Origin: a virus
Strand: one strand, 5' to 3'
Length of the DNA stretch: 35,709 bases
Virus record (IMG/VR): IMGVR_UViG_3300045988_067384
Coordinates: 1 to 35,709 of that record
The notes beneath the pieces were generated by a model. That model saw only the letters and a program-made list of their open reading frames with translations, searched no databases and was not told the DNA's origin. Position numbers and translations under genes: made by a program. Of the stretch, positions 1-35,709 are shown piece by piece (within the stretch, counting starts at the first letter, position 1; the number at the start of each line of letters is the position of its first letter).

Positions 1-55
1 CCTTAACAACACTACATTTACCGGCGATTGTCCGTTTTATAAGAGTATTGATAAG
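1..55. repeat. Terminal direct repeat, left copy (identical to 35655-35709)
   Basis: Read directly: ccttaacaacactacatttaccggcgattgtccgttttataagagtattgataag occurs at both ends of the window. Confidence 0.95.
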
Positions 56-97
56 TTTTATTTAGACTTGGCTAAGTGTACCTTGTCTGGGGTGTAA
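2..97 (+). CDS. 3' part of a junction-spanning small Cys-rich protein (ATG at 35566; 61 aa once the circle is closed)
   Basis: The frame from 35566 continues through the repeat into 56-94 and stops at TAA 95-97. Product is MSKIPANKCLNDDDNHRRCFARDEAGKCTCLNNTTFTGDCPFYKSIDKFYLDLAKCTLSGV. Confidence 0.55.
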   Translation, partial: LNNTTFTGDCPFYKSIDKFYLDLAKCTLSGV

Positions 98-112
98 GGA
101 AGGAGCGGTAAC

Positions 113-361
113 ATGGATGATTTCATTTACAGTACCCTTGCAGTGATGAGCACAGTAATCCTTTTATTCTGTGTCTTCTTTTACGAGGTGGCAGACTTCT
201 GTCTGGGAAGACCGGGAAGGATATTATTTACAGCATTAGGCTTAATGCTTATGGCTCTTGCCATCCTTGGGATGGGTGCCAGGGAAAAGAGACTTGCAGT
301 AGCAAGAGAAAAGAGGAGGAACAGGAATGAACAAGGTCATATTGATAGGCAGGCTGTGTAG
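113..361 (+). CDS. Small membrane protein (two hydrophobic helices, basic tail)
   Basis: A GGAAGGAG SD lies upstream of the ATG. Hydrophobic segments are AVMSTVILLFCVFFY and FTALGLMLMALAILGM. It overlaps the ssb start by 35 nt. Confidence 0.5.
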   Translation: MDDFIYSTLAVMSTVILLFCVFFYEVADFCLGRPGRILFTALGLMLMALAILGMGAREKRLAVAREKRRNRNEQGHIDRQAV

Positions 362-773
362 GGATCCTGAGATCAGGTATTCTCAGCAGGGAGACGAACA
401 GATGGCAGTGGCAAGGTATACCCTTGCCGTAGACAGAAGGTATAAAAAAGACAATGAGCAGAGTGCGGATTTCATCAGTTGCGTAGCCTTTGGACGTTCA
501 GCAGAGTTCGCAGATAAGTACCTTAAGCAGGGCACGAAGATATGTGTCTGCGGAAGGATACAGACAGGAAGCTATACTAACAGGGATGGCAATAAGGTGT
601 ATACAACAGATGTTGTGGTAGAAGAGCAGGAATTTGCCGAGAGCAAGAACACGGCAGGAAATGACGGCAGCAGTTCAAGGCAGCAGGCTCCTTCACCTGC
701 TCCGGATCCAAGAGAAGCTTCCGGCTTCATGAGTATTCCAGAGGGGATAGAAGATGATCTACCCTTCAAGTAG
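327..773 (+). CDS. ssb: Single-stranded DNA-binding protein
   Basis: N-terminal OB fold begins MNKVILIGRL..DPE.RY. The Gly/Ser/Pro-rich linker and acidic C-terminal tip DDLPFK are typical of bacterial and phage SSB. An AGGAGG SD is present. Confidence 0.95.
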   Translation: MNKVILIGRLCRDPEIRYSQQGDEQMAVARYTLAVDRRYKKDNEQSADFISCVAFGRSAEFADKYLKQGTKICVCGRIQTGSYTNRDGNKVYTTDVVVEEQEFAESKNTAGNDGSSSRQQAPSPAPDPREASGFMSIPEGIEDDLPFK

Positions 774-789
774 AGGAGATGAGGATGAT

Positions 790-1185
790 ATGGGCAAGAA
801 CAAGGTAAGCAAGTACAGTAGCCGGAAGGTTGAGGTTGACGGCATTGTGTTCGACAGCAAGAAGGAAGCACAAAGATACAGCCAGTTGAAAGCCCTTGAA
901 GCTTCCGGAGCAATTAGCGACCTGCAACGGCAGCGTAAGTATATCCTTATCCCAACACAGAGAGCGTTGACCAATGAAATCTATGAAAGAGGACCGCACA
1001 AAGGATCATTCAAGAAAGGGAGAATCCTCGAAAAGGAATGTTCATATCTTGCGGATTTTGTATACATAGACAACGAAAAGGGTGAACTGGTGGTTGAAGA
1101 TACGAAAGGCTTTAGAACCAGAGACTATATCATAAAAAGAAAGCTTATGTTGTATACATACGGCATAAGGATAAGAGAGGTGTAA
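790..1185 (+). CDS. DUF1064-family PD-(D/E)xK-like nuclease (putative resolvase)
   Basis: Shows KYSSRKVEVDGIVFDSKKEAQRYSQLKALE...ADFVYID...VVEDTKG, the pattern typical of the phage DUF1064 family. I chose the ATG at 790 (GGAGATGAGG SD) over the track start at 754. Confidence 0.7.
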   Translation: MGKNKVSKYSSRKVEVDGIVFDSKKEAQRYSQLKALEASGAISDLQRQRKYILIPTQRALTNEIYERGPHKGSFKKGRILEKECSYLADFVYIDNEKGELVVEDTKGFRTRDYIIKRKLMLYTYGIRIREV

Positions 1186-1188
1186 GCT

Positions 1189-2133
1189 ATGGCAGAAAAA
1201 AGAATGTTCTCGTTACAGGTTATAGGCTGTGATGATTTTAAGGAAATGCCCTTATCTGCCCAGGCATTGTATTTTCATCTGGGCATGAACGCAGATGATG
1301 AGGGCTTCCTTAACAATGCTAAGAGCGTGAAGAGGTCTATTCTTGCGTCTGATGATGACATGAAACTGTTGATTGCCAAGGGCTTCATCATACAATTTGA
1401 GTCAGGAGTGGTTGCAATTCGTCACTGGAAAGTTAATAACCAGATACAGACAAGCAGGATCAAGCCGTCACAGTGTATTGAAGAAAAGAGACTGCTTGAG
1501 GTGAAAGAGGATAAGACGTATGATTTCAGCTCCGGGCTTAATTCTGATGATGATACATGCATTGATGATACTTCCGCAGGGCAGCAGGATACGGATATAT
1601 CCAGCCATGACACAAAGTGTGATAGTTCTGATAACATTTGTCAGCAGAATGATAACACTTGCTGTCAAAATGTCAGCAAGTGTGAACAAAATGAAAGCAA
1701 ATGTTGGAATAGTATAGATAAGATTAGATTAGATAAGGATAGTATAGATAAGTGTAGTATAGATAATATAGCCGCTTCTTCCGGCAAGAGTGCCGGCAGC
1801 AGAGCGGCAAAGGCTCCCAAGAAGAAGTATGGGGAGTATAAGCATGTACTCTTAACTGCTGCCGAATATGAGAAGCTTACTGCCGATTATGGCGAGGATA
1901 TCAGGGATAAGGCAATAAAATACCTGGATGAATACATAGCGGAGAAAGCATATAAATCTAAATCGCATTATCTTGCAATCAAAAGATGGGTGATTGATGC
2001 AGTAACTAACCAGGAATCAAGGCAGTACCGATCTGGAACCAATGGAACAGCATATGATCCGGGCAGGAACCGGGTGGCTGAGCAGCTTGACCGCTCATAC
2101 GAGATGATGGCGAACTGGGCTTCGTCTGGGTAA
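1189..2133 (+). CDS. Phage replisome organizer (SPP1 G38P / DnaD-like)
   Basis: N-terminus is MFSLQVIGCDDFKEMPLSAQALYFHLGMNADDEGF, as in the replisome organizer N-domain. C-terminus is YGEYKHVLLTAAEYEKL...HYLAIKRWV, DnaD-C-like. The middle is a low-complexity D/C/S-rich linker. Confidence 0.8.
   Translation: MAEKRMFSLQVIGCDDFKEMPLSAQALYFHLGMNADDEGFLNNAKSVKRSILASDDDMKLLIAKGFIIQFESGVVAIRHWKVNNQIQTSRIKPSQCIEEKRLLEVKEDKTYDFSSGLNSDDDTCIDDTSAGQQDTDISSHDTKCDSSDNICQQNDNTCCQNVSKCEQNESKCWNSIDKIRLDKDSIDKCSIDNIAASSGKSAGSRAAKAPKKKYGEYKHVLLTAAEYEKLTADYGEDIRDKAIKYLDEYIAEKAYKSKSHYLAIKRWVIDAVTNQESRQYRSGTNGTAYDPGRNRVAEQLDRSYEMMANWASSG
1540..1770. repeat. Iteron-like repeat cluster inside the organizer gene (candidate origin of replication)
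   Basis: AGTATAGATAA occurs three times (1711, 1741, 1756) with TAGATTAGATAAG between copies. Upstream there are repeated CAAAATG and TGTCAGCA motifs and an imperfect inverted repeat, acatttgtcagca...tgctgtcaaaatgt. Confidence 0.4.
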
Positions 2134-2181
2134 CGAGGAAGCCGCAGGTAAATTGGTTAATGATTGCAAGGAGGATAGGAC

Positions 2182-2556
2182 ATGGAGTTAAAGAGAGGCA
2201 TGAAAACAAGAGAAATGCAACTAGGCAGCAGGAGAAAGAAGCTGCATGACATAGCAGGTTATTATGGATCCACAGCTCAGAGCAGACAGTGCATAGAGGA
2301 ATGTGCGGAGCTCATACAGGCCATTAACAAATGGGACAGAGCACAGAGCTCAGGAGACCCGGAGAAAGTAAAAAAAGCTGTGGGCAGTATAGTCGAGGAG
2401 ATTGCAGACGTTAGGATCATGCTTGACCAGTTGATCTATCTCTATGGCTGCAGTGAAGAAGTTGACAAGATGATAGACGGAAAGATCAACCGCCAGATAG
2501 TCAGGATTGGCATGGAGATAGCTGGGGGAAAGGAGCCGGAACAGTGTGGAGAATGA
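2182..2556 (+). CDS. MazG-like nucleotide pyrophosphohydrolase family protein
   Basis: Small all-helical protein with paired acidic motifs, IEECAELIQAI and IVEEIADVRIML, and a GKINRQ tail as in MazG-like phage proteins. AAGGAGGA SD. Confidence 0.55.
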   Translation: MELKRGMKTREMQLGSRRKKLHDIAGYYGSTAQSRQCIEECAELIQAINKWDRAQSSGDPEKVKKAVGSIVEEIADVRIMLDQLIYLYGCSEEVDKMIDGKINRQIVRIGMEIAGGKEPEQCGE

Positions 2557-3220
2557 AAACGAGAAGTGGATCGTTGACACCATAGTACATATGTCTGGCA
2601 AATATACACCCTATCAGATATTTACGGATTGGATAACAATGACAGCCATATCTATCAGCAATGCGTGTAGGATGATGCACGATAAGGTTTATTACGAGAG
2701 AGAAAAACGGTTTAAAGATATAGCAAACAAATATAGCAAAGAGGAGTTTCTTAATATCAGCAACATGACCGGAGCGTTGTGTGGTGTTTTGGAAGAACAG
2801 GGCGGAGATGTATTAGGTGATATATACATGAAGTCAGGCTGCGGCAACAAGGTCACTGGTCAGTTTTTTACACCCTTTAACATATCATATCTTACTGCTG
2901 CCACAGTGTATGATTCTCAATTTAATCATTTATCAGAAAATGAGGTGATTGAAATTCATGAGCCATCTGCAGGTGCTGGCGGGATGATTATTGCTGTTGC
3001 CCAGATTATGAAGGAGCGAGGACTTGACTATCAAAGGCAGCTTCGTGTGGTTGCACAGGATCTTGATTGGAATGGAGTATACATGACATATGTGCAGTTG
3101 TCGCTAATGGGTATTAAAGCCGTTGTGGTCCAGGGAGACACGCTGTGTGATCCGTACCACAGTGGATATGACGAGATGAGGGTGCTCAGAACACCGGCGG
3201 AAATGGGTATGTTGTTGTAA
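2546..3220 (+). CDS. N6-adenine DNA methyltransferase, N-terminal (AdoMet-binding) half only
   Basis: Carries motif X (GQFFTP), motif I (EPSAGAGG), motif II (VAQDLD) and motif III (VVQGDTL). The ORF stops 24 aa after motif III with no (D/N)PP(Y/F) motif. GTG start. Confidence 0.7.
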   Translation: MENENEKWIVDTIVHMSGKYTPYQIFTDWITMTAISISNACRMMHDKVYYEREKRFKDIANKYSKEEFLNISNMTGALCGVLEEQGGDVLGDIYMKSGCGNKVTGQFFTPFNISYLTAATVYDSQFNHLSENEVIEIHEPSAGAGGMIIAVAQIMKERGLDYQRQLRVVAQDLDWNGVYMTYVQLSLMGIKAVVVQGDTLCDPYHSGYDEMRVLRTPAEMGMLL

Positions 3221-3268
3221 AAAATATCTGAGCGGTAGGCAACTTAAACACATAGGAGGTATCCATAA

Positions 3269-4213
3269 ATGGCAATGAGTATAGAAGAGCAGAGAGAGGA
3301 ACTTTTCTGCGACTATTTTGAGAGATGGATAAAAGATTACAAGGAAGGAGTGGTAAGGCATGTGACATTGATCAAGTATCATATGGCAGCTAAGAGATTG
3401 AGAGAAATAGCCCCAAATCTTAGGATGAAAGATCTTACAAGAAACTCATATCAAAATATATTAAATGAGTATGCATTAACACATGAAAAAACTACCACGT
3501 CAGACTTCCACCATCAACTCAGAGCGTCCCTGGTAGACGCATTTGACGATGGAGTCCTGGAAAGGGATATATCACACCGGGCGGTGATCAAGGGGAAGCT
3601 TCCAACGATCAATAAGTGCGTTAAGTATATTGGCAAGAAAGATCTCGAAAAACTACTTGAGGTGTTGGAGCTTGGATCAGAAATAAACTGGGATTGGTTC
3701 ATTATGCTTGTGGCTAAGACAGGATTGAGATTTGAAGAGGCACTGGCACTTACTCCGGAAGACTTTGATTTTAACAATCTGAGATTGCATATAAACAAGG
3801 CGTTTGATTACAAGCTGACGAATACTTTTTGCAAGACCAAGAACGAGTCATCTGTGCGTACTATTCTTCTTGACTTTAGAACAGCAATGCAGTTTGAAAA
3901 TCTGATAAAAGGCATGAATGTGAAAGAAAGAATATTCAAGCTTGGAAAGGGAGAGAAGATATATAGCTCAACGGCAAATGATAGGTTGCGGAAGCTGTGC
4001 CTTAAAGCAGGTATACCGGTTATAACCATCCATGGCTTGAGGCATACACATGCGTCTGTGCTTATGTATGAGGGAGTGACTCTTTCAACCATATCCAGGA
4101 GATTAGGGCACTCAAGCATGGCCACCACGCAAAACGTATACCTTCACATGATAAGGGAGCTTGAATGTAAGGACGAAAGTAAGATCATGGCGTCAATGAT
4201 GGAACTAAGATAA
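3269..4213 (+). CDS. Tyrosine recombinase (second integrase-family gene; no arm-binding N-domain)
   Basis: Catalytic signature is intact: TGLRFEE (Arg), HGLRHTHAS (HxxR), LGHSS (His), NVYLHM (Tyr). 314 aa with an AGGAGGT SD. Confidence 0.9.
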   Translation: MAMSIEEQREELFCDYFERWIKDYKEGVVRHVTLIKYHMAAKRLREIAPNLRMKDLTRNSYQNILNEYALTHEKTTTSDFHHQLRASLVDAFDDGVLERDISHRAVIKGKLPTINKCVKYIGKKDLEKLLEVLELGSEINWDWFIMLVAKTGLRFEEALALTPEDFDFNNLRLHINKAFDYKLTNTFCKTKNESSVRTILLDFRTAMQFENLIKGMNVKERIFKLGKGEKIYSSTANDRLRKLCLKAGIPVITIHGLRHTHASVLMYEGVTLSTISRRLGHSSMATTQNVYLHMIRELECKDESKIMASMMELR

Positions 4214-4242
4214 ATAGTGAAAGAAAGAGATGGGTGATATGA

Positions 4243-4518
4243 ATGAAAAAAATTCCGAAGGTCATAGTAGATAAGATACAGCGGAGGAATGAATTGGATA
4301 AAGAAATTCATGAATGGCTTAAAGAGAATGTTGATTTGGAAGGAATGGATACAAGAAATGCGGACATTGTAGATGATGTATCAGGTGATAAACAGGGCAC
4401 CGAAGAATGTGAAGAATGGTGTGACCAAAGATGTCTAGGTGAAGATTGGTATATGGGAGACTACTACTGGGAGACAGAATATCCGGGAAAGTACCTTCAT
4501 ATGGAGTTTGGTATATAG
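4243..4518 (+). CDS. Hypothetical acidic protein
   Basis: 91-aa ORF with an SD, on the same strand as its neighbours. No motif recognised. Confidence 0.45.
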   Translation: MKKIPKVIVDKIQRRNELDKEIHEWLKENVDLEGMDTRNADIVDDVSGDKQGTEECEEWCDQRCLGEDWYMGDYYWETEYPGKYLHMEFGI

Positions 4519-4529
4519 GTGGTGATGGT

Positions 4530-4754
4530 ATGAAAATATACGAATATAAAGGTAAGCATTACTGTGAAGAAGACCTTTCGCTTACGGATGATGATTATGC
4601 TGGAGACTTGTATGACTTGTATTGGGAACTAAAGGAAGATGGAAAGGCAAATGAAAGCACTTCTTACTATGCCGGGGGAAATGCATACTGCGAAGCAGAG
4701 GAACTGGTGGAAGAAGAATTTGCTGATTTAGTAATAGGTGAGGTGATTACATGA
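4530..4754 (+). CDS. Hypothetical acidic protein
   Basis: Start moved to the ATG at 4530 (GGTGGTGATGG SD). Product begins MKIYEYKGKHYCEEDL. No motif recognised. Confidence 0.45.
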   Translation: MKIYEYKGKHYCEEDLSLTDDDYAGDLYDLYWELKEDGKANESTSYYAGGNAYCEAEELVEEEFADLVIGEVIT

Positions 4755-5278
4755 ACAGAGAGGAATTTGCAACATTTGCAATGGCATTAAAGACATACTA
4801 TCCCAGGGAAAATCTGCTGCCAAACAACCAGGCTATGGAGCTGTGGTATAAGCAGCTACAGGATATTCCGTATGATGTTGCTGAGGCGGCTCTGAACAAG
4901 TGGGTAGCAACCAACAAATGGTCACCATCAATAGCGGACATCCGGGAAGCATATGTATCCGTGGCAGCAGGTGACTACCCCCTTGCAGGGGAGGAGTGGG
5001 ATAAGGTAATGCAGGCTATATGCAAGTATGGATCATACAACCCGGTAGAAGCCTTAGCAAGTCTTAATCCCATCACAGCCAACACGGTTAGACAGATAGG
5101 CGGCTTCCGGCAACTATGCTTTTCCGAGAACATAGTTGCAGACCGGGCGAACTTCTATAGAGTGTATGACAGGAATGTGGAACGAGCACGGCAGCAGGCG
5201 TTAATATCGCCACAGCTTAAAATCACAATAGCCGGCATAGCACAGAGGCAGCAGGCATTATTAAGCAAAGAAAAATAA
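4751..5278 (+). CDS. Replicative helicase loader/inhibitor (SPP1 G39P-like)
   Basis: N-terminus is EEFATFAMALKTYYPRENLLPNNQAMELWYKQLQDIPYDVAEAALNKWVATNKWSPSIADIRE, which matches my memory of the G39P-like family. Confidence 0.6.
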   Translation: MNREEFATFAMALKTYYPRENLLPNNQAMELWYKQLQDIPYDVAEAALNKWVATNKWSPSIADIREAYVSVAAGDYPLAGEEWDKVMQAICKYGSYNPVEALASLNPITANTVRQIGGFRQLCFSENIVADRANFYRVYDRNVERARQQALISPQLKITIAGIAQRQQALLSKEK

Positions 5279-5283
5279 CATAA

Positions 5284-5850
5284 ATGAAAGGAGCCGAACC
5301 TCCGGCCGGGGTGACGATATATCGGGTTCCTTTTGAAAATATGGAATTAAAAGAACTTACAGAAAAGACACTTGATTTATTAAAAATCAAAAATACAGAT
5401 GAGATATCGAACCGTTTATTTGATGTTGCAACAAATAACGATGTTCGTGTATATGAACAATTTTGTACGTTGATTAAGAATGACTTATCGGTTGATTGGC
5501 TGCAAATGATCTTTCAGTATTATCAAGCAGATAGGAAAGAGAAGATGCAGGACTACACACCGAAAAGCCTCTCGATATTTGTTGGGCGGCTGGTCGGAAA
5601 ATCAGATGTGATAATTGATATGTGTGCTGGGAGTGGTGCGTTGACCATTCAAAAATGGAACATGATGCCAGAACAGAAATTTGAATTATATGAGTTTGAC
5701 GAAAATGTGCTTCCGTTTCTACTGTTCAACATGGCAGTAAGAAATATTCAATGCACTGTATATCATGCGGACGTATTGCAAGGCGAGATTTTCCACACAT
5801 ATACAGTCTCAAAAGGGGACAAGTACGGAAAAGTGAAGGAGGTAGAATAA
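5284..5850 (+). CDS. Split N6-adenine DNA methyltransferase, AdoMet-binding subunit (motifs X, I, II, III)
   Basis: Has DYTPKSL (motif X), IIDMCAGSGALT (I), LYEFDENV (II) and VYHADVL (III). It stops 23 aa after motif III. The exact start is uncertain. Confidence 0.75.
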   Translation: MKGAEPPAGVTIYRVPFENMELKELTEKTLDLLKIKNTDEISNRLFDVATNNDVRVYEQFCTLIKNDLSVDWLQMIFQYYQADRKEKMQDYTPKSLSIFVGRLVGKSDVIIDMCAGSGALTIQKWNMMPEQKFELYEFDENVLPFLLFNMAVRNIQCTVYHADVLQGEIFHTYTVSKGDKYGKVKEVE

Positions 5851-6875
5851 TGAGTATATCATTAATATCGAACCCACCATATAACATGAGGTGGAAATTG
5901 CCACCATTTGCACAACTTCAATCACGATTTAATGACTGTGAACTTCCACCAGAAAAAAATGCGAATTTTGCTTTTGTTTTAACCGCACTGGACAAGGTGG
6001 ATGCGAAAGGCGTTTTCATACTGCCGTGCAGTGTATTGAGTGATGGATTGAAGCAGGAAGAAGAAATCAGAAAGTATCTGATTGAAAAAAACTTAATAGA
6101 AGCAGTCATAACATGTCCAAACAATATGTTTGAAAGTACAGGAATTGCAGTTTGCATCATTGTTTTCAACAAGCATAAGAGTACCACGCAAATAGAGCTT
6201 GTTGACATGAAAAATACATATGAAGTGGTGGAACGTGAACAGAGAGGACAGTATGGAAGTGCAAGCCATACAAACAGAGTATATAAGAAAGCAATGAAGG
6301 TCTTTTCTGATGAACAAATGGAACGTGCTATAAAAGCGATTGAAGAACACACGACAGAGAAAGAGTTCTCTGTGAGTATATCACCAGAGGATATCAAGGA
6401 AAAAGGATATAATCTTTTGCCTTCTAAATATTTTGAAATTGATTTTGAACCACAGCCGCATAGGGAATACAAGGAAATCATAGCAGAGCTTAACCATGTG
6501 ATCGAAGAAAAAAACGGCTTGAAGCTGACGATGAATGAGAGTCTTGCGAAAGCAATAGGGCTGTACGAGATTTTCCAGACATTTAAGGTATCAGAAGAAA
6601 ATAACAAAGCGATGAATGAGACGCTGGGGTTCACAGGAGAAAAAATCATTTCAGAAAATTTCATTGCAATATCGAAAAAAGGCGGAGAATTAAAGTTCGA
6701 AAATGGGAGAAAGGACAGTGTATCAACAATTCTTATGTCAATTTTGCAGATGTGGAAGCAACACATCATGTATCTGAACATGGAGGAAAACAGATTTTTG
6801 GTAGAATTACGGGATGCGTTATTATCGGATTTAATGAGTGGAAAGATTGATATAGGTGGCGAGAATGAAGAATAG
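5850..6875 (+). CDS. Split N6-adenine DNA methyltransferase, catalytic subunit (motifs IV-VIII plus C-terminal region)
   Basis: Begins MSISLISNPPYNMRW, so the NPPY motif IV lies at residues 8-11. Also has NANFAFVLTAL and FESTGIAVCIIVFNK. The ATG overlaps the upstream stop (TAATG) and is preceded by GAAGGAGGT. Confidence 0.85.
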   Translation: MSISLISNPPYNMRWKLPPFAQLQSRFNDCELPPEKNANFAFVLTALDKVDAKGVFILPCSVLSDGLKQEEEIRKYLIEKNLIEAVITCPNNMFESTGIAVCIIVFNKHKSTTQIELVDMKNTYEVVEREQRGQYGSASHTNRVYKKAMKVFSDEQMERAIKAIEEHTTEKEFSVSISPEDIKEKGYNLLPSKYFEIDFEPQPHREYKEIIAELNHVIEEKNGLKLTMNESLAKAIGLYEIFQTFKVSEENNKAMNETLGFTGEKIISENFIAISKKGGELKFENGRKDSVSTILMSILQMWKQHIMYLNMEENRFLVELRDALLSDLMSGKIDIGGENEE

Positions 6876-7131
6876 CGAATTAAAAGAATATTTAAGTAGC
6901 TTTCCAGATGATGCACCATTAAGTATTATCTGTGTGAATCAGAGAGAAAGAAAACTATATGAGCTGAAAGAGGTATTGTTTATAACAGGCCAAAGACAAC
7001 CAGTGGTTTTGACTGACATTGGTAAAGAATCGGACATGGACGAAGAGATGAAGAAAGCGTGCGAAGAATGCGAATCTGATGATTTAACCGGGCAAATGGA
7101 GATCGAAGACTTCCCGGAGGTACTGCCATGA
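6865..7131 (+). CDS. Hypothetical small acidic protein
   Basis: ORF with an AGGTGG SD. Its stop overlaps the C5-MTase start (ATGA). No motif recognised. Confidence 0.45.
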   Translation: MKNSELKEYLSSFPDDAPLSIICVNQRERKLYELKEVLFITGQRQPVVLTDIGKESDMDEEMKKACEECESDDLTGQMEIEDFPEVLP

Positions 7132-8621
7132 TAAATGGAGAACTTATTATTGATAATTTTGCCGGCGGGGGCGGGGCTTCCACCGGCATAGAAATGGCTA
7201 CCGGGTACAGTGTTGATATTGCTATCAATCATGACCCGGAGGCTATAAGAATGCACCAAGCCAATCATCCAACTACTAAGCACTACTGCGAAAATGTATG
7301 GGCGGTGGATCCTGTGGAAGCCTGTGAGGGACATCCGGTAGCCCTTGCCTGGTTTTCCCCGGACTGCAAGCATTTCAGCAAGGCCAAGGGCGGTAAACCA
7401 AAGGATAAGAACATCAGAGGGCTTGCATGGGTAGCCTTGAGGTGGGCGGCTCTTGTGAGACCAAGAGTGATCATGCTTGAGAATGTTGAGGAATTTAAGA
7501 CATGGGGACCACTTAATAGAGGGCACCATCCTATCAAGGCAAAGCAAGGCGACACATTCAGGCGGTTTGTATGTCAGCTTAATGACTTAGGATACAACGT
7601 ACAGTACAGGGAGCTTGTGGCAGCAGATTACGGAGCACCGACCACAAGGAAGAGGTTTTTCCTGATAGCCAGGTGTGATGGAGGGGATATCATATGGCCG
7701 AAGCCTACACACGCTCCCATGGACAGCGAAGAAGTTAAGGCTGGATTGCTTAAGCCTTATGTAGGAGCATATACACAGCTTGATTTTAGCCTGCCATGTC
7801 CGAGCATATTCGACACATCTGAGGAAATCAAAGAGAAATATGGTATCAGAGCGGTAAGGCCGCTTGCATCAAAAACTATGCAGAGGATTGCACGAGGCTT
7901 GAAGAAATTCGTATTAGACAACCCTGAGCCGTTCATAGTACCTATTGGCTACGGTGAACGAATAGGACAAGCTCCAAGAGTTCACGACATTAAGAAACCA
8001 CTACCGACAATAGATCACAACCGGTTGTTTACGGCTACGCTCATCCAGTATCATTCAGAGACTGCCTCCGGCGGAGTACGAGGACAGACCATAGAAGCCC
8101 CTATCATGACAGTGGATGGGTCGAACAGATACGGACTTGTCACATCATTCCTTAGCAAGTTTTATAAGACCTGCACAGGTCAGGATGAAAGAGAGCCATT
8201 ACATACAGTGACTACATCAGCCGGGCACTTCGGAGAGGTTAGAGCGTTTCTGATCAAATACTATGGCGAAGGTACTGGCCAGGACATTGAACAGCCACTT
8301 GACACAGTGACATCAAGAGACCGGTTCGGACTTGTGACCATCAAAGGCGAACAGTATCAGATAGTGGATATTGGACTTAGGATGTTGGAGCCGAGAGAAC
8401 TGTATGGGTGCCAAGGCTTCCCAGATGATTACATCATAGATCATGACAGCACAGGTAAGACATATTCAAGAAGTGAACAGGTTAAGAGATGTGGGAATGC
8501 AGTTTGTCCACCTATACCGGCGGCGATGGTGAGGTCGAATCTTCCAGAGCTTTGTGTAAGAAAAAGGATGCCAAACATGAGGATAGGCGAAGAAGAGAAT
8601 GGACAGTTGTGTTTTGTGTAA
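7128..8621 (+). CDS. DNA (cytosine-5) methyltransferase
   Basis: Has motif I (IDNFAGGGGAS), a catalytic PC-type motif (SPDCKHFS), ENV (MLENVEEF), QGFPDDY and GNAVCPP. Confidence 0.95.
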   Translation: MINGELIIDNFAGGGGASTGIEMATGYSVDIAINHDPEAIRMHQANHPTTKHYCENVWAVDPVEACEGHPVALAWFSPDCKHFSKAKGGKPKDKNIRGLAWVALRWAALVRPRVIMLENVEEFKTWGPLNRGHHPIKAKQGDTFRRFVCQLNDLGYNVQYRELVAADYGAPTTRKRFFLIARCDGGDIIWPKPTHAPMDSEEVKAGLLKPYVGAYTQLDFSLPCPSIFDTSEEIKEKYGIRAVRPLASKTMQRIARGLKKFVLDNPEPFIVPIGYGERIGQAPRVHDIKKPLPTIDHNRLFTATLIQYHSETASGGVRGQTIEAPIMTVDGSNRYGLVTSFLSKFYKTCTGQDEREPLHTVTTSAGHFGEVRAFLIKYYGEGTGQDIEQPLDTVTSRDRFGLVTIKGEQYQIVDIGLRMLEPRELYGCQGFPDDYIIDHDSTGKTYSRSEQVKRCGNAVCPPIPAAMVRSNLPELCVRKRMPNMRIGEEENGQLCFV

Positions 8622-8628
8622 CGGGTTT

Positions 8629-8647
8629 GAGGGGATTTGAACCCCTC
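8629..8647. other. Stem-loop after the C5-MTase gene; the minus strand reads like a tRNA T-arm
   Basis: The plus strand reads GAGGGG-atttgaa-CCCCTC. The minus strand reads AGGGG-TTCAAAT-CCCCT followed by CAAACCCG. No matching 5' tRNA half is present. Confidence 0.4.
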
Positions 8648-8740
8648 GGTGCCCAAATTTTGCGTTGATGATAATGAAATAACGATGAATTTTAGTGATA
8701 TTTATGAATGGCTTCAATCAGAAGCGGAATAGGAGAGAAC

Positions 8741-9187
8741 ATGGAAGACAGATATTTATTCAAGGCAAAGAGAGCTGATAATGGAGAATGGGTTATCGGA
8801 TTTCACGCATACATACATAAAAAACATTATATTTACACCGGGCAACTAATACACGGCGGATTGTATGATGTTGCTGAAAGATTTGAAGTAGACCCATCCA
8901 CCATCTGCCAATGCACAGGTTTGAGAGACGAGCACGGCAAGCTGATTTGGGAAAATGATATTGTAAAAGATTTCTTCAGTGATGCGTGCGCACCAATTAG
9001 ATATGGCAGTTATCAAAACTGTTTTGATAACTCAAAAGCAGAGCATATCGGATTTTATGTAGATTGGTCAGGAAAGTATACTAAAAATTACAGAAAAGAT
9101 TTTGGTTATTGGATTCATATGGTTGATACAGAAGTTATCGGCAATGTATTTGACGATCCAGAGTTATTAGGGAGGAACGACGAATGA
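8741..9187 (+). CDS. YopX-family protein
   Basis: Shows YLFKAKRADNGEWVIG...VDPSTICQCTGLRDEHGKLIWENDIV, the characteristic YopX pattern. Start set at ATG 8741 (AGGAGAGAAC SD). Confidence 0.75.
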   Translation: MEDRYLFKAKRADNGEWVIGFHAYIHKKHYIYTGQLIHGGLYDVAERFEVDPSTICQCTGLRDEHGKLIWENDIVKDFFSDACAPIRYGSYQNCFDNSKAEHIGFYVDWSGKYTKNYRKDFGYWIHMVDTEVIGNVFDDPELLGRNDE

Positions 9188-9945
9188 GTGTAAAACCAAT
9201 ATTGTTTAATACAGAGATGGTTCGGGCGATTCTGGACGGACGAAAGACTTGCACCCGACGTGTGATAAAGCCACAGCCTTATGGAAAGTGTACATACCCA
9301 CTTGGTTTTGTTACCGACAGTACAGAAAAGAAAGAGGTAGGATGCTTTGGATTTGGCATTGATGAATACGGCGGTTCTATTCAGTATGCGAAGCCATCGT
9401 ATCAGCCGGGAGATATCCTGTACGTTCGGGAAACATGGGAGCGTTTTGAATGTTGGAACTGTGATGGAGACGAAAGAGGAAATTGCCCCAAAGAACCAAA
9501 GAAAGGCGTTTTGGATAAAACTTGTGGTTGCTACATGTATCGGGCAACAGATGAAATACGCGGAGACGCGAAGTGGCACCCATCCATCCATATGCCAAAA
9601 GAAGCCACACGTATCTGGCTTAAGGTTACAGATGTAAGAGTGGAGCGGTTGCAGGAAATAACAGAAGTACAGTCACAAGCGGAAGGCATAAGAGGATACT
9701 CTAAGGACGGAAATCTTTATAAGTATGCTGTTACTGATGATTGGTGGATTGATTTTCACAATAAACATAGAAAATCGTTTTTGGGTACTTGGTGGCAGGA
9801 TATGCCTAGAACTGCAAAAGATGCGTTTTCATATCTTTGGAACTCCACCATCAAACCATCCGACTTTGACCGCTACGGATGGGGTGCAAATCCGTGGGTA
9901 TGGGTAATAGAATTTGAACGGTGCGAAAGAAGAGACAGGCATTGA
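9184..9945 (+). CDS. ASCH/PUA-like domain protein
   Basis: Shows ILFNTEMVRAILDGRKTCTRRV...PGDILYVRETW...WHPSIHMPKEATRIWLKVTDVRVERLQEI, a pattern I associate with phage ASCH-like proteins often found next to methyltransferases. Confidence 0.5.
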   Translation: MSVKPILFNTEMVRAILDGRKTCTRRVIKPQPYGKCTYPLGFVTDSTEKKEVGCFGFGIDEYGGSIQYAKPSYQPGDILYVRETWERFECWNCDGDERGNCPKEPKKGVLDKTCGCYMYRATDEIRGDAKWHPSIHMPKEATRIWLKVTDVRVERLQEITEVQSQAEGIRGYSKDGNLYKYAVTDDWWIDFHNKHRKSFLGTWWQDMPRTAKDAFSYLWNSTIKPSDFDRYGWGANPWVWVIEFERCERRDRH

Positions 9946-10044
9946 ATTCTCAATCAGAGAAAACAAATAAGGAGATGTGGTCGGTGAAAGCAAAAGAATA
10001 TTTAAGACAGGGGGAACTCCTGGACATAAGAATACAGCAAAAGA

Positions 10045-10120
10045 AGAGCTATGCATAGGAAAGAGAACGCCCAACATGCGGATAGGGGAAGAAGCTGCGG
10101 GGCCGTTATGTTTTGTATAA
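10045..10120 (+). pseudogene. Remnant of a second, diverged C5-MTase 3' end (paralogous to 8546-8621)
   Basis: My hand alignment gives about 57/76 nt identical to the end of the C5-MTase gene. In frame it reads ELCIGKRTPNMRIGEEAAGPLCFV* against ELCVRKRMPNMRIGEEENGQLCFV*. No MTase body lies upstream. Confidence 0.6.
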
Positions 10121-10146
10121 TTAATAAATGGAGGGTAATATAAGTA

Positions 10147-10473
10147 ATGACAGATGAACATGTAAAAGCAGTGGTAAAAGAAACCATAGACGCATTGCTT
10201 GGAGAGTCAATGATTAAATATAGTGACCTGATCATATATGAGCAGATATCAGATAGGCTACGAGAATATTACAAGACAGGTGATGATCCGGTGCTTGAAC
10301 GTGCGTTAGAAAAGCTTAAGAACCATCCACATATTAATTTACTTGATGATTACTACCGGGACAATCTGACACTGGAGCATATAGCAGAGATCTACGGAGT
10401 GGAAGTAAGAACTGTAAGCCGGTGGAAGAAAAACCTGTGTATTAAGATTTACAAGACGATGGGGACGACCTGA
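10147..10473 (+). CDS. Late-gene transcriptional regulator, sigma-70 region-4-like HTH (ArpU/RinA-like)
   Basis: C-terminal HTH is LTLEHIAEIYGVEVRTVSRWKKNL. It sits immediately upstream of the lysis, packaging and structural genes. Confidence 0.5.
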   Translation: MTDEHVKAVVKETIDALLGESMIKYSDLIIYEQISDRLREYYKTGDDPVLERALEKLKNHPHINLLDDYYRDNLTLEHIAEIYGVEVRTVSRWKKNLCIKIYKTMGTT

Positions 10474-10490
10474 ATGGCCGTCTCTTTTTT
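10462..10490 (+). terminator. Rho-independent terminator overlapping the regulator stop codon
   Basis: Stem gggacgacc / ggccgtctc (one mismatch), loop tgaat, followed by a T6 run. Confidence 0.65.
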
Positions 10491-10582
10491 ATGCCCGAAA
10501 ATGTCCATAGACAGTCATTCTAATATCATAAACATAGCCTTATCATTGATGTATGACGTATCGGAAAGAAAGGAGTGGAGGT

Positions 10583-10855
10583 ATGGATAACATAACAGAG
10601 TATATCAAGCCGGAACTGCTTATATTGGTTCCTGTACTGATCGTGATTGGATTATTCCTTAAAGAGACAGAGAAGGTCAACGACAAGTATATTCCGGCAA
10701 TCTTAGGAGCTGCAGGAGAGGTGCTGAGCGCACTGTATGTGTCAGCGGTTTCCGGAATAAGCCTTATGGGTATATTCACAGCAATAACACAGGGAGTTCT
10801 TGTGGCAGGGGCAGCAGTATATGTAGATCAGATTGCTAAGCAGGCAAAGAAGTAG
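10583..10855 (+). CDS. Holin (phi LC3 / Phage_holin_5-like)
   Basis: Shows ITEYIKPELLILVPVLIVIGLFLKETEKVNDKYIPAILGAAG...AITQGVLVAGAAVYVDQIAKQAKK. Start set at ATG 10583 (GGAGTGGAGG SD). Confidence 0.85.
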   Translation: MDNITEYIKPELLILVPVLIVIGLFLKETEKVNDKYIPAILGAAGEVLSALYVSAVSGISLMGIFTAITQGVLVAGAAVYVDQIAKQAKK

Positions 10856-10866
10856 GTGATCAGCTC

Positions 10867-11085
10867 ATGTTAGAGTCAATAATAGTAGGGCTGTTAAGTC
10901 TACTTGGAACCTGCATAGGCTCACTGGGTGGAATGAAACTCATGGGCTATCGTATAGAGCAACTTGAAAAGAAGGTTGATAAACACAACCACTTTGCGGA
11001 GCGTATGCCGGTGGTAGAGGAACAGATTAAGGTACTCAACCATAGAGTGGAAGATTTAGAAAGGAGTGAAGGCAGTGGACATTAA
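10867..11085 (+). CDS. Membrane-anchored coiled-coil protein of the lysis cassette (XhlA-like?)
   Basis: N-terminal TM helix IIVGLLSLLGTCIGSLGG, then the coiled coil IEQLEKKVDKHNHFAERMPVVEEQIKVLNHRVEDLE. It lies between the holin and the endolysin. Confidence 0.4.
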   Translation: MLESIIVGLLSLLGTCIGSLGGMKLMGYRIEQLEKKVDKHNHFAERMPVVEEQIKVLNHRVEDLERSEGSGH

Positions 11086-11935
11086 GCAGTGTTTTTTAAC
11101 AAATAATGATTGCTATAAGGCAGCAGGAAATATCACACCAAATGGTATAATCGTACATTCAACCGGGTGCAACAATCCTAACCTTAGAAGATATGTACAG
11201 CCGGATGATGGAATACTGGGAAAGAACCCAAACGGAAACGACTGGAACAGAGCAATGGCCAAGGGTGATCGCAAATGTGTACATGCTTTCATTGGAAAGG
11301 ATAAAAACGGCACAGTAAGGGTATATCAGACTCTTCCTTGGAACTATAAGTGCTGGGGTTGTGGATCAGGCTCTAAGGGTTCATACAACGGTTCTTATAT
11401 CCAGCTTGAGATCTGCGAGGACGCTCTTAACGATAGTACATATTTCACTGCGGCGTTCAAGATGGCAGCAGATCTGTGTAGGTATCTGATGGATAAGTAT
11501 AACATTCCGGTTGAGAATGTGATCAGCCACAAGGAGGCAGCAGCTAGAGGATATGCAAGCAGCCATGTAGATCCTGAACACTGGCTTGCCAAGTTCGGCA
11601 AGGATATGAAGTGGTTCAGAAATCAGCTCACAGTTAAGGTTATCAACGAAGAGGCAACCGGTGTGCTCAAGCCGACAACGAAGCATGAGCCACTTGATAA
11701 GTTGAGTCAGCCGTATAAGGTCCGTATCACAGCAACAGCGTTGTACATACGTTCTGGACCAGGTACAGGCTATAAGGATGTTGGCCTTCTCACTGATGAC
11801 AAGGCCATGATAAAAAAGAACCCATCTTATTATTTTCCGAAGGGCGTATATACCATTTCGGAGACAAAGAACGGATGGGGCAGATTAAAGAGTGGAGTTG
11901 GCTGGATATACCTCGATTATACCAAGAAGGTATAA
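11075..11935 (+). CDS. Endolysin: N-acetylmuramoyl-L-alanine amidase (Amidase_2/PGRP) with C-terminal SH3 domain
   Basis: Has GIIVHSTG, VHAFIG, IQLEICE and ISHKEAAARGYASSHVDPEHW. The C-terminus is RSGPGTGYKDVG...GWGRLKSGVGWIYLDY. GTG 11075 has better SD spacing than GTG 11066. Confidence 0.9.
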   Translation: MDIKQCFLTNNDCYKAAGNITPNGIIVHSTGCNNPNLRRYVQPDDGILGKNPNGNDWNRAMAKGDRKCVHAFIGKDKNGTVRVYQTLPWNYKCWGCGSGSKGSYNGSYIQLEICEDALNDSTYFTAAFKMAADLCRYLMDKYNIPVENVISHKEAAARGYASSHVDPEHWLAKFGKDMKWFRNQLTVKVINEEATGVLKPTTKHEPLDKLSQPYKVRITATALYIRSGPGTGYKDVGLLTDDKAMIKKNPSYYFPKGVYTISETKNGWGRLKSGVGWIYLDYTKKV

Positions 11936-11947
11936 AGGGGTGATTGT

Positions 11948-12298
11948 TTGGATGAACCTAAACTCAAACCACAGTTAAAATTGTTGGCAACTTATTATAG
12001 GGGCGAATGTGCCGGAAACGCCGAAAAATCAGCGGTTAAGGCAGGTTACTCCCCAAAGTATGCCAGAGGCAATGCATACAAATTAGTGGCAAGAAAAGAC
12101 GTGCAGGAATATATGGCATATCTGGATTATCTGCAAAATACTAATCCTGCCAATCCTGCACTTCACATAGCGTCAGTTAATGAGATACAGGCTTTCTGGA
12201 CGAATGTCATGAAAAGCCCTGAGTGGGAGATGAAAGACCGACTGAGGGCAGCAGAGAGCCTGGCAAAGAGCAGGGGAGCATTTAATAATGATTGGTAA
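11948..12298 (+). CDS. Terminase small subunit-like protein (Terminase_2 type HTH)
   Basis: TTG start after an AAGGGGTGA SD. Shows GNAEKSAVKAGYSPKYARGNAYKLVARKDVQEYM and DRLRAAESLAKSRGAF. Confidence 0.7.
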   Translation: MDEPKLKPQLKLLATYYRGECAGNAEKSAVKAGYSPKYARGNAYKLVARKDVQEYMAYLDYLQNTNPANPALHIASVNEIQAFWTNVMKSPEWEMKDRLRAAESLAKSRGAFNNDW

Positions 12299-12980
12299 AA
12301 CATTATCCGATTTCTATAGATCAAAAGAATGGGAGAAGCTGCTTAAGGTATTGAAGGTTGAAAGACTGGATGAACATAAGCAACTTATATGTGCATACTG
12401 TGGCAGACCTATCACCAGGAAGTATGACTGCATTGGACACCATCAGGTTCCGCTTACCGAGGATAACTACACCGACGCAGAGATATCCCTTAATCCTGAT
12501 AACATCGTATTCGTCCATCATAAATGCCATAACCTAATACATGATAAATTGGCTCGTGGAAGACAGTCTGTGTACATTGTATATGGATCACCCATGAGCG
12601 GTAAGTCCTCCTATGTTAATGGTGTTAAGTCACCCGGTGACTTGATAGTAAGCATGGATAGCATTTGGAACTGTGTATCCGGATGTGTTCCATATATCAA
12701 GCCGCCGAGGCTTAATGCTGTTGCCTTTGGGATGAGAGACTACTTGCTTGAATGTGTCAAGTATAGAAGAGGCAGGTGGCAGAGCGCATATATCATCGGT
12801 GGATATCCGTTGATATCAGAGCGTGAGCGGCTTGCTCGTGAGCTTGGTGCAGAGCTGGTGTTCATCGACACGGCAAAGGAAGAGTGCATAGACAGGCTTA
12901 TGAATATATCCGATGGCAGGAATGTAGATGAATGGAAGAGATACATTGATGATTGGTGGGAAAGGTACACCCCCCTCTAA
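12288..12980 (+). CDS. HNH endonuclease fused to a P-loop NTPase/kinase-like domain
   Basis: N-terminus is CAYCGRPI...GHHQVPLT...NPDNIVFVHHKCHNLIH (HNH). C-terminus has Walker A in VYIVYGSPMSGKSSYV and an acidic strand, LIVSMD. Confidence 0.8.
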   Translation: MIGKTLSDFYRSKEWEKLLKVLKVERLDEHKQLICAYCGRPITRKYDCIGHHQVPLTEDNYTDAEISLNPDNIVFVHHKCHNLIHDKLARGRQSVYIVYGSPMSGKSSYVNGVKSPGDLIVSMDSIWNCVSGCVPYIKPPRLNAVAFGMRDYLLECVKYRRGRWQSAYIIGGYPLISERERLARELGAELVFIDTAKEECIDRLMNISDGRNVDEWKRYIDDWWERYTPL

Positions 12981-13074
12981 GAGGGATTTTTAAGCCTTAC
13001 GGGGGACTGTTGGGTGGGCATAATTCTCACAGCAACCAAAAAAATGAGATTTTTGGAATTGAAAAGGAGAAAGA

Positions 13075-13476
13075 ATGGCAACGTACGGTTTTGACGGCGA
13101 AAAAAACAAAATTCCTGTAATGCCGGCGAATGATACCGGCTGGGTAAAGGCAACAACCTCAGACCCGATTATCAAAACTAACAACATATACAGCAGACTG
13201 CTTAGTGGAGTGCTGTATGTGGTTGGAGCGGTGGCAATAGACACTGGCTCTACCGTAGGTGAGCTCAGTGCAAATCTTACATTGGCGCATACTAATTCAT
13301 TTAACAAGATGGGCAGTGTTGAACAGCCGATTGCTGTCCGAAATAACGGACTTGGAACAATACATGAGACTGACCTCGGAGTGGCGGAGCTTAAGGGAAA
13401 TGTTATGAAGCTTAGCTTCTCGGTGCAAAATGCACAGAAATACATTGCTTACATCAATATGGCGATACCGCAGTAA
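13075..13476 (+). CDS. Hypothetical protein
   Basis: 133-aa ORF with a strong AAAAGGAGAAAGA SD, lying between the HNH gene and the P27-type TerS. No motif recognised. Confidence 0.5.
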   Translation: MATYGFDGEKNKIPVMPANDTGWVKATTSDPIIKTNNIYSRLLSGVLYVVGAVAIDTGSTVGELSANLTLAHTNSFNKMGSVEQPIAVRNNGLGTIHETDLGVAELKGNVMKLSFSVQNAQKYIAYINMAIPQ

Positions 13477-13487
13477 GAGGTGGACGT

Positions 13488-13793
13488 ATGGATAGACGCA
13501 CACAGCTTAAAAAGATAATAAAGAACAACAATGAACTTGTGGATAGATTGATAGATGAGGTCATGTTCATGGAAGGACAGCTTGAAAAATATAGAAATCT
13601 ACCACAGATACGAGTTGATCCTAACAACCCTGAGCGTCAGAAAGCTACTCCGGCAGCGAAGTTGTACAAAGAAACATTGCAGCAATATACAAATGCTATT
13701 AAGGTGTTGGCACATTGTACAGGACAGGACGCAGACAGTGAGGAGAGCCCTCTCAGGATATGGGCTAAAAAATATACCCAGGCTCTTAAGTAA
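13488..13793 (+). CDS. Terminase small subunit, P27 family-like
   Basis: Shows ELVDRLIDEVMFMEGQLEKY...VDPNNPERQKATPAAKLYKETLQQYTNAIKVL, resembling short P27-type TerS. It lies directly upstream of TerL and downstream of the HNH gene. Confidence 0.6.
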   Translation: MDRRTQLKKIIKNNNELVDRLIDEVMFMEGQLEKYRNLPQIRVDPNNPERQKATPAAKLYKETLQQYTNAIKVLAHCTGQDADSEESPLRIWAKKYTQALK

Positions 13794-13808
13794 TGTGGAG
13801 GTGAGTAC

Positions 13809-15539
13809 ATGCTGATACAGGATAGGGTCATATGGACCCCGGACAATAGCCACCTTCTCAGGTACAAGGAACTCTGTGAGGACGGCACATACATTATCGG
13901 AGAGGATCTGAAAACGCAGCTCAATAACCTGCATGAAGACATGAAGACCGGTGAGTATCTGTACAATACAGAAGCTGCCAATCTGAGGATGAACTTTATG
14001 GAGAACTGCCTGAGGCTTACAAAAAGCCCTTTTTATAATCAGCCAATGGTACTTATGGACTGGCAGAAGGCTTTTATCGAAGCTTCATACAGTTTCAAGA
14101 TGGTCGATACAGGCTTTGACCGATTCAAGCGTATATTGTTAGAAATCGCTCGTAAAAATACAAAGAGCGAAACATGTTCAGCCCTTGGTATGTCCGAGTT
14201 GATTGTTGGAAACCCCGGAGCGGATATCGTATGCAGTTCCAATGACGATAATCAGGCGTCAATCACATATGACGCAATAGATGTCATGAGATTGCTGATA
14301 GATCCTGAAAGCGTGGATACCCACAGAAATCAGAGATTTTTAAGTAACAAAAACAATGGATCCAAAATATTTAAGCTGTCGGACAGAACCAGGAACAAGG
14401 AAGGCAGAAACATTGACTTTGCAATAGTTGACGAGGTTCACGAGATGAAGACGAATGTCATCGTTAAGTCAATAGAGCAGTCCCAGTCCTTAAAGGATAA
14501 TCCTAAGCTGTACCTTATCACGACAGAAGGGTTCGTTGTTGATGGGTTTCTTGACGAGGAACTTAAGAAAGCTCACAGGGCAATCTACCGGGAGGATGAC
14601 TCACTTGCTTCAAAAAGAAGACTTGACTGGTTATACACACAGGACTCTGAGACAGAGGTGTGGACTAACAGAAGGTCATGGATGAAATCCAATCCAACCC
14701 TTGGAATGGTGAAGAAGTGGGATTACCTCGATGAGCAGATAGAGCTTGCCAAGCAATCCAAGGCAGACAGGATATTTGTCATGTCAAAGGATTTCAACAT
14801 CAAGCAGAATGGAGTCCAGAGCTGGCTTGATCTTGAGGATTACACATATCCGGCAACCTATGACATTGAGGAGTTCAGAGGCAGCATATGCCTTGGAATG
14901 GTGGATCTGGCAGAAACAACAGACCTGTGCTGTGCCAAGGTGCTGTTCATGAAGCCGGGAGAACCTATCAAATACATACATACACAGTATTTTGTGCCTA
15001 GATCAAAACTGGATGTTGATAAGGATGACCACAAGGCTGGAGCTCACTATAAAGAATGGGTAGACGCAGGATATATCACAGTCTGCCCGGATAATGAGAT
15101 AGATCTGGCAGTGGTAGCTGACTGGTTTTATAAACTCTTTTTGGATTATGGTATCCGGCTCATATACTGCGGATATGATCAGAGGTTTTCGAAAGATTGG
15201 ATCAACAGGATGAATGAATACGGCTGGACAAGAGAAGGCAAGGAGCTTGAGATGGTTCTGCAGAACGCAGACACGCTCAACAATGCCATCAGACTTGTTG
15301 AAGCTGATCTAAAAAGCCAGTTGATCAATTACAACGAAAATCCTGTGGATAGATGGAATTTTAAAAATGCGTGCCTGCAGGTGAATGACAAGCGGCAGGC
15401 GTTGTGTATTAAGACGACAAATGAAAATAAGATAGATGGCTCTGTAACCCTGATAGGTCTGTATGAGATGTATCGGCGGCACAAGAGCGAACTTACAGAA
15501 ATGGTAAATAGAATGAAGGCAACTAAGAAAGGGGACTAA
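13809..15539 (+). CDS. terL: Terminase large subunit
   Basis: 576 aa. Has DWQKAFIEA, a Walker-A-like ARKNTKSE and Walker B FAIVDEVHEM. It sits immediately before the portal gene. Confidence 0.95.
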   Translation: MLIQDRVIWTPDNSHLLRYKELCEDGTYIIGEDLKTQLNNLHEDMKTGEYLYNTEAANLRMNFMENCLRLTKSPFYNQPMVLMDWQKAFIEASYSFKMVDTGFDRFKRILLEIARKNTKSETCSALGMSELIVGNPGADIVCSSNDDNQASITYDAIDVMRLLIDPESVDTHRNQRFLSNKNNGSKIFKLSDRTRNKEGRNIDFAIVDEVHEMKTNVIVKSIEQSQSLKDNPKLYLITTEGFVVDGFLDEELKKAHRAIYREDDSLASKRRLDWLYTQDSETEVWTNRRSWMKSNPTLGMVKKWDYLDEQIELAKQSKADRIFVMSKDFNIKQNGVQSWLDLEDYTYPATYDIEEFRGSICLGMVDLAETTDLCCAKVLFMKPGEPIKYIHTQYFVPRSKLDVDKDDHKAGAHYKEWVDAGYITVCPDNEIDLAVVADWFYKLFLDYGIRLIYCGYDQRFSKDWINRMNEYGWTREGKELEMVLQNADTLNNAIRLVEADLKSQLINYNENPVDRWNFKNACLQVNDKRQALCIKTTNENKIDGSVTLIGLYEMYRRHKSELTEMVNRMKATKKGD

Positions 15540-15540
15540 G

Positions 15541-16773
15541 ATGGGTTGGTTTAGCGGCTTCTTGAAAAAAAGAAGAACAAACAATCTGCTTGCAGAAATG
15601 ATGAATGGCTATACGCCGATATTCAGCCAGTTTGGGCAGGATATATATGCCAGTGATGTGGTGCAGCAGGCGGTTAATTGTATCGTGCAGGAGTGCCAGA
15701 AGCTTATACCCAAACATGTAAGGGTTGAAGGTTCGGATATAATTCCTGTAAATGATGATCTGCAACAGCTCTTGAAAGAACCCAATAGTCTCATGACTAC
15801 AACAGATTTTATCGAAAAGGTAGTATGGCTTCTCATGCTTAACTACAATAGCTGGATAATCCCCACATATGCCGTGTGGCGAGATGATAAGGGGAGGGAG
15901 AAGAAACGCTACACAGGTCTATTCCCTGTCATGCCTACAAGCGTAGAGTGGCAGCAGGATGGCAACAATGATCTGTATGTCAAGCTTGGTTTTCTTAACG
16001 GATATGAGACAGTTCTTCCGTACAGCGATGTGATACATATAAGGTACAGATACAGCGTCAATGAGCTTATGGGCGGCAATGAATTTGGACAGCCTGACAA
16101 CTCATCCTTGCTTAAGACATTGCAGATCAACAATGACCTGCTTGAAGGCGTAAGCAAGGCTGCAAAGAAAAGCCTTGCAGTTACCGGCGTGGTCAAATTC
16201 AACACATACATGGATGATGGCAAGACTGAAACGGCCATGAGGGACTTGGAGAAGAAGCTTAATCAGAATATGAGTGGATTTCTTCCACTCGATCTTAAGA
16301 GTGAGTATATCCCCATCAACCCTAATATCAAATTCGTTGACGCCGAAACTCTTAAATTCATAGACGAGAAGATACTTCGTAATTTCGGCGTTCCGTTGCC
16401 GATATTGACAGGGGATTATACCAAGGCACAGTACGAGGCTTTTTTTCAAAAGACGATAGAACCTCTTGTAATGCGTATGAATGGTGCTTTTACAAAGACC
16501 CTGTTCACAGATAACCAGAAGACCAGAGGAAACGAGGTAAGGTTTTATACAAAACACCTTGAATTTATGACTACTGATCAGGTCATTGAGATGTTAAGGC
16601 TTTTAGGCGATGCTGGTGATCTGTACGAGAACGAGAAGAGAACGGCGGTAGGATATGAGCCTCTGCCGGAGCTTGTAGGAGTAAGAATGCAGTCACTCAA
16701 CTATGTTGACGCCAACAAGGCATGGCTGTATCAGAAGAAAAAGATTGGAGGACAGGATGGCGAACAAAAATAA
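15541..16773 (+). CDS. Portal protein (HK97 family)
   Basis: 410 aa, lying between TerL and the prohead protease. Sequence character is typical of HK97-type portals. Confidence 0.9.
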   Translation: MGWFSGFLKKRRTNNLLAEMMNGYTPIFSQFGQDIYASDVVQQAVNCIVQECQKLIPKHVRVEGSDIIPVNDDLQQLLKEPNSLMTTTDFIEKVVWLLMLNYNSWIIPTYAVWRDDKGREKKRYTGLFPVMPTSVEWQQDGNNDLYVKLGFLNGYETVLPYSDVIHIRYRYSVNELMGGNEFGQPDNSSLLKTLQINNDLLEGVSKAAKKSLAVTGVVKFNTYMDDGKTETAMRDLEKKLNQNMSGFLPLDLKSEYIPINPNIKFVDAETLKFIDEKILRNFGVPLPILTGDYTKAQYEAFFQKTIEPLVMRMNGAFTKTLFTDNQKTRGNEVRFYTKHLEFMTTDQVIEMLRLLGDAGDLYENEKRTAVGYEPLPELVGVRMQSLNYVDANKAWLYQKKKIGGQDGEQK

Positions 16774-17413
16774 TGAAAACTGCGTAGTGACACGTTTTTA
16801 TAAATTTGATGTCCGGGCAGGAAATGATGATGAACATGGGCACTTCCTTGAGGGAAGGCCGATCGTGTATAATTCACCGACTGACATTGGTGGATACTTC
16901 CAGGAGGTGATTGAACCTGGGGCACTTGATGACACCAATCTGAGGGATGTAAGGCTTCTGGTAAATCATGATACACATATGATACCTCTTGCAAGATCAA
17001 GACGGAACAATAAAAATTCAACCATGCAGCTTACTCCGGATGATAAGGGTATGAAGATAAGGGCAAACGTAGACGTTGAGAACAACAGTGACGCCCGCAA
17101 CTTGTATTCGGCGGTAAGCCGTGGGGACATAGATGGAATGTCATTTATGTTTTCCGTAGCAGATGAAGAGTGGGAGAACTTGGATAGTGATTATCCAACT
17201 CGACACATAAAAAAGATTGGGGAGGTGGATGAAGTATCCGCCGTGACATTCCCAGCATATGAGGCAACTGACATCTCCGTTAGAGCGAAAGAAACGCTGG
17301 AGAGCGTGAAAAGCACACTGGATAGTGTGAGAAGCCGATCAGAGGACTCTGATAATAATGGTGATCTGGAGCTTGAGAAGTTGAAAGCTCATTACTTATT
17401 TGGTGATGAGTAA
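16757..17413 (+). CDS. Prohead maturation protease (HK97 / S78 family)
   Basis: Shows FLEGRPIVYNSPTDIG...EVIEPGAL...VRLLVNHD...PLARS...GDIDGMSFMF. Start set at ATG 16757 (GGAGGACAGG SD). Confidence 0.9.
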   Translation: MANKNNENCVVTRFYKFDVRAGNDDEHGHFLEGRPIVYNSPTDIGGYFQEVIEPGALDDTNLRDVRLLVNHDTHMIPLARSRRNNKNSTMQLTPDDKGMKIRANVDVENNSDARNLYSAVSRGDIDGMSFMFSVADEEWENLDSDYPTRHIKKIGEVDEVSAVTFPAYEATDISVRAKETLESVKSTLDSVRSRSEDSDNNGDLELEKLKAHYLFGDE

Positions 17414-17454
17414 TATGTTATCGTTGCAGTTCGTGCAACAGAAAGAGAGGAAAG

Positions 17455-18783
17455 ATGAAGTTTAAGCAGTATTTACAGAATTTGATTAATGCAAAAAATA
17501 AGAGAGCTGCAGAGCTTAGAAAGCTCATTAAGGAAGCTAATACAGCGGACGAAGTTAGATCACTTGGAGATACTCTCCAGGCGGTGCTTGATGAGCTGCA
17601 GGACGCACAGGATCAGCTTGACCAGCTTGATGACGAGGGCAGAAGCGGAGATGGAAATGGCGGTGATCCGGAAGGTGGTGATCCGGAAGGCAGATCACAG
17701 ATACCTGCTAACGCTGAGTTTAGAGGCGGCACACCTATTGCGTCATACAGCTCAGTGGCAACAGTAGCACAGAGATCTAATAAGAATGTAGATCGCCACG
17801 ATACTCCGGAATATAGATCAGCGTTCATGGAGTATGTATGCCGTGGTGTGGAAATCCCTGCAGAACTTAGAACTGACGCTGTTACTGGCACAACTGACGC
17901 CAGTGCCGTAATCCCAACAACCCTTATGCATGAGATCGTGCAGAAGATGGACACATACGGCAACATATATAAGGCTGTCCGTAAGCTTAATGTTCAGGGA
18001 GGTATTACTATCCCGATATTATCAATTAAGCCGGAAGCAACATGGGTAGGTGAAGGCAAGTCGGAGTCTCAGAAGATTTCTGCTCAGGATACAGTTACCT
18101 TCTCATACTTTGGAGTTGAATGTAAGATTGCTCAGACATTGCTTGCAAATGCGGTTACAATCAGTGAGTTCCAGGATCTGTTCGTGCCTCTTGCAACAGA
18201 GGCGATCATTAAGGCTGTGGAAAAAGCAATAATGAAGGGCAGTGGCACAAAGCAGCCACTGGGTATCCTTAATGACCCTAGGATCCCTAAGGCTAACATC
18301 ATAACCATCACACCTACTGAATTTGCCTCATGGGATGGATGGCATAAGAAGGTTAAGGCCAAGATGAAGAAGGCATACCGCAACGGATCATTTATCATGA
18401 ACCAGTCAACCTTTGACGGGCACATTGATGGAATGGTTGATAAGAATGGTCAGCCTATCGGAAGGACAAACTATGGTATCAACGGCGAGGAGACATACAG
18501 GTTCTTAGGCAAGACTGTAGAAACTGTAGAGGATGATCTTATCGCTTCATGGGACGACGCTGCAGAGGGCGATGTAGTTGCTGCGTTTGTAAATCTTACG
18601 GATTATGTAGTAAACACTAATAAACAGATGACAACTGTTAAGTGGGTAGATAACGACACTAACGAAGTCAAGAACAAATGTATCATGATCTGCGATGGTA
18701 AGCTTGTTGACCCTAATGGAGTTCTTATCATTAAGAAGGGTAAGGATACAGCATCAGAGGCTTCTGCCAGCAGCGGACAGTAA
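17455..18783 (+). CDS. Major capsid protein (HK97 fold) with N-terminal coiled-coil delta/scaffold domain
   Basis: 442 aa. The N-terminus is a coiled coil plus a Gly/Asp-rich linker, followed by an HK97-type body (YRSAFMEYVCRG...). It sits after the protease gene. Confidence 0.9.
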   Translation: MKFKQYLQNLINAKNKRAAELRKLIKEANTADEVRSLGDTLQAVLDELQDAQDQLDQLDDEGRSGDGNGGDPEGGDPEGRSQIPANAEFRGGTPIASYSSVATVAQRSNKNVDRHDTPEYRSAFMEYVCRGVEIPAELRTDAVTGTTDASAVIPTTLMHEIVQKMDTYGNIYKAVRKLNVQGGITIPILSIKPEATWVGEGKSESQKISAQDTVTFSYFGVECKIAQTLLANAVTISEFQDLFVPLATEAIIKAVEKAIMKGSGTKQPLGILNDPRIPKANIITITPTEFASWDGWHKKVKAKMKKAYRNGSFIMNQSTFDGHIDGMVDKNGQPIGRTNYGINGEETYRFLGKTVETVEDDLIASWDDAAEGDVVAAFVNLTDYVVNTNKQMTTVKWVDNDTNEVKNKCIMICDGKLVDPNGVLIIKKGKDTASEASASSGQ

Positions 18784-18796
18784 GGAGCGGTAAAAA

Positions 18797-19060
18797 ATGA
18801 CCAGAGACGATCAGCTTAAGGCTATAAAACAGTCAATGAATATAACAGGAGAATACCTTGACGGACCTCTTGGGGCAAAGCTTGATGATGTCAGGCAAAG
18901 GCTGATCGGCTTTGGCGTTCCTGAGAGCGTTGTTGATAGCGATACGGCCATAGGAGTGATATGTACATGTGTTGATGACTTGTACAACTACAAGAAGCTC
19001 AGCGATTATGCCCATATGTGTATCGCCAATCTTATATATGAAAAGGAGGATGTCGAGTGA
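18797..19060 (+). CDS. Head-tail connector (gp6 / SPP1 gp15-like)
   Basis: 87 aa, first gene after the capsid gene, with a helical character. Confidence 0.55.
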   Translation: MTRDDQLKAIKQSMNITGEYLDGPLGAKLDDVRQRLIGFGVPESVVDSDTAIGVICTCVDDLYNYKKLSDYAHMCIANLIYEKEDVE

Positions 19061-19395
19061 AGATGTTCACCCCTTCCCTTCCGTTCAACGTACATGCAGA
19101 GCTGATGGTGGCAAGTATTGAAAATGTCAAGGGAATAAATAAGAAGACATATGCCAAGAAAGATGATATCTACATAAGCTTCAAGACATTCGGTGGAACT
19201 GAAACAACCTCAAACGGACAGGTTGTGGTTGAGAATACAGGCGTAGTCCAGACGTGGTACAGAGCGGATATCAAGGCTGATTGTAGGCTTGTGATAAACG
19301 GACTGGATTATGAGATACTTGGCACGCCTGAGAACATCAACATGAGCAACCAGTACCTGCAGATGAAGGTGAGAGCAGTCAAGGGTGGTGCTTAA
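19057..19395 (+). CDS. Head closure / head-tail adaptor protein
   Basis: 112 aa. Shows VVQTWYRADIKADCRLVINGLDYEILGTPENI, the pattern of the head-tail joining family. Confidence 0.6.
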   Translation: MKMFTPSLPFNVHAELMVASIENVKGINKKTYAKKDDIYISFKTFGGTETTSNGQVVVENTGVVQTWYRADIKADCRLVINGLDYEILGTPENINMSNQYLQMKVRAVKGGA

Positions 19396-19820
19396 TGGGC
19401 AAGAATAAGATAGGACTCCAGATTGACATGGAGAATATGGTATCAAGCCTTGAGGCAGCAGAGGCAGATGTCAAGGACGCAATCACCAATGTTCTTAAAG
19501 CCAGTAAGAGGGTAGTTACCGATACTCTCGTTAAGGATACTGTCAAGGCTAACTTCCCTGCTAAAGGTAAATACTCAACAGGCAGATTAGCGAAGAGCAT
19601 AGACACCAACTACAATGTCGAATGGAAAGGGCCTGTGGCAGAGATCAAAGTCGGCTATGACTTTAAGAAAGACGGCTTAGTAAGTGTATTTTTAATGTAC
19701 GGCACGCCAAGGCATGCCAAGTCGCAGAAGATATATAATGACTTCTACGGAGCACGAATTAAGAAGCAGCTTGCTCAAATACAGCAGGAAGCACTAAACA
19801 ATATACTGGAAAGGATGTGA
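19395..19820 (+). CDS. HK97 gp10-family neck/tail component
   Basis: Shows ANFPAKGKYSTGRLAKSI, a motif typical of the HK97 gp10 family, and sits in the syntenic position. Confidence 0.6.
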   Translation: MGKNKIGLQIDMENMVSSLEAAEADVKDAITNVLKASKRVVTDTLVKDTVKANFPAKGKYSTGRLAKSIDTNYNVEWKGPVAEIKVGYDFKKDGLVSVFLMYGTPRHAKSQKIYNDFYGARIKKQLAQIQQEALNNILERM

Positions 19821-19826
19821 GAGGAT

Positions 19827-20168
19827 ATGGAAGATAAACTTATTGAGGTGCTGTCAAGCTTCGGATACCCGGTCGCAAGGCAGGGATCCATGACAGAAGA
19901 TGAGGCCTATCCACCCACATTCTTTACGATTTGGAACAATCAGGAAACTGAGGAAAAAGCTTATGACAATGTGACAAAAGCAGTGCTTTACGATTATGAC
20001 GTCAACGTGTATTCATCAGATCCGGAAAGGGCGTATGAGCTCTTGAGGGAAGCCAGAAAGGCTTTACATGACAATGGATTTAGAACCCCGGACAGGGGGC
20101 ATGACGTGATGAGCGATGAGACTACTCACATTGGCAGAGGAATGAATGTAACTATTGTTGTACACTAA
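19827..20168 (+). CDS. Tail terminator / tail completion protein (by position)
   Basis: 113 aa, immediately upstream of the major tail protein. This call is by synteny only. Confidence 0.4.
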   Translation: MEDKLIEVLSSFGYPVARQGSMTEDEAYPPTFFTIWNNQETEEKAYDNVTKAVLYDYDVNVYSSDPERAYELLREARKALHDNGFRTPDRGHDVMSDETTHIGRGMNVTIVVH

Positions 20169-20187
20169 TAGATTAACGGAGGTAAGT

Positions 20188-20811
20188 ATGGATAAAACAA
20201 AATGTATAGAGTATAGAGGTGTTCGTGACGTTGTATGTGCTGAGGTAATCACAGATACAGCGGAGAAGTTTGAGGTAGGCACCCCTTTCTCAATGATATG
20301 GGCAAGTGAGATTTCAAAGGATACTACGACTTCGACAGACACCCATTACTACGATAATATGCCGGCTATTGTCATTACTTCTACCGGCTCTGATACTATA
20401 ACCATATCAGGATCAGCATTGGCAGATGATGTATACGCTAAGATCACCGGTCAGTATTACGATGAAAAAACAGGCATGCTTGTTGAAGGCAAGCGAAAGG
20501 ATAAGAACTATGCCATAGGCTATATCACAGAGGATACAAGCGGTGAGGAGAGATATGTCTGGAGGCTTAAGGGAAGCTTTGGTATTCCATCTGCAACTCA
20601 TAAGACTAAGGATGATGGAACAGAAGCCAATGGACAGGAGGTAACATACACCGGAGTAAGCACTATCCATAAATTTGAGAAGACCGGAGAGAACGCCAAG
20701 GCGGTACAGATACCGGCTAGTAAATTCACACCGGGCGAGGCTAAGTTCTTTGAGACTGTGCAGACACCTGATACGATTGCAACGGCTTTAGCGGCACTTG
20801 CTACCCAGTAG
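20188..20811 (+). CDS. Major tail protein (phi13-family-like)
   Basis: Start at ATG 20188 (GGAGGTAAGT SD). The protein is T/S/G-rich and a strong terminator follows. It is syntenic with the chaperone and tape-measure genes. Confidence 0.75.
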   Translation: MDKTKCIEYRGVRDVVCAEVITDTAEKFEVGTPFSMIWASEISKDTTTSTDTHYYDNMPAIVITSTGSDTITISGSALADDVYAKITGQYYDEKTGMLVEGKRKDKNYAIGYITEDTSGEERYVWRLKGSFGIPSATHKTKDDGTEANGQEVTYTGVSTIHKFEKTGENAKAVQIPASKFTPGEAKFFETVQTPDTIATALAALATQ

Positions 20812-20862
20812 GCTGACAAGGCAGTAAGCAAGTAAGGATTGCTGTCTGTAGTAGTACGAAAA

Positions 20863-20896
20863 AATGAGGGAGATCACACACTCCCTCATTATTTGT
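20863..20896 (+). terminator. Rho-independent terminator/attenuator after the major tail gene
   Basis: 10-bp perfect stem aatgagggag / ctccctcatt, 8-nt loop, then atttgt. Confidence 0.6.
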
Positions 20897-20909
20897 AAGG
20901 AGATAAATT

Positions 20910-21230
20910 ATGGAACTCAAATTAAACATATATAACGGCAAGGTCATTGAAAAGACCTACATAACTGACACATATGACCTGATGTACGGAACCATCGAGG
21001 ATGTCTTAAATGTGATTGACCTGGACAAGATTGATAAGTCTGTAGAACTTGGCAAGATGATCATAAGGCTGCTTCCACTTATCAAGCCATTCCTAAAGGA
21101 TGTATTTGATGGCCTTACGGATGAGGAACTCAGGCGTACGAAGGTGAAGGAAGTTAAGCAGATCTTTGAGAAGATATTCAGCTATGGATTTGACCTGCTT
21201 ATAGGGGTTGAGGATGGCTCAAAAAACTAG
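20910..21230 (+). CDS. Tail assembly chaperone (gpG analogue)
   Basis: 106 aa, lying between the major tail protein and the tape measure. It ends at a slippery heptamer. Confidence 0.8.
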   Translation: MELKLNIYNGKVIEKTYITDTYDLMYGTIEDVLNVIDLDKIDKSVELGKMIIRLLPLIKPFLKDVFDGLTDEELRRTKVKEVKQIFEKIFSYGFDLLIGVEDGSKN

Positions 21231-21469
21231 AGCCGGGAGACGAACAGCTCCCCTTATATGATGTACTGTTCGAAAGCACTGTTAATCTGTGCAGGTACTT
21301 TACAGGATTGGATCCCATTTCTATCCGAGAGAAGAAGGCAAGGGAGGTATTCCTTCTCATAAAAAGAATTAACAAATACAACAAGGCTAACAGAAAAGAC
21401 AGTGGCAGAGCCTCAGACGGAAACAATGTTAAGGTTATCCGTAGGCAGGCAGGTGATGACTGGTTTTAA
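20910..21469 (+). CDS. Tail assembly chaperone frameshift product (gpGT analogue; -1 shift at 21221-21227)
   Basis: After A_AAA_AAC, the -1 frame is open for 80 codons (LEPGDEQLPLYDVLFEST...RRQAGDDWF*). It has no in-frame ATG and ends 25 nt before the tape-measure start. Confidence 0.75.
21221..21227 (+). promoter_or_regulatory. Programmed -1 ribosomal frameshift slippery heptamer A_AAA_AAC
   Basis: In the zero frame it reads tcA AAA AAC tag. Confidence 0.75.
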
Positions 21470-21493
21470 ATAAAAAAGGAAGGAGGAAACAAA

Positions 21494-24400
21494 GTGGGTA
21501 AGGAAAACGAAACAACCACCAAATATAAGGTTGACATATCCGAGCTTGTAAAAGGTATGCAGACTGCCAGAAGGCAGATATCACTTGCCAATGCTGAGTT
21601 TAAGAAGCAGACAGCAGGATTGGATGACTGGGCGTCAAGTGCTGATGGCGTGAGTGCCAAACTCACCCAGCTTGACAAGGTTCTTGGCGGTCAGAAGAAA
21701 GTTCTTGCTAACCTTAAGGAACAGTATGAACTCACTGCAGAGCAGATGGGCGAAGACTCCAGGGAAGCTGTCAATCTTAAGATTAAGATTGAAAATCAGG
21801 AAGCCGCCATCATTAAGACCGAGAAGCAGATAGCACAGTATACAGACTCCTTGGCAGACATACAGGCTCAGTCAGGTAAGTCGGAAAGTGCGATGGATAA
21901 GCTCAGCAACACCATCGGTAAGCAGGAAGGTAAGCTTGCAGAGCTTAAAAAAGCTTATTCAAATGCGGTGCTTGAATATGGTAAGAACTCCAAGGAAGCC
22001 AAAGTTTTGGCAGACGAGATAGATGATCTTTCTTCCAACATAGCCACCAGCAAGAAGAAGATGGACGAAGCAAGCAAGGCAGCAGATGATCTTGACCATA
22101 GCCTTGATGAGTCAGCCGATGGAGCTAAGAACGCCGGTGACGGGTTTACGATCATGAAAGGTGCCATCAGTGTATTGATCGCTGATGGACTTAAGGCTCT
22201 TGCAAGCTCGGTTAAAGACACCATGAAGGAACTTGTGGAAGAAACAGACAGTGCTTCAAGTAACTTCCAGGCAAAGACAGGTGCAACAAACGAAGCCATG
22301 GAAGAGTATAGAGACATCATGAATGAGATCTATAAGAACAACTATGGCGAAAGTTTGGAAGATGTAGCAGAGGCAATGGCCGAGGTCAAACAGCAGACAG
22401 GAGAAGTAGATCCTAGCAAATTAAAGGAACTTACCGAGGACGCCATAGCATTAAGGGATACATTCGGATGGGACATCAAAGAGTCAATGAGAGCAGTGAA
22501 CATGCTCATGACACAGTTCGGTATTAGTGGCAAAGAAGCCTATAACCTGATAGTGCAGGGAGCACAGAAGGGGCTTGATAAGAACGGAGACTTTCTGGAT
22601 ACCCTTAATGAGTATTCTGTGCACTACAAACAGCTTGGCTACAGTGCTGAGGGCTTCATCAACTCACTTGTTAATGGAGCGGAGTCAGGTACATTCTCTG
22701 TAGATAAGCTTGGAGACGCTATGAAAGAGTTTGGTATCCGAACAAAAGATACCGCCACTTCCACAACGGAAGGCTTCTCACTCTTAGGCTATGGAGTCCG
22801 TGCAACCACCGAAGAGATCGAAGCTCAGAAGGATAAGGTGGCAGAACTTGAGAAAAAACTCTCATATGCAACTCAGGAGCAAAGCGAATTTAACGCCAAG
22901 ACAAGTGAGCTTAAGAAGCAGAAGATGGCAGACACCATCGCCGATTATTCAAAAGAGATTGAAAACGCCAAGACTAAGCTTGCAGAGATGGAAGAGTCCA
23001 CAAGTGGGAATGTTAAGACTGCCGAGGACCTTAGGGCGGAGTTCGCCGCAGGCGGTGAAAGTGCCCAGAAGGCAACACAGGAAGTCCTTAAAAAGCTCAT
23101 GGAAATGGACGATCAGGTGGCACAGAACCAGGCAGGTGTGGATCTGTTCGGTACAATGTGGGAAGACCTTGGAATTGAGGGCGTTAAGGCTCTGGTGAAT
23201 ACCCAGGGAGAGATCAAGAAGACCACCCAGTCCATGGAGGAGCTTAAGAAGGTCAAGTACGACAACATCAAGGATAAGATGACACAGATAGGTCGTACCA
23301 TTAAGATGGATCTATTTGTCCCATTGGCACAGAAGTATGTTCCAAAAGCTGAAAAGTTTGCCAATTTTTGCATTAACAACATTAATACAGTTGACAAGAT
23401 GTTGAAAGCAACAGGAGCTACTATAGCCACAGTTTTTGTAGTAAATAAGGTAGCAACATTCGTAAAATCTGTGGATACCATGGTAACTACCTTTAAGTCG
23501 CTTAAAACTGCTGTTGAGGGTGCTGCAACTGCACAGAAGGTACTTAATGCCGTTCAGATGGCTAGTCCGGCAGGGATTGCGGCTCTGGCTGTGGGTGGAC
23601 TTGTCACGGCTCTCGTGCTGTTAAGTGATACCAGTGATCCGGTGAGGGAGAAGTGGGCGGAGCTTACTGACGAAGAAAAGAAAAATAAAGAAGCAGTAGA
23701 TCAGCTTTCTGAGTCATATAGAACCACCAAAGAAGCCGTAGAGGCCTCGGTGGCGGACGCACAGTCTCAATTTGGCTATTATCAAGAGCTTGCAAATGAG
23801 CTTGATGGTATCGTTGACGCCAACGGAAGGGTTAAGAAAGGCTATGAAGAAAGAGCAAGTTTTATAGTAAATACACTCAACGACGCTCTTGATACCGAGA
23901 TCAGCATGACAGGAGATGTGATAGATAACTATGACAAGCAAAAACAGGCGTTGCTTGAGTTGATATCATCGAAAAAAGCACAGATCATACTACAGGCTAA
24001 TGAAGAAATGTATACACAAGCCATATCTGATCAGACAGAGGCATTTAACACATTGTCCAGTGCTCAAAAAGACTTGACAGATGTGACTGACGAACTTACT
24101 AAGACACAGGATGAGTACAATAAGATGAAAAATCAGACTGTGGATCAGTGGGCAGCAGAGAACAACTTACTTGATGAAGCTATAGATCTTCGTGGAGCCT
24201 ATGAGACAACATTGGAGAGCTATGGCTCAAAGATAGATGGATTGACTGAGAAGCAGCAGACTCTTAATAGTGAGGTTGAAGCGGCTGAGGACACATGGAT
24301 TGGCTATAACACCACCATCAAGAACTATGAGGGATTAAGCTCTGCAATCATATCCGGGGATACCCAGAAGATAAATGACTCACTTAACCTGATGGTTAAT

Positions 24401-25198
24401 AATTTCATCACTGCGGAAGAAGGTAACAAGCGTACCCTTGAGCAGCAGGTTAAGGATATGCAGGAAAATTACGACAACTTGAAACAGGCTGTTGAAAATG
24501 GTGCACCCGGAGTCACACAGGAAATGGTGGACGCTGCATACAACATGGTTAATGCTGCCACATCCGAGCTCAATAAATTTGAGAGCAAAGCCGAGAAAGA
24601 AGGTAGAGATGGCGGTAAGGCAGTTGCAAAGGGAGTGGAGTCACAGAAACAGGCTGTAAAGAGTGCTGCTAATGAGGTCGGTGAGAAAGGCAAGGAAGGA
24701 TTAGAGTCGGTAGACACCACAAACAGTGGTAAGAACTTCACCCAGGGTTTCATTGATGGAATGAATGATGACACTATGCTTGGTAAGCTGAGCAGGCATG
24801 TATCAGGCCTTGGAAAAAAGATACTTAGTTGGTTTAACTCCTCTCTTGGAGAGCACTCTCCATCTAAGCTCACTAACACAAGTGGTAAGTTCTTCTTAGC
24901 AGGTTTTGGCAACGGACTTGATGAGAACATAGGCAAGCTTGGTGAAAAGGTCAAGAAGATGGGAAGCAGCCTTGTTGATAACTTCAACTCAGGGCTTGAT
25001 GTGCCGAATACTCAGTTGGTTAAAAACGGACTTAGGGCTTCTTACTATCCGGCAGTAGCTTCAGCTGGCCAGACAACACAGATCACAAATAACTATAGCT
25101 TCAATCAGACCAACAACAGCCCTAAGGCATTGAATAGATTGGAGATATATAGACAGACGAGGAACCAGTTCAACTATGCCACAGGAGGTACGGTCTGA
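21494..25198 (+). CDS. Tape measure protein
   Basis: 1234 aa with a GTG start after GGAAGGAGG. It has long coiled-coil regions and a central hydrophobic segment, and sits in the canonical position. Confidence 0.95.
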   Translation: MGKENETTTKYKVDISELVKGMQTARRQISLANAEFKKQTAGLDDWASSADGVSAKLTQLDKVLGGQKKVLANLKEQYELTAEQMGEDSREAVNLKIKIENQEAAIIKTEKQIAQYTDSLADIQAQSGKSESAMDKLSNTIGKQEGKLAELKKAYSNAVLEYGKNSKEAKVLADEIDDLSSNIATSKKKMDEASKAADDLDHSLDESADGAKNAGDGFTIMKGAISVLIADGLKALASSVKDTMKELVEETDSASSNFQAKTGATNEAMEEYRDIMNEIYKNNYGESLEDVAEAMAEVKQQTGEVDPSKLKELTEDAIALRDTFGWDIKESMRAVNMLMTQFGISGKEAYNLIVQGAQKGLDKNGDFLDTLNEYSVHYKQLGYSAEGFINSLVNGAESGTFSVDKLGDAMKEFGIRTKDTATSTTEGFSLLGYGVRATTEEIEAQKDKVAELEKKLSYATQEQSEFNAKTSELKKQKMADTIADYSKEIENAKTKLAEMEESTSGNVKTAEDLRAEFAAGGESAQKATQEVLKKLMEMDDQVAQNQAGVDLFGTMWEDLGIEGVKALVNTQGEIKKTTQSMEELKKVKYDNIKDKMTQIGRTIKMDLFVPLAQKYVPKAEKFANFCINNINTVDKMLKATGATIATVFVVNKVATFVKSVDTMVTTFKSLKTAVEGAATAQKVLNAVQMASPAGIAALAVGGLVTALVLLSDTSDPVREKWAELTDEEKKNKEAVDQLSESYRTTKEAVEASVADAQSQFGYYQELANELDGIVDANGRVKKGYEERASFIVNTLNDALDTEISMTGDVIDNYDKQKQALLELISSKKAQIILQANEEMYTQAISDQTEAFNTLSSAQKDLTDVTDELTKTQDEYNKMKNQTVDQWAAENNLLDEAIDLRGAYETTLESYGSKIDGLTEKQQTLNSEVEAAEDTWIGYNTTIKNYEGLSSAIISGDTQKINDSLNLMVNNFITAEEGNKRTLEQQVKDMQENYDNLKQAVENGAPGVTQEMVDAAYNMVNAATSELNKFESKAEKEGRDGGKAVAKGVESQKQAVKSAANEVGEKGKEGLESVDTTNSGKNFTQGFIDGMNDDTMLGKLSRHVSGLGKKILSWFNSSLGEHSPSKLTNTSGKFFLAGFGNGLDENIGKLGEKVKKMGSSLVDNFNSGLDVPNTQLVKNGLRASYYPAVASAGQTTQITNNYSFNQTNNSPKALNRLEIYRQTRNQFNYATGGTV

Positions 25199-25776
25199 TG
25201 TATGAGATAACTATAGAAAATAGATACGGCGAAAAGCTCTGCCTGACTGATACGTTAGACTATATCACCAAGGCAACCGGGTTGGGACCTGTGAACAGCA
25301 ACATAGTGACTACCACTGTGGCTAATTATGGTGGAGAGCAGTATGTAAGCTCGAGGAAGCAGAAAAGAAACATAGTGCTTACTATATATGTCAGAAATCA
25401 GGTGGAAGAGAACCGGATTAAGCTATATAGATACATAAGGAGTCATGATTGGATTAGAGTTTACTACAAAAATGGAACCAGGGATGTATATATTGATGGC
25501 TATGTAGAGAGTGCTGAGGTGGATCTGTTCACCCAGACACAGACAATGCAGGTAAGTATCATCTGCCCACAGCCTAATTTTATCGACATTCACGGAAATA
25601 ATGTTGATAACAACAATGTGGCAAAAGGCTTCTACATGCCATGGTATACGCTTCTTACCACCAATCTGGTAAGAGGCGGAGCTGACCTGATATGTTCGGA
25701 TAATGTATTACTGCCGAGGGATGAAAGGCTTTTCGTTCTTGGCAGTGGACGTCTGGACAATTCAACACTTGGATAG
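25198..25776 (+). CDS. Distal tail protein (Dit), N-terminal part
   Basis: Shows MYEITIENRYGEKLCLTD...GLGPV...RNIVLTIYV...IDGYVESAEVDLFTQTQTMQVSIICPQPNF, as in the N-domain of siphovirus tail-component proteins. It lacks the usual C-terminal domain. Confidence 0.65.
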   Translation: MYEITIENRYGEKLCLTDTLDYITKATGLGPVNSNIVTTTVANYGGEQYVSSRKQKRNIVLTIYVRNQVEENRIKLYRYIRSHDWIRVYYKNGTRDVYIDGYVESAEVDLFTQTQTMQVSIICPQPNFIDIHGNNVDNNNVAKGFYMPWYTLLTTNLVRGGADLICSDNVLLPRDERLFVLGSGRLDNSTLG

Positions 25777-25786
25777 GAGGGATGAT

Positions 25787-25993
25787 ATGGAATATGTAAG
25801 GCAGGATTTCAAAGCCGGTGATGTGCTCAGTGCGGAACAGCTTAATCACATAGAGGATGGACTTGTGGAGTTGGTTGACGCTGTTAATAACTTCTCAGGA
25901 AGTAGTAAGGGAGCGTTGACCGCACAAAGCGCGGCAACAACAAACATAAACAATAATGGATTTACAACGGAGGTTACAAATAATGTTGGTTAA
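25787..25993 (+). CDS. Hypothetical small tail-region protein
   Basis: GGAGGGATGAT SD. Shows MEYVRQDFKAGDVLSAEQLNHIEDGLVELV, an N-terminal motif I have seen on phage fibre-like proteins. Confidence 0.45.
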   Translation: MEYVRQDFKAGDVLSAEQLNHIEDGLVELVDAVNNFSGSSKGALTAQSAATTNINNNGFTTEVTNNVG

Positions 25994-26453
25994 AAATTTT
26001 AACAATTTGCTTGGGTATAGCCCATTTAATGTTTCATACAATGGTATGCCCGATTTAGAAAAAGCACAGACTCTTACAGGGAGTAGAGTGCTCATTGCAA
26101 GCAATTACTGGACGCAAGGATTAAGCACATGGAGAGGTGACAGTTCACAATCTGACGGTGTTGCACTTGTATTAAGCACATCCAAAGCCAATGAAAGTAT
26201 TGATAATTATGAATTTAACGATATTTTTTCAGATTATTCAATAACAAATAATAGCAGAGGAGTTGCTAATCATAGCGTAGCCTGTGTATATTCAAGATCC
26301 ATTACTCCAATTTCACCTGCAACGATAAACAGCGTTGGGCTTGTGTGTTGTAATGACGCAGACAGAGTTCTTATTGGTTTTGAAAATTTAGCTGAACCTA
26401 TACAGCTTACCGCCGGAGAGCCGCACACGTTCACATTCGCTATCAAAGTTTAA
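25983..26453 (+). CDS. Hypothetical tail-region protein (beta-rich, Asn/Ser-rich)
   Basis: Start at ATG 25983 (GGAGGTTACAAATA). By eye the region looks more AT-rich than its neighbours. No motif recognised. Confidence 0.45.
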   Translation: MLVKNFNNLLGYSPFNVSYNGMPDLEKAQTLTGSRVLIASNYWTQGLSTWRGDSSQSDGVALVLSTSKANESIDNYEFNDIFSDYSITNNSRGVANHSVACVYSRSITPISPATINSVGLVCCNDADRVLIGFENLAEPIQLTAGEPHTFTFAIKV

Positions 26454-26474
26454 CTCACAGAGAGAGGTGATACA

Positions 26475-27236
26475 GTGAATACAATGAAATCATGTCAGGA
26501 TATATGCCCCAATGGTGCCGTTGACACAATGTGCAGGGTTGTTGTTGACACCCTGCCGTGCACGCTTGAACTAGGCGGCAGTATACCATGTCCCGGAACA
26601 TATGCAGTACAGCTCTGGATAAGATCGGAGGCGGCAGCAGGAATAAACGTCTATGTTGATACACCTCAGGGCGTGTATGGCACGTCAAAGGGTTGGAGTA
26701 AGTATATTAAGGTGCTTACTGCTAGTGAGACAGGAGCTGTACATATTGATTTCTTGAAAAAAGGGATATATCACATATATCATGCCAAGGTGGAAGCAGG
26801 CGAAAATATATCAGCTTGGACATCTTACGATGATGAAGAGGTGCTCAGTAAACCGGTGGTATTCGGCACTGTAAAGGATGATATGAGTGCGAAGATTAAT
26901 GTTACTGCTGATGACACCATAGGGATGATATACGAAATCCACTGTAAAGGCACGGTGATCAACCCTGTGATATACCACATAGAAGCCAACCAGTCTTTCC
27001 GGCTCAATGGGTCTTATCATCTTGATGACGTTATCACTATTGATACACGGAATGGCAAGAAGTCCGTATATAAGAACTATAGAGGCACTGTCACTAACCT
27101 TATTAACAAGATGGACAGGACGTCCAAATGGCTGCAGCTCCAACCTGGATCTAATACTCTGATACAGACTGCGGATACAGGAGCAGAATATATGGACTCT
27201 ATCGTCACATACACAAATGAATACGAGGGGGTATAG
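26475..27236 (+). CDS. Carbohydrate-binding-module-like domain fused to the Dit C-terminal domain
   Basis: The C-terminal half reads INPVIYHIEANQSFRLNG...DDVITIDTRNGKKSV...SKWLQLQPGSNTL...IVTYTNEYEGV*, the usual C-terminus of siphovirus tail-component proteins. The N-terminal ~125 aa has YAVQLWIRS...HAKVEAGENISAW, which is CBM-like. Confidence 0.65.
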   Translation: MNTMKSCQDICPNGAVDTMCRVVVDTLPCTLELGGSIPCPGTYAVQLWIRSEAAAGINVYVDTPQGVYGTSKGWSKYIKVLTASETGAVHIDFLKKGIYHIYHAKVEAGENISAWTSYDDEEVLSKPVVFGTVKDDMSAKINVTADDTIGMIYEIHCKGTVINPVIYHIEANQSFRLNGSYHLDDVITIDTRNGKKSVYKNYRGTVTNLINKMDRTSKWLQLQPGSNTLIQTADTGAEYMDSIVTYTNEYEGV

Positions 27237-27238
27237 GC

Positions 27239-28303
27239 ATGGATATATTGGTGTTAAACTCCAAATTCGATATACTGGACACCATTGACGAATATGAAAG
27301 CTGCATATGGAACATCAAATATATCGAAGCCGGTGACTGTGAACTGTACCTAGAGGCAAATGATAAACACACAAGATTATTGGCTCCCAACAACTGCCTG
27401 GTAAGAGACAAAGACATGACCGCTAATGGCATGAAGAATGTGATGATAATAGAAACAGTCAATATAAAAACGGACATAGTAAACGGAGATCACCTGCTTG
27501 TGAAAGGGCATGACTTAAAGAGCATTGCCGGGCGAAGGATCATATGGCAGCAGACTAATCTTGATGGACTTCTTGAGGTTGAGGTTCGCCGCCTGCTAAA
27601 TGAGAACCTTATCAATCCAAGCAATCCGGCAAGAAGAATACCTGGTATCATATTAGCTGAACTGAAAGGATATAAAGAAGTGATAAGGCAGCAGGTGACA
27701 GGTACCAACCTTCTGAAATACATGGTTGACCTGTTCAAGTCATTTGGCATAGGCTGGGATATATATGTTAATTCAGACGGCGAGATGGTGATATACATGT
27801 ATAAGGGAATAGATAGATCCATTGAGCAGGATACATACCCACATGTTGAGTTCAGTCCTGCGAACGAAAATCTTCTTAATAGCGATTATGCCCTGAGCTA
27901 TGAAAAATACAAGAATGTAGCCCTTGTGGCAGGTGAGGGCGAGGGAAAGAACAGAAAATGTGCCAGTGTTGGTACTGCTGCAGGACTTAACAGATATGAG
28001 CTGTATGTTGATCAGAGAGACGCCAGTACTAATAATGGTGAGATCTCGGAAAGTGAATATATGGAGATCCTTAAGGAAAATGGTGTTGAAAAGCTTGCAG
28101 CATATACCCCGGCTGAAAAGCTTGACGGAGAGATTGAGCCGTATGGCATGTATGTGTATGGGAGGGATTATACCCTTGGCGATTATGTATCAGTGATTGG
28201 ACCATATGGAGCGACCACCAAGTCACAGGTTTTAAGCGTGATTGAAAGCTACAGTGACGAAGGGGCGAGTGTAATTCCAACATTTGAAGCAAGAGCATTA
28301 TAA
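27239..28303 (+). CDS. Baseplate/tail-tip protein, siphovirus Gp37-like
   Basis: N-terminus is MDILVLNSKFDILDTIDEYESCIWNIKYIEAGDCELYL, as in the ReqiPepy6 Gp37-like family. It sits downstream of Dit. Confidence 0.65.
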   Translation: MDILVLNSKFDILDTIDEYESCIWNIKYIEAGDCELYLEANDKHTRLLAPNNCLVRDKDMTANGMKNVMIIETVNIKTDIVNGDHLLVKGHDLKSIAGRRIIWQQTNLDGLLEVEVRRLLNENLINPSNPARRIPGIILAELKGYKEVIRQQVTGTNLLKYMVDLFKSFGIGWDIYVNSDGEMVIYMYKGIDRSIEQDTYPHVEFSPANENLLNSDYALSYEKYKNVALVAGEGEGKNRKCASVGTAAGLNRYELYVDQRDASTNNGEISESEYMEILKENGVEKLAAYTPAEKLDGEIEPYGMYVYGRDYTLGDYVSVIGPYGATTKSQVLSVIESYSDEGASVIPTFEARAL

Positions 28304-28329
28304 ATAAGGAAGAAAGAGAGGCTTATTGA

Positions 28330-29058
28330 ATGGCTGAAAAAAGTGGATTTTTTGACGCAAAAATGACGTCAGGAGAGCCGGATAGAATATATTCGGCGGA
28401 CGATATCAATAACATATTTGCCGGGCTGCTGTCTGATGGAGTATTCCGGTACTATAAGAACGCATTGCTTGTGTCACCGGCAGCAGGGCTAAGCGTAAAT
28501 GTAGATACAGGAAAGGCGATTGTAAATAATCACTGGTACCTTAACACCACCATCAAGACCTTAGAGCTGAGCACAGCTCACGCTACAATGCCGAGGTACT
28601 CAAGCGTGGTCATAAGGTATGCAAGGGCGGATAGATCAGTGGCATTGGCTGTGATTGACGGAGATCCTGCAAACACTCCAAACGTACCGGAGCTTATGCA
28701 GACCAATGACATATACGAGATCAGATTGGCGGATATCCTTGTGGAAGCCGGAGCAATGTCTATAACTGACCAAGTGACGGACAGAAGAAGCTACTGCGGT
28801 GGCATTGTTGACAGCCCTGAGGTGGACTATAGGCGGTATGAATATATCGTATCTAATGCAGCCGGAGAGACCACTATTGAGTTTCCTGGAAGCTATAAGC
28901 TTACCATCAACTCTAATCTTAAGGTATACTGCAACGGCCTTTTGTGCAATAGCTCAGAATACACGCTATCGCCTAATGAAAGCACCGGTAACTATATGGT
29001 GGTATTTAATTCAACCAAGTATAAAGGGGCGGAACTGGTGTTTGTGATTATAGATTAA
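28330..29058 (+). CDS. Putative tail fibre / receptor-binding protein
   Basis: The N-terminal motif SGFFDA...DRIYSADDINNIFAGLLSDGVF...LLVSPAAGLSVNVDTGKAIVNNHWY is common in Firmicute prophage fibre proteins. It is the last gene of the late operon. Confidence 0.55.
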   Translation: MAEKSGFFDAKMTSGEPDRIYSADDINNIFAGLLSDGVFRYYKNALLVSPAAGLSVNVDTGKAIVNNHWYLNTTIKTLELSTAHATMPRYSSVVIRYARADRSVALAVIDGDPANTPNVPELMQTNDIYEIRLADILVEAGAMSITDQVTDRRSYCGGIVDSPEVDYRRYEYIVSNAAGETTIEFPGSYKLTINSNLKVYCNGLLCNSSEYTLSPNESTGNYMVVFNSTKYKGAELVFVIID

Positions 29059-29079
29059 TAGAAATATATAAGATATCTA

Positions 29080-29111
29080 AGAGCTTGTCATTAATGGCAG
29101 GCTCTTTTTTT
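29080..29111 (+). terminator. Rho-independent terminator ending the late operon
   Basis: 11-bp stem agagcttgtca / tggcaggctct (two G-U pairs), loop ttaa, then a T-run. Confidence 0.75.
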
Positions 29112-29141
29112 AAAAAAAACACTAAAAAATACAAAAAAGCA

Positions 29142-29170
29142 TTGACAATGCACCTTATAAGGTGTATTAT
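29142..29170 (+). promoter_or_regulatory. Promoter P1 with a palindromic operator in the spacer
   Basis: TTGACA (29142-29147), 17-nt spacer, TATTAT (29165-29170). The spacer carries the perfect 14-bp palindrome CACCTTATAAGGTG (29151-29164). Confidence 0.7.
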
Positions 29171-29205
29171 AATACTTGTAAGGAAGAGAAAGCGAGGTAA
29201 TAGAA

Positions 29206-29349
29206 ATGACAGTAGCAGAGAAGAGAGCAAAGAAAGCATATAAAGAGGATTTAATCAAGCAGGGGATAGATAAAGGACTGGCCGAAATAATGGCTAAGAC
29301 ATTCACAGAATACCAAATAGTTAGACCAGTAGTAAATGGTAACTGTTAA
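29206..29349 (+). CDS. Small protein (47 aa), first gene behind P1
   Basis: GAGGT SD 7 nt upstream. Product is MTVAEKRAKKAYKEDLIKQGIDKGLAEIMAKTFTEYQIVRPVVNGNC. It is below the ORF-track size cut-off. Confidence 0.5.
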   Translation: MTVAEKRAKKAYKEDLIKQGIDKGLAEIMAKTFTEYQIVRPVVNGNC

Positions 29350-29397
29350 TAACATACAACCGAGCTGGGGCGGTTGCTGGCAGAAAGAGGTAATATA

Positions 29398-29598
29398 ATG
29401 ATAATTTATAAAGATATTTTGCAAAAACTTAAGGATGCAGGGTACAACACCACACGCTTAAGACGTGAGAAGTTACTTCCACAAAGCACAATTACAAGAC
29501 TTAGGAACAATGATCCCATAACCACTGAAACCCTTGGGGTGATTTGCCATTTGACAGGCTTACCAGTAGAAGATCTTATTGAGTATCAAGAAAAATAA
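29398..29598 (+). CDS. Small XRE/Cro-C1-type HTH regulator
   Basis: Product is MIIYKDILQKLKDAGYNTTRLRREKLLPQSTITRLRNNDPITTETLGVICHLTGLPVEDLIEYQEK. AAGAGGT SD 6 nt before ATG 29398. Confidence 0.75.
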   Translation: MIIYKDILQKLKDAGYNTTRLRREKLLPQSTITRLRNNDPITTETLGVICHLTGLPVEDLIEYQEK

Positions 29599-29622
29599 AT
29601 TTTAAAAATATGGATAAAATGC

Positions 29623-29651
29623 TTGACAATGCACCTTATAAGGTGTATTAT
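29623..29651 (+). promoter_or_regulatory. Promoter P2, exact duplicate of P1 and its operator
   Basis: The 42-nt exact repeat ttgacaatgcaccttataaggtgtattataatacttgtaagg occurs at 29142-29183 and 29623-29664. Confidence 0.7.
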
Positions 29652-29700
29652 AATACTTGTAAGGGGAACTTACTAAAAGGCAAGAGAAAGGAGAAAAAGA

Positions 29701-29838
29701 ATGGACGATATGAATGTAGGAGAGTTACTTAAAGAGGTTGCAGAAGAGAATCAGACAAGAAAGATTCTTGAGATCCTTGAGGGATGCAAAGATTTAGCAG
29801 AAGCCAAGGATAAAGTAAAAGCCTTACTTGATAAGTAA
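29701..29838 (+). CDS. Small acidic helical protein (45 aa), first gene behind P2
   Basis: AAAGGAGAAAAAGA SD. Product is MDDMNVGELLKEVAEENQTRKILEILEGCKDLAEAKDKVKALLDK. Confidence 0.5.
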   Translation: MDDMNVGELLKEVAEENQTRKILEILEGCKDLAEAKDKVKALLDK

Positions 29839-29952
29839 GGCTCAGGGGTAAAAGAAAGAGGGTTGAGGACTTGCCACCAACACCCTCAATCTTTTAAAAG
29901 ATGATATCAGAATATTATGGCAAGGTCAATATAAAAGTGAGGTAAAAAAGAT

Positions 29953-30168
29953 ATGAAGTATATTGTAATTGATGAACTTAAGAATGACATGTTCACAAAT
30001 GAATATGAGACAAAGGAAAAGGCTGTCAAGGCAGCAGGTCAGGAATGGGGCAGACTTACCGAGAGCGACAAGAAGCGTAGGGTTGCATTCTATGTATTAG
30101 AATCTGTCAATCCTGATGAAGATGCAGAAAATCACTTTGATGGTGATGTAGTGAAGTCATATAAGTAG
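29953..30168 (+). CDS. Hypothetical small acidic protein (71 aa)
   Basis: GTGAGGTAAAAAAG SD, and a strong terminator follows. No motif recognised. Confidence 0.5.
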   Translation: MKYIVIDELKNDMFTNEYETKEKAVKAAGQEWGRLTESDKKRRVAFYVLESVNPDEDAENHFDGDVVKSYK

Positions 30169-30260
30169 GTAGATACATTGAATACCATATGTGATTTAAC
30201 AAGACTTCTGGTAGAAGAACTTATAGAACACAGGAAGCAGTGATATTCAGGGAGATTACA

Positions 30261-30294
30261 CACCATCCGGAGCAATCCGGATGGTGCTTTTTTT
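30261..30294 (+). terminator. Rho-independent terminator
   Basis: 10-bp perfect stem caccatccgg / ccggatggtg, 6-nt loop, then c plus T7. Confidence 0.85.
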
Positions 30295-30333
30295 GCAATC
30301 TCACATATAAAAATTGCACAGTTATATTATTTC

Positions 30334-30357
30334 GGTGGGCACGAGGTGGGCAGAAAT
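30334..30357. repeat. 24-nt direct repeat, copy 1 (candidate integrase-binding / attP element)
   Basis: ggtgggcacgaggtgggcagaaat is identical to 30544-30567. Each copy contains GGTGGGCA twice. Confidence 0.8.
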
Positions 30358-30479
30358 ATGAACCTTATTGACTATATTCCGTACAATGCGTTACGGAAAA
30401 AAGCCTATTTTTAAGGCTTTTGGCATGATTTGATATAGAAATAAATCAATAATAATATTCCAGCTTTGGGCATTAGACA

Positions 30480-30527
30480 AAAACTCCGAAAACTCTGTAA
30501 AATCAAGGCTTTCGGAGTTTTCTTTTT
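30480..30527. terminator. Strong hairpin with flanking A/T runs (possible bidirectional terminator in the attP region)
   Basis: 12-bp perfect stem aaaactccgaaa / tttcggagtttt, 18-nt loop, followed by cttttt. Confidence 0.5.
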
Positions 30528-30543
30528 GGTTAAAAATTGCCTT

Positions 30544-30567
30544 GGTGGGCACGAGGTGGGCAGAAAT
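30544..30567. repeat. 24-nt direct repeat, copy 2, abutting the integrase stop codon
   Basis: Exact copy of 30334-30357. It ends 1 nt before the int stop codon (30568-30570 on the minus strand). Confidence 0.8.
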
Positions 30568-31686
30568 TTATAAAAAATTGATTTTGTCCATTTTTTTATT
30601 GTCGTTAATCACAACTTGCTCAGTAACATGGATGTAAATATCCTGTGTTATATCGCTGTGACTGTGCCCAAGTCTCCTGGCGATTTCGTCCGGAGTCATG
30701 CCGGCAGCAGCTAAAAGAGAAGCATGTGTGTGTCGGAGCTTGTGAGGTGTGATTCTGTGTCCAAGTACTGTCTCGGTTGCTTCTCTCAAATACTTTCCAT
30801 AGGCTGCATGGGACATGTAGGATCCTGTGTGGATGTCCGGCAGGAATAGATCACTTCTCAGCCCCTGCTCTAAAAGCTTTTCTTTACGCCATATGCGGCA
30901 CCGCCTGATCACGGTTTCAAGCTCCGGTTGTATATGAACGTCTCGTACTGAGTTATCTGTCTTGGGCGTTGTTATGATTTTATTGATAGTATCGTAAGTT
31001 TTAGTAACATGAATGACCTTGTTCTGCAGATCAACATCTGTATCTTCAAGGGCAATGAGCTCACCTGTACGAAGCCCGGTAAGTATTAGTATTTTTGTGG
31101 CGTAATACCAGTGCCAATGGTTCTTGCTTCTGATGTATTCAAGAAGTTTGGCTATTTCCGCAGGCTCAAGATATTTATCGGCGGTATCTGCCGGGACGAT
31201 ATCTTCAAACGGCTTCATTTTACGGATGAGTTGATAATTGTCATGATAATCATTTTGATATCCCCAGTTAATCATTGCCTTAAGCCTGGTAATGTAGGTA
31301 TTTAATGTGCTTATGGGCTTACCGGATTTAAGCAGCTTTTCATTGAGATACTGGGCAGTAATATTGTCTACAAGTGTATCATCTCCAAGTAATTTAATAA
31401 CCGAGGTCAAAATGATGTTGTTCCGTTTGGTTGTGGATTTTTTATAGAGTATTTCCTGATTTTGGATATAGATTTCCTGCAGGTCTCCAAGCGTGATTTT
31501 TGTGTTAATTTTTGTGCACTTAAGAGCCTCTTCAATTTTTGCATTTAAGAGCTTAATTGCCTTGTTTCTGTTCTGCGGAGTATCCTTAGGCATGATCACA
31601 GCGACCTTTTTAAGTTTTTCCGAGAGAGGGTCCATATACCTCTCACAATACTTGATTGTTCCGTTCTTTTTAATTTCTGTCCACAT
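30568..31686 (-). CDS. int: Tyrosine integrase (lysogeny integrase with N-terminal arm-type domain)
   Basis: Start taken at MWTEIKKNGTIKYCERYMDP (GGAGGAA SD). Catalytic residues: TGLRTGEL (Arg), HKLRHTHAS (HxxR), LGHS (His), DIYIHV (Tyr). Confidence 0.95.
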   Translation of the reverse strand: MWTEIKKNGTIKYCERYMDPLSEKLKKVAVIMPKDTPQNRNKAIKLLNAKIEEALKCTKINTKITLGDLQEIYIQNQEILYKKSTTKRNNIILTSVIKLLGDDTLVDNITAQYLNEKLLKSGKPISTLNTYITRLKAMINWGYQNDYHDNYQLIRKMKPFEDIVPADTADKYLEPAEIAKLLEYIRSKNHWHWYYATKILILTGLRTGELIALEDTDVDLQNKVIHVTKTYDTINKIITTPKTDNSVRDVHIQPELETVIRRCRIWRKEKLLEQGLRSDLFLPDIHTGSYMSHAAYGKYLREATETVLGHRITPHKLRHTHASLLAAAGMTPDEIARRLGHSHSDITQDIYIHVTEQVVINDNKKMDKINFL

Positions 31687-31837
31687 ATATATTCCTCCTG
31701 TATGAGATAGAAAAAATCCTATCAAAATCAGAAGGCTTGTGATATAATACACTCGTGTATGCGTTATATATAAGCCTTCTTAGGTTTGTAGGTAACACAC
31801 CCCCTCAGATGGGCCAACATCTGGGGGAATTTTTATT

Positions 31838-32746
31838 TTATTTGGCTTCTTCAACAGCGTCCCAGAAATCATCTTCGTTGACTATTGTCAGAAGCTGGCC
31901 GTTCTTTCTTCGCTGAACGGCGTCTTCAACTTTTCTGCCATAACACGAAAATGCCCAACATGGATTACCGTCATTACCGACGACAAGATAGCGAGTCTTT
32001 CTAGTTGGATTGTTTTTGAAGGTTCCACCCAAGTTAGTAATTATCTGAGCTATTTCTTTCCGTGTAGCTTTAAGAGACTGCCCGGTGAAGCATATTTCAT
32101 TGTTTGCAATCTGCATATCTTCACATATGGCACAAATGCCCTTGATACTGTATTTTTCTCTTAATTTGTTTAATTCAATATCATTCAGGTTGTAAGATGA
32201 TTTTAAATCTACAAAATTGCTCAAAAAGCCTTTTAGCATGTCACGCTCTTCATTTGTGATTACTCCATCCTCCAACACAGAGAGCAGGACGCTTTCTATC
32301 TCGTCAAATGGGTAGCAGCCTGACAAGAAGTGATTTTCGTCTATCCATGACTTAAGGGTATATACTTCACTATCCAGTATTTTATCATCTGCCAAAATTC
32401 CATGTATCATACCGGATAAGAATTGAATTGATGAGGTGACTATATCGTAGTAATCTGAGTCCGCTGTGAAGTTATCACATACCCACATGATGTCACTTGC
32501 TTCCTCTGCGGTAAGTATCTCGTCCTCGTAAGCAGTCTGGATCATTGGAATCAACTCGTTGAATGGATGGCGGTCGATTAGATTAGCATGGCATAGGCAC
32601 CAGTGGCTTAACTCATTAACTTCATCCTCTGTGATCTGCCCATCGGCGTGTATTCCGGCTACAATGCCCTTTAAGGTGTTGATTGCCTTATGTAGTTCTG
32701 CAGGCTGTGTGAATTGCCTGTATTCTGATATGTTCTGTGCACTCAT
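31838..32746 (-). CDS. BRCT-domain protein with a duplicated TerB-like N-terminal module
   Basis: C-terminus is CFTGQSLKATRKEIAQIITNLGGTFKNNPTRKTRYLVVGNDGNPCWAFSCYGRKVEDAVQRRKNGQLLTIVNEDDF (BRCT-like). Residues 25-93 and 110-178 form a gapless internal repeat, 22/69 identical by my hand count. AAGGAG SD, 18 nt after the cI stop. Confidence 0.6.
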   Translation of the reverse strand: MSAQNISEYRQFTQPAELHKAINTLKGIVAGIHADGQITEDEVNELSHWCLCHANLIDRHPFNELIPMIQTAYEDEILTAEEASDIMWVCDNFTADSDYYDIVTSSIQFLSGMIHGILADDKILDSEVYTLKSWIDENHFLSGCYPFDEIESVLLSVLEDGVITNEERDMLKGFLSNFVDLKSSYNLNDIELNKLREKYSIKGICAICEDMQIANNEICFTGQSLKATRKEIAQIITNLGGTFKNNPTRKTRYLVVGNDGNPCWAFSCYGRKVEDAVQRRKNGQLLTIVNEDDFWDAVEEAK

Positions 32747-32764
32747 ATATATTTCTCCTTATAT

Positions 32765-33394
32765 TTAAAATTTAGCTCTAAGCTCTACAACCTTTCCAAT
32801 GATCCTTACTGGTTTAGTCTTTATTGTATCATCATCAAAGTATATAGGAGCATAATTGGGGTTTGTAGAAATCAATTCAAGCCCTTCCTTGTACTTCCTG
32901 AGCCGTTTACAAACGGCGTCATCACCATTAACCATTGCTATGACTATATCACCTGTTTCGGCGTCATCCTGCTGTCTGACTATAACTACATCGCCGTTAC
33001 TGATCTTAGGTTCCATACTGTCACCCTTAATTCTCAGCGCAAAAAAGTCTCCGCTCTTAGCCAGTTCCTCTGTGATCTCCTCTGTATCCTCAATTTCGGT
33101 TATAGCATTAATCGGTATACCTGCTGCTACACGTCCAAGTACATTTATTGTTACCCCATTTTTCTCATGGGTAACAATATTATTTTCTTCAAGTTGAAGA
33201 TTTTTATATGCCAAGTCATCAATGTCTACTTTAAATAAATCTGACAATTCTCTCATTTTTTTGAAAGGAGGTTCCGAGATACCAGACTCCCATTTTTGTA
33301 TCGTTGTGTAAGATTTATATCCAAGTTTTTCTGCAATATATTCTTGCGATAATCCCTGCTTAAGCCTTAAATATCGAATATTGTCACCTAACAT
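32765..33394 (-). CDS. cI/LexA-type repressor (XRE HTH plus S24 autopeptidase)
   Basis: HTH is LSQEYIAEKLGYKSYTTIQKWESG. Cleavage-site motif is GRVAAGIPI, with the Ser in GDSMEP and the Lys in CKRL. Start at ATG 33394 (AAGGAGGT SD). Confidence 0.9.
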   Translation of the reverse strand: MLGDNIRYLRLKQGLSQEYIAEKLGYKSYTTIQKWESGISEPPFKKMRELSDLFKVDIDDLAYKNLQLEENNIVTHEKNGVTINVLGRVAAGIPINAITEIEDTEEITEELAKSGDFFALRIKGDSMEPKISNGDVVIVRQQDDAETGDIVIAMVNGDDAVCKRLRKYKEGLELISTNPNYAPIYFDDDTIKTKPVRIIGKVVELRAKF

Positions 33395-33435
33395 TGTACT
33401 ACCTCCTTTCTTGTAAGTAGAATACATTATATGCG

Positions 33436-33549
33436 AAAATAATTCAAGTGATTTTTAATAAAGCAAAAAAATAATTGAAAATAATTCAAGTAATATCTTG
33501 ACACATGAATTTAATTCATGTAATATCATTGACATGAAAATAATTCATG
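33436..33549. promoter_or_regulatory. Divergent immunity-switch region with a repeated operator array
   Basis: AAAATAATTCAAGT occurs at 33436-33449 and 33478-33491. Palindromes are CATGAATTTAATTCATG (33504-33520) and CATGAAAATAATTCATG (33533-33549). Confidence 0.7.
33498..33526 (+). promoter_or_regulatory. Rightward early promoter (PR-like)
   Basis: TTGACA (33498-33503), 17-nt spacer made up entirely of the 17-bp palindrome, TAATAT (33521-33526). It lies about 40 nt upstream of cro. Confidence 0.6.
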
Positions 33550-33565
33550 CGGAGGTGATAATGGA

Positions 33566-33757
33566 ATGCAGCAGTATACATTAAAAGAATTGCGTGCACG
33601 AAAAAATGAAACACAGGAACAGACAGCAAATGCACTGGGGATATCCACGCAGACCTACAATGCTTGGGAAAAAAGCATATCAAATGTGTCAATAAGTAAG
33701 GTAAATGCATTAGCTAAGCATTTCGGTGTAAAGCTTGGAGAAATTTTTTTAAATTAA
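33566..33757 (+). CDS. Cro-like XRE HTH regulator
   Basis: 63 aa. Shows ETQEQTANALGISTQTYNAWEKS. It is divergent from the cI-type repressor and has a GGAGGTGA SD. Confidence 0.85.
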   Translation: MQQYTLKELRARKNETQEQTANALGISTQTYNAWEKSISNVSISKVNALAKHFGVKLGEIFLN

Positions 33758-33758
33758 A

Positions 33759-33775
33759 CATGAAAAATATTCATG
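33759..33775. promoter_or_regulatory. Third copy of the CATGAA-N5-TTCATG operator, immediately downstream of cro
   Basis: Reads catgaaaaatattcatg, starting 2 nt after the cro stop. Confidence 0.55.
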
Positions 33776-33803
33776 TAAAGTCTAGAACAGCGGAGGTGAG
33801 AAG

Positions 33804-33938
33804 GTGACAGTTAAAGAAGGAGTAGATGAAATATATGAAATATTCAGGAGAGAACACCTGACTGCATCGCAGGCGTGGAAACTTTTGAATGCAGTCAGGG
33901 ACAGAATCGAAAAAGATGCAGGTAGTAAGCCTGTCTGA
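33804..33938 (+). CDS. Small protein (44 aa)
   Basis: GTG start after a GGAGGTGA SD. Product is MTVKEGVDEIYEIFRREHLTASQAWKLLNAVRDRIEKDAGSKPV. It is below the ORF-track cut-off. Confidence 0.4.
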   Translation: MTVKEGVDEIYEIFRREHLTASQAWKLLNAVRDRIEKDAGSKPV

Positions 33939-34133
33939 TTACAACATGTGCAAATCTTTATGATTATTGTAATTAGTCTCAGCATCGCAAACAAAGTCAT
34001 AAAAATCTTTTATTGAAGTTATATTTTTATTTTCTTTGAGAGCACGAAAAATAGCATAGCCAACAATAAGCTGATGGTCCTTGATAGATTCTTCCAACTT
34101 GGAAATATCTTCAAACGTAACAGGATCATTCAT
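33939..34133 (-). CDS. Small protein (64 aa) encoded against the early-operon direction
   Basis: A GGGAGG SD lies upstream on the minus strand. Its stop abuts the stop of the 33804-33938 ORF. Confidence 0.45.
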   Translation of the reverse strand: MNDPVTFEDISKLEESIKDHQLIVGYAIFRALKENKNITSIKDFYDFVCDAETNYNNHKDLHML

Positions 34134-34274
34134 AGTTAATACCTCCCTTCATAAGAACTCGGCTCTGGCGGGAGCCTGTAATAGGAGTATATCACACTAT
34201 AAGTTGGAAGGAAATCAAGCGATGTTCGCATTATGCAATAATTATTTACGAAAAGAAAGGAGTGACATACATCT

Positions 34275-34676
34275 TTGAAACTTATTGAAAATGTACAAAG
34301 AGATTTTTTGATTAGACAGCTTGCAAGGAGTGCTCCATATAATCTTGAAAGATTAACCATTCTGGAAACCATGACACTTAATCAGTTACAGGCTGTATAC
34401 GATATCGTTGAGGAGATGGAACTTCAAAGTACATCATCGCAAAAATGTCGGACTTGCAGGAAGATGAATATTGGTACCATCTTGTACGAAGGATTTAGAT
34501 GGAAACACGGAGATGATCAGCATTTGCCACCACCATTTAGGTTGGATTTTGACAGTGAAACGGAAGAAATAATTATTCCTGAGGAAATGCTGATGACCTT
34601 TATAGAAATGGTAAATCCGGGGCAGGTGAAACACAGAATAAGACTTGTTAGTTTGTATGCCCCAGATAATGATTAA
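34275..34676 (+). CDS. Hypothetical early protein
   Basis: 133 aa with a TTG start after AAAGGAG. Contains CRTCRK. No family recognised. Confidence 0.45.
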   Translation: MKLIENVQRDFLIRQLARSAPYNLERLTILETMTLNQLQAVYDIVEEMELQSTSSQKCRTCRKMNIGTILYEGFRWKHGDDQHLPPPFRLDFDSETEEIIIPEEMLMTFIEMVNPGQVKHRIRLVSLYAPDND

Positions 34677-34722
34677 GGATAAAACGAAGCAATGTAAATA
34701 AAAATCAAAACAATATAGGAGG

Positions 34723-34965
34723 ATGGATATGATTTTATCAAGTAAAGGACATGTAGAGATTGAAGGAAACACAGCATCAATATGCGCAGAAATGGATTGC
34801 CTTTTGGCGGCGTTTAGGAATGAATTGAAAGAAAGGCTTGGAAAGGATAAGGCGGAAGCAGCCTTTGAGAAAATAGTGAAAAATTCAAAAAACACAAGTG
34901 AACTCATCAGCAAGAGCAGCAAGATGGTTAAGATCATACTCGGATTTAGTGAGGAGGGTGAGTAA
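34723..34965 (+). CDS. Hypothetical early protein
   Basis: 80 aa with an AGGAGGATGGAT SD. No family recognised. Confidence 0.45.
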   Translation: MDMILSSKGHVEIEGNTASICAEMDCLLAAFRNELKERLGKDKAEAAFEKIVKNSKNTSELISKSSKMVKIILGFSEEGE

Positions 34966-34966
34966 G

Positions 34967-35302
34967 TTGGCAAAAGGAGCTGCAGGGCTGCATATTAATA
35001 GCGTTAGCTATATAACGGCATGTCCTTACATCAGTAAGGCAGACATGAAGAACATGTTCCATGTGTCTTCCAGTACTGCTACAAGACGTGTGTCCGAACT
35101 GGACGCATATGTAAAAAAGGGTAGATATGGTCCATATGCCATATTGGACGGAACAGGTGTGACCTGGATCAACCTCTTGGTATTAATAGATTACCTCAAA
35201 TACAAGAAGGACCTTGATGAAGGCAAGCACGTTCCGCCGTATGACCCTTATCAGACGGCAAAGGCTATAGCGTGGGGTGAGTTATCTCAAGATATGATGT
35301 GA
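34967..35302 (+). CDS. Putative DNA-binding early protein (possible excisionase/regulator)
   Basis: TTG start 5 nt after GGAGGGTGA. Shows ISKADMKNMFHVSSSTATRRVSEL, which resembles an HTH. The functional call is weak. Confidence 0.3.
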   Translation: MAKGAAGLHINSVSYITACPYISKADMKNMFHVSSSTATRRVSELDAYVKKGRYGPYAILDGTGVTWINLLVLIDYLKYKKDLDEGKHVPPYDPYQTAKAIAWGELSQDMM

Positions 35303-35402
35303 CATCAGTTGGCATAAAAGAAGCACCTTTGGACGGCAATCCGCAGGTGCAAAAAAAAGAATGTCCATTCATATTGTAACAAACCAGAAGGAAAATATCA
35401 AT

Positions 35403-35561
35403 ATGTATTACAACACATGCACACTATGTGGTGCTCATCTGGATCCGGGTGAGCACTGCGATTGCAAAAAAATTAAATTGGCAAAAAATGAAGAAATAGA
35501 AAAAATGATAACAATAAATTCAGAGACCGGTCAGTACGAACTGGTAGACAGGAGGGAATAG
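35403..35561 (+). CDS. Small zinc-ribbon-like protein
   Basis: Shows MYYNTCTLCGAHLDPGEHCDC, with CxxC...CxC spacing. I preferred ATG 35403 (GAAGGAAAA SD) over 35361. Confidence 0.45.
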   Translation: MYYNTCTLCGAHLDPGEHCDCKKIKLAKNEEIEKMITINSETGQYELVDRRE

Positions 35562-35565
35562 AAAT

Positions 35566-35709
35566 ATGAGCAAAATACCTGCAAATAAATGTTTGAACGA
35601 TGATGATAACCATAGACGCTGCTTTGCAAGAGATGAGGCAGGGAAGTGTACATGCCTTAACAACACTACATTTACCGGCGATTGTCCGTTTTATAAGAGT
35701 ATTGATAAG
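35566..35709 (+). CDS. 5' part of the junction-spanning small Cys-rich protein (continues at 56-97 after circularisation)
   Basis: ATG at 35566 preceded by GGAGGGAATAG. The frame is open to the end of the window and in frame with 2-97. Confidence 0.55.
   Translation, partial: MSKIPANKCLNDDDNHRRCFARDEAGKCTCLNNTTFTGDCPFYKSIDK
35655..35709. repeat. Terminal direct repeat, right copy (identical to 1-55)
   Basis: Read directly from the sequence. Confidence 0.95.

Follow-up and report, generated by a model that had tools for sequence, protein, structure and literature searches.

The window analysed here, that is, the whole stretch of 35,709 nucleotides of the IMG/VR virus record IMGVR_UViG_3300045988_067384, is a closed 35.65-kb phage genome without any near-identical DNA match among GenBank phages. 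The locus of interest lies within a co-directional early/replication operon, between a MazG-like and a G39P-like gene. Rfam has no matches in the window, and candidate promoters or terminators proper to the locus do not exceed the chance level. The following features are discussed:

2546..4213 (+), subdivided as follows:
2546..3220 (+), halfM: GTG start, 224 aa; assignment from Pfam N6_Mtase, phrog_5696, AF2, Foldseek and dN/dS
3221..3268 (+), probable deletion scar: decayed 3' end of a type A recA that was lost, with a stop just before the recB start
3269..4213 (+), recB: intact tyrosine recombinase of 314 aa; assignment from Pfam Phage_integrase, catalytic residues, dN/dS and relatives
4243..4518 (+), orf91: small ORF that travels with the halfM-recB pair in the lineage of the window
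2520..4683 (no strand), exchangeable accessory cassette as delimited against the sibling phage L128: halfM, the scar, recB, orf91 and most of orf102
5284..6875 (+), split N6-adenine methyltransferase (MTase): N-subunit 5284-5850 and NPPY subunit 5850-6875; not part of the module

The product of halfM is a non-catalytic, HsdM-like AdoMet-binding protein which is short by nature and not damaged. As the preliminary description had recognised, it carries motifs X (GQFFTP), I (EPSAGAGG), II (AQDLD) and III (QGDTL), all shared with HsdM and the gamma-class N6-adenine MTases (PF02384), and ends 24 aa past motif III without an NPPY motif. Its N6_Mtase match in Pfam is restricted to positions 4-126 of the 311 positions of the profile (E 1.6e-8); its best PHROG is phrog_5696, matched end to end (E 3.7e-66), and it is not a member of the split-MTase N-subunit family phrog_1071, which it matches only at E 6.7e-8. 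The four motifs are invariant or nearly so in an alignment of 46 homologues, where the position of motif IV is occupied by a conserved vestige, RVLRTPAE, whose T216 and P217 are invariant. The pattern [NDS]PP[YFW] is absent from halfM and from every one of the about 115 homologues scanned. The AF2 model (pLDDT 91, pTM 0.90) is made up of a helical N-domain and strands beta1-beta4, after which the chain reaches its C-terminus. This fold matches the equivalent region of HsdM, PacII M1/M2 and M.BseCI, the Foldseek matches being the N-halves of PacII, M.BseCI and HsdM, and the resemblance to HsdM reaches 32% identity across 138 aa (E 4e-14). Contrary to HsdM, halfM has TPAE instead of NPPY and lacks beta5-beta7, the C-terminal HsdS-binding helices and the TRD; both AF2 and Pfam indicate an incomplete seven-stranded Rossmann fold with no target-recognition or HsdS-binding part. 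Since all these elements are missing, the protein is unable to methylate DNA by itself. The N-domain of HsdM is responsible for HsdM-HsdM bridging, is the site of the m* mutations and probably touches HsdR, whereas the binding of HsdS requires the C-terminal domain (PMC2647291), which is the one missing from halfM. A recent capture of halfM from the HsdM of a shufflon locus was considered and rejected, as the similarity is only remote (15-46 bits).

A length of about 220 aa is normal for the whole halfM family. Among 2,214 matches, the best 120 are 182-250 aa long, and among 1,848 clusters at E<=1e-10, the best 150 span 117-341 aa. The homologues of the 2546 ORF are therefore normally of this length and naturally devoid of NPPY, an outcome that the preliminary description had named as incompatible with its own reading of the gene, and halfM evolves under purifying selection (dN/dS 0.04-0.09). 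The family is a large and uncharacterised phage family, common enough to count thousands of sequences, that is now mislabelled "Type I R-M methyltransferase subunit" or "N-6 DNA methylase"; with PADLOC and NCBIfam, the locus gives nothing more specific than a generic match to a Type I MTase N-half and another to recombinases. Relatives of halfM also occur alone, in phages and plasmids, and the neighbourhood of these stand-alone genes contains no recurrent family (99 ORFs compared with Pfam). In a distant subfamily the recombinase is absent at 27 of 32 loci, which means that halfM also has a recombinase-independent role.

The second gene, recB, starts 48 nt past the end of halfM and encodes the intact tyrosine recombinase already reported from the letters alone. 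It matches Phage_integrase (PF00589, E 3.6e-23) and a SAM-like core-binding domain in Pfam, its N-domain matches the integrase CB domain 3lys (E 5.6e-18), and domain searches find no arm-binding domain in it. R154, H255xxR258, H281 and Y291 do not vary across the alignment of recombinases, and a dN/dS of 0.02-0.05 indicates purifying selection. The lysogeny integrase role is filled not by recB but by the separate canonical integrase of this genome, located at 30568-31752 on the minus strand and adjoining an S24-type repressor.

The phage relatives of recB (57-100% identity) are found, every one of them, behind a halfM. Its relatives at Type I hsdS loci, where they are flanked by hsdS genes on one or both sides, are 49-54% identical and come from five loci in four genera. 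The Type I contexts include Coprobacillus-type loci with hsdS repeats, locus L125, invertons of L. intestinalis and Listeria, and a gene of L. ultunensis that adjoins an hsdS inversion confirmed by long reads (PMC9881135); a further relative, on pMP118, has no R-M genes nearby. Judged by these relatives, recB is part of the recombinase lineage that serves the hsdS shufflons of Type I R-M. It is homologous to the recombinases of hsdS shufflons and epigenetic invertons (PsrA/CreX, TvrR and related clades; Huang et al. 2020, PMC7672463), with which it shares the catalytic residues and the absence of an arm-binding domain. In contrast to them, it sits in a phage early operon, coupled to a truncated non-catalytic HsdM-like gene, with no hsdS, hsdR, full hsdM or hsdS repeats nearby. 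The grouping with Xer-like dimer resolvases that had also been envisaged does not hold, as recB scores 48, 45 and 30 bits against the XerC, XerD and XerS models, far under the respective cut-offs of 335, 330 and 267.

The association between the two genes is not peculiar to the window. At 55 of the 61 non-redundant loci sampled from the close halfM subfamily, a recombinase lies directly downstream of halfM, typically with a 4-nt overlap, and it is adjacent or within 1.2 kb at 58 of them. Two recombinase lineages serve halfM: type A (XerA-like, hereafter recA) and type B (recB). The partner swaps between these lineages and the halfM-then-recombinase order and the coupling are kept, which argues for a functional partnership. 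The pair recurs across many unrelated phage backbones and is accompanied by no conserved third gene (the most frequent cluster is found at 13 of 63 loci); full-text literature searches yielded no earlier description of it. In the relatives L010 and L011, a Lar-family gene is located two genes 3' of the pair.

The type A recombinases come close to the XerA model (215 bits for a cut-off of 220) and are 33-41% identical to xerA-annotated recombinases from Type I loci of four genera, with representatives in L. salivarius, Lactococcus, E. faecium and L. sakei. Taking both lineages together, in 8 of the 11 sampled contexts of their cellular relatives the recombinase gene has hsdS genes around it, within a Type I R-M shufflon locus; the three non-R-M contexts are pMP118, a C. 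botulinum phage-plasmid and a Methanosphaera plasmid. The "DNA adenine methylase" found upstream of the xerA-like gene in C. botulinum was tried as a candidate and is not a halfM.

The 48-nt spacer of the window is probably explained by the loss of a type A gene. Positions 3221-3268 can be aligned, without a shift of register, to the 3' ends of recA in L018 and L123. The best match covers 28 of 48 nt, a value attained in 3 of 2,000 shuffles and in 3 of 739 control windows from the genome. The translation of the spacer, KISER*AT*THRRYP*, is to be compared with the recA 3' end DISEQELAQAHRKYV*. The window carries, in derived form, a module of three genes, halfM - XerA-like recA - recB, from which recA was probably deleted, leaving a scar of about 45 nt.

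The preliminary description had proposed that the half-MTase and the recombinase belong together as a cassette, and the sibling phages bear this out. The comparison of window positions 1-12000 with L126, L127, L128 and L192 (blastn) shows that 2520-4683 is missing as a unit from L128 (IMGVR_UViG_3300029245_000017), an about 97% identical phage. L192 also lacks the block, with the right joint at 4467/4468. The left joint, 2519/2520, is common to these two comparisons and the right joints differ (4467 vs 4683); like those of usual mosaic exchange, the joints coincide with the ends of genes, and no att-like or terminal repeats were found at the cassette. The same slot may be filled by an alternative 176-aa cargo without a recombinase. 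The small orf91, which belongs to no Pfam or PHROG family, is present in L004, L005 and L013; L192 matches only its last 21 codons and L128 nothing of it, and in other lineages it falls outside the conserved neighbourhood of the pair. The phages that bear the module are gut phages and appear to infect Lachnospiraceae and other Clostridia. Altogether, we regard the description and the evolutionary history of 2546-4213 as a conserved phage accessory module as highly secure. The existence of natural siblings with and without the cassette makes the function of this module directly testable.

The search for a DNA substrate of the recombinase within the phage gave no candidates of note. The preliminary description had seen no convincing long repeats by eye, and the computation agrees with it: neither direct nor inverted repeats rise above chance within 2000-7000 or in the whole genome. 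Searches for the hsdS-type repeat cores seen at the Type I loci were negative for the window, and among 192 other loci the cores did not turn up outside the Type I loci. As for dif/lox-like sites, defined as two inverted arms around a 6-8 nt spacer, positions 2500-4700 contain one weak candidate where 0.9 are expected, hence none above chance, and the whole genome is devoid of sites with perfect arms. The window yielded neither an hsdS nor an hsdR gene, the neighbours of recB being replication genes. Since the phage has no hsdS gene, hsdS-type repeat or other plausible site, the recombinase would most likely act on the host.

Several scenarios may explain these data. The one that we tentatively favor, without holding it to be probable, is that of an early-expressed accessory module aimed at phase-variable Type I R-M systems of the host, a reading suggested by the homologies of both proteins. 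In that case, the recombinase would invert or excise specificity cassettes in a multi-hsdS Type I R-M locus of the host. The halfM protein would be either a partner subunit of the recombinase or a mimic of HsdM, and such a mimic could disturb the assembly of the host M2S/R2M2S complex or restriction by it. The net effect would be to counter population-level, phase-variable restriction. The parts of the module have relatives in exactly the phase-variable Type I machinery. It has been shown that a temperate phage spreads less in the face of phase-variable Type I systems (PMC6755750), and phase-variable Type I R-M is widespread in host-associated bacteria (PMC7672463). Like the DNA mimics Ocr and ArdA and the restriction alleviation proteins Ral and Lar, the module is an accessory, early-expressed and exchangeable phage element, and the target proposed for it is the same; yet it has no structural or sequence relation to any of them, and the mechanism proposed here would combine subunit mimicry with DNA rearrangement. 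If the module does engage host hsdS loci or Hsd complexes, it would represent a novel principle of counter-defence, in which a dead methyltransferase half is also put to a new use.

Nevertheless, some observations fit this host-directed reading poorly. The closest Type I-linked relatives of recB are found in Bacilli and Erysipelotrichales, whereas the phages apparently infect Clostridia. A rearrangement of hsdS DNA leaves existing restriction complexes in place, so that a gain within a single infection is not obvious. Moreover, a role of halfM as a pure decoy does not account for the strict conservation of its AdoMet motifs. The remote similarity to the HsdMs of shufflon loci, the distant halfM relatives without a recombinase and the three contexts not linked to R-M also weigh against the host-directed reading. 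A more specific version of the scenario, which we consider rather doubtful, is that temperate gut phages use the module to hijack the phase-variation machinery of the host: during lytic growth the recombinase or recombinases would reshuffle or excise hsdS, and the catalytically dead mimic of HsdM would prevent restriction or favour methylation de novo. If this were true, the progeny DNA would carry modifications of several specificities and evade the bet-hedging that phase-variable R-M offers at the population level, a counter-defence by rearrangement of the host defence locus itself. To our knowledge, phages have not been described to possess a counter-measure directed specifically against the layer of phase variation.

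Alternatively, the recombinase could act on the DNA of the phage, for instance in the resolution of replication multimers or another site-specific step, with halfM as a regulatory subunit that is accessory or senses AdoMet. A comparable role is played at cer/psi by PepA and ArgR, the helpers of Xer, and the tight translational coupling of the pair suggests a complex. The position of the cassette in the replication module, the near-cut-off XerA scores of the type A partners and the existence of one relative that is a stand-alone archaeal XerA would also be congruent with this option, and recB resembles the recombinases of Xer/dif and Cre/lox resolution in being a simple tyrosine recombinase without an arm-binding domain carried on a replicon. 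Yet, the block is dispensable in the sibling L128, the XerC/XerD scores of recB are low, and both lineages have their nearest relatives mostly among the enzymes of hsdS loci. The preliminary suggestion that the recombinase rearranges this block or resolves dimers finds no foothold either, given the lack of repeats or lox/dif-like sites above chance. Action on the phage's own DNA seems unlikely.

Another possibility is that the pair forms a small selfish cassette, in which the recombinase would move the unit between phages and halfM would be cargo, such as an anti-restriction or AdoMet-directed factor. The dispersal of the pair over unrelated backbones, its presence/absence polymorphism with a left joint repeated in two comparisons, and the solitary halfM relatives of phages and plasmids could all be understood in this way. 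The discordant right joints, their placement at gene ends, the lack of att-like or terminal repeats and the recombinase-free cargo found in the same slot speak against it, and recombinase lineages that replace one another with order and coupling kept argue instead for a functional partnership. We deem this explanation decidedly unlikely.

It is less plausible still, and in our view very improbable, that halfM acts alone through AdoMet, by binding, sensing or degrading it or by poisoning HsdM/PglX-type enzymes, and that the recombinase is merely co-transcribed. The invariance of motifs X, I, II and III and the many distant-subfamily loci without a recombinase are in line with this option, and AdoMet depletion is a known phage counter-defence, exemplified by the T3 SAMase (bioRxiv 10.1101/2023.02.27.530186). 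Nevertheless, no hydrolase or lyase features were identified in halfM, and chance co-transcription is hard to square with the near-constant proximity of a recombinase in the close subfamily, mostly with overlapping genes, or with the involvement of two independent recombinase lineages, both of them linked to Type I systems.

The split MTase that follows the cassette deserves separate treatment, since the preliminary description had connected it with halfM. Its subunits match the N6_Mtase profile at positions 12-120 (N-subunit) and 129-304 (NPPY subunit); the two genes meet at a TAATG stop/start overlap preceded by a GGAGG RBS, and the second product begins with MSISLISNPPY. It is indeed the only NPPY half of the genome (5850-6875). 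The claim that both N-halves are cut at the same structural point stands only as far as distance is concerned: the split N-subunit ends 23 aa past its own motif III, close to the 24 aa of halfM, but it stops before beta4, which is supplied by its partner, whereas halfM keeps this strand. The two N-halves have no BLAST similarity (E 2.3). L126 and L004 retain the pair at 96-100% identity and have a D12/Dam-type MTase in place of the split one, and L128 has other sequence at the slot of the split MTase, the flanks of this slot staying 95-99% identical in these phages. Module and split MTase thus vary independently, which indicates that the two MTase halves are not partners, and among the loci scanned other than the window itself, only L073 has a catalytic half less than 8 kb away from halfM. 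The proposals that a recombinase cassette destroyed an MTase gene, of which halfM would be the remnant, or that halfM is an alternative N-partner for 5850-6875, can therefore be dismissed: the matching end points and the single NPPY half speak for them, and the naturally short family under purifying selection, the dissimilarity of the N-halves and their independent variation speak against them. Like the N-subunits of split phage N6-MTases (phrog_1071 plus an NPPY subunit), halfM is a separate AdoMet-binding polypeptide coupled to the next gene, but that gene encodes a recombinase and not a catalytic half, and halfM includes beta4 and a dead motif IV.

The AdoMet-binding half-methyltransferase (halfM) and the tyrosine recombinase found 48 nt behind it (recB) form a conserved module.

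2546-3220, + strand: halfM, GTG start, 224 aa, matching only positions 4-126 of the 311-position Pfam N6_Mtase profile
3269-4213, + strand: recB, 314 aa, Phage_integrase family, with a SAM-like core-binding domain and without arm-binding domain

Their association was studied in 25 IMG/VR loci, 80 genome loci and several metagenome contigs with halfM homologues, by running HMMs for halfM and two recombinase types over all ORFs and making the counts non-redundant. In the close halfM subfamily, a same-strand tyrosine recombinase lies directly downstream in 55 of 61 loci, typically with a 4-nt ATGA overlap; in the remaining six it is within 1.2 kb (three) or absent (three). The distant subfamily (Faecalibacterium phage Taranis, Vibrio phages, Melainabacteria, Bordetella and a Burkholderia plasmid) has it directly downstream in only 5/32. 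The usual partner, type A, is XerA/XerC/D-like, measures 326-361 aa and is extended N-terminally by 60 aa. The window partner is of type B (310-320 aa), which directly follows halfM in the window lineage, L043, L079, L122 and L124, and the order halfM, A, B is found in L018, L022 and L123. The pair occurs in unrelated backbones (PcfJ/DUF4406/YopX/GpA-terminase phages and a serine-integrase/tubulin phage) and no third gene is consistently linked to it. In the halfM tree, the window lineage is nested in A-partnered sequences, next to the A+B clade, and the other B-partnered halfMs branch elsewhere; partners have thus been exchanged, with order and coupling preserved.

The two-gene form of the window probably descends from halfM-A-B by deletion of A, a scenario with moderate support. 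The spacer 3221-3268 (48 nt) can be aligned, in register, to the terminal ~45 nt of type A genes; in L018 and L123 the type A stop codon falls just before the type B start. The best identity of the spacer (28/48) was reached by only 3 of 2,000 shuffles and 3 of 739 genomic TAA-ending control windows, and its translation reads KISER*AT*THRRYP* against DISEQELAQAHRKYV*.

Other arrangements were also observed. L043, a Lachnospiraceae contig, carries two tandem modules (L043:486-1157 and L043:3350-4114), halfM with type B and, ~2 kb on, halfM with type A. In L044 and L051, an additional integrase-like ORF (359-369 aa) lies just upstream of halfM. Near the stand-alone distant halfMs of Melainabacteria/Gastranaerophilales (L089, L091, L092, L094, L096, L099, L105), 0.7-3.5 kb downstream on the opposite strand, lies a small ORF of 187-200 aa, about the size of FimB/FimE-type invertases, with weak tyrosine-recombinase similarity. 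In the C. botulinum phage-plasmid NZ_CP022402.1 (L201:4071-5942), a 251-aa 'DNA adenine methylase' directly precedes an xerA-like type A relative, between the tail and lysis genes of this phage-like replicon; it was ruled out as a halfM (hhalign probability 0.1), so that a different kind of MTase is paired with a recombinase here.

HalfM is an HsdM-like member of a naturally short family and not a truncation product. The phrog_5696 profile (250 positions, function unknown) matches it end to end (E 3.7e-66). Among 5.8 billion proteins, 2,214 matches were found, and of the best 120 all are 217-250 aa long save one of 182 aa from a 625-bp contig; when representatives at 50% identity were searched exhaustively, 1,848 clusters matched at E<=1e-10, the best 150 spanning 117-341 aa. 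The motif [NDS]PP[YFW] occurs in none of about 115 halfM-homologous ORFs, and dN/dS is 0.04 (window versus L004) and 0.09 (L123 versus L018). The AlphaFold2 model (46-sequence alignment, pLDDT 91, pTM 0.90) consists of a helical N-domain (residues 4-96) followed by Rossmann beta1-beta4, where it ends. Foldseek retrieved the N-terminal halves of PacII M1/M2, M.BseCI and HsdM subunits, and a Type I HsdM is 32% identical over 138 aa (E 4e-14). Judging from these features, halfM alone cannot act as a methyltransferase. The preliminary description had placed its motifs correctly, as well as the distances from motif III to the end of halfM (24 aa) and of the N-subunit of the split MTase (23 aa). The common structural cut point deduced from them did not hold, as the ends lie one strand apart: halfM keeps beta4 and a conserved motif IV vestige, RVLRTPAE (T216 and P217 invariant), and the split N-subunit ends before beta4.

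We infer that both partner lineages derive from hsdS-shuffling enzymes, halfM being an HsdM derivative. In the six lineages examined, every phage relative of recB with 57-100% identity is preceded by a halfM. Those that follow in identity (49-54%) are cellular and mostly found in Type I R-M loci. Coprobacillus/Faecalibacillus-type chromosomes have the order hsdS-hsdM-McrBC-partial hsdS-recombinase, with hsdS repeat cores and hsdS fragments varying among contigs; in L125 the recombinase is accompanied by HsdM and an hsdS fragment; the arrangement in Lactobacillus intestinalis and Listeria innocua is that of the classic inverton (hsdR-hsdM-hsdS, recombinase, opposed hsdS); and the hsdS neighbouring the Lactobacillus ultunensis relative (NZ_CP059830.1 15345-16556) is among long-read-confirmed programmed inversions (PMC9881135). 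A further relative, on pMP118, is not near any R-M genes. The type A lineage has relatives annotated xerA (33-41% identity) that lie among several hsdS genes in the Type I loci of L. salivarius, Lactococcus cremoris, E. faecium and L. sakei, the other two sampled being a stand-alone archaeal XerA and the C. botulinum phage-plasmid gene. Over both lineages, 8 of 11 sampled contexts are Type I-linked. Six clades of such hsdS-locus recombinases have been described, including TvrR-type excision/reintegration between direct repeats (Huang et al., PMC7672463), which matches the direct-repeat layout of the hsdS repeats in Coprobacillus/Faecalibacillus-type loci. In two chromosomal Type I loci, 14-16-nt inverted repeats bracket the recombinase gene, which may thus itself be invertible; in L125 the repeats have no mismatch and overlap the part of hsdS that encodes 'HQRE'.

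L119:6971-6986/7928-7943: inverted repeats around the recombinase gene
L125:6966-6979/7940-7953: inverted repeats around the recombinase gene

The hsdS-shuffler ancestry of the partners, the HsdM-derived halfM and the lack of a substrate in the phage make engagement of the host's phase-variable Type I R-M the most economical reading, although one held tentatively and at somewhat less than even chances; halfM could then be an HsdM subunit mimic. Such systems restrict the spread of temperate phages within populations (PMC6755750), and a hijacked host shufflon would, if true, be a new counter-defence principle. The N-domain of EcoKI HsdM makes up the HsdM-HsdM bridge, is the site of the m* mutations permitting de novo methylation and includes a patch linked to HsdR contact, and HsdS binding requires the HsdM C-terminal domain (PMC2647291), which halfM lacks. 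By this analogy subunit mimicry is plausible, the homology of the two N-domains being suggested by fold only. Nevertheless, the Type I-linked recombinase relatives come from other Firmicutes classes, pure mimicry leaves the invariant AdoMet motifs unexplained, and the stand-alone relatives imply that halfM also has a recombinase-independent role. No description of the phage pair was found in the full-text literature searched, including key hsdS-inverton papers, and it is unnamed in PADLOC, NCBIfam and PHROGs. Its parts belong to known families; the combination, the phage location and the dead HsdM half are, to our knowledge, new.

Alternatively, the recombinase could act on phage DNA. That the assembled window closes into a circular phage genome of 35,654 bp is shown by a perfect 55-nt terminal direct repeat (1-55 = 35655-35709); many contigs with halfM cluster members measure about 34-35.8 kb. 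A scan of 2000-7000 and of the whole genome for inverted or direct repeats gave nothing significant other than promoter-like, int-proximal and origin-like ones, the hsdS repeat cores of Type I loci are absent from the phage, and it has no lox/dif-like sites above chance. A phage target, with no substrate of these kinds, seems unlikely. Four tandem 15-nt iteron-like repeats (GAATAGAATAGATAA, 1707-1766) within the DnaD-like replisome-organiser gene (1189-2133) are likely the replication origin. Two copies of a 60-nt element (29124-29183 and 29605-29664) lie in the low-GC (35-36%) stretch from the lysis genes to int; each has a near-consensus promoter (TTGACA...TATAAT) whose spacer contains a palindrome (GCACCTTATAAGGTGT), and they are possible regulated promoters of morons. 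Candidate attP arm or core sites are the two copies of a perfect 24-nt direct repeat (GGTGGGCACGAGGTGGGCAGAAAT, 30334-30357 and 30544-30567), which stops exactly where the canonical integrase gene has its 3' end. At 33476-33549, shortly beyond the start of the leftward S24-type repressor gene (32765-33427) and on the side of the rightward early genes, 2.5 copies of a 30-nt unit probably represent operators of the lysis-lysogeny switch.

The module lies in an accessory cassette embedded in a co-directional early/replication operon, and no promoter or terminator signal of the cassette itself exceeds chance. L128 (IMGVR_UViG_3300029245_000017), ~97% identical to window 1-2519 and 7113-12000, has 666 bp with a single 176-aa ORF of unknown family in place of 2520-4683; L192 has the same left joint and rejoins the window at 4468. 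These joints are at gene ends and show no att-like repeats. A selfish mobile cassette, which the accessory status would favour and the lack of such repeats disfavour, is quite unlikely. For the alternative cargo (MDKDFKFNHEKYYDPTAYKAL..., L128:4573-5103 and L192:7482-8012), Pfam and PHROG gave no informative match; it may be a further candidate for an accessory or counter-defence gene. An AdoMet-directed solo function of halfM beside an unrelated recombinase would suit the stand-alone relatives and is, with the coupling so conserved in the close subfamily, very unlikely.

The split MTase is genuine: a GGAGG site precedes the TAATG in which the stop codon of the N-subunit (5284-5850) overlaps the start codon of the NPPY subunit (5850-6875). 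In L126/L013 and L004, halfM and recB are retained with 96-100% identity, alongside a D12/Dam MTase instead of the split N6-MTase, and halfM has no BLAST similarity to the split N-subunit (E 2.3). With the cassette thus independent of the split MTase, and the halfM family naturally short with low dN/dS, the earlier proposals of an alternative N-half for the 5850 product or of an MTase gene destroyed by the cassette are scarcely credible. A second variable slot, 5332-7112, holds the split N6-MTase and a small ORF (6856-7131) in the window; in L126 and L004 it is occupied by the D12/Dam MTase, and in L128 by some 1.26 kb of different sequence. Its flanks and the C5-MTase gene (7128-8621) are 95-99% identical. 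The C-terminal ~45 residues of the 5850-6875 product (6738-6866) match the conserved HsdS C-terminal helix in PADLOC (PDLC03068 and others), which suggests an HsdS-like coiled-coil element fused to the phage MTase catalytic subunit.

Follow-up and report, generated by a model that had tools for sequence, protein, structure and literature searches.

Two adjacent open reading frames (ORFs) in the 35,709-nucleotide viral DNA analyzed here (the window) very likely encode the two subunits of a single HsdM-like, gamma-class N6-adenine methyltransferase whose gene underwent fission between motifs III and IV. Comparison with related loci supports the view that the split has been kept by selection in about one-third of relatives and that the locus specifies an evolved, predicted two-subunit enzyme rather than a broken gene.

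The frame 1 ORF, which occupies positions 5284 to 5850 of the plus strand, carries motifs X (DYTPKSL, 5551 to 5571), I (DMCAGSGALT, 5617 to 5646), II (YEFDENV, 5689 to 5709), and III (VYHADVL, 5758 to 5778). Inspection of the sequence showed that it ends in KGDKYGKVKEVE and terminates at the TAA at 5848 to 5850. The 341-codon ORF2 (5850 to 6875, plus strand) is opened by the ATG at 5850 to 5852 in frame 3, an offset of −1 from the ORF1 frame, and the ORF1 stop and the ORF2 start have one base in common within TAATG (5848 to 5852); this overlap recurs in three related loci (L052, L053, and L054) and in Lactococcus phage D4044. The N terminus of ORF2 is MSISLISNPPY, which places the NPPY motif at residues 8 to 11 (nucleotides 5871 to 5882). 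GGAGG (5838 to 5842) is located 7 nt upstream of the ORF2 ATG, within the Shine-Dalgarno (SD) site GAAGGAGGT (5835 to 5843), which itself lies inside the ORF1 codons for V-K-E-V. The earlier description of this locus, in which two ORFs encode an N6-adenine methyltransferase divided after motif III and before motif IV, was thus accurate with respect to the motifs, the TAATG, and the SD.

The start of ORF1, in contrast, needs to be revised. The earlier note read the ORF from the ATG at 5284, which yields a product of 188 aa, but this ATG is not conserved. An N terminus of MELKELTEK is kept in 16 relatives, where the start codon is ATG, GTG, or TTG. Given this conservation and the homology border of the surrounding cassette at ~5341 to 5346 (see below), ORF1 most likely starts at the ATG at 5341, and the predicted N-terminal subunit (5341 to 5850, plus strand) is 169 aa long. 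No obvious SD was found at this start, where the only candidate, AAAGGAG, is sequestered by an upstream hairpin.

The Pfam N6_Mtase family (PF02384) matched ORF1 over profile positions 12 to 120 and ORF2 over positions 129 to 304 (E = 4e-34 for ORF2). Since these matches cover separate stretches of the profile, ORF1 and ORF2 correspond to complementary halves of one domain. Neither polypeptide contains the whole catalytic domain: the stop at 5848 to 5850 and the change of frame part motifs I to III from motifs IV to VIII, leaving ORF1 without a catalytic motif and ORF2 without any AdoMet-binding motif. Read through ORF1 and then ORF2, the motifs run in the order X, I, II, III, IV, V to VIII, which is that of the gamma class. 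An AF2 model of the concatenated chains (pLDDT 82) predicts that ORF1 forms a helical N-domain, the AdoMet-binding half of a Rossmann fold (strands b1 to b3), and a b-hairpin, and that ORF2 begins with strand b4, with NPPY at its extreme N terminus and motifs V to VIII following. Because confidence in the model is lowest near NPPY and where the two chains join (pLDDT <50 at residues 170 to 176), the reassembly itself is modeled without confidence.

The top Foldseek matches of the model were the HsdM subunits 3lkd, 7vs4, and 7btq, followed by M.BseCI, CamA, and M.TaqI (E = 3e-18 to 1e-7), consistent with an HsdM/gamma-like Rossmann fold. Overall, the best sequence and fold matches were EcoR124 HsdM, PacII M1/M2, M.BseCI, CamA, and M.TaqI. 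The predicted enzyme resembles Type I HsdM and the gamma-class orphan or Type II enzymes in its motif order (X-I-II-III-IV-V-VIII) and its catalytic NPPY, whereas those enzymes are single polypeptides. Residues 5 to 220 of ORF2 align to positions 310 to 510 of the 515-position TIGR00497 hsdM model, with a score (77.5 bits) well below the equivalog cut-off of 242.75. No hsdS or hsdR gene was found near the pair in the window; its neighbors are a G39P-like loader, a small ORF, and a C5 methyltransferase. The family also differs from HsdM and gamma-class enzymes in having an extra C-terminal region, the ~120 residues of ORF2 past the end of the HsdM homology, which have no Pfam match and may represent a target-recognition or oligomerization region. 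The tail of this region, LRDALLSDLMSGKIDI, was considered as a possible counterpart of the conserved helix of HsdS, but this assignment was dropped because Methylase_S was unmatched in Pfam even at E = 10.

Comparison with related phages shows that the two ORFs are transferred among phage genomes as a single cassette, which occupies a "methylase slot." A closely related prophage (L078) is collinear with window positions 1 to 5346 and 7105 to 8621 at ~91% identity but differs between them, and a D12-class Dam methyltransferase replaces ORF1 and ORF2 at the slot. Conversely, L052 shares positions 5263 to 7063 at 99.2% identity, although its flanks are otherwise different. Collinearity with these two genomes defines a mobile cassette (5347 to 7104, plus strand) comprising ORF1, ORF2, and a small downstream ORF (6865 to 7131). 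In one pair of relatives (L050 and L003), dS was 1.7 for the N-half and 0.15 for the C-half. The idea that the halves are modules swapped at the split point was nevertheless discarded, since a sliding-window analysis placed the breakpoint ~200 nt inside ORF2 and not at the junction.

The window also encodes a separate 224-aa N6_Mtase protein that consists of an N-half only (2546 to 3220). Members of its large family are never found with a catalytic half and are instead paired with a tyrosine recombinase. A second catalytic half that might serve as its partner was sought in the window with a C-half HMM and a six-frame motif scan, both of which found only ORF2.

Most members of the ORF1/ORF2 family are fused proteins of ~510 aa, and ORF1 and ORF2 are in different frames, as would be expected if a normally single-chain gene had suffered a recent frameshift or if the contig contained a sequencing or assembly indel. 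Helicobacter and Campylobacter also provide well-documented examples of inactive methyltransferase genes that are split by frameshifts (PMC3936762, PMC4335053). The distribution of the split state, however, is hard to reconcile with this explanation. All matches at ≥73% identity were C-half-only proteins, and wherever a split locus included enough 5′ sequence to tell, the ORF immediately preceding the C-half encoded an N-half. Split loci extended from 99% down to 40% identity and had many different junction sequences, which contradicts the scenario, raised in the earlier note, of a break unique to this contig among homologues that are all single-chain. The identical junction was present in three independent assemblies (it is shared by L052, L053, and L054), and the split was also observed in the Clostridium sp. 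OF09-36 isolate genome, which carries an 80% relative, and in the cultured phage D4044, where the two pieces (D4044_053 and D4044_054) have the TAATG geometry and are annotated as two "N-6 DNA methylase" coding sequences. Since the same junction recurs across assemblies and the isolate and cultured-phage genomes are alike in being split, a sequencing indel at the junction is very unlikely. Among full-length representatives of 50%-identity clusters, 22/74 were split and 52/74 were fused; at ~90% dereplication, 57 of 170 lineages were split and the other 113 were fused. The closest fused relatives (P0001 and P0002) share 68 to 69% identity, which indicates that the fused and split forms interconvert. 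Fitch parsimony returned at least 16 changes between the two states, on a neighbor-joining tree without support values and for a gene that recombines. One locus (L140) was suspected from an automated table to carry a mobile gene inserted between the halves ("genes in pieces"), but it proved to be a normal adjacent pair.

The junctions themselves carry signals specific to the split state. Of 35 distinct split junctions, 34 had an ATG, GTG, or TTG located 5 to 7 codons ahead of NPPY, together with a strong SD, whereas all 21 fused junctions lacked both the start codon and the SD and have Lys, Glu, or Thr codons at the position of the split-form start. The mean anti-SD duplex energy was −9.9 kcal/mol for 34 distinct split junctions, compared to −2.0 kcal/mol at the same position in the 21 fused ones (p = 2e-9). 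The position of the ORF1 stop drifts among split relatives, with gaps of 2 to 3 nt, overlaps of 1, 4, or 13 to 35 nt, and frame offsets of both +1 and −1, while the ORF2 start stays where it is relative to NPPY. The recurrence of a split with a start codon and SD at one position in dozens of diverged loci is far beyond chance. Both halves are also under purifying selection: over pairs at dS 0.4 to >2, a range that includes saturated dS, dN/dS was 0.06 to 0.17 for the N-half in 17 of 18 estimable pairs (0.28 in the remaining pair) and 0.065 to 0.19 for the C-half. In addition, no homopolymer or repeat tract is present at the break (5830 to 5855), and because fused proteins have 8 more residues in the linker, the fused form could not be regained through one indel. 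A break that occurs in 57 lineages at low dN/dS and without a repeat does not fit a frameshift pseudogene or a phase-variable gene. Based on these sequence comparisons, we consider a pseudogene or indel to be effectively refuted, its likelihood being close to nil, and the earlier proposal that the arrangement is evolved and not a fresh frameshift is borne out by the conserved split, its specific SD and start codon, and the selection on both halves.

The same junction features bear on whether a programmed ribosomal frameshift (−1 in this phage) might join ORF1 and ORF2 into one fused polypeptide. The ORF2 frame is open from 5700, and a −1 slip anywhere between 5700 and 5848 would yield a fusion; GGA AAA G (5827 to 5833) could in principle permit a single-tRNA-Lys −1 slip, the product of which would read ...KGDKYGK-SEGGRIMSISLISNPPY with a plausible linker length. 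However, the A-AAA-G (5829 to 5833) is missing from the closest relatives, with L050 and L003 having GGA GAA GT, and the mixture of −1, +1, and nonoverlapping junctions fits no single recoding mechanism. The elements that are conserved are a start codon, always in one place, and an SD spaced for initiation. This SD comes after the putative slip site, whereas in dnaX the SD comes before it. With an unconserved slippery site and mixed offsets, programmed frameshifting was rejected as extremely improbable. The 224-aa protein described above shows that half-methyltransferases with other roles exist, which raises the question of whether the ORF1 and ORF2 products belong to one enzyme at all; ORF1 might be a stand-alone AdoMet-binder and ORF2 might act alone or with another partner. 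Against this are the single-chain state of their homologues in two-thirds of the family, the location of the N-half immediately 5′ of the C-half in every split locus, the joint transfer of the two ORFs, and the lack in each of the other's essential motifs. Moreover, no similarity between ORF1 and the 224-aa protein could be detected, and the latter persists in L078 even though that prophage lacks ORF1 and ORF2. Separate functions for the two products are therefore very unlikely. The earlier note further viewed the split as a possible control point for when the phage genome becomes methylated, such that the timing or level of synthesis would differ between the halves and their assembly would gate methylation. 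Two polypeptides can in general be controlled separately, and translation rates could differ between ORF1, with its weak initiation context and upstream hairpin, and ORF2, with its very strong SD. Yet both ORFs run in one direction, with the stop of the first overlapping the start of the second in most lineages. Overlapping stop and start codons of co-oriented ORFs are the usual signature of co-expression, which argues against a role in methylation timing. No promoter, terminator, or regulator was found between the ORFs. Furthermore, given that the split and fused forms interconvert frequently and take up a genomic slot also used by ordinary single-chain methyltransferases, the two states are probably functionally equivalent, and a regulatory device is an unlikely reason for the split.

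For the two-subunit enzyme that we favor, the fission site would fall in the loop that connects strand b3 and its hairpin, which carry motif III, to the NPPY-bearing strand b4 (motif IV). Ribosomes would initiate or re-initiate at the ORF2 ATG, with the stop/start overlap providing roughly matched amounts of the two chains, and the b1-b3 half and the b4-b7/C-terminal half would reassemble into an active enzyme by b1-b4 strand pairing. By analogy with other phage orphan methyltransferases, this enzyme may methylate the phage DNA and in this way probably shield it from host restriction. The phylogenetic pattern indicates that fission and re-fusion at the motif III/IV site have been repeated within the family. 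This site is probably favored because it is a surface loop between two subdomains and because the purine-rich codons of the hairpin (K-G-D/E-K-Y/F-G-x-V-K-E-V) readily give rise to an SD. We identified no advantage of the split over the fused state, and the split may be neutral.

Natural precedent for methyltransferase fragment complementation comes from M.AquI and M.EcoHK31I, in which two adjacent or overlapping ORFs encode one catalytic domain and their products must associate (PMC3404938). ORF1 and ORF2 are likewise a conserved pair of adjacent ORFs sharing one domain, as expected for a natural two-polypeptide methyltransferase. However, M.AquI and M.EcoHK31I are C5-cytosine methyltransferases. 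The cut in M.AquI falls within the variable region, after motif VIII and before motif IX, and the small subunit of M.EcoHK31I holds only motif IX (PMC3404938). The enzyme predicted here is instead of the N6_Mtase/HsdM type with NPPY, its cut between motifs III and IV separates the AdoMet-binding from the catalytic half of the sheet, and the split recurs across a large phage family rather than being confined to a single enzyme. In engineered versions of M.HhaI, M.SssI, and M.BspRI, inactive N- and C-terminal fragments reassemble into active enzymes when co-expressed (PMC3404938, PMC3439449), but these splits are artificial and affect C5 enzymes, while the present one is natural, maintained, and found in an adenine methyltransferase. 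In Helicobacter and Campylobacter, breakage of methyltransferase frames into two ORFs inactivates the enzyme (PMC3936762, PMC4335053). Those breaks are strain specific and often occur in homopolymer tracts, unlike the break described here, which is conserved, lacks a repeat tract, has an initiation site, and separates halves that are both under purifying selection. Our literature search turned up C5 enzymes naturally made as two polypeptides, engineered splits, and genes inactivated by frameshifts but no report in which a natural, conserved split affects an adenine methyltransferase of the gamma/HsdM-like type; the "split DNA methyltransferases" of PMC4335053 trace to frameshifted or multisubunit systems.

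The position of the split raises a further question about the amino-methyltransferase classes, which we take to be permuted at the very motif III/IV boundary at which ORF1 and ORF2 are cut. In the classifications of Malone, Jeltsch, and Bujnicki, this boundary is reportedly the site of the target recognition domain (TRD) in the alpha class and the permutation point of the beta class. Since neither reversed gene order nor a permuted fusion was found among ~100 loci examined, a link between the split and the permutation of the alpha, beta, and gamma classes under a fission-and-fusion model is only a possibility. It is rather unlikely that the family is a living record of fission and re-fusion at the boundary where the permuted classes differ, with its two-subunit enzymes being the long-postulated free-standing intermediates. 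Were this the case, each half-domain would fold autonomously and be exchangeable as a unit, and the unrelated, recombinase-paired half-methyltransferase in the window would represent another, independently acquired use of a half-domain.

These findings suggest that a stable two-gene encoding is possible for an adenine methyltransferase, with its cofactor-binding and catalytic halves on separate polypeptides, and that the two-gene form has been gained or lost on many occasions among gut and dairy phages, the present phage being a gut phage. Annotation pipelines label the pieces as two "N-6 DNA methylases" or as fragments, and methylome and REBASE-type assignments would overlook the need of one enzyme for both genes. 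The natural halves may also offer ready parts, already tested by evolution, for building split adenine-methyltransferase tools that write 6mA in a proximity- or target-dependent manner; such tools have so far been based on artificially bisected C5 enzymes. Finally, the family, which includes the cultured Lactococcus lactis phage D4044, would provide a concrete test system for the fission-fusion model of class permutation.

The N6_Mtase profile (Pfam) is divided between ORF1 and ORF2, with positions 12 to 120 matching ORF1 and positions 129 to 304 matching ORF2, so the two complement each other as parts of a single domain. As first read, ORF1 spans 5284-5850 (+ strand, frame 1) and ends in ...VYHADVLQGEIFHTYTVSKGDKYGKVKEVE-TAA. 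ORF2 runs for 341 codons in frame 3 of the same strand from the ATG at 5850, and its N terminus reads MSISLISNPPYNMRW. The two meet at a TAATG, in which the ORF2 ATG uses the final base of the ORF1 stop as its A, and an SD (GAAGGAGGT, 5835-5843, + strand) places GGAGG 7 nt 5' of this start codon. Every motif that the earlier note had read in the pair was found in the window sequence where it had been placed.

The ORF1 start proposed there, the ATG at 5284, is not conserved among relatives, and the ATG at 5341 is favored instead. Since an MELKELTEK N terminus is kept in 16/16 relatives inspected (initiated by ATG, GTG, or TTG) and nucleotide homology to related cassettes starts at ~5341-5346, the true start is almost certainly the ATG at 5341, giving a protein of 169 aa. 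No SD of its own was found for this start within the normal distance. A hairpin at 5285-5335 (+ strand; -19.5 kcal/mol, z = -1.7), formed by AAAGGAGCC paired with GGGUUCCUUU, lies directly 3' of the upstream gene's stop and directly 5' of the conserved start, and two related loci (L050 and L055) carry a similar GGAACC...GGTTCC structure upstream. This hairpin may serve as a terminator, or it may fold so that a distant SD comes near the ORF1 ATG.

Among solved structures, Type I M subunits are nearest to the pair by sequence (EcoR124 HsdM, E = 6e-21). An AlphaFold2 model of ORF1(20-188) joined to ORF2 (pLDDT 82, pTM 0.66) matched HsdM best, followed by M.BseCI, CamA, and M.TaqI. The ORF1 part of this model consists of a helical N-domain, strands b1 to b3, and a b-hairpin (residues 149 to 168), and the ORF2 part begins with b4/NPPY; confidence is lowest at the junction and the NPPY loop. 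Class I methyltransferases have the standard sheet order 3-2-1-4-5-7-6, so the cut runs along the b1/b4 seam, with the cofactor half on one side and the catalytic half on the other. ORF2 residues 5 to 220 align with the end of TIGR00497 hsdM, at a score far under the equivalog cutoff, and the ~120 C-terminal residues had no family match. Neither hsdS nor hsdR was found near the pair, which appears to encode a phage orphan methyltransferase.

When the two halves were concatenated as a query, the matches were mostly fused proteins of ~510 aa with ≤69% identity; those at 73 to 99% identity were all C-half-only proteins of 335 to 373 aa with the N terminus M-x-x-x-L-I/V-S-NPPY. The 99% relative (P0003) occurs on three independent assemblies, each with the identical junction gaaTAATGagt, one of them a 34-kb contig on which the flanking genes differ. 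DNA for relatives, drawn from IMG/VR, encoding contigs, GTDB genomes, and GenBank phages, yielded ~55 split loci at identities from 87% down to 40%. These include the Clostridium sp. OF09-36 isolate genome, a Roseburia MAG, and cultured Lactococcus phage D4044, whose D4044_053 (170 aa) and D4044_054 (335 aa) have one nucleotide in common and are each labeled "N-6 DNA methylase" in GenBank. An N-half ORF lay directly 5' of the C-half in every split locus with sufficient upstream sequence. Among 50%-identity cluster representatives, an exhaustive search returned 22 split-type versus 52 fused full-length matches, and 57/170 pooled lineages dereplicated at ~90% were split.

The start codon of the catalytic half falls 5 to 7 codons before the Asn of NPPY in 34/35 distinct split junctions (25 ATG, 5 GTG, and 4 TTG). 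The remaining junction, that of L159, belongs to a truncated fused-type gene (2126-3505 of that locus) whose frame is interrupted by an upstream in-frame stop and whose longest ORF begins past the N-terminal domain. It has neither an SD nor a start codon near NPPY and is probably a genuine pseudogene or truncated form, in contrast to the conserved split. Anti-SD pairing of the 20 nt upstream of split starts averaged -9.9 kcal/mol, versus -2.0 kcal/mol at the equivalent position of 21 distinct fused junctions, where Lys, Glu, or Thr codons occupy the start position (P = 2e-9, Mann-Whitney test). The linker of fused genes is ~8 residues longer (...KGDKYSSVKKIENFKPEKTDSCISNPPY). The site probably recurs because it is a permissive inter-subdomain loop; in addition, an SD arises readily from the purine-rich hairpin codons (AAA GGN GAN AAR ... 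AAG GAG GT).

The position of the ORF1 stop, by comparison, floats: it lies 2 to 3 nt before the ORF2 start in 3 junctions, whereas the ORFs overlap by 1 nt (TAATG) in 5, by 4 nt (ATGA or GTGA) in 11, and by 13 to 35 nt in 14. Frame offsets of -1 and +1 both occur, and L061, a member of the window's own clade at 74% identity, is of the +1 type. Split genes thus conserve an initiation site at which the catalytic half is started independently, and not a given frame relationship. This pattern favors separate, coupled translation of the halves over programmed frameshifting. In four +1-type loci (L039, L040, L043, and L047), the ORF1 tail D-F/I-K-P/S-T-V/L-stop is an out-of-frame reading of the ORF2 L-I-S-N-P-P-Y-N codons, and the TAA stop of +1-type genes sits within TAT-AAC. 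The linker preceding CISNPPY in the commonest fused lineage (L001 and L005 type), E-N-F-K-P-E-K-T-D, may be left over from a short duplication by which two overlapping ORFs became fused, or the resemblance may be coincidental.

Between split relatives, N-half dN/dS (Nei-Gojobori) was 0.06 to 0.17 in all pairs but one (0.28), and C-half dN/dS was 0.065 to 0.19. Given synonymous divergence from ~0.4 to saturation, these low ratios imply that both ORFs have been preserved as coding genes for a long time since the split. A neighbor-joining (NJ) tree of C-halves placed the split state in many separate positions, with two fused proteins (P0001 and P0002) nested within the window's split clade. Fitch parsimony gave at least 16 fused/split changes, a rough count on an NJ tree without support values for a gene that recombines. 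Independently of the tree, the varied junction geometries point to events that recurred or to prolonged drift. The recombination breakpoint seen between L050 and L003 falls ~200 nt inside ORF2 rather than at the junction, so a module-swapping seam does not explain the split. The comparisons as a whole support the earlier proposal of an evolved two-subunit arrangement.

Gut Clostridia are the hosts of the window, a temperate siphovirus-like phage with genes for DnaD-like and G39P-like loaders, terminase, portal, amidase, and a 394-aa lysogeny integrase (30568-31752, - strand). After the integrase, also on the minus strand (31838-32746), comes a gene for a 302-aa protein that weakly matches the BRCT domain, which is unusual for a phage lysogeny module. 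A 91% identical prophage, L078, is collinear with window positions 1-5346 and 7105-8621 and carries a D12-class Dam methyltransferase (7833-8630 of L078) in place of 5347-7104. L052 is 99.2% identical over 5263-7063 and lacks the C5 methyltransferase next to the pair (7128-8621; compared over 7165-8700). Downstream of ORF2 is an 88-aa ORF (MKNSELKEYL..., 6865-7131, + strand; ATG at 6865) that overlaps its end by 11 nt, has AGGTGG upstream, and gave no Pfam or PHROG match; it co-travels with the cassette in L050, and a 72-aa version is present in L052 to L054. The L078 and L052 comparisons indicate that ORF1, ORF2, and this small ORF are transferred together, as a single cassette occupying a "methylase slot," which is further evidence that ORF1 and ORF2 are one functional unit. 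Between fixed borders, methyltransferase genes are exchanged as cassettes.

A second half-methyltransferase, unrelated to ORF1/ORF2, is encoded at 2546-3220 (+ strand). This 224-aa protein covers only the N-half of N6_Mtase, with motifs X to III (FFTP, EPSAGAGG, AQDLD, and VVQGDTL) and no NPPY, and no catalytic half to partner it was found anywhere in the window. Its model, an N-domain plus b1 to b3, is confident (pLDDT 90.6). The best 120 of 2214 homologues are 182 to 250 aa long, all but one 217 to 250 aa, and L078, which lacks ORF1 and ORF2, retains the protein. In the window, a tyrosine recombinase distinct from the lysogeny integrase is paired with it (3269-4213, + strand). Across the family loci compared (L069 to L079 and L162 to L186), a tyrosine recombinase lay directly 3' of the homologue in 11/11 encoding contigs with downstream sequence (3 protein clusters) and in 21/25 IMG/VR loci. 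These recombinases are 314 to 398 aa, often with a 4-nt gene overlap, and the two genes form a conserved pair.

Natural two-polypeptide methyltransferases (M.AquI and M.EcoHK31I) and fragment complementation of engineered enzymes are documented for C5 methyltransferases (PMC3404938, PMC3439449). In Helicobacter and Campylobacter, adenine methyltransferase genes that are split by frameshifts show phase variation or have no activity (PMC3936762, PMC4335053). Unlike the C5 enzymes M.AquI and M.EcoHK31I, the window pair is a gamma/HsdM-like adenine methyltransferase, and no published case of an enzyme of this type with a conserved split inside its catalytic fold turned up in our literature search. 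Such halves have been noticed in earlier work, though that work did not interpret them. The cut falls at the boundary that distinguishes the permuted alpha, beta, and gamma classes. A fission-fusion route would be expected to leave free-standing halves as evidence (PMC3320104); no reversed-order or permuted relatives were seen among the loci examined.

At the level of sequence, the comparisons establish that there are two ORFs, that ORF2 has an SD and start of its own, and that both ORFs are under purifying selection, always adjacent, and transferred together. Coupled translation would make both chains, which would reassemble into an active N6-adenine methyltransferase modifying phage DNA. The suggestion that the split serves as a control point for methylation timing found no support, and the stop/start overlap argues for co-expression. 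The pair is best read as a known methyltransferase family in a natural two-subunit form, which is recurrent and under selection.

Follow-up and report, generated by a model that had tools for sequence, protein, structure and literature searches.

A probably self-repressed accessory gene cassette with a conserved RNA design near attP in a temperate Coprococcus siphovirus

Results

Two predicted tandem transcription units between the late genes and attP

We analysed a 35,709-nt stretch of viral DNA (IMG/VR record IMGVR_UViG_3300045988_067384, positions 1 to 35,709), hereafter called the window. Next to its attachment site lies what is probably a self-repressed cassette of accessory genes, which occupies the attP-proximal end in this temperate siphovirus of Coprococcus and is likely organized as two tandem transcription units with one common operator-promoter type. 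The second unit is a member of a cassette family that is widespread, has not been described before and possesses a conserved RNA structure of its own. In unit 1, the promoter-operator P1/O is followed by orf47 and by the gene of a 66-aa HTH_26 protein. In unit 2, P2/O is followed by orf45, orf71, the remnant of another HTH gene (HTH′) and a terminator. Coordinates refer to the plus strand unless stated otherwise.

The ORFs predicted in a first-pass annotation were recovered at the same positions and have GAGG-type ribosome-binding sites; all four small ORFs belong to conserved families. A terminator scan also returned, at 29079-29106 and 30261-30286, the terminators that had been proposed on both sides of the cassette. 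The first, an intrinsic terminator at the end of the tail-gene (late) operon (29079-29114; 12-bp stem then T-run), also precedes the cassette in relatives. The second is a strong intrinsic terminator at the cassette end (30261-30294; 11-bp stem with seven GC pairs, then T7). The 71-aa ORF had been described as ending at this terminator, which is indeed present, but between the two lies the 3′ part of a second, truncated HTH gene.

The proposed location between the late genes and attP/int was supported by mapping the attP core to 30457-30473 (no strand assigned). This 17-nt sequence, ATTCCAGCTTTGGGCAT, is also found, without mismatch, at the 3′ end of a host tRNA gene with anticodon GAA, and the identity between prophage and window stops at 30473. 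The same 17-mer is present at the tRNA 3′ end of an unoccupied Coprococcus locus (L182). The core is flanked by two copies of a 24-nt direct repeat (GGTGGGCACGAGGTGGGCAGAAAT; 30334-30357 and, on the other attP arm, 30544-30567), probable arm-type sites of the integrase. The adjoining gene (30568-31752, minus strand) encodes a tyrosine integrase (Pfam Phage_integrase, 8.9e-23; phrog_1). A core from a tRNA 3′ end, an adjoining int gene and arm repeats are the hallmarks of attP sites used by tRNA-targeting tyrosine integrases.

When the cassette DNA was compared with 50,697 annotated phage genomes, no matches were obtained, and the exact promoter/operator sequence was not found in viral contigs and species-representative genomes. 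The promoter/operator element is known from metagenomes only.

Twin predicted promoters share one putative operator

The 42-nt repeat reported by the first-pass annotation is present in two exact copies (29142-29183 and 29623-29664). It can be prolonged to 60 nt at 88% identity, and the chance expectation for such a repeat is approximately 1e-17 to 1e-20. Both copies hold a predicted sigma-A/sigma-70-type promoter with TTGACA and TATTAT hexamers at 17-nt spacing, matching the consensus at 11 of 12 positions, in line with their earlier description as near-consensus. The −35 and −10 elements are located at 29142-29147 and 29165-29170 in P1 and at 29623-29628 and 29646-29651 in P2. These are the two top promoter-like sites between 28.5 and 33.5 kb, and the sequence upstream of both is A/T-rich. 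As had also been noticed, the spacer between the two elements is filled in both promoters by a perfect 14-bp palindrome, CACCTTATAAGGTG (29151-29164 and 29632-29645). Exact occurrences of this palindrome in the whole window are restricted to these two sites, and it widens to a 22-bp near-palindrome, AATGCACCTTATAAGGTGTATT (29147-29168 in P1).

The view of the entire 42-nt repeat as a promoter unit held for the promoter and operator but not for its 3′ third, ACTTGTAAGG (a leader stub at 29174-29183 in copy 1), which supplies the 5′ arm of a hairpin in the orf45 leader. Since this hairpin is conserved, ACTTGTAAGG was rejected as a second operator 21 bp downstream. Control of the cassette by CI or Cro was likewise discarded, because the CI/Cro operators of the phage (ACATGAA-N5-TTCATGT) are unrelated to the cassette operator.

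The twin repeat might be a neutral by-product of recombination without a regulatory role, and a recombination origin of the cassette is clear. Nevertheless, no differences in the repeat were seen among nine independent metagenomic copies, promoter and operator coincide with it exactly, and the operator-promoter type is kept beside HTH homologues that are only 42-80% identical. We give this explanation almost no credence.

The HTH_26 family co-occurs with the operator type

The putative repressor of P1 and P2 is encoded at 29398-29598, 3′ of orf47 and 5′ of orf45 and orf71. The 66-aa protein had been called an XRE-type HTH, and Pfam agrees: residues 9-65 match HTH_26 (PF13443) with 38.5 bits against a cut-off of 22 (1.4e-9). 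Its family comprises 124 clusters. Domain membership is clear, yet compared with other HTH_26 proteins the window regulator forms a distinct subfamily that is specific to Firmicutes phages and mobile elements and has the conserved N-terminus MIIYKDILxKLKDAGYNTTRLRRE. Solved Aca structures exist in the PDB; a PDB-wide profile search with the regulator (E up to 1) returned no chain named Aca, and the best match and nearest solved relative was 3tyr, a generic small XRE regulator (1e-4). The gene is uncalled in most integrated copies, and disruption of the HTH in these copies was dismissed because their DNA is 99.9-100% identical.

The guilt-by-association search proposed in the first-pass annotation found HTH homologues beside differing ORFs of 41-127 aa, in the region from tail or lysis genes to the att junction. 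Operator-promoters of the type ACAY-N8-RTGT were found 39 times in 476 kb of HTH loci and not once in 468 kb of control sequence. The 39 sites occurred in 67 HTH_26 loci, 38 of which were positive; in the other 29 no site was found with the strict pattern. The 87 orf45 loci lacking HTH_26 contained none, and the single orf45 locus with HTH_26 did have one. Moreover, the left half-site of the operator was conserved even though the search pattern did not demand it.

The closest relatives of the regulator have TACACC-N6-GGTGTA operators. Tabulating recognition helices against operators by regex proved over-strict and recovered few operators; in other locus comparisons, the recognition helix ST(L/I)T(K/R)(L/I)R paired with ACAC..GTGT, and for SAIQYLR types the partner was mostly ACAT..ATGT. 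As far as sequence can tell, this HTH family is specifically associated with the ACAY-N8-RTGT operator type.

A regulator swap between sibling prophages

The sibling prophage L014 has one promoter with a different operator and the gene order orf45-orf71-HTH′. Its HTH allele shares 64% identity with the window HTH, and operator and HTH allele co-vary between the two. HTH′ of L014 is intact (66 aa). The window copy of this second HTH_26 gene lacks approximately 134 nt of the 5′ part; what is left (30171-30242, ending in DTLNTICDLTRLLVEELIEHRKQ and the stop) is about 95% identical to the 3′ end of HTH′ in L014. Because the window retains just this 3′ remnant, the regulator must have been swapped, and the alignment identifies unit 2 as an older cassette that formerly had its own regulator, HTH′. 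Probably, an L014-like cassette lost its promoter region to a donor block that brought the new HTH allele with matching operators, and the old regulator HTH′ would have decayed afterwards.

From this arrangement we infer how the cassette would be controlled. When the regulator is absent, upon infection or induction, both near-consensus promoters would fire strongly. Between the HTH stop codon and P2 there are only 24 nt and no terminator, and P1 transcripts would read through into unit 2. HTH dimers would then occupy the palindrome in the −35/−10 spacer of both promoters. In this way, bound HTH would shut off its own operon as well as the neighbouring payload operon, in an Aca-like manner.

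The small proteins and their possible role in the lysogen

The very small proteins of the cassette had been described as acidic. This applies to orf45 and orf71 but not to orf47 (29206-29349), a basic 47-aa protein (pI 9.25) from a small conserved family with the pattern MTKAEKKA..DLIKQGIDKE.AEVMAK..PVVN. The acidic 45-aa protein orf45 (29701-29838) is a helical hairpin with the invariant core EENQTRKILE. Its family contains at least 393 clusters, which are mostly at least 75% identical. Synonymous variation marks orf45 as coding, and the strong conservation of its amino acids, with an invariant 10-residue core, together with the confident fold suggests a functional protein. The expectation that orf45 would be variable acr-type cargo was not borne out: few elements in this family of loci are conserved as well as orf45, which forms the conserved core of the cassette across Lachnospiraceae phages in many host genera and phage types. 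The acidic 71-aa protein orf71 (29953-30168) has a compact beta-beta-alpha-alpha-beta-beta fold (pLDDT 92.6) and the motif FYVLESVNPDEDAENHFDGD, and its family comprises 74 clusters.

Searches with orf45, orf47 and orf71 gave no accepted match in Pfam, PHROGs, NCBIfam and PADLOC and no match among PDB sequences. Using Foldseek with orf71 and orf45, nothing significant was found in the PDB, and in BFVD only uncharacterised phage proteins were hit. A sub-threshold match of orf45 to PP1_inhibitor was considered spurious; it accounts for the misnaming of orf45 as 'protein phosphatase' at NCBI. Membrane segments and signal peptides were absent from all three sequences. Most likely, orf45, orf71 and orf47 would act as small inhibitors that target some function of the host or of a competitor, for instance in anti-defence, exclusion or takeover.

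The cassette could also be a lysogenic-conversion, superinfection-exclusion or toxin-antitoxin-like module, the proteins of which protect or stabilise the lysogen while the HTH holds expression at a low steady level. Its site at the prophage end beside attR, outside CI/Cro control, would suit such a role, and autoregulated promoters would keep expression in a lysogen low and steady. Lipoproteins and membrane proteins, which are typical of exclusion, are encoded in related cassettes. A small gene followed by that of a DNA-binding autorepressor is also the layout of reverse-order type II toxin-antitoxin systems, and weak matches to TacA and RHH antitoxin models were obtained for the L090-type regulator. 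However, toxin, Abi and defence models of PADLOC, Pfam and NCBIfam do not match the cassette proteins, orf45, orf47 and orf71 have neither membrane segments nor signal peptides, and soluble acidic proteins of 45-71 aa are atypical as toxins. We regard this module type as unlikely, if still a serious candidate.

A conserved RNA design surrounds orf45

The hairpin between orf45 and orf71 had been noted as a weak hairpin only, but it turned out to be part of a conserved, covarying RNA design. In the centroid fold, the orf45 mRNA has a 5′ leader hairpin (GTAAG-GGGAA-CTTAC; 29659-29673), and equivalents with different stems are present in about 60 related units. Directly 5′ of the orf45 Shine-Dalgarno sequence is box 1 (GGCAAG; 29679-29684). 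A second hairpin encloses the stop codon of orf45 (GCCTTACTT-GAT-AAGTAAGGC; 29821-29841) and was found in 35/35 units. The 'weak hairpin' follows as hairpin 3 (29858-29887), in which the stem varies and the loop, ACUUGCC (CTTGCC at 29870-29875), is conserved; its relatives have many stems and one loop. Box 2 (GGCAAG; 29919-29924) is located upstream of the orf71 Shine-Dalgarno sequence. Both boxes are complementary to the loop of hairpin 3.

For the stop-codon hairpin, 92.9% of cells pair, compared to 24-53% in slid controls. Compensatory changes affect four of its eight pairs, and the observed covariation was reached by none of 500 shuffles. All six positions pair between the loop and box 1 in 34/35 units, and between the loop and box 2 in 35/35. 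Covariation of box 1 was seen in loci L171, L158 and L039 and in the orf41 group. As loop and boxes are nearly invariant, the RNA-RNA pairing rests on only approximately five independent covariation events. With MAFFT and RNAalifold, hairpin 3 could not be aligned in one register, as loop sizes differ; the covariation of its stem was therefore taken from per-sequence extraction. A plain attenuator or terminator function of hairpin 3 is unlikely, because a T-run after the hairpin is absent in most lineages. Pairing of the CUUGCC loop with the GGCAAG boxes probably adds a post-transcriptional brake.

The units of this family share one layout: the promoter carries a lineage-specific operator, the leader is structured, and a small acidic ORF is followed by an RNA hairpin and a small DNA-binding regulator. 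Tentatively, the orf45-type unit may be a new and widespread cis-regulatory RNA-plus-micro-ORF module of gut Firmicutes prophages, a reading that we find credible while not firmly expecting it to hold. The CUUGCC loop 3′ of an acidic ORF of 41-54 aa would pair with the box at the ORF's own ribosome-binding site and often with that of the downstream gene too, and the stop codon would be locked by the further hairpin. Translation of the accessory operon would be gated whatever the repressor (HTH_26, XRE or RHH). The module would thereby serve as a portable control front end, with orf45 as a conserved effector or sensor.

A related possibility is an immI-like secondary regulatory region, in which a small ORF, an antisense-like hairpin and a small repressor control downstream genes, for example antirepressors. 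In that case orf45 would be a regulatory or leader-type ORF, and the window would hold a version without antirepressor. In many orf45 units an RHH repressor follows, and then an ORF6N or Rha-type antirepressor-like protein; RHH together with an ORF6N-domain protein was found in some sister cassettes. In P4 immunity, the elements are arranged as seqA-seqB-seqC, and in P1 the order is reportedly a1b1-c4-a2b2. The succession of box 1, loop and box 2 resembles both. Furthermore, the RNA design is conserved more widely than any single small ORF, and the invariable presence of the stop-codon hairpin points in the same direction.

With P22 immI (Pant-arc-ant), P1 c4 and P4 CI RNA, the window has in common a secondary regulatory region near the late-gene/att end, a small, here putative, autorepressor as first or second gene under a strong promoter, and a cis hairpin loop complementary to sequences adjacent to ribosome-binding sites up- and downstream. 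It differs in that the complementarity is only 6-7 nt and that box 1 is separated from the hairpin by a translated ORF. Where the P22 immI type has RHH and antirepressor, the window has an HTH, no antirepressor gene follows, and a strong terminator closes the cassette. Downstream cargo elsewhere consists of lipoproteins, membrane proteins or nothing. The amino acid conservation and confident fold of orf45 also argue for a functional protein rather than a leader, and at both gathering and permissive (E up to 10) thresholds the RNA design had no match in Rfam, the C4 model included. An immI-like function is therefore improbable in our judgement.

Discussion

Comparison with acr-aca operons

The first-pass annotation had recognised an architecture of the acr-aca type in the strong promoters, the inverted-repeat operator, the small HTH gene and the small ORFs, and this description stands. 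The small HTH gene is encoded in the same or an adjacent operon as the small ORFs, the inverted repeat overlaps the core promoter, and the regulator family recurs in mobile elements beside changing small genes. Compared with acr-aca systems (Aca1, Aca2, Aca10-14), the cassette has in common this promoter-overlapping inverted repeat, an in-operon DNA-binding putative autorepressor and small ORFs of unassigned or variable role. The same inverted repeat also stands at the neighbouring operon; one Aca is able to repress its own and a neighbouring operon via near-identical inverted repeats (Feussner et al., NAR 2026, PMC13551039). The same study describes RHH-type Acas, and RNA motifs in and between the genes of acr operons. 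Likewise, RHH replaces HTH in sister lineages of the window cassette, and RNA motifs are located in its 5′ UTR and intergenic region.

On the other hand, the HTH_26 (PF13443) regulator of the window is not among the Aca families compared, and window-type cassettes are without any known Acr gene. The first small ORF and the RNA are here the conserved part, and the regulator is the swappable one. The RNA motif appears to act by RNA-RNA complementarity, regardless of regulator type. Because of this independence, it is not an operator-mimicking hairpin bound by an Aca.

In a true acr-aca operon, at least one of orf45, orf47 and orf71 would inhibit the CRISPR-Cas system of the host, and the HTH would represent a new Aca family. 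Operon layout, location and regulator-operator logic match this idea (PMC13551039), and orf71 is a compact acidic alpha/beta domain without known relatives, as are many Acrs. A similar case is AcrIIA22, the single conserved small gene of islands at the prophage ends of human-gut Clostridia (Forsberg et al. 2021, PMC8545432). As in our cassette, one small gene persists there amid hypervariable sets of small ORFs where prophage and host DNA meet. In contrast, there is no sequence similarity to AcrIIA22, orf45 is a helical hairpin, and the window cassette has a dedicated regulator, operator and RNA design.

More generally, no likeness in sequence or fold to known anti-CRISPR or anti-defence proteins, solved ones included, was detected for the small proteins of the window or for the cargo of related cassettes, and PHROGs and Pfam gave no match. 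The very high conservation of orf45 in many host genera and phage types is more readily reconciled with a conserved housekeeping or regulatory target than with variable Cas proteins. It is far above that of usual anti-defence cargo, which counts against our preferred reading of a self-repressed accessory cassette as well. We consider a genuine anti-CRISPR operon distinctly unlikely.

Implications

Screens have concrete candidates in orf45, orf71 and orf47, conserved and structured micro-proteins without known relatives whose location and regulatory context are those of phage inhibitors of host systems. The natural swap of regulators between the window and L014 offers a ready-made specificity experiment. 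Post-transcriptional control of anti-defence operons has recently been recognised, and the loop-box design would extend it by an RNA-RNA layer. If the HTH_26 family is Aca-like, the signature TTGACA-..ACAY-N8-RTGTA..-10 would turn into a search flag for accessory operons and for candidate anti-defence operons. Such a flag would serve in phages of Lachnospiraceae, bacteria that are dominant in the human gut and hard to study experimentally.

Two identical operator-promoters precede two small operons

The first-pass annotation had described twin promoters with exact 42-nt copies, near-consensus hexamers and a palindrome in the spacer, and all three were confirmed. The repeat lies at window positions 29142-29183 and 29623-29664, shows 88% identity when the similarity is extended to 60 nt, and has a chance expectation of ~1e-17 to 1e-20. 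Both copies contain TTGACA-17 nt-TATTAT (11/12 promoter matches), and the resulting promoters, P1 and P2, are the top two promoter-like sites within 28.5-33.5 kb. The spacer of both is filled by CACCTTATAAGGTG, which has only these two exact occurrences in the 35.7-kb window and extends to a 22-bp near-palindrome, AATGCACCTTATAAGGTGTATT. The CI/Cro operators of the same phage differ from this operator (ACATGAA-N5-TTCATGT). At least three copies of the CI/Cro operator are present in the immunity region (33434-33549 and 33758-33776), one of them within a TTGACA promoter at 33498.

The cassette starts just downstream of the terminator of the tail-gene operon (29079-29106) and is closed by a strong terminator (30261-30286). 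Unit 1 consists of orf47 (29206-29349) and HTH66 (29398-29598), a 66-aa regulator matching Pfam HTH_26 (38.5 bits; cut-off 22), and unit 2 contains orf45 (29701-29838) and orf71 (29953-30168). All four genes have GAGG-type ribosome-binding sites. The small proteins had been called acidic, which holds for orf45 (pI 4.6) and orf71 (pI 4.9), but not for the basic orf47 (pI 9.25). No match to orf45, orf47 or orf71 was found in Pfam, PHROGs, NCBIfam, PADLOC or PDB sequences, and the cargo genes of related cassettes are likewise without annotation. Sixteen representative relatives of orf47 share a conserved core, and the orf71 family comprises 74 clusters sharing the motif FYVLESVNPDEDAENHFDGD. The predicted structure of orf45 is a hairpin of two helices (pLDDT 88.8), for which no meaningful neighbour was found in the PDB. 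For orf71, a beta-beta-alpha-alpha-beta-beta fold was confidently predicted (pLDDT 92.6); nothing significant was found in the PDB (best E = 0.6), and the only matches in BFVD were uncharacterised phage proteins.

The cassette lies between the tail genes and attP

The window is a complete temperate siphovirus contig. Its holin (phrog_1129) and endolysin genes (10553-11935, plus strand) are located 5′ of the terminase small-subunit genes, an unusual order, and the cassette therefore directly follows the tail genes. On its 3′ side, the minus strand encodes a tyrosine integrase, a BRCT-domain protein and a CI-type S24 repressor. For the 302-aa BRCT-domain protein (31838-32746), there was a match to phrog_3989 (4e-85), a family of unknown function, and a weak one (1.5e-6) to PDC-S48, a candidate defence model of PADLOC. 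Its gene may have an accessory or defence role and be expressed during lysogeny.

The proposed location next to attP was confirmed. Integrated copies of the phage were found on many human-gut metagenome contigs, which are 99.9-100% identical to the window until position 30473, and the host gene flanking them has a 98% identical counterpart in Coprococcus sp. OM04-5BH. In this genome, which is unoccupied, a tRNA gene has the 17-mer ATTCCAGCTTTGGGCAT as its 3′ end. The 17-mer lies at window positions 30457-30473, which are therefore the attP core. Each attP arm carries one copy of an exact 24-nt direct repeat, GGTGGGCACGAGGTGGGCAGAAAT (30334-30357 and 30544-30567); these are probably arm-type integrase binding sites. 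Directly after the core, a perfect 12-bp hairpin (AAAACTCCGAAA / TTTCGGAGTTTT) with a T-run (30480-30527, plus strand) would probably keep transcription of the host tRNA gene from reading into int in the lysogen.

HTH_26 regulators are paired with operator-promoters

The HTH66 family consists of 124 clusters of 66-70-aa proteins, and 80 viral loci with family members were fetched. Among these, promoters of the form TTGAC(A/T)-..ACAY-N8-RTGTA..-10 recur directly beside the HTH_26 gene, and almost all of them have the left half-site at the same position, although the search pattern did not require this. In a controlled count, 476 kb of loci that encode an HTH_26 protein contained 39 occurrences of the pattern (38/67 loci positive), compared to 0 in 468 kb of orf45 loci with other regulators. 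The sole orf45 locus that encodes an HTH_26 protein does have the site. Moreover, the nearest relatives of HTH66 (L010 and L178-L181; 74-80% identity) have TACACC-N6-GGTGTA, almost the operator of the window. HTH helices of the type ST(L/I)T(K/R)(L/I)R pair with ACAC..GTGT operators and SAIQYLR helices mostly with ACAT..ATGT operators. On the basis of this pairing, an HTH dimer would bind the palindrome and thereby occlude RNA polymerase at P1 and P2.

In two of these loci (L179 4016-4675 and L180 2098-2793), an additional LexA/CI-like protein with its own promoter, an HTH_26-type N-terminus fused to Peptidase_S24, is encoded just 3′ of the cassette, followed by a PH_gly_zipper protein and a serine recombinase. 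Many short direct repeats, such as ACATCTGTGT and GACACAGAT, are found in attP-proximal intergenic regions of L010 (4208-4520), L178 (3891-4216) and L179 (4676-4956), all serine-recombinase relatives; they look like iterated protein-binding sites.

A regulator swap and a dead second regulator

Three features had escaped the first-pass annotation: a second regulator, now dead, the high degree of orf45 conservation, and the RNA design. The sibling prophage L014 has tail genes 95% identical to those of the window and the same att site, with a single promoter carrying a different operator (CACACGCTTATTAGTGTA). This promoter is followed by orf45, a hairpin, an orf71 homologue, an intact 66-aa regulator (HTH′; 64% identical to HTH66) and a terminator. 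In the window, positions 30171-30242 encode ..DTLNTICDLTRLLVEELIEHRKQ*, the 3′ end of HTH′, and ~134 nt are deleted. The P1 leader (AAGAGAAAGCGAGGTAA) looks like the P2 leader minus 17 nt and is similar to the leaders found in L180-type phages, the same phages that encode the nearest HTH relatives. In more distant phages the commonest order is HTH, then promoter/operator, then a small acidic ORF.

In the simplest history, an L014-like cassette would have exchanged its promoter region for a donor block (promoter/operator-orf47-HTH-promoter/operator), with recombination presumably in the A-rich region upstream and in the leader ACTTGTAAGG. HTH′, left without its operator, would then have decayed. 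That both promoters match the resident HTH is itself evidence that HTH-operator pairing matters.

orf45 belongs to a cassette family with a conserved RNA design

In total, orf45 forms at least 393 clusters, mostly at least 75% identical, with an invariant core, EENQTRKILE, and records from Lachnospiraceae, [Ruminococcus] torques and Ruminiclostridium. NCBI names 45-46-aa members (clusters P0224, P0241, P0288 and P0311) 'protein phosphatase'. Nothing we found supports this name except a hit to Pfam PP1_inhibitor that falls below the threshold (17.2 bits; cut-off 22.4), and the name is probably an annotation error.

Around orf45, ~60 distinct viral loci share one order of elements: a promoter whose spacer palindrome varies by lineage, a +1 hairpin, a GGCAAG box immediately 5′ of the Shine-Dalgarno sequence (box 1), orf45, a hairpin around the stop codon, a hairpin with variable stems and a conserved ACUUGCC loop (hairpin 3), and a second GGCAAG box ahead of the next ribosome-binding site (box 2). 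The gene after this unit usually encodes a 55-75-aa DNA-binding protein, RHH-like in most lineages and XRE or HTH_26 in others, sometimes preceded by extra cargo such as orf71 in the window. Further cargo is variable (ORF6N or Rha-like proteins, lipoproteins, membrane proteins, or none). Unit 2 belongs to this large, structured cassette family. Most lineages (orf45 units L099-L177; window ~29900-29910) have a conserved 'TATAxCAC' box between hairpin 3 and box 2. This box may form part of the RNA structure, or it may be an internal -10-like element. In the divergent loci L155 and L161, the orf45 homologue is called with a long N-terminal extension, ACGTCTATTGACG-type repeats fill the promoter region, and the larger loop of hairpin 3 lacks CUUGCC; this lineage may represent a distinct regulatory variant.

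The stop-codon hairpin is present in 35/35 non-redundant units and was recovered by RNAalifold, with compensatory changes at 4/8 pairs. In the alignment 92.9% of cells pair, compared to 24-53% for slid partners, and 0/500 shuffles reached the observed covariation. All six positions of the loop hexamer pair with box 1 in 34/35 units and with box 2 in 35/35. Loop and boxes co-vary in several lineages: CTTACC occurs with GGTAAG in both boxes (L171), CTTGCT with AGCAAG in both boxes (L158 and the orf41 subgroup L010, L180 and L181) and CTTGTC with GACAAG in box 1 (L039), while in L117, L050 and L072 CTTGTC faces GGCAAG with G.U pairs kept. These hairpins are present in the predicted fold of the window's P2 transcript (z = -2.1). 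The +1 hairpin, box 1 and the loop are also retained in distant modules whose 50-54-aa acidic ORFs are unrelated, so that conservation of the RNA design exceeds that of any single protein. The RNA would likely act as a post-transcriptional brake that limits translation of both the small ORF and the gene after it. Its layout resembles the P1 c4 and P4 CI RNA systems, to which it is not homologous, and no matching family was found in Rfam 15.

The cassette resembles acr-aca operons

The layout of the cassette corresponds to that of acr-aca operons. Control of neighbouring operons via repeated inverted repeats is common among Aca proteins (Feussner et al. 2026, PMC13551039). Aca14, an RHH protein, represses both its own operon and the one downstream, through near-identical repeats that overlap the -10 element; HTH regulators are replaceable by RHH ones, and 5′ UTRs and intergenic spaces carry RNA motifs (PMC13551039). 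The P1/P2 pair of the window would follow the same logic of controlling own and neighbouring operon. Among the PDB chains listed for HTH66, none was named as an Aca protein. AcrIIA22 is a precedent for one conserved small gene in hypervariable prophage-end islands of gut clostridia (PMC8545432), but is unrelated to the cassette in sequence.

The earlier acr-aca-like interpretation thus stands for architecture and position, whereas anti-CRISPR function is only a candidate role of the proteins. We have filed the cassette, by its likeness to these systems, as a putative Aca-type autoregulated accessory operon pair, in which the HTH66 family is a candidate new regulator family and the cis-regulatory RNA module is probably new.
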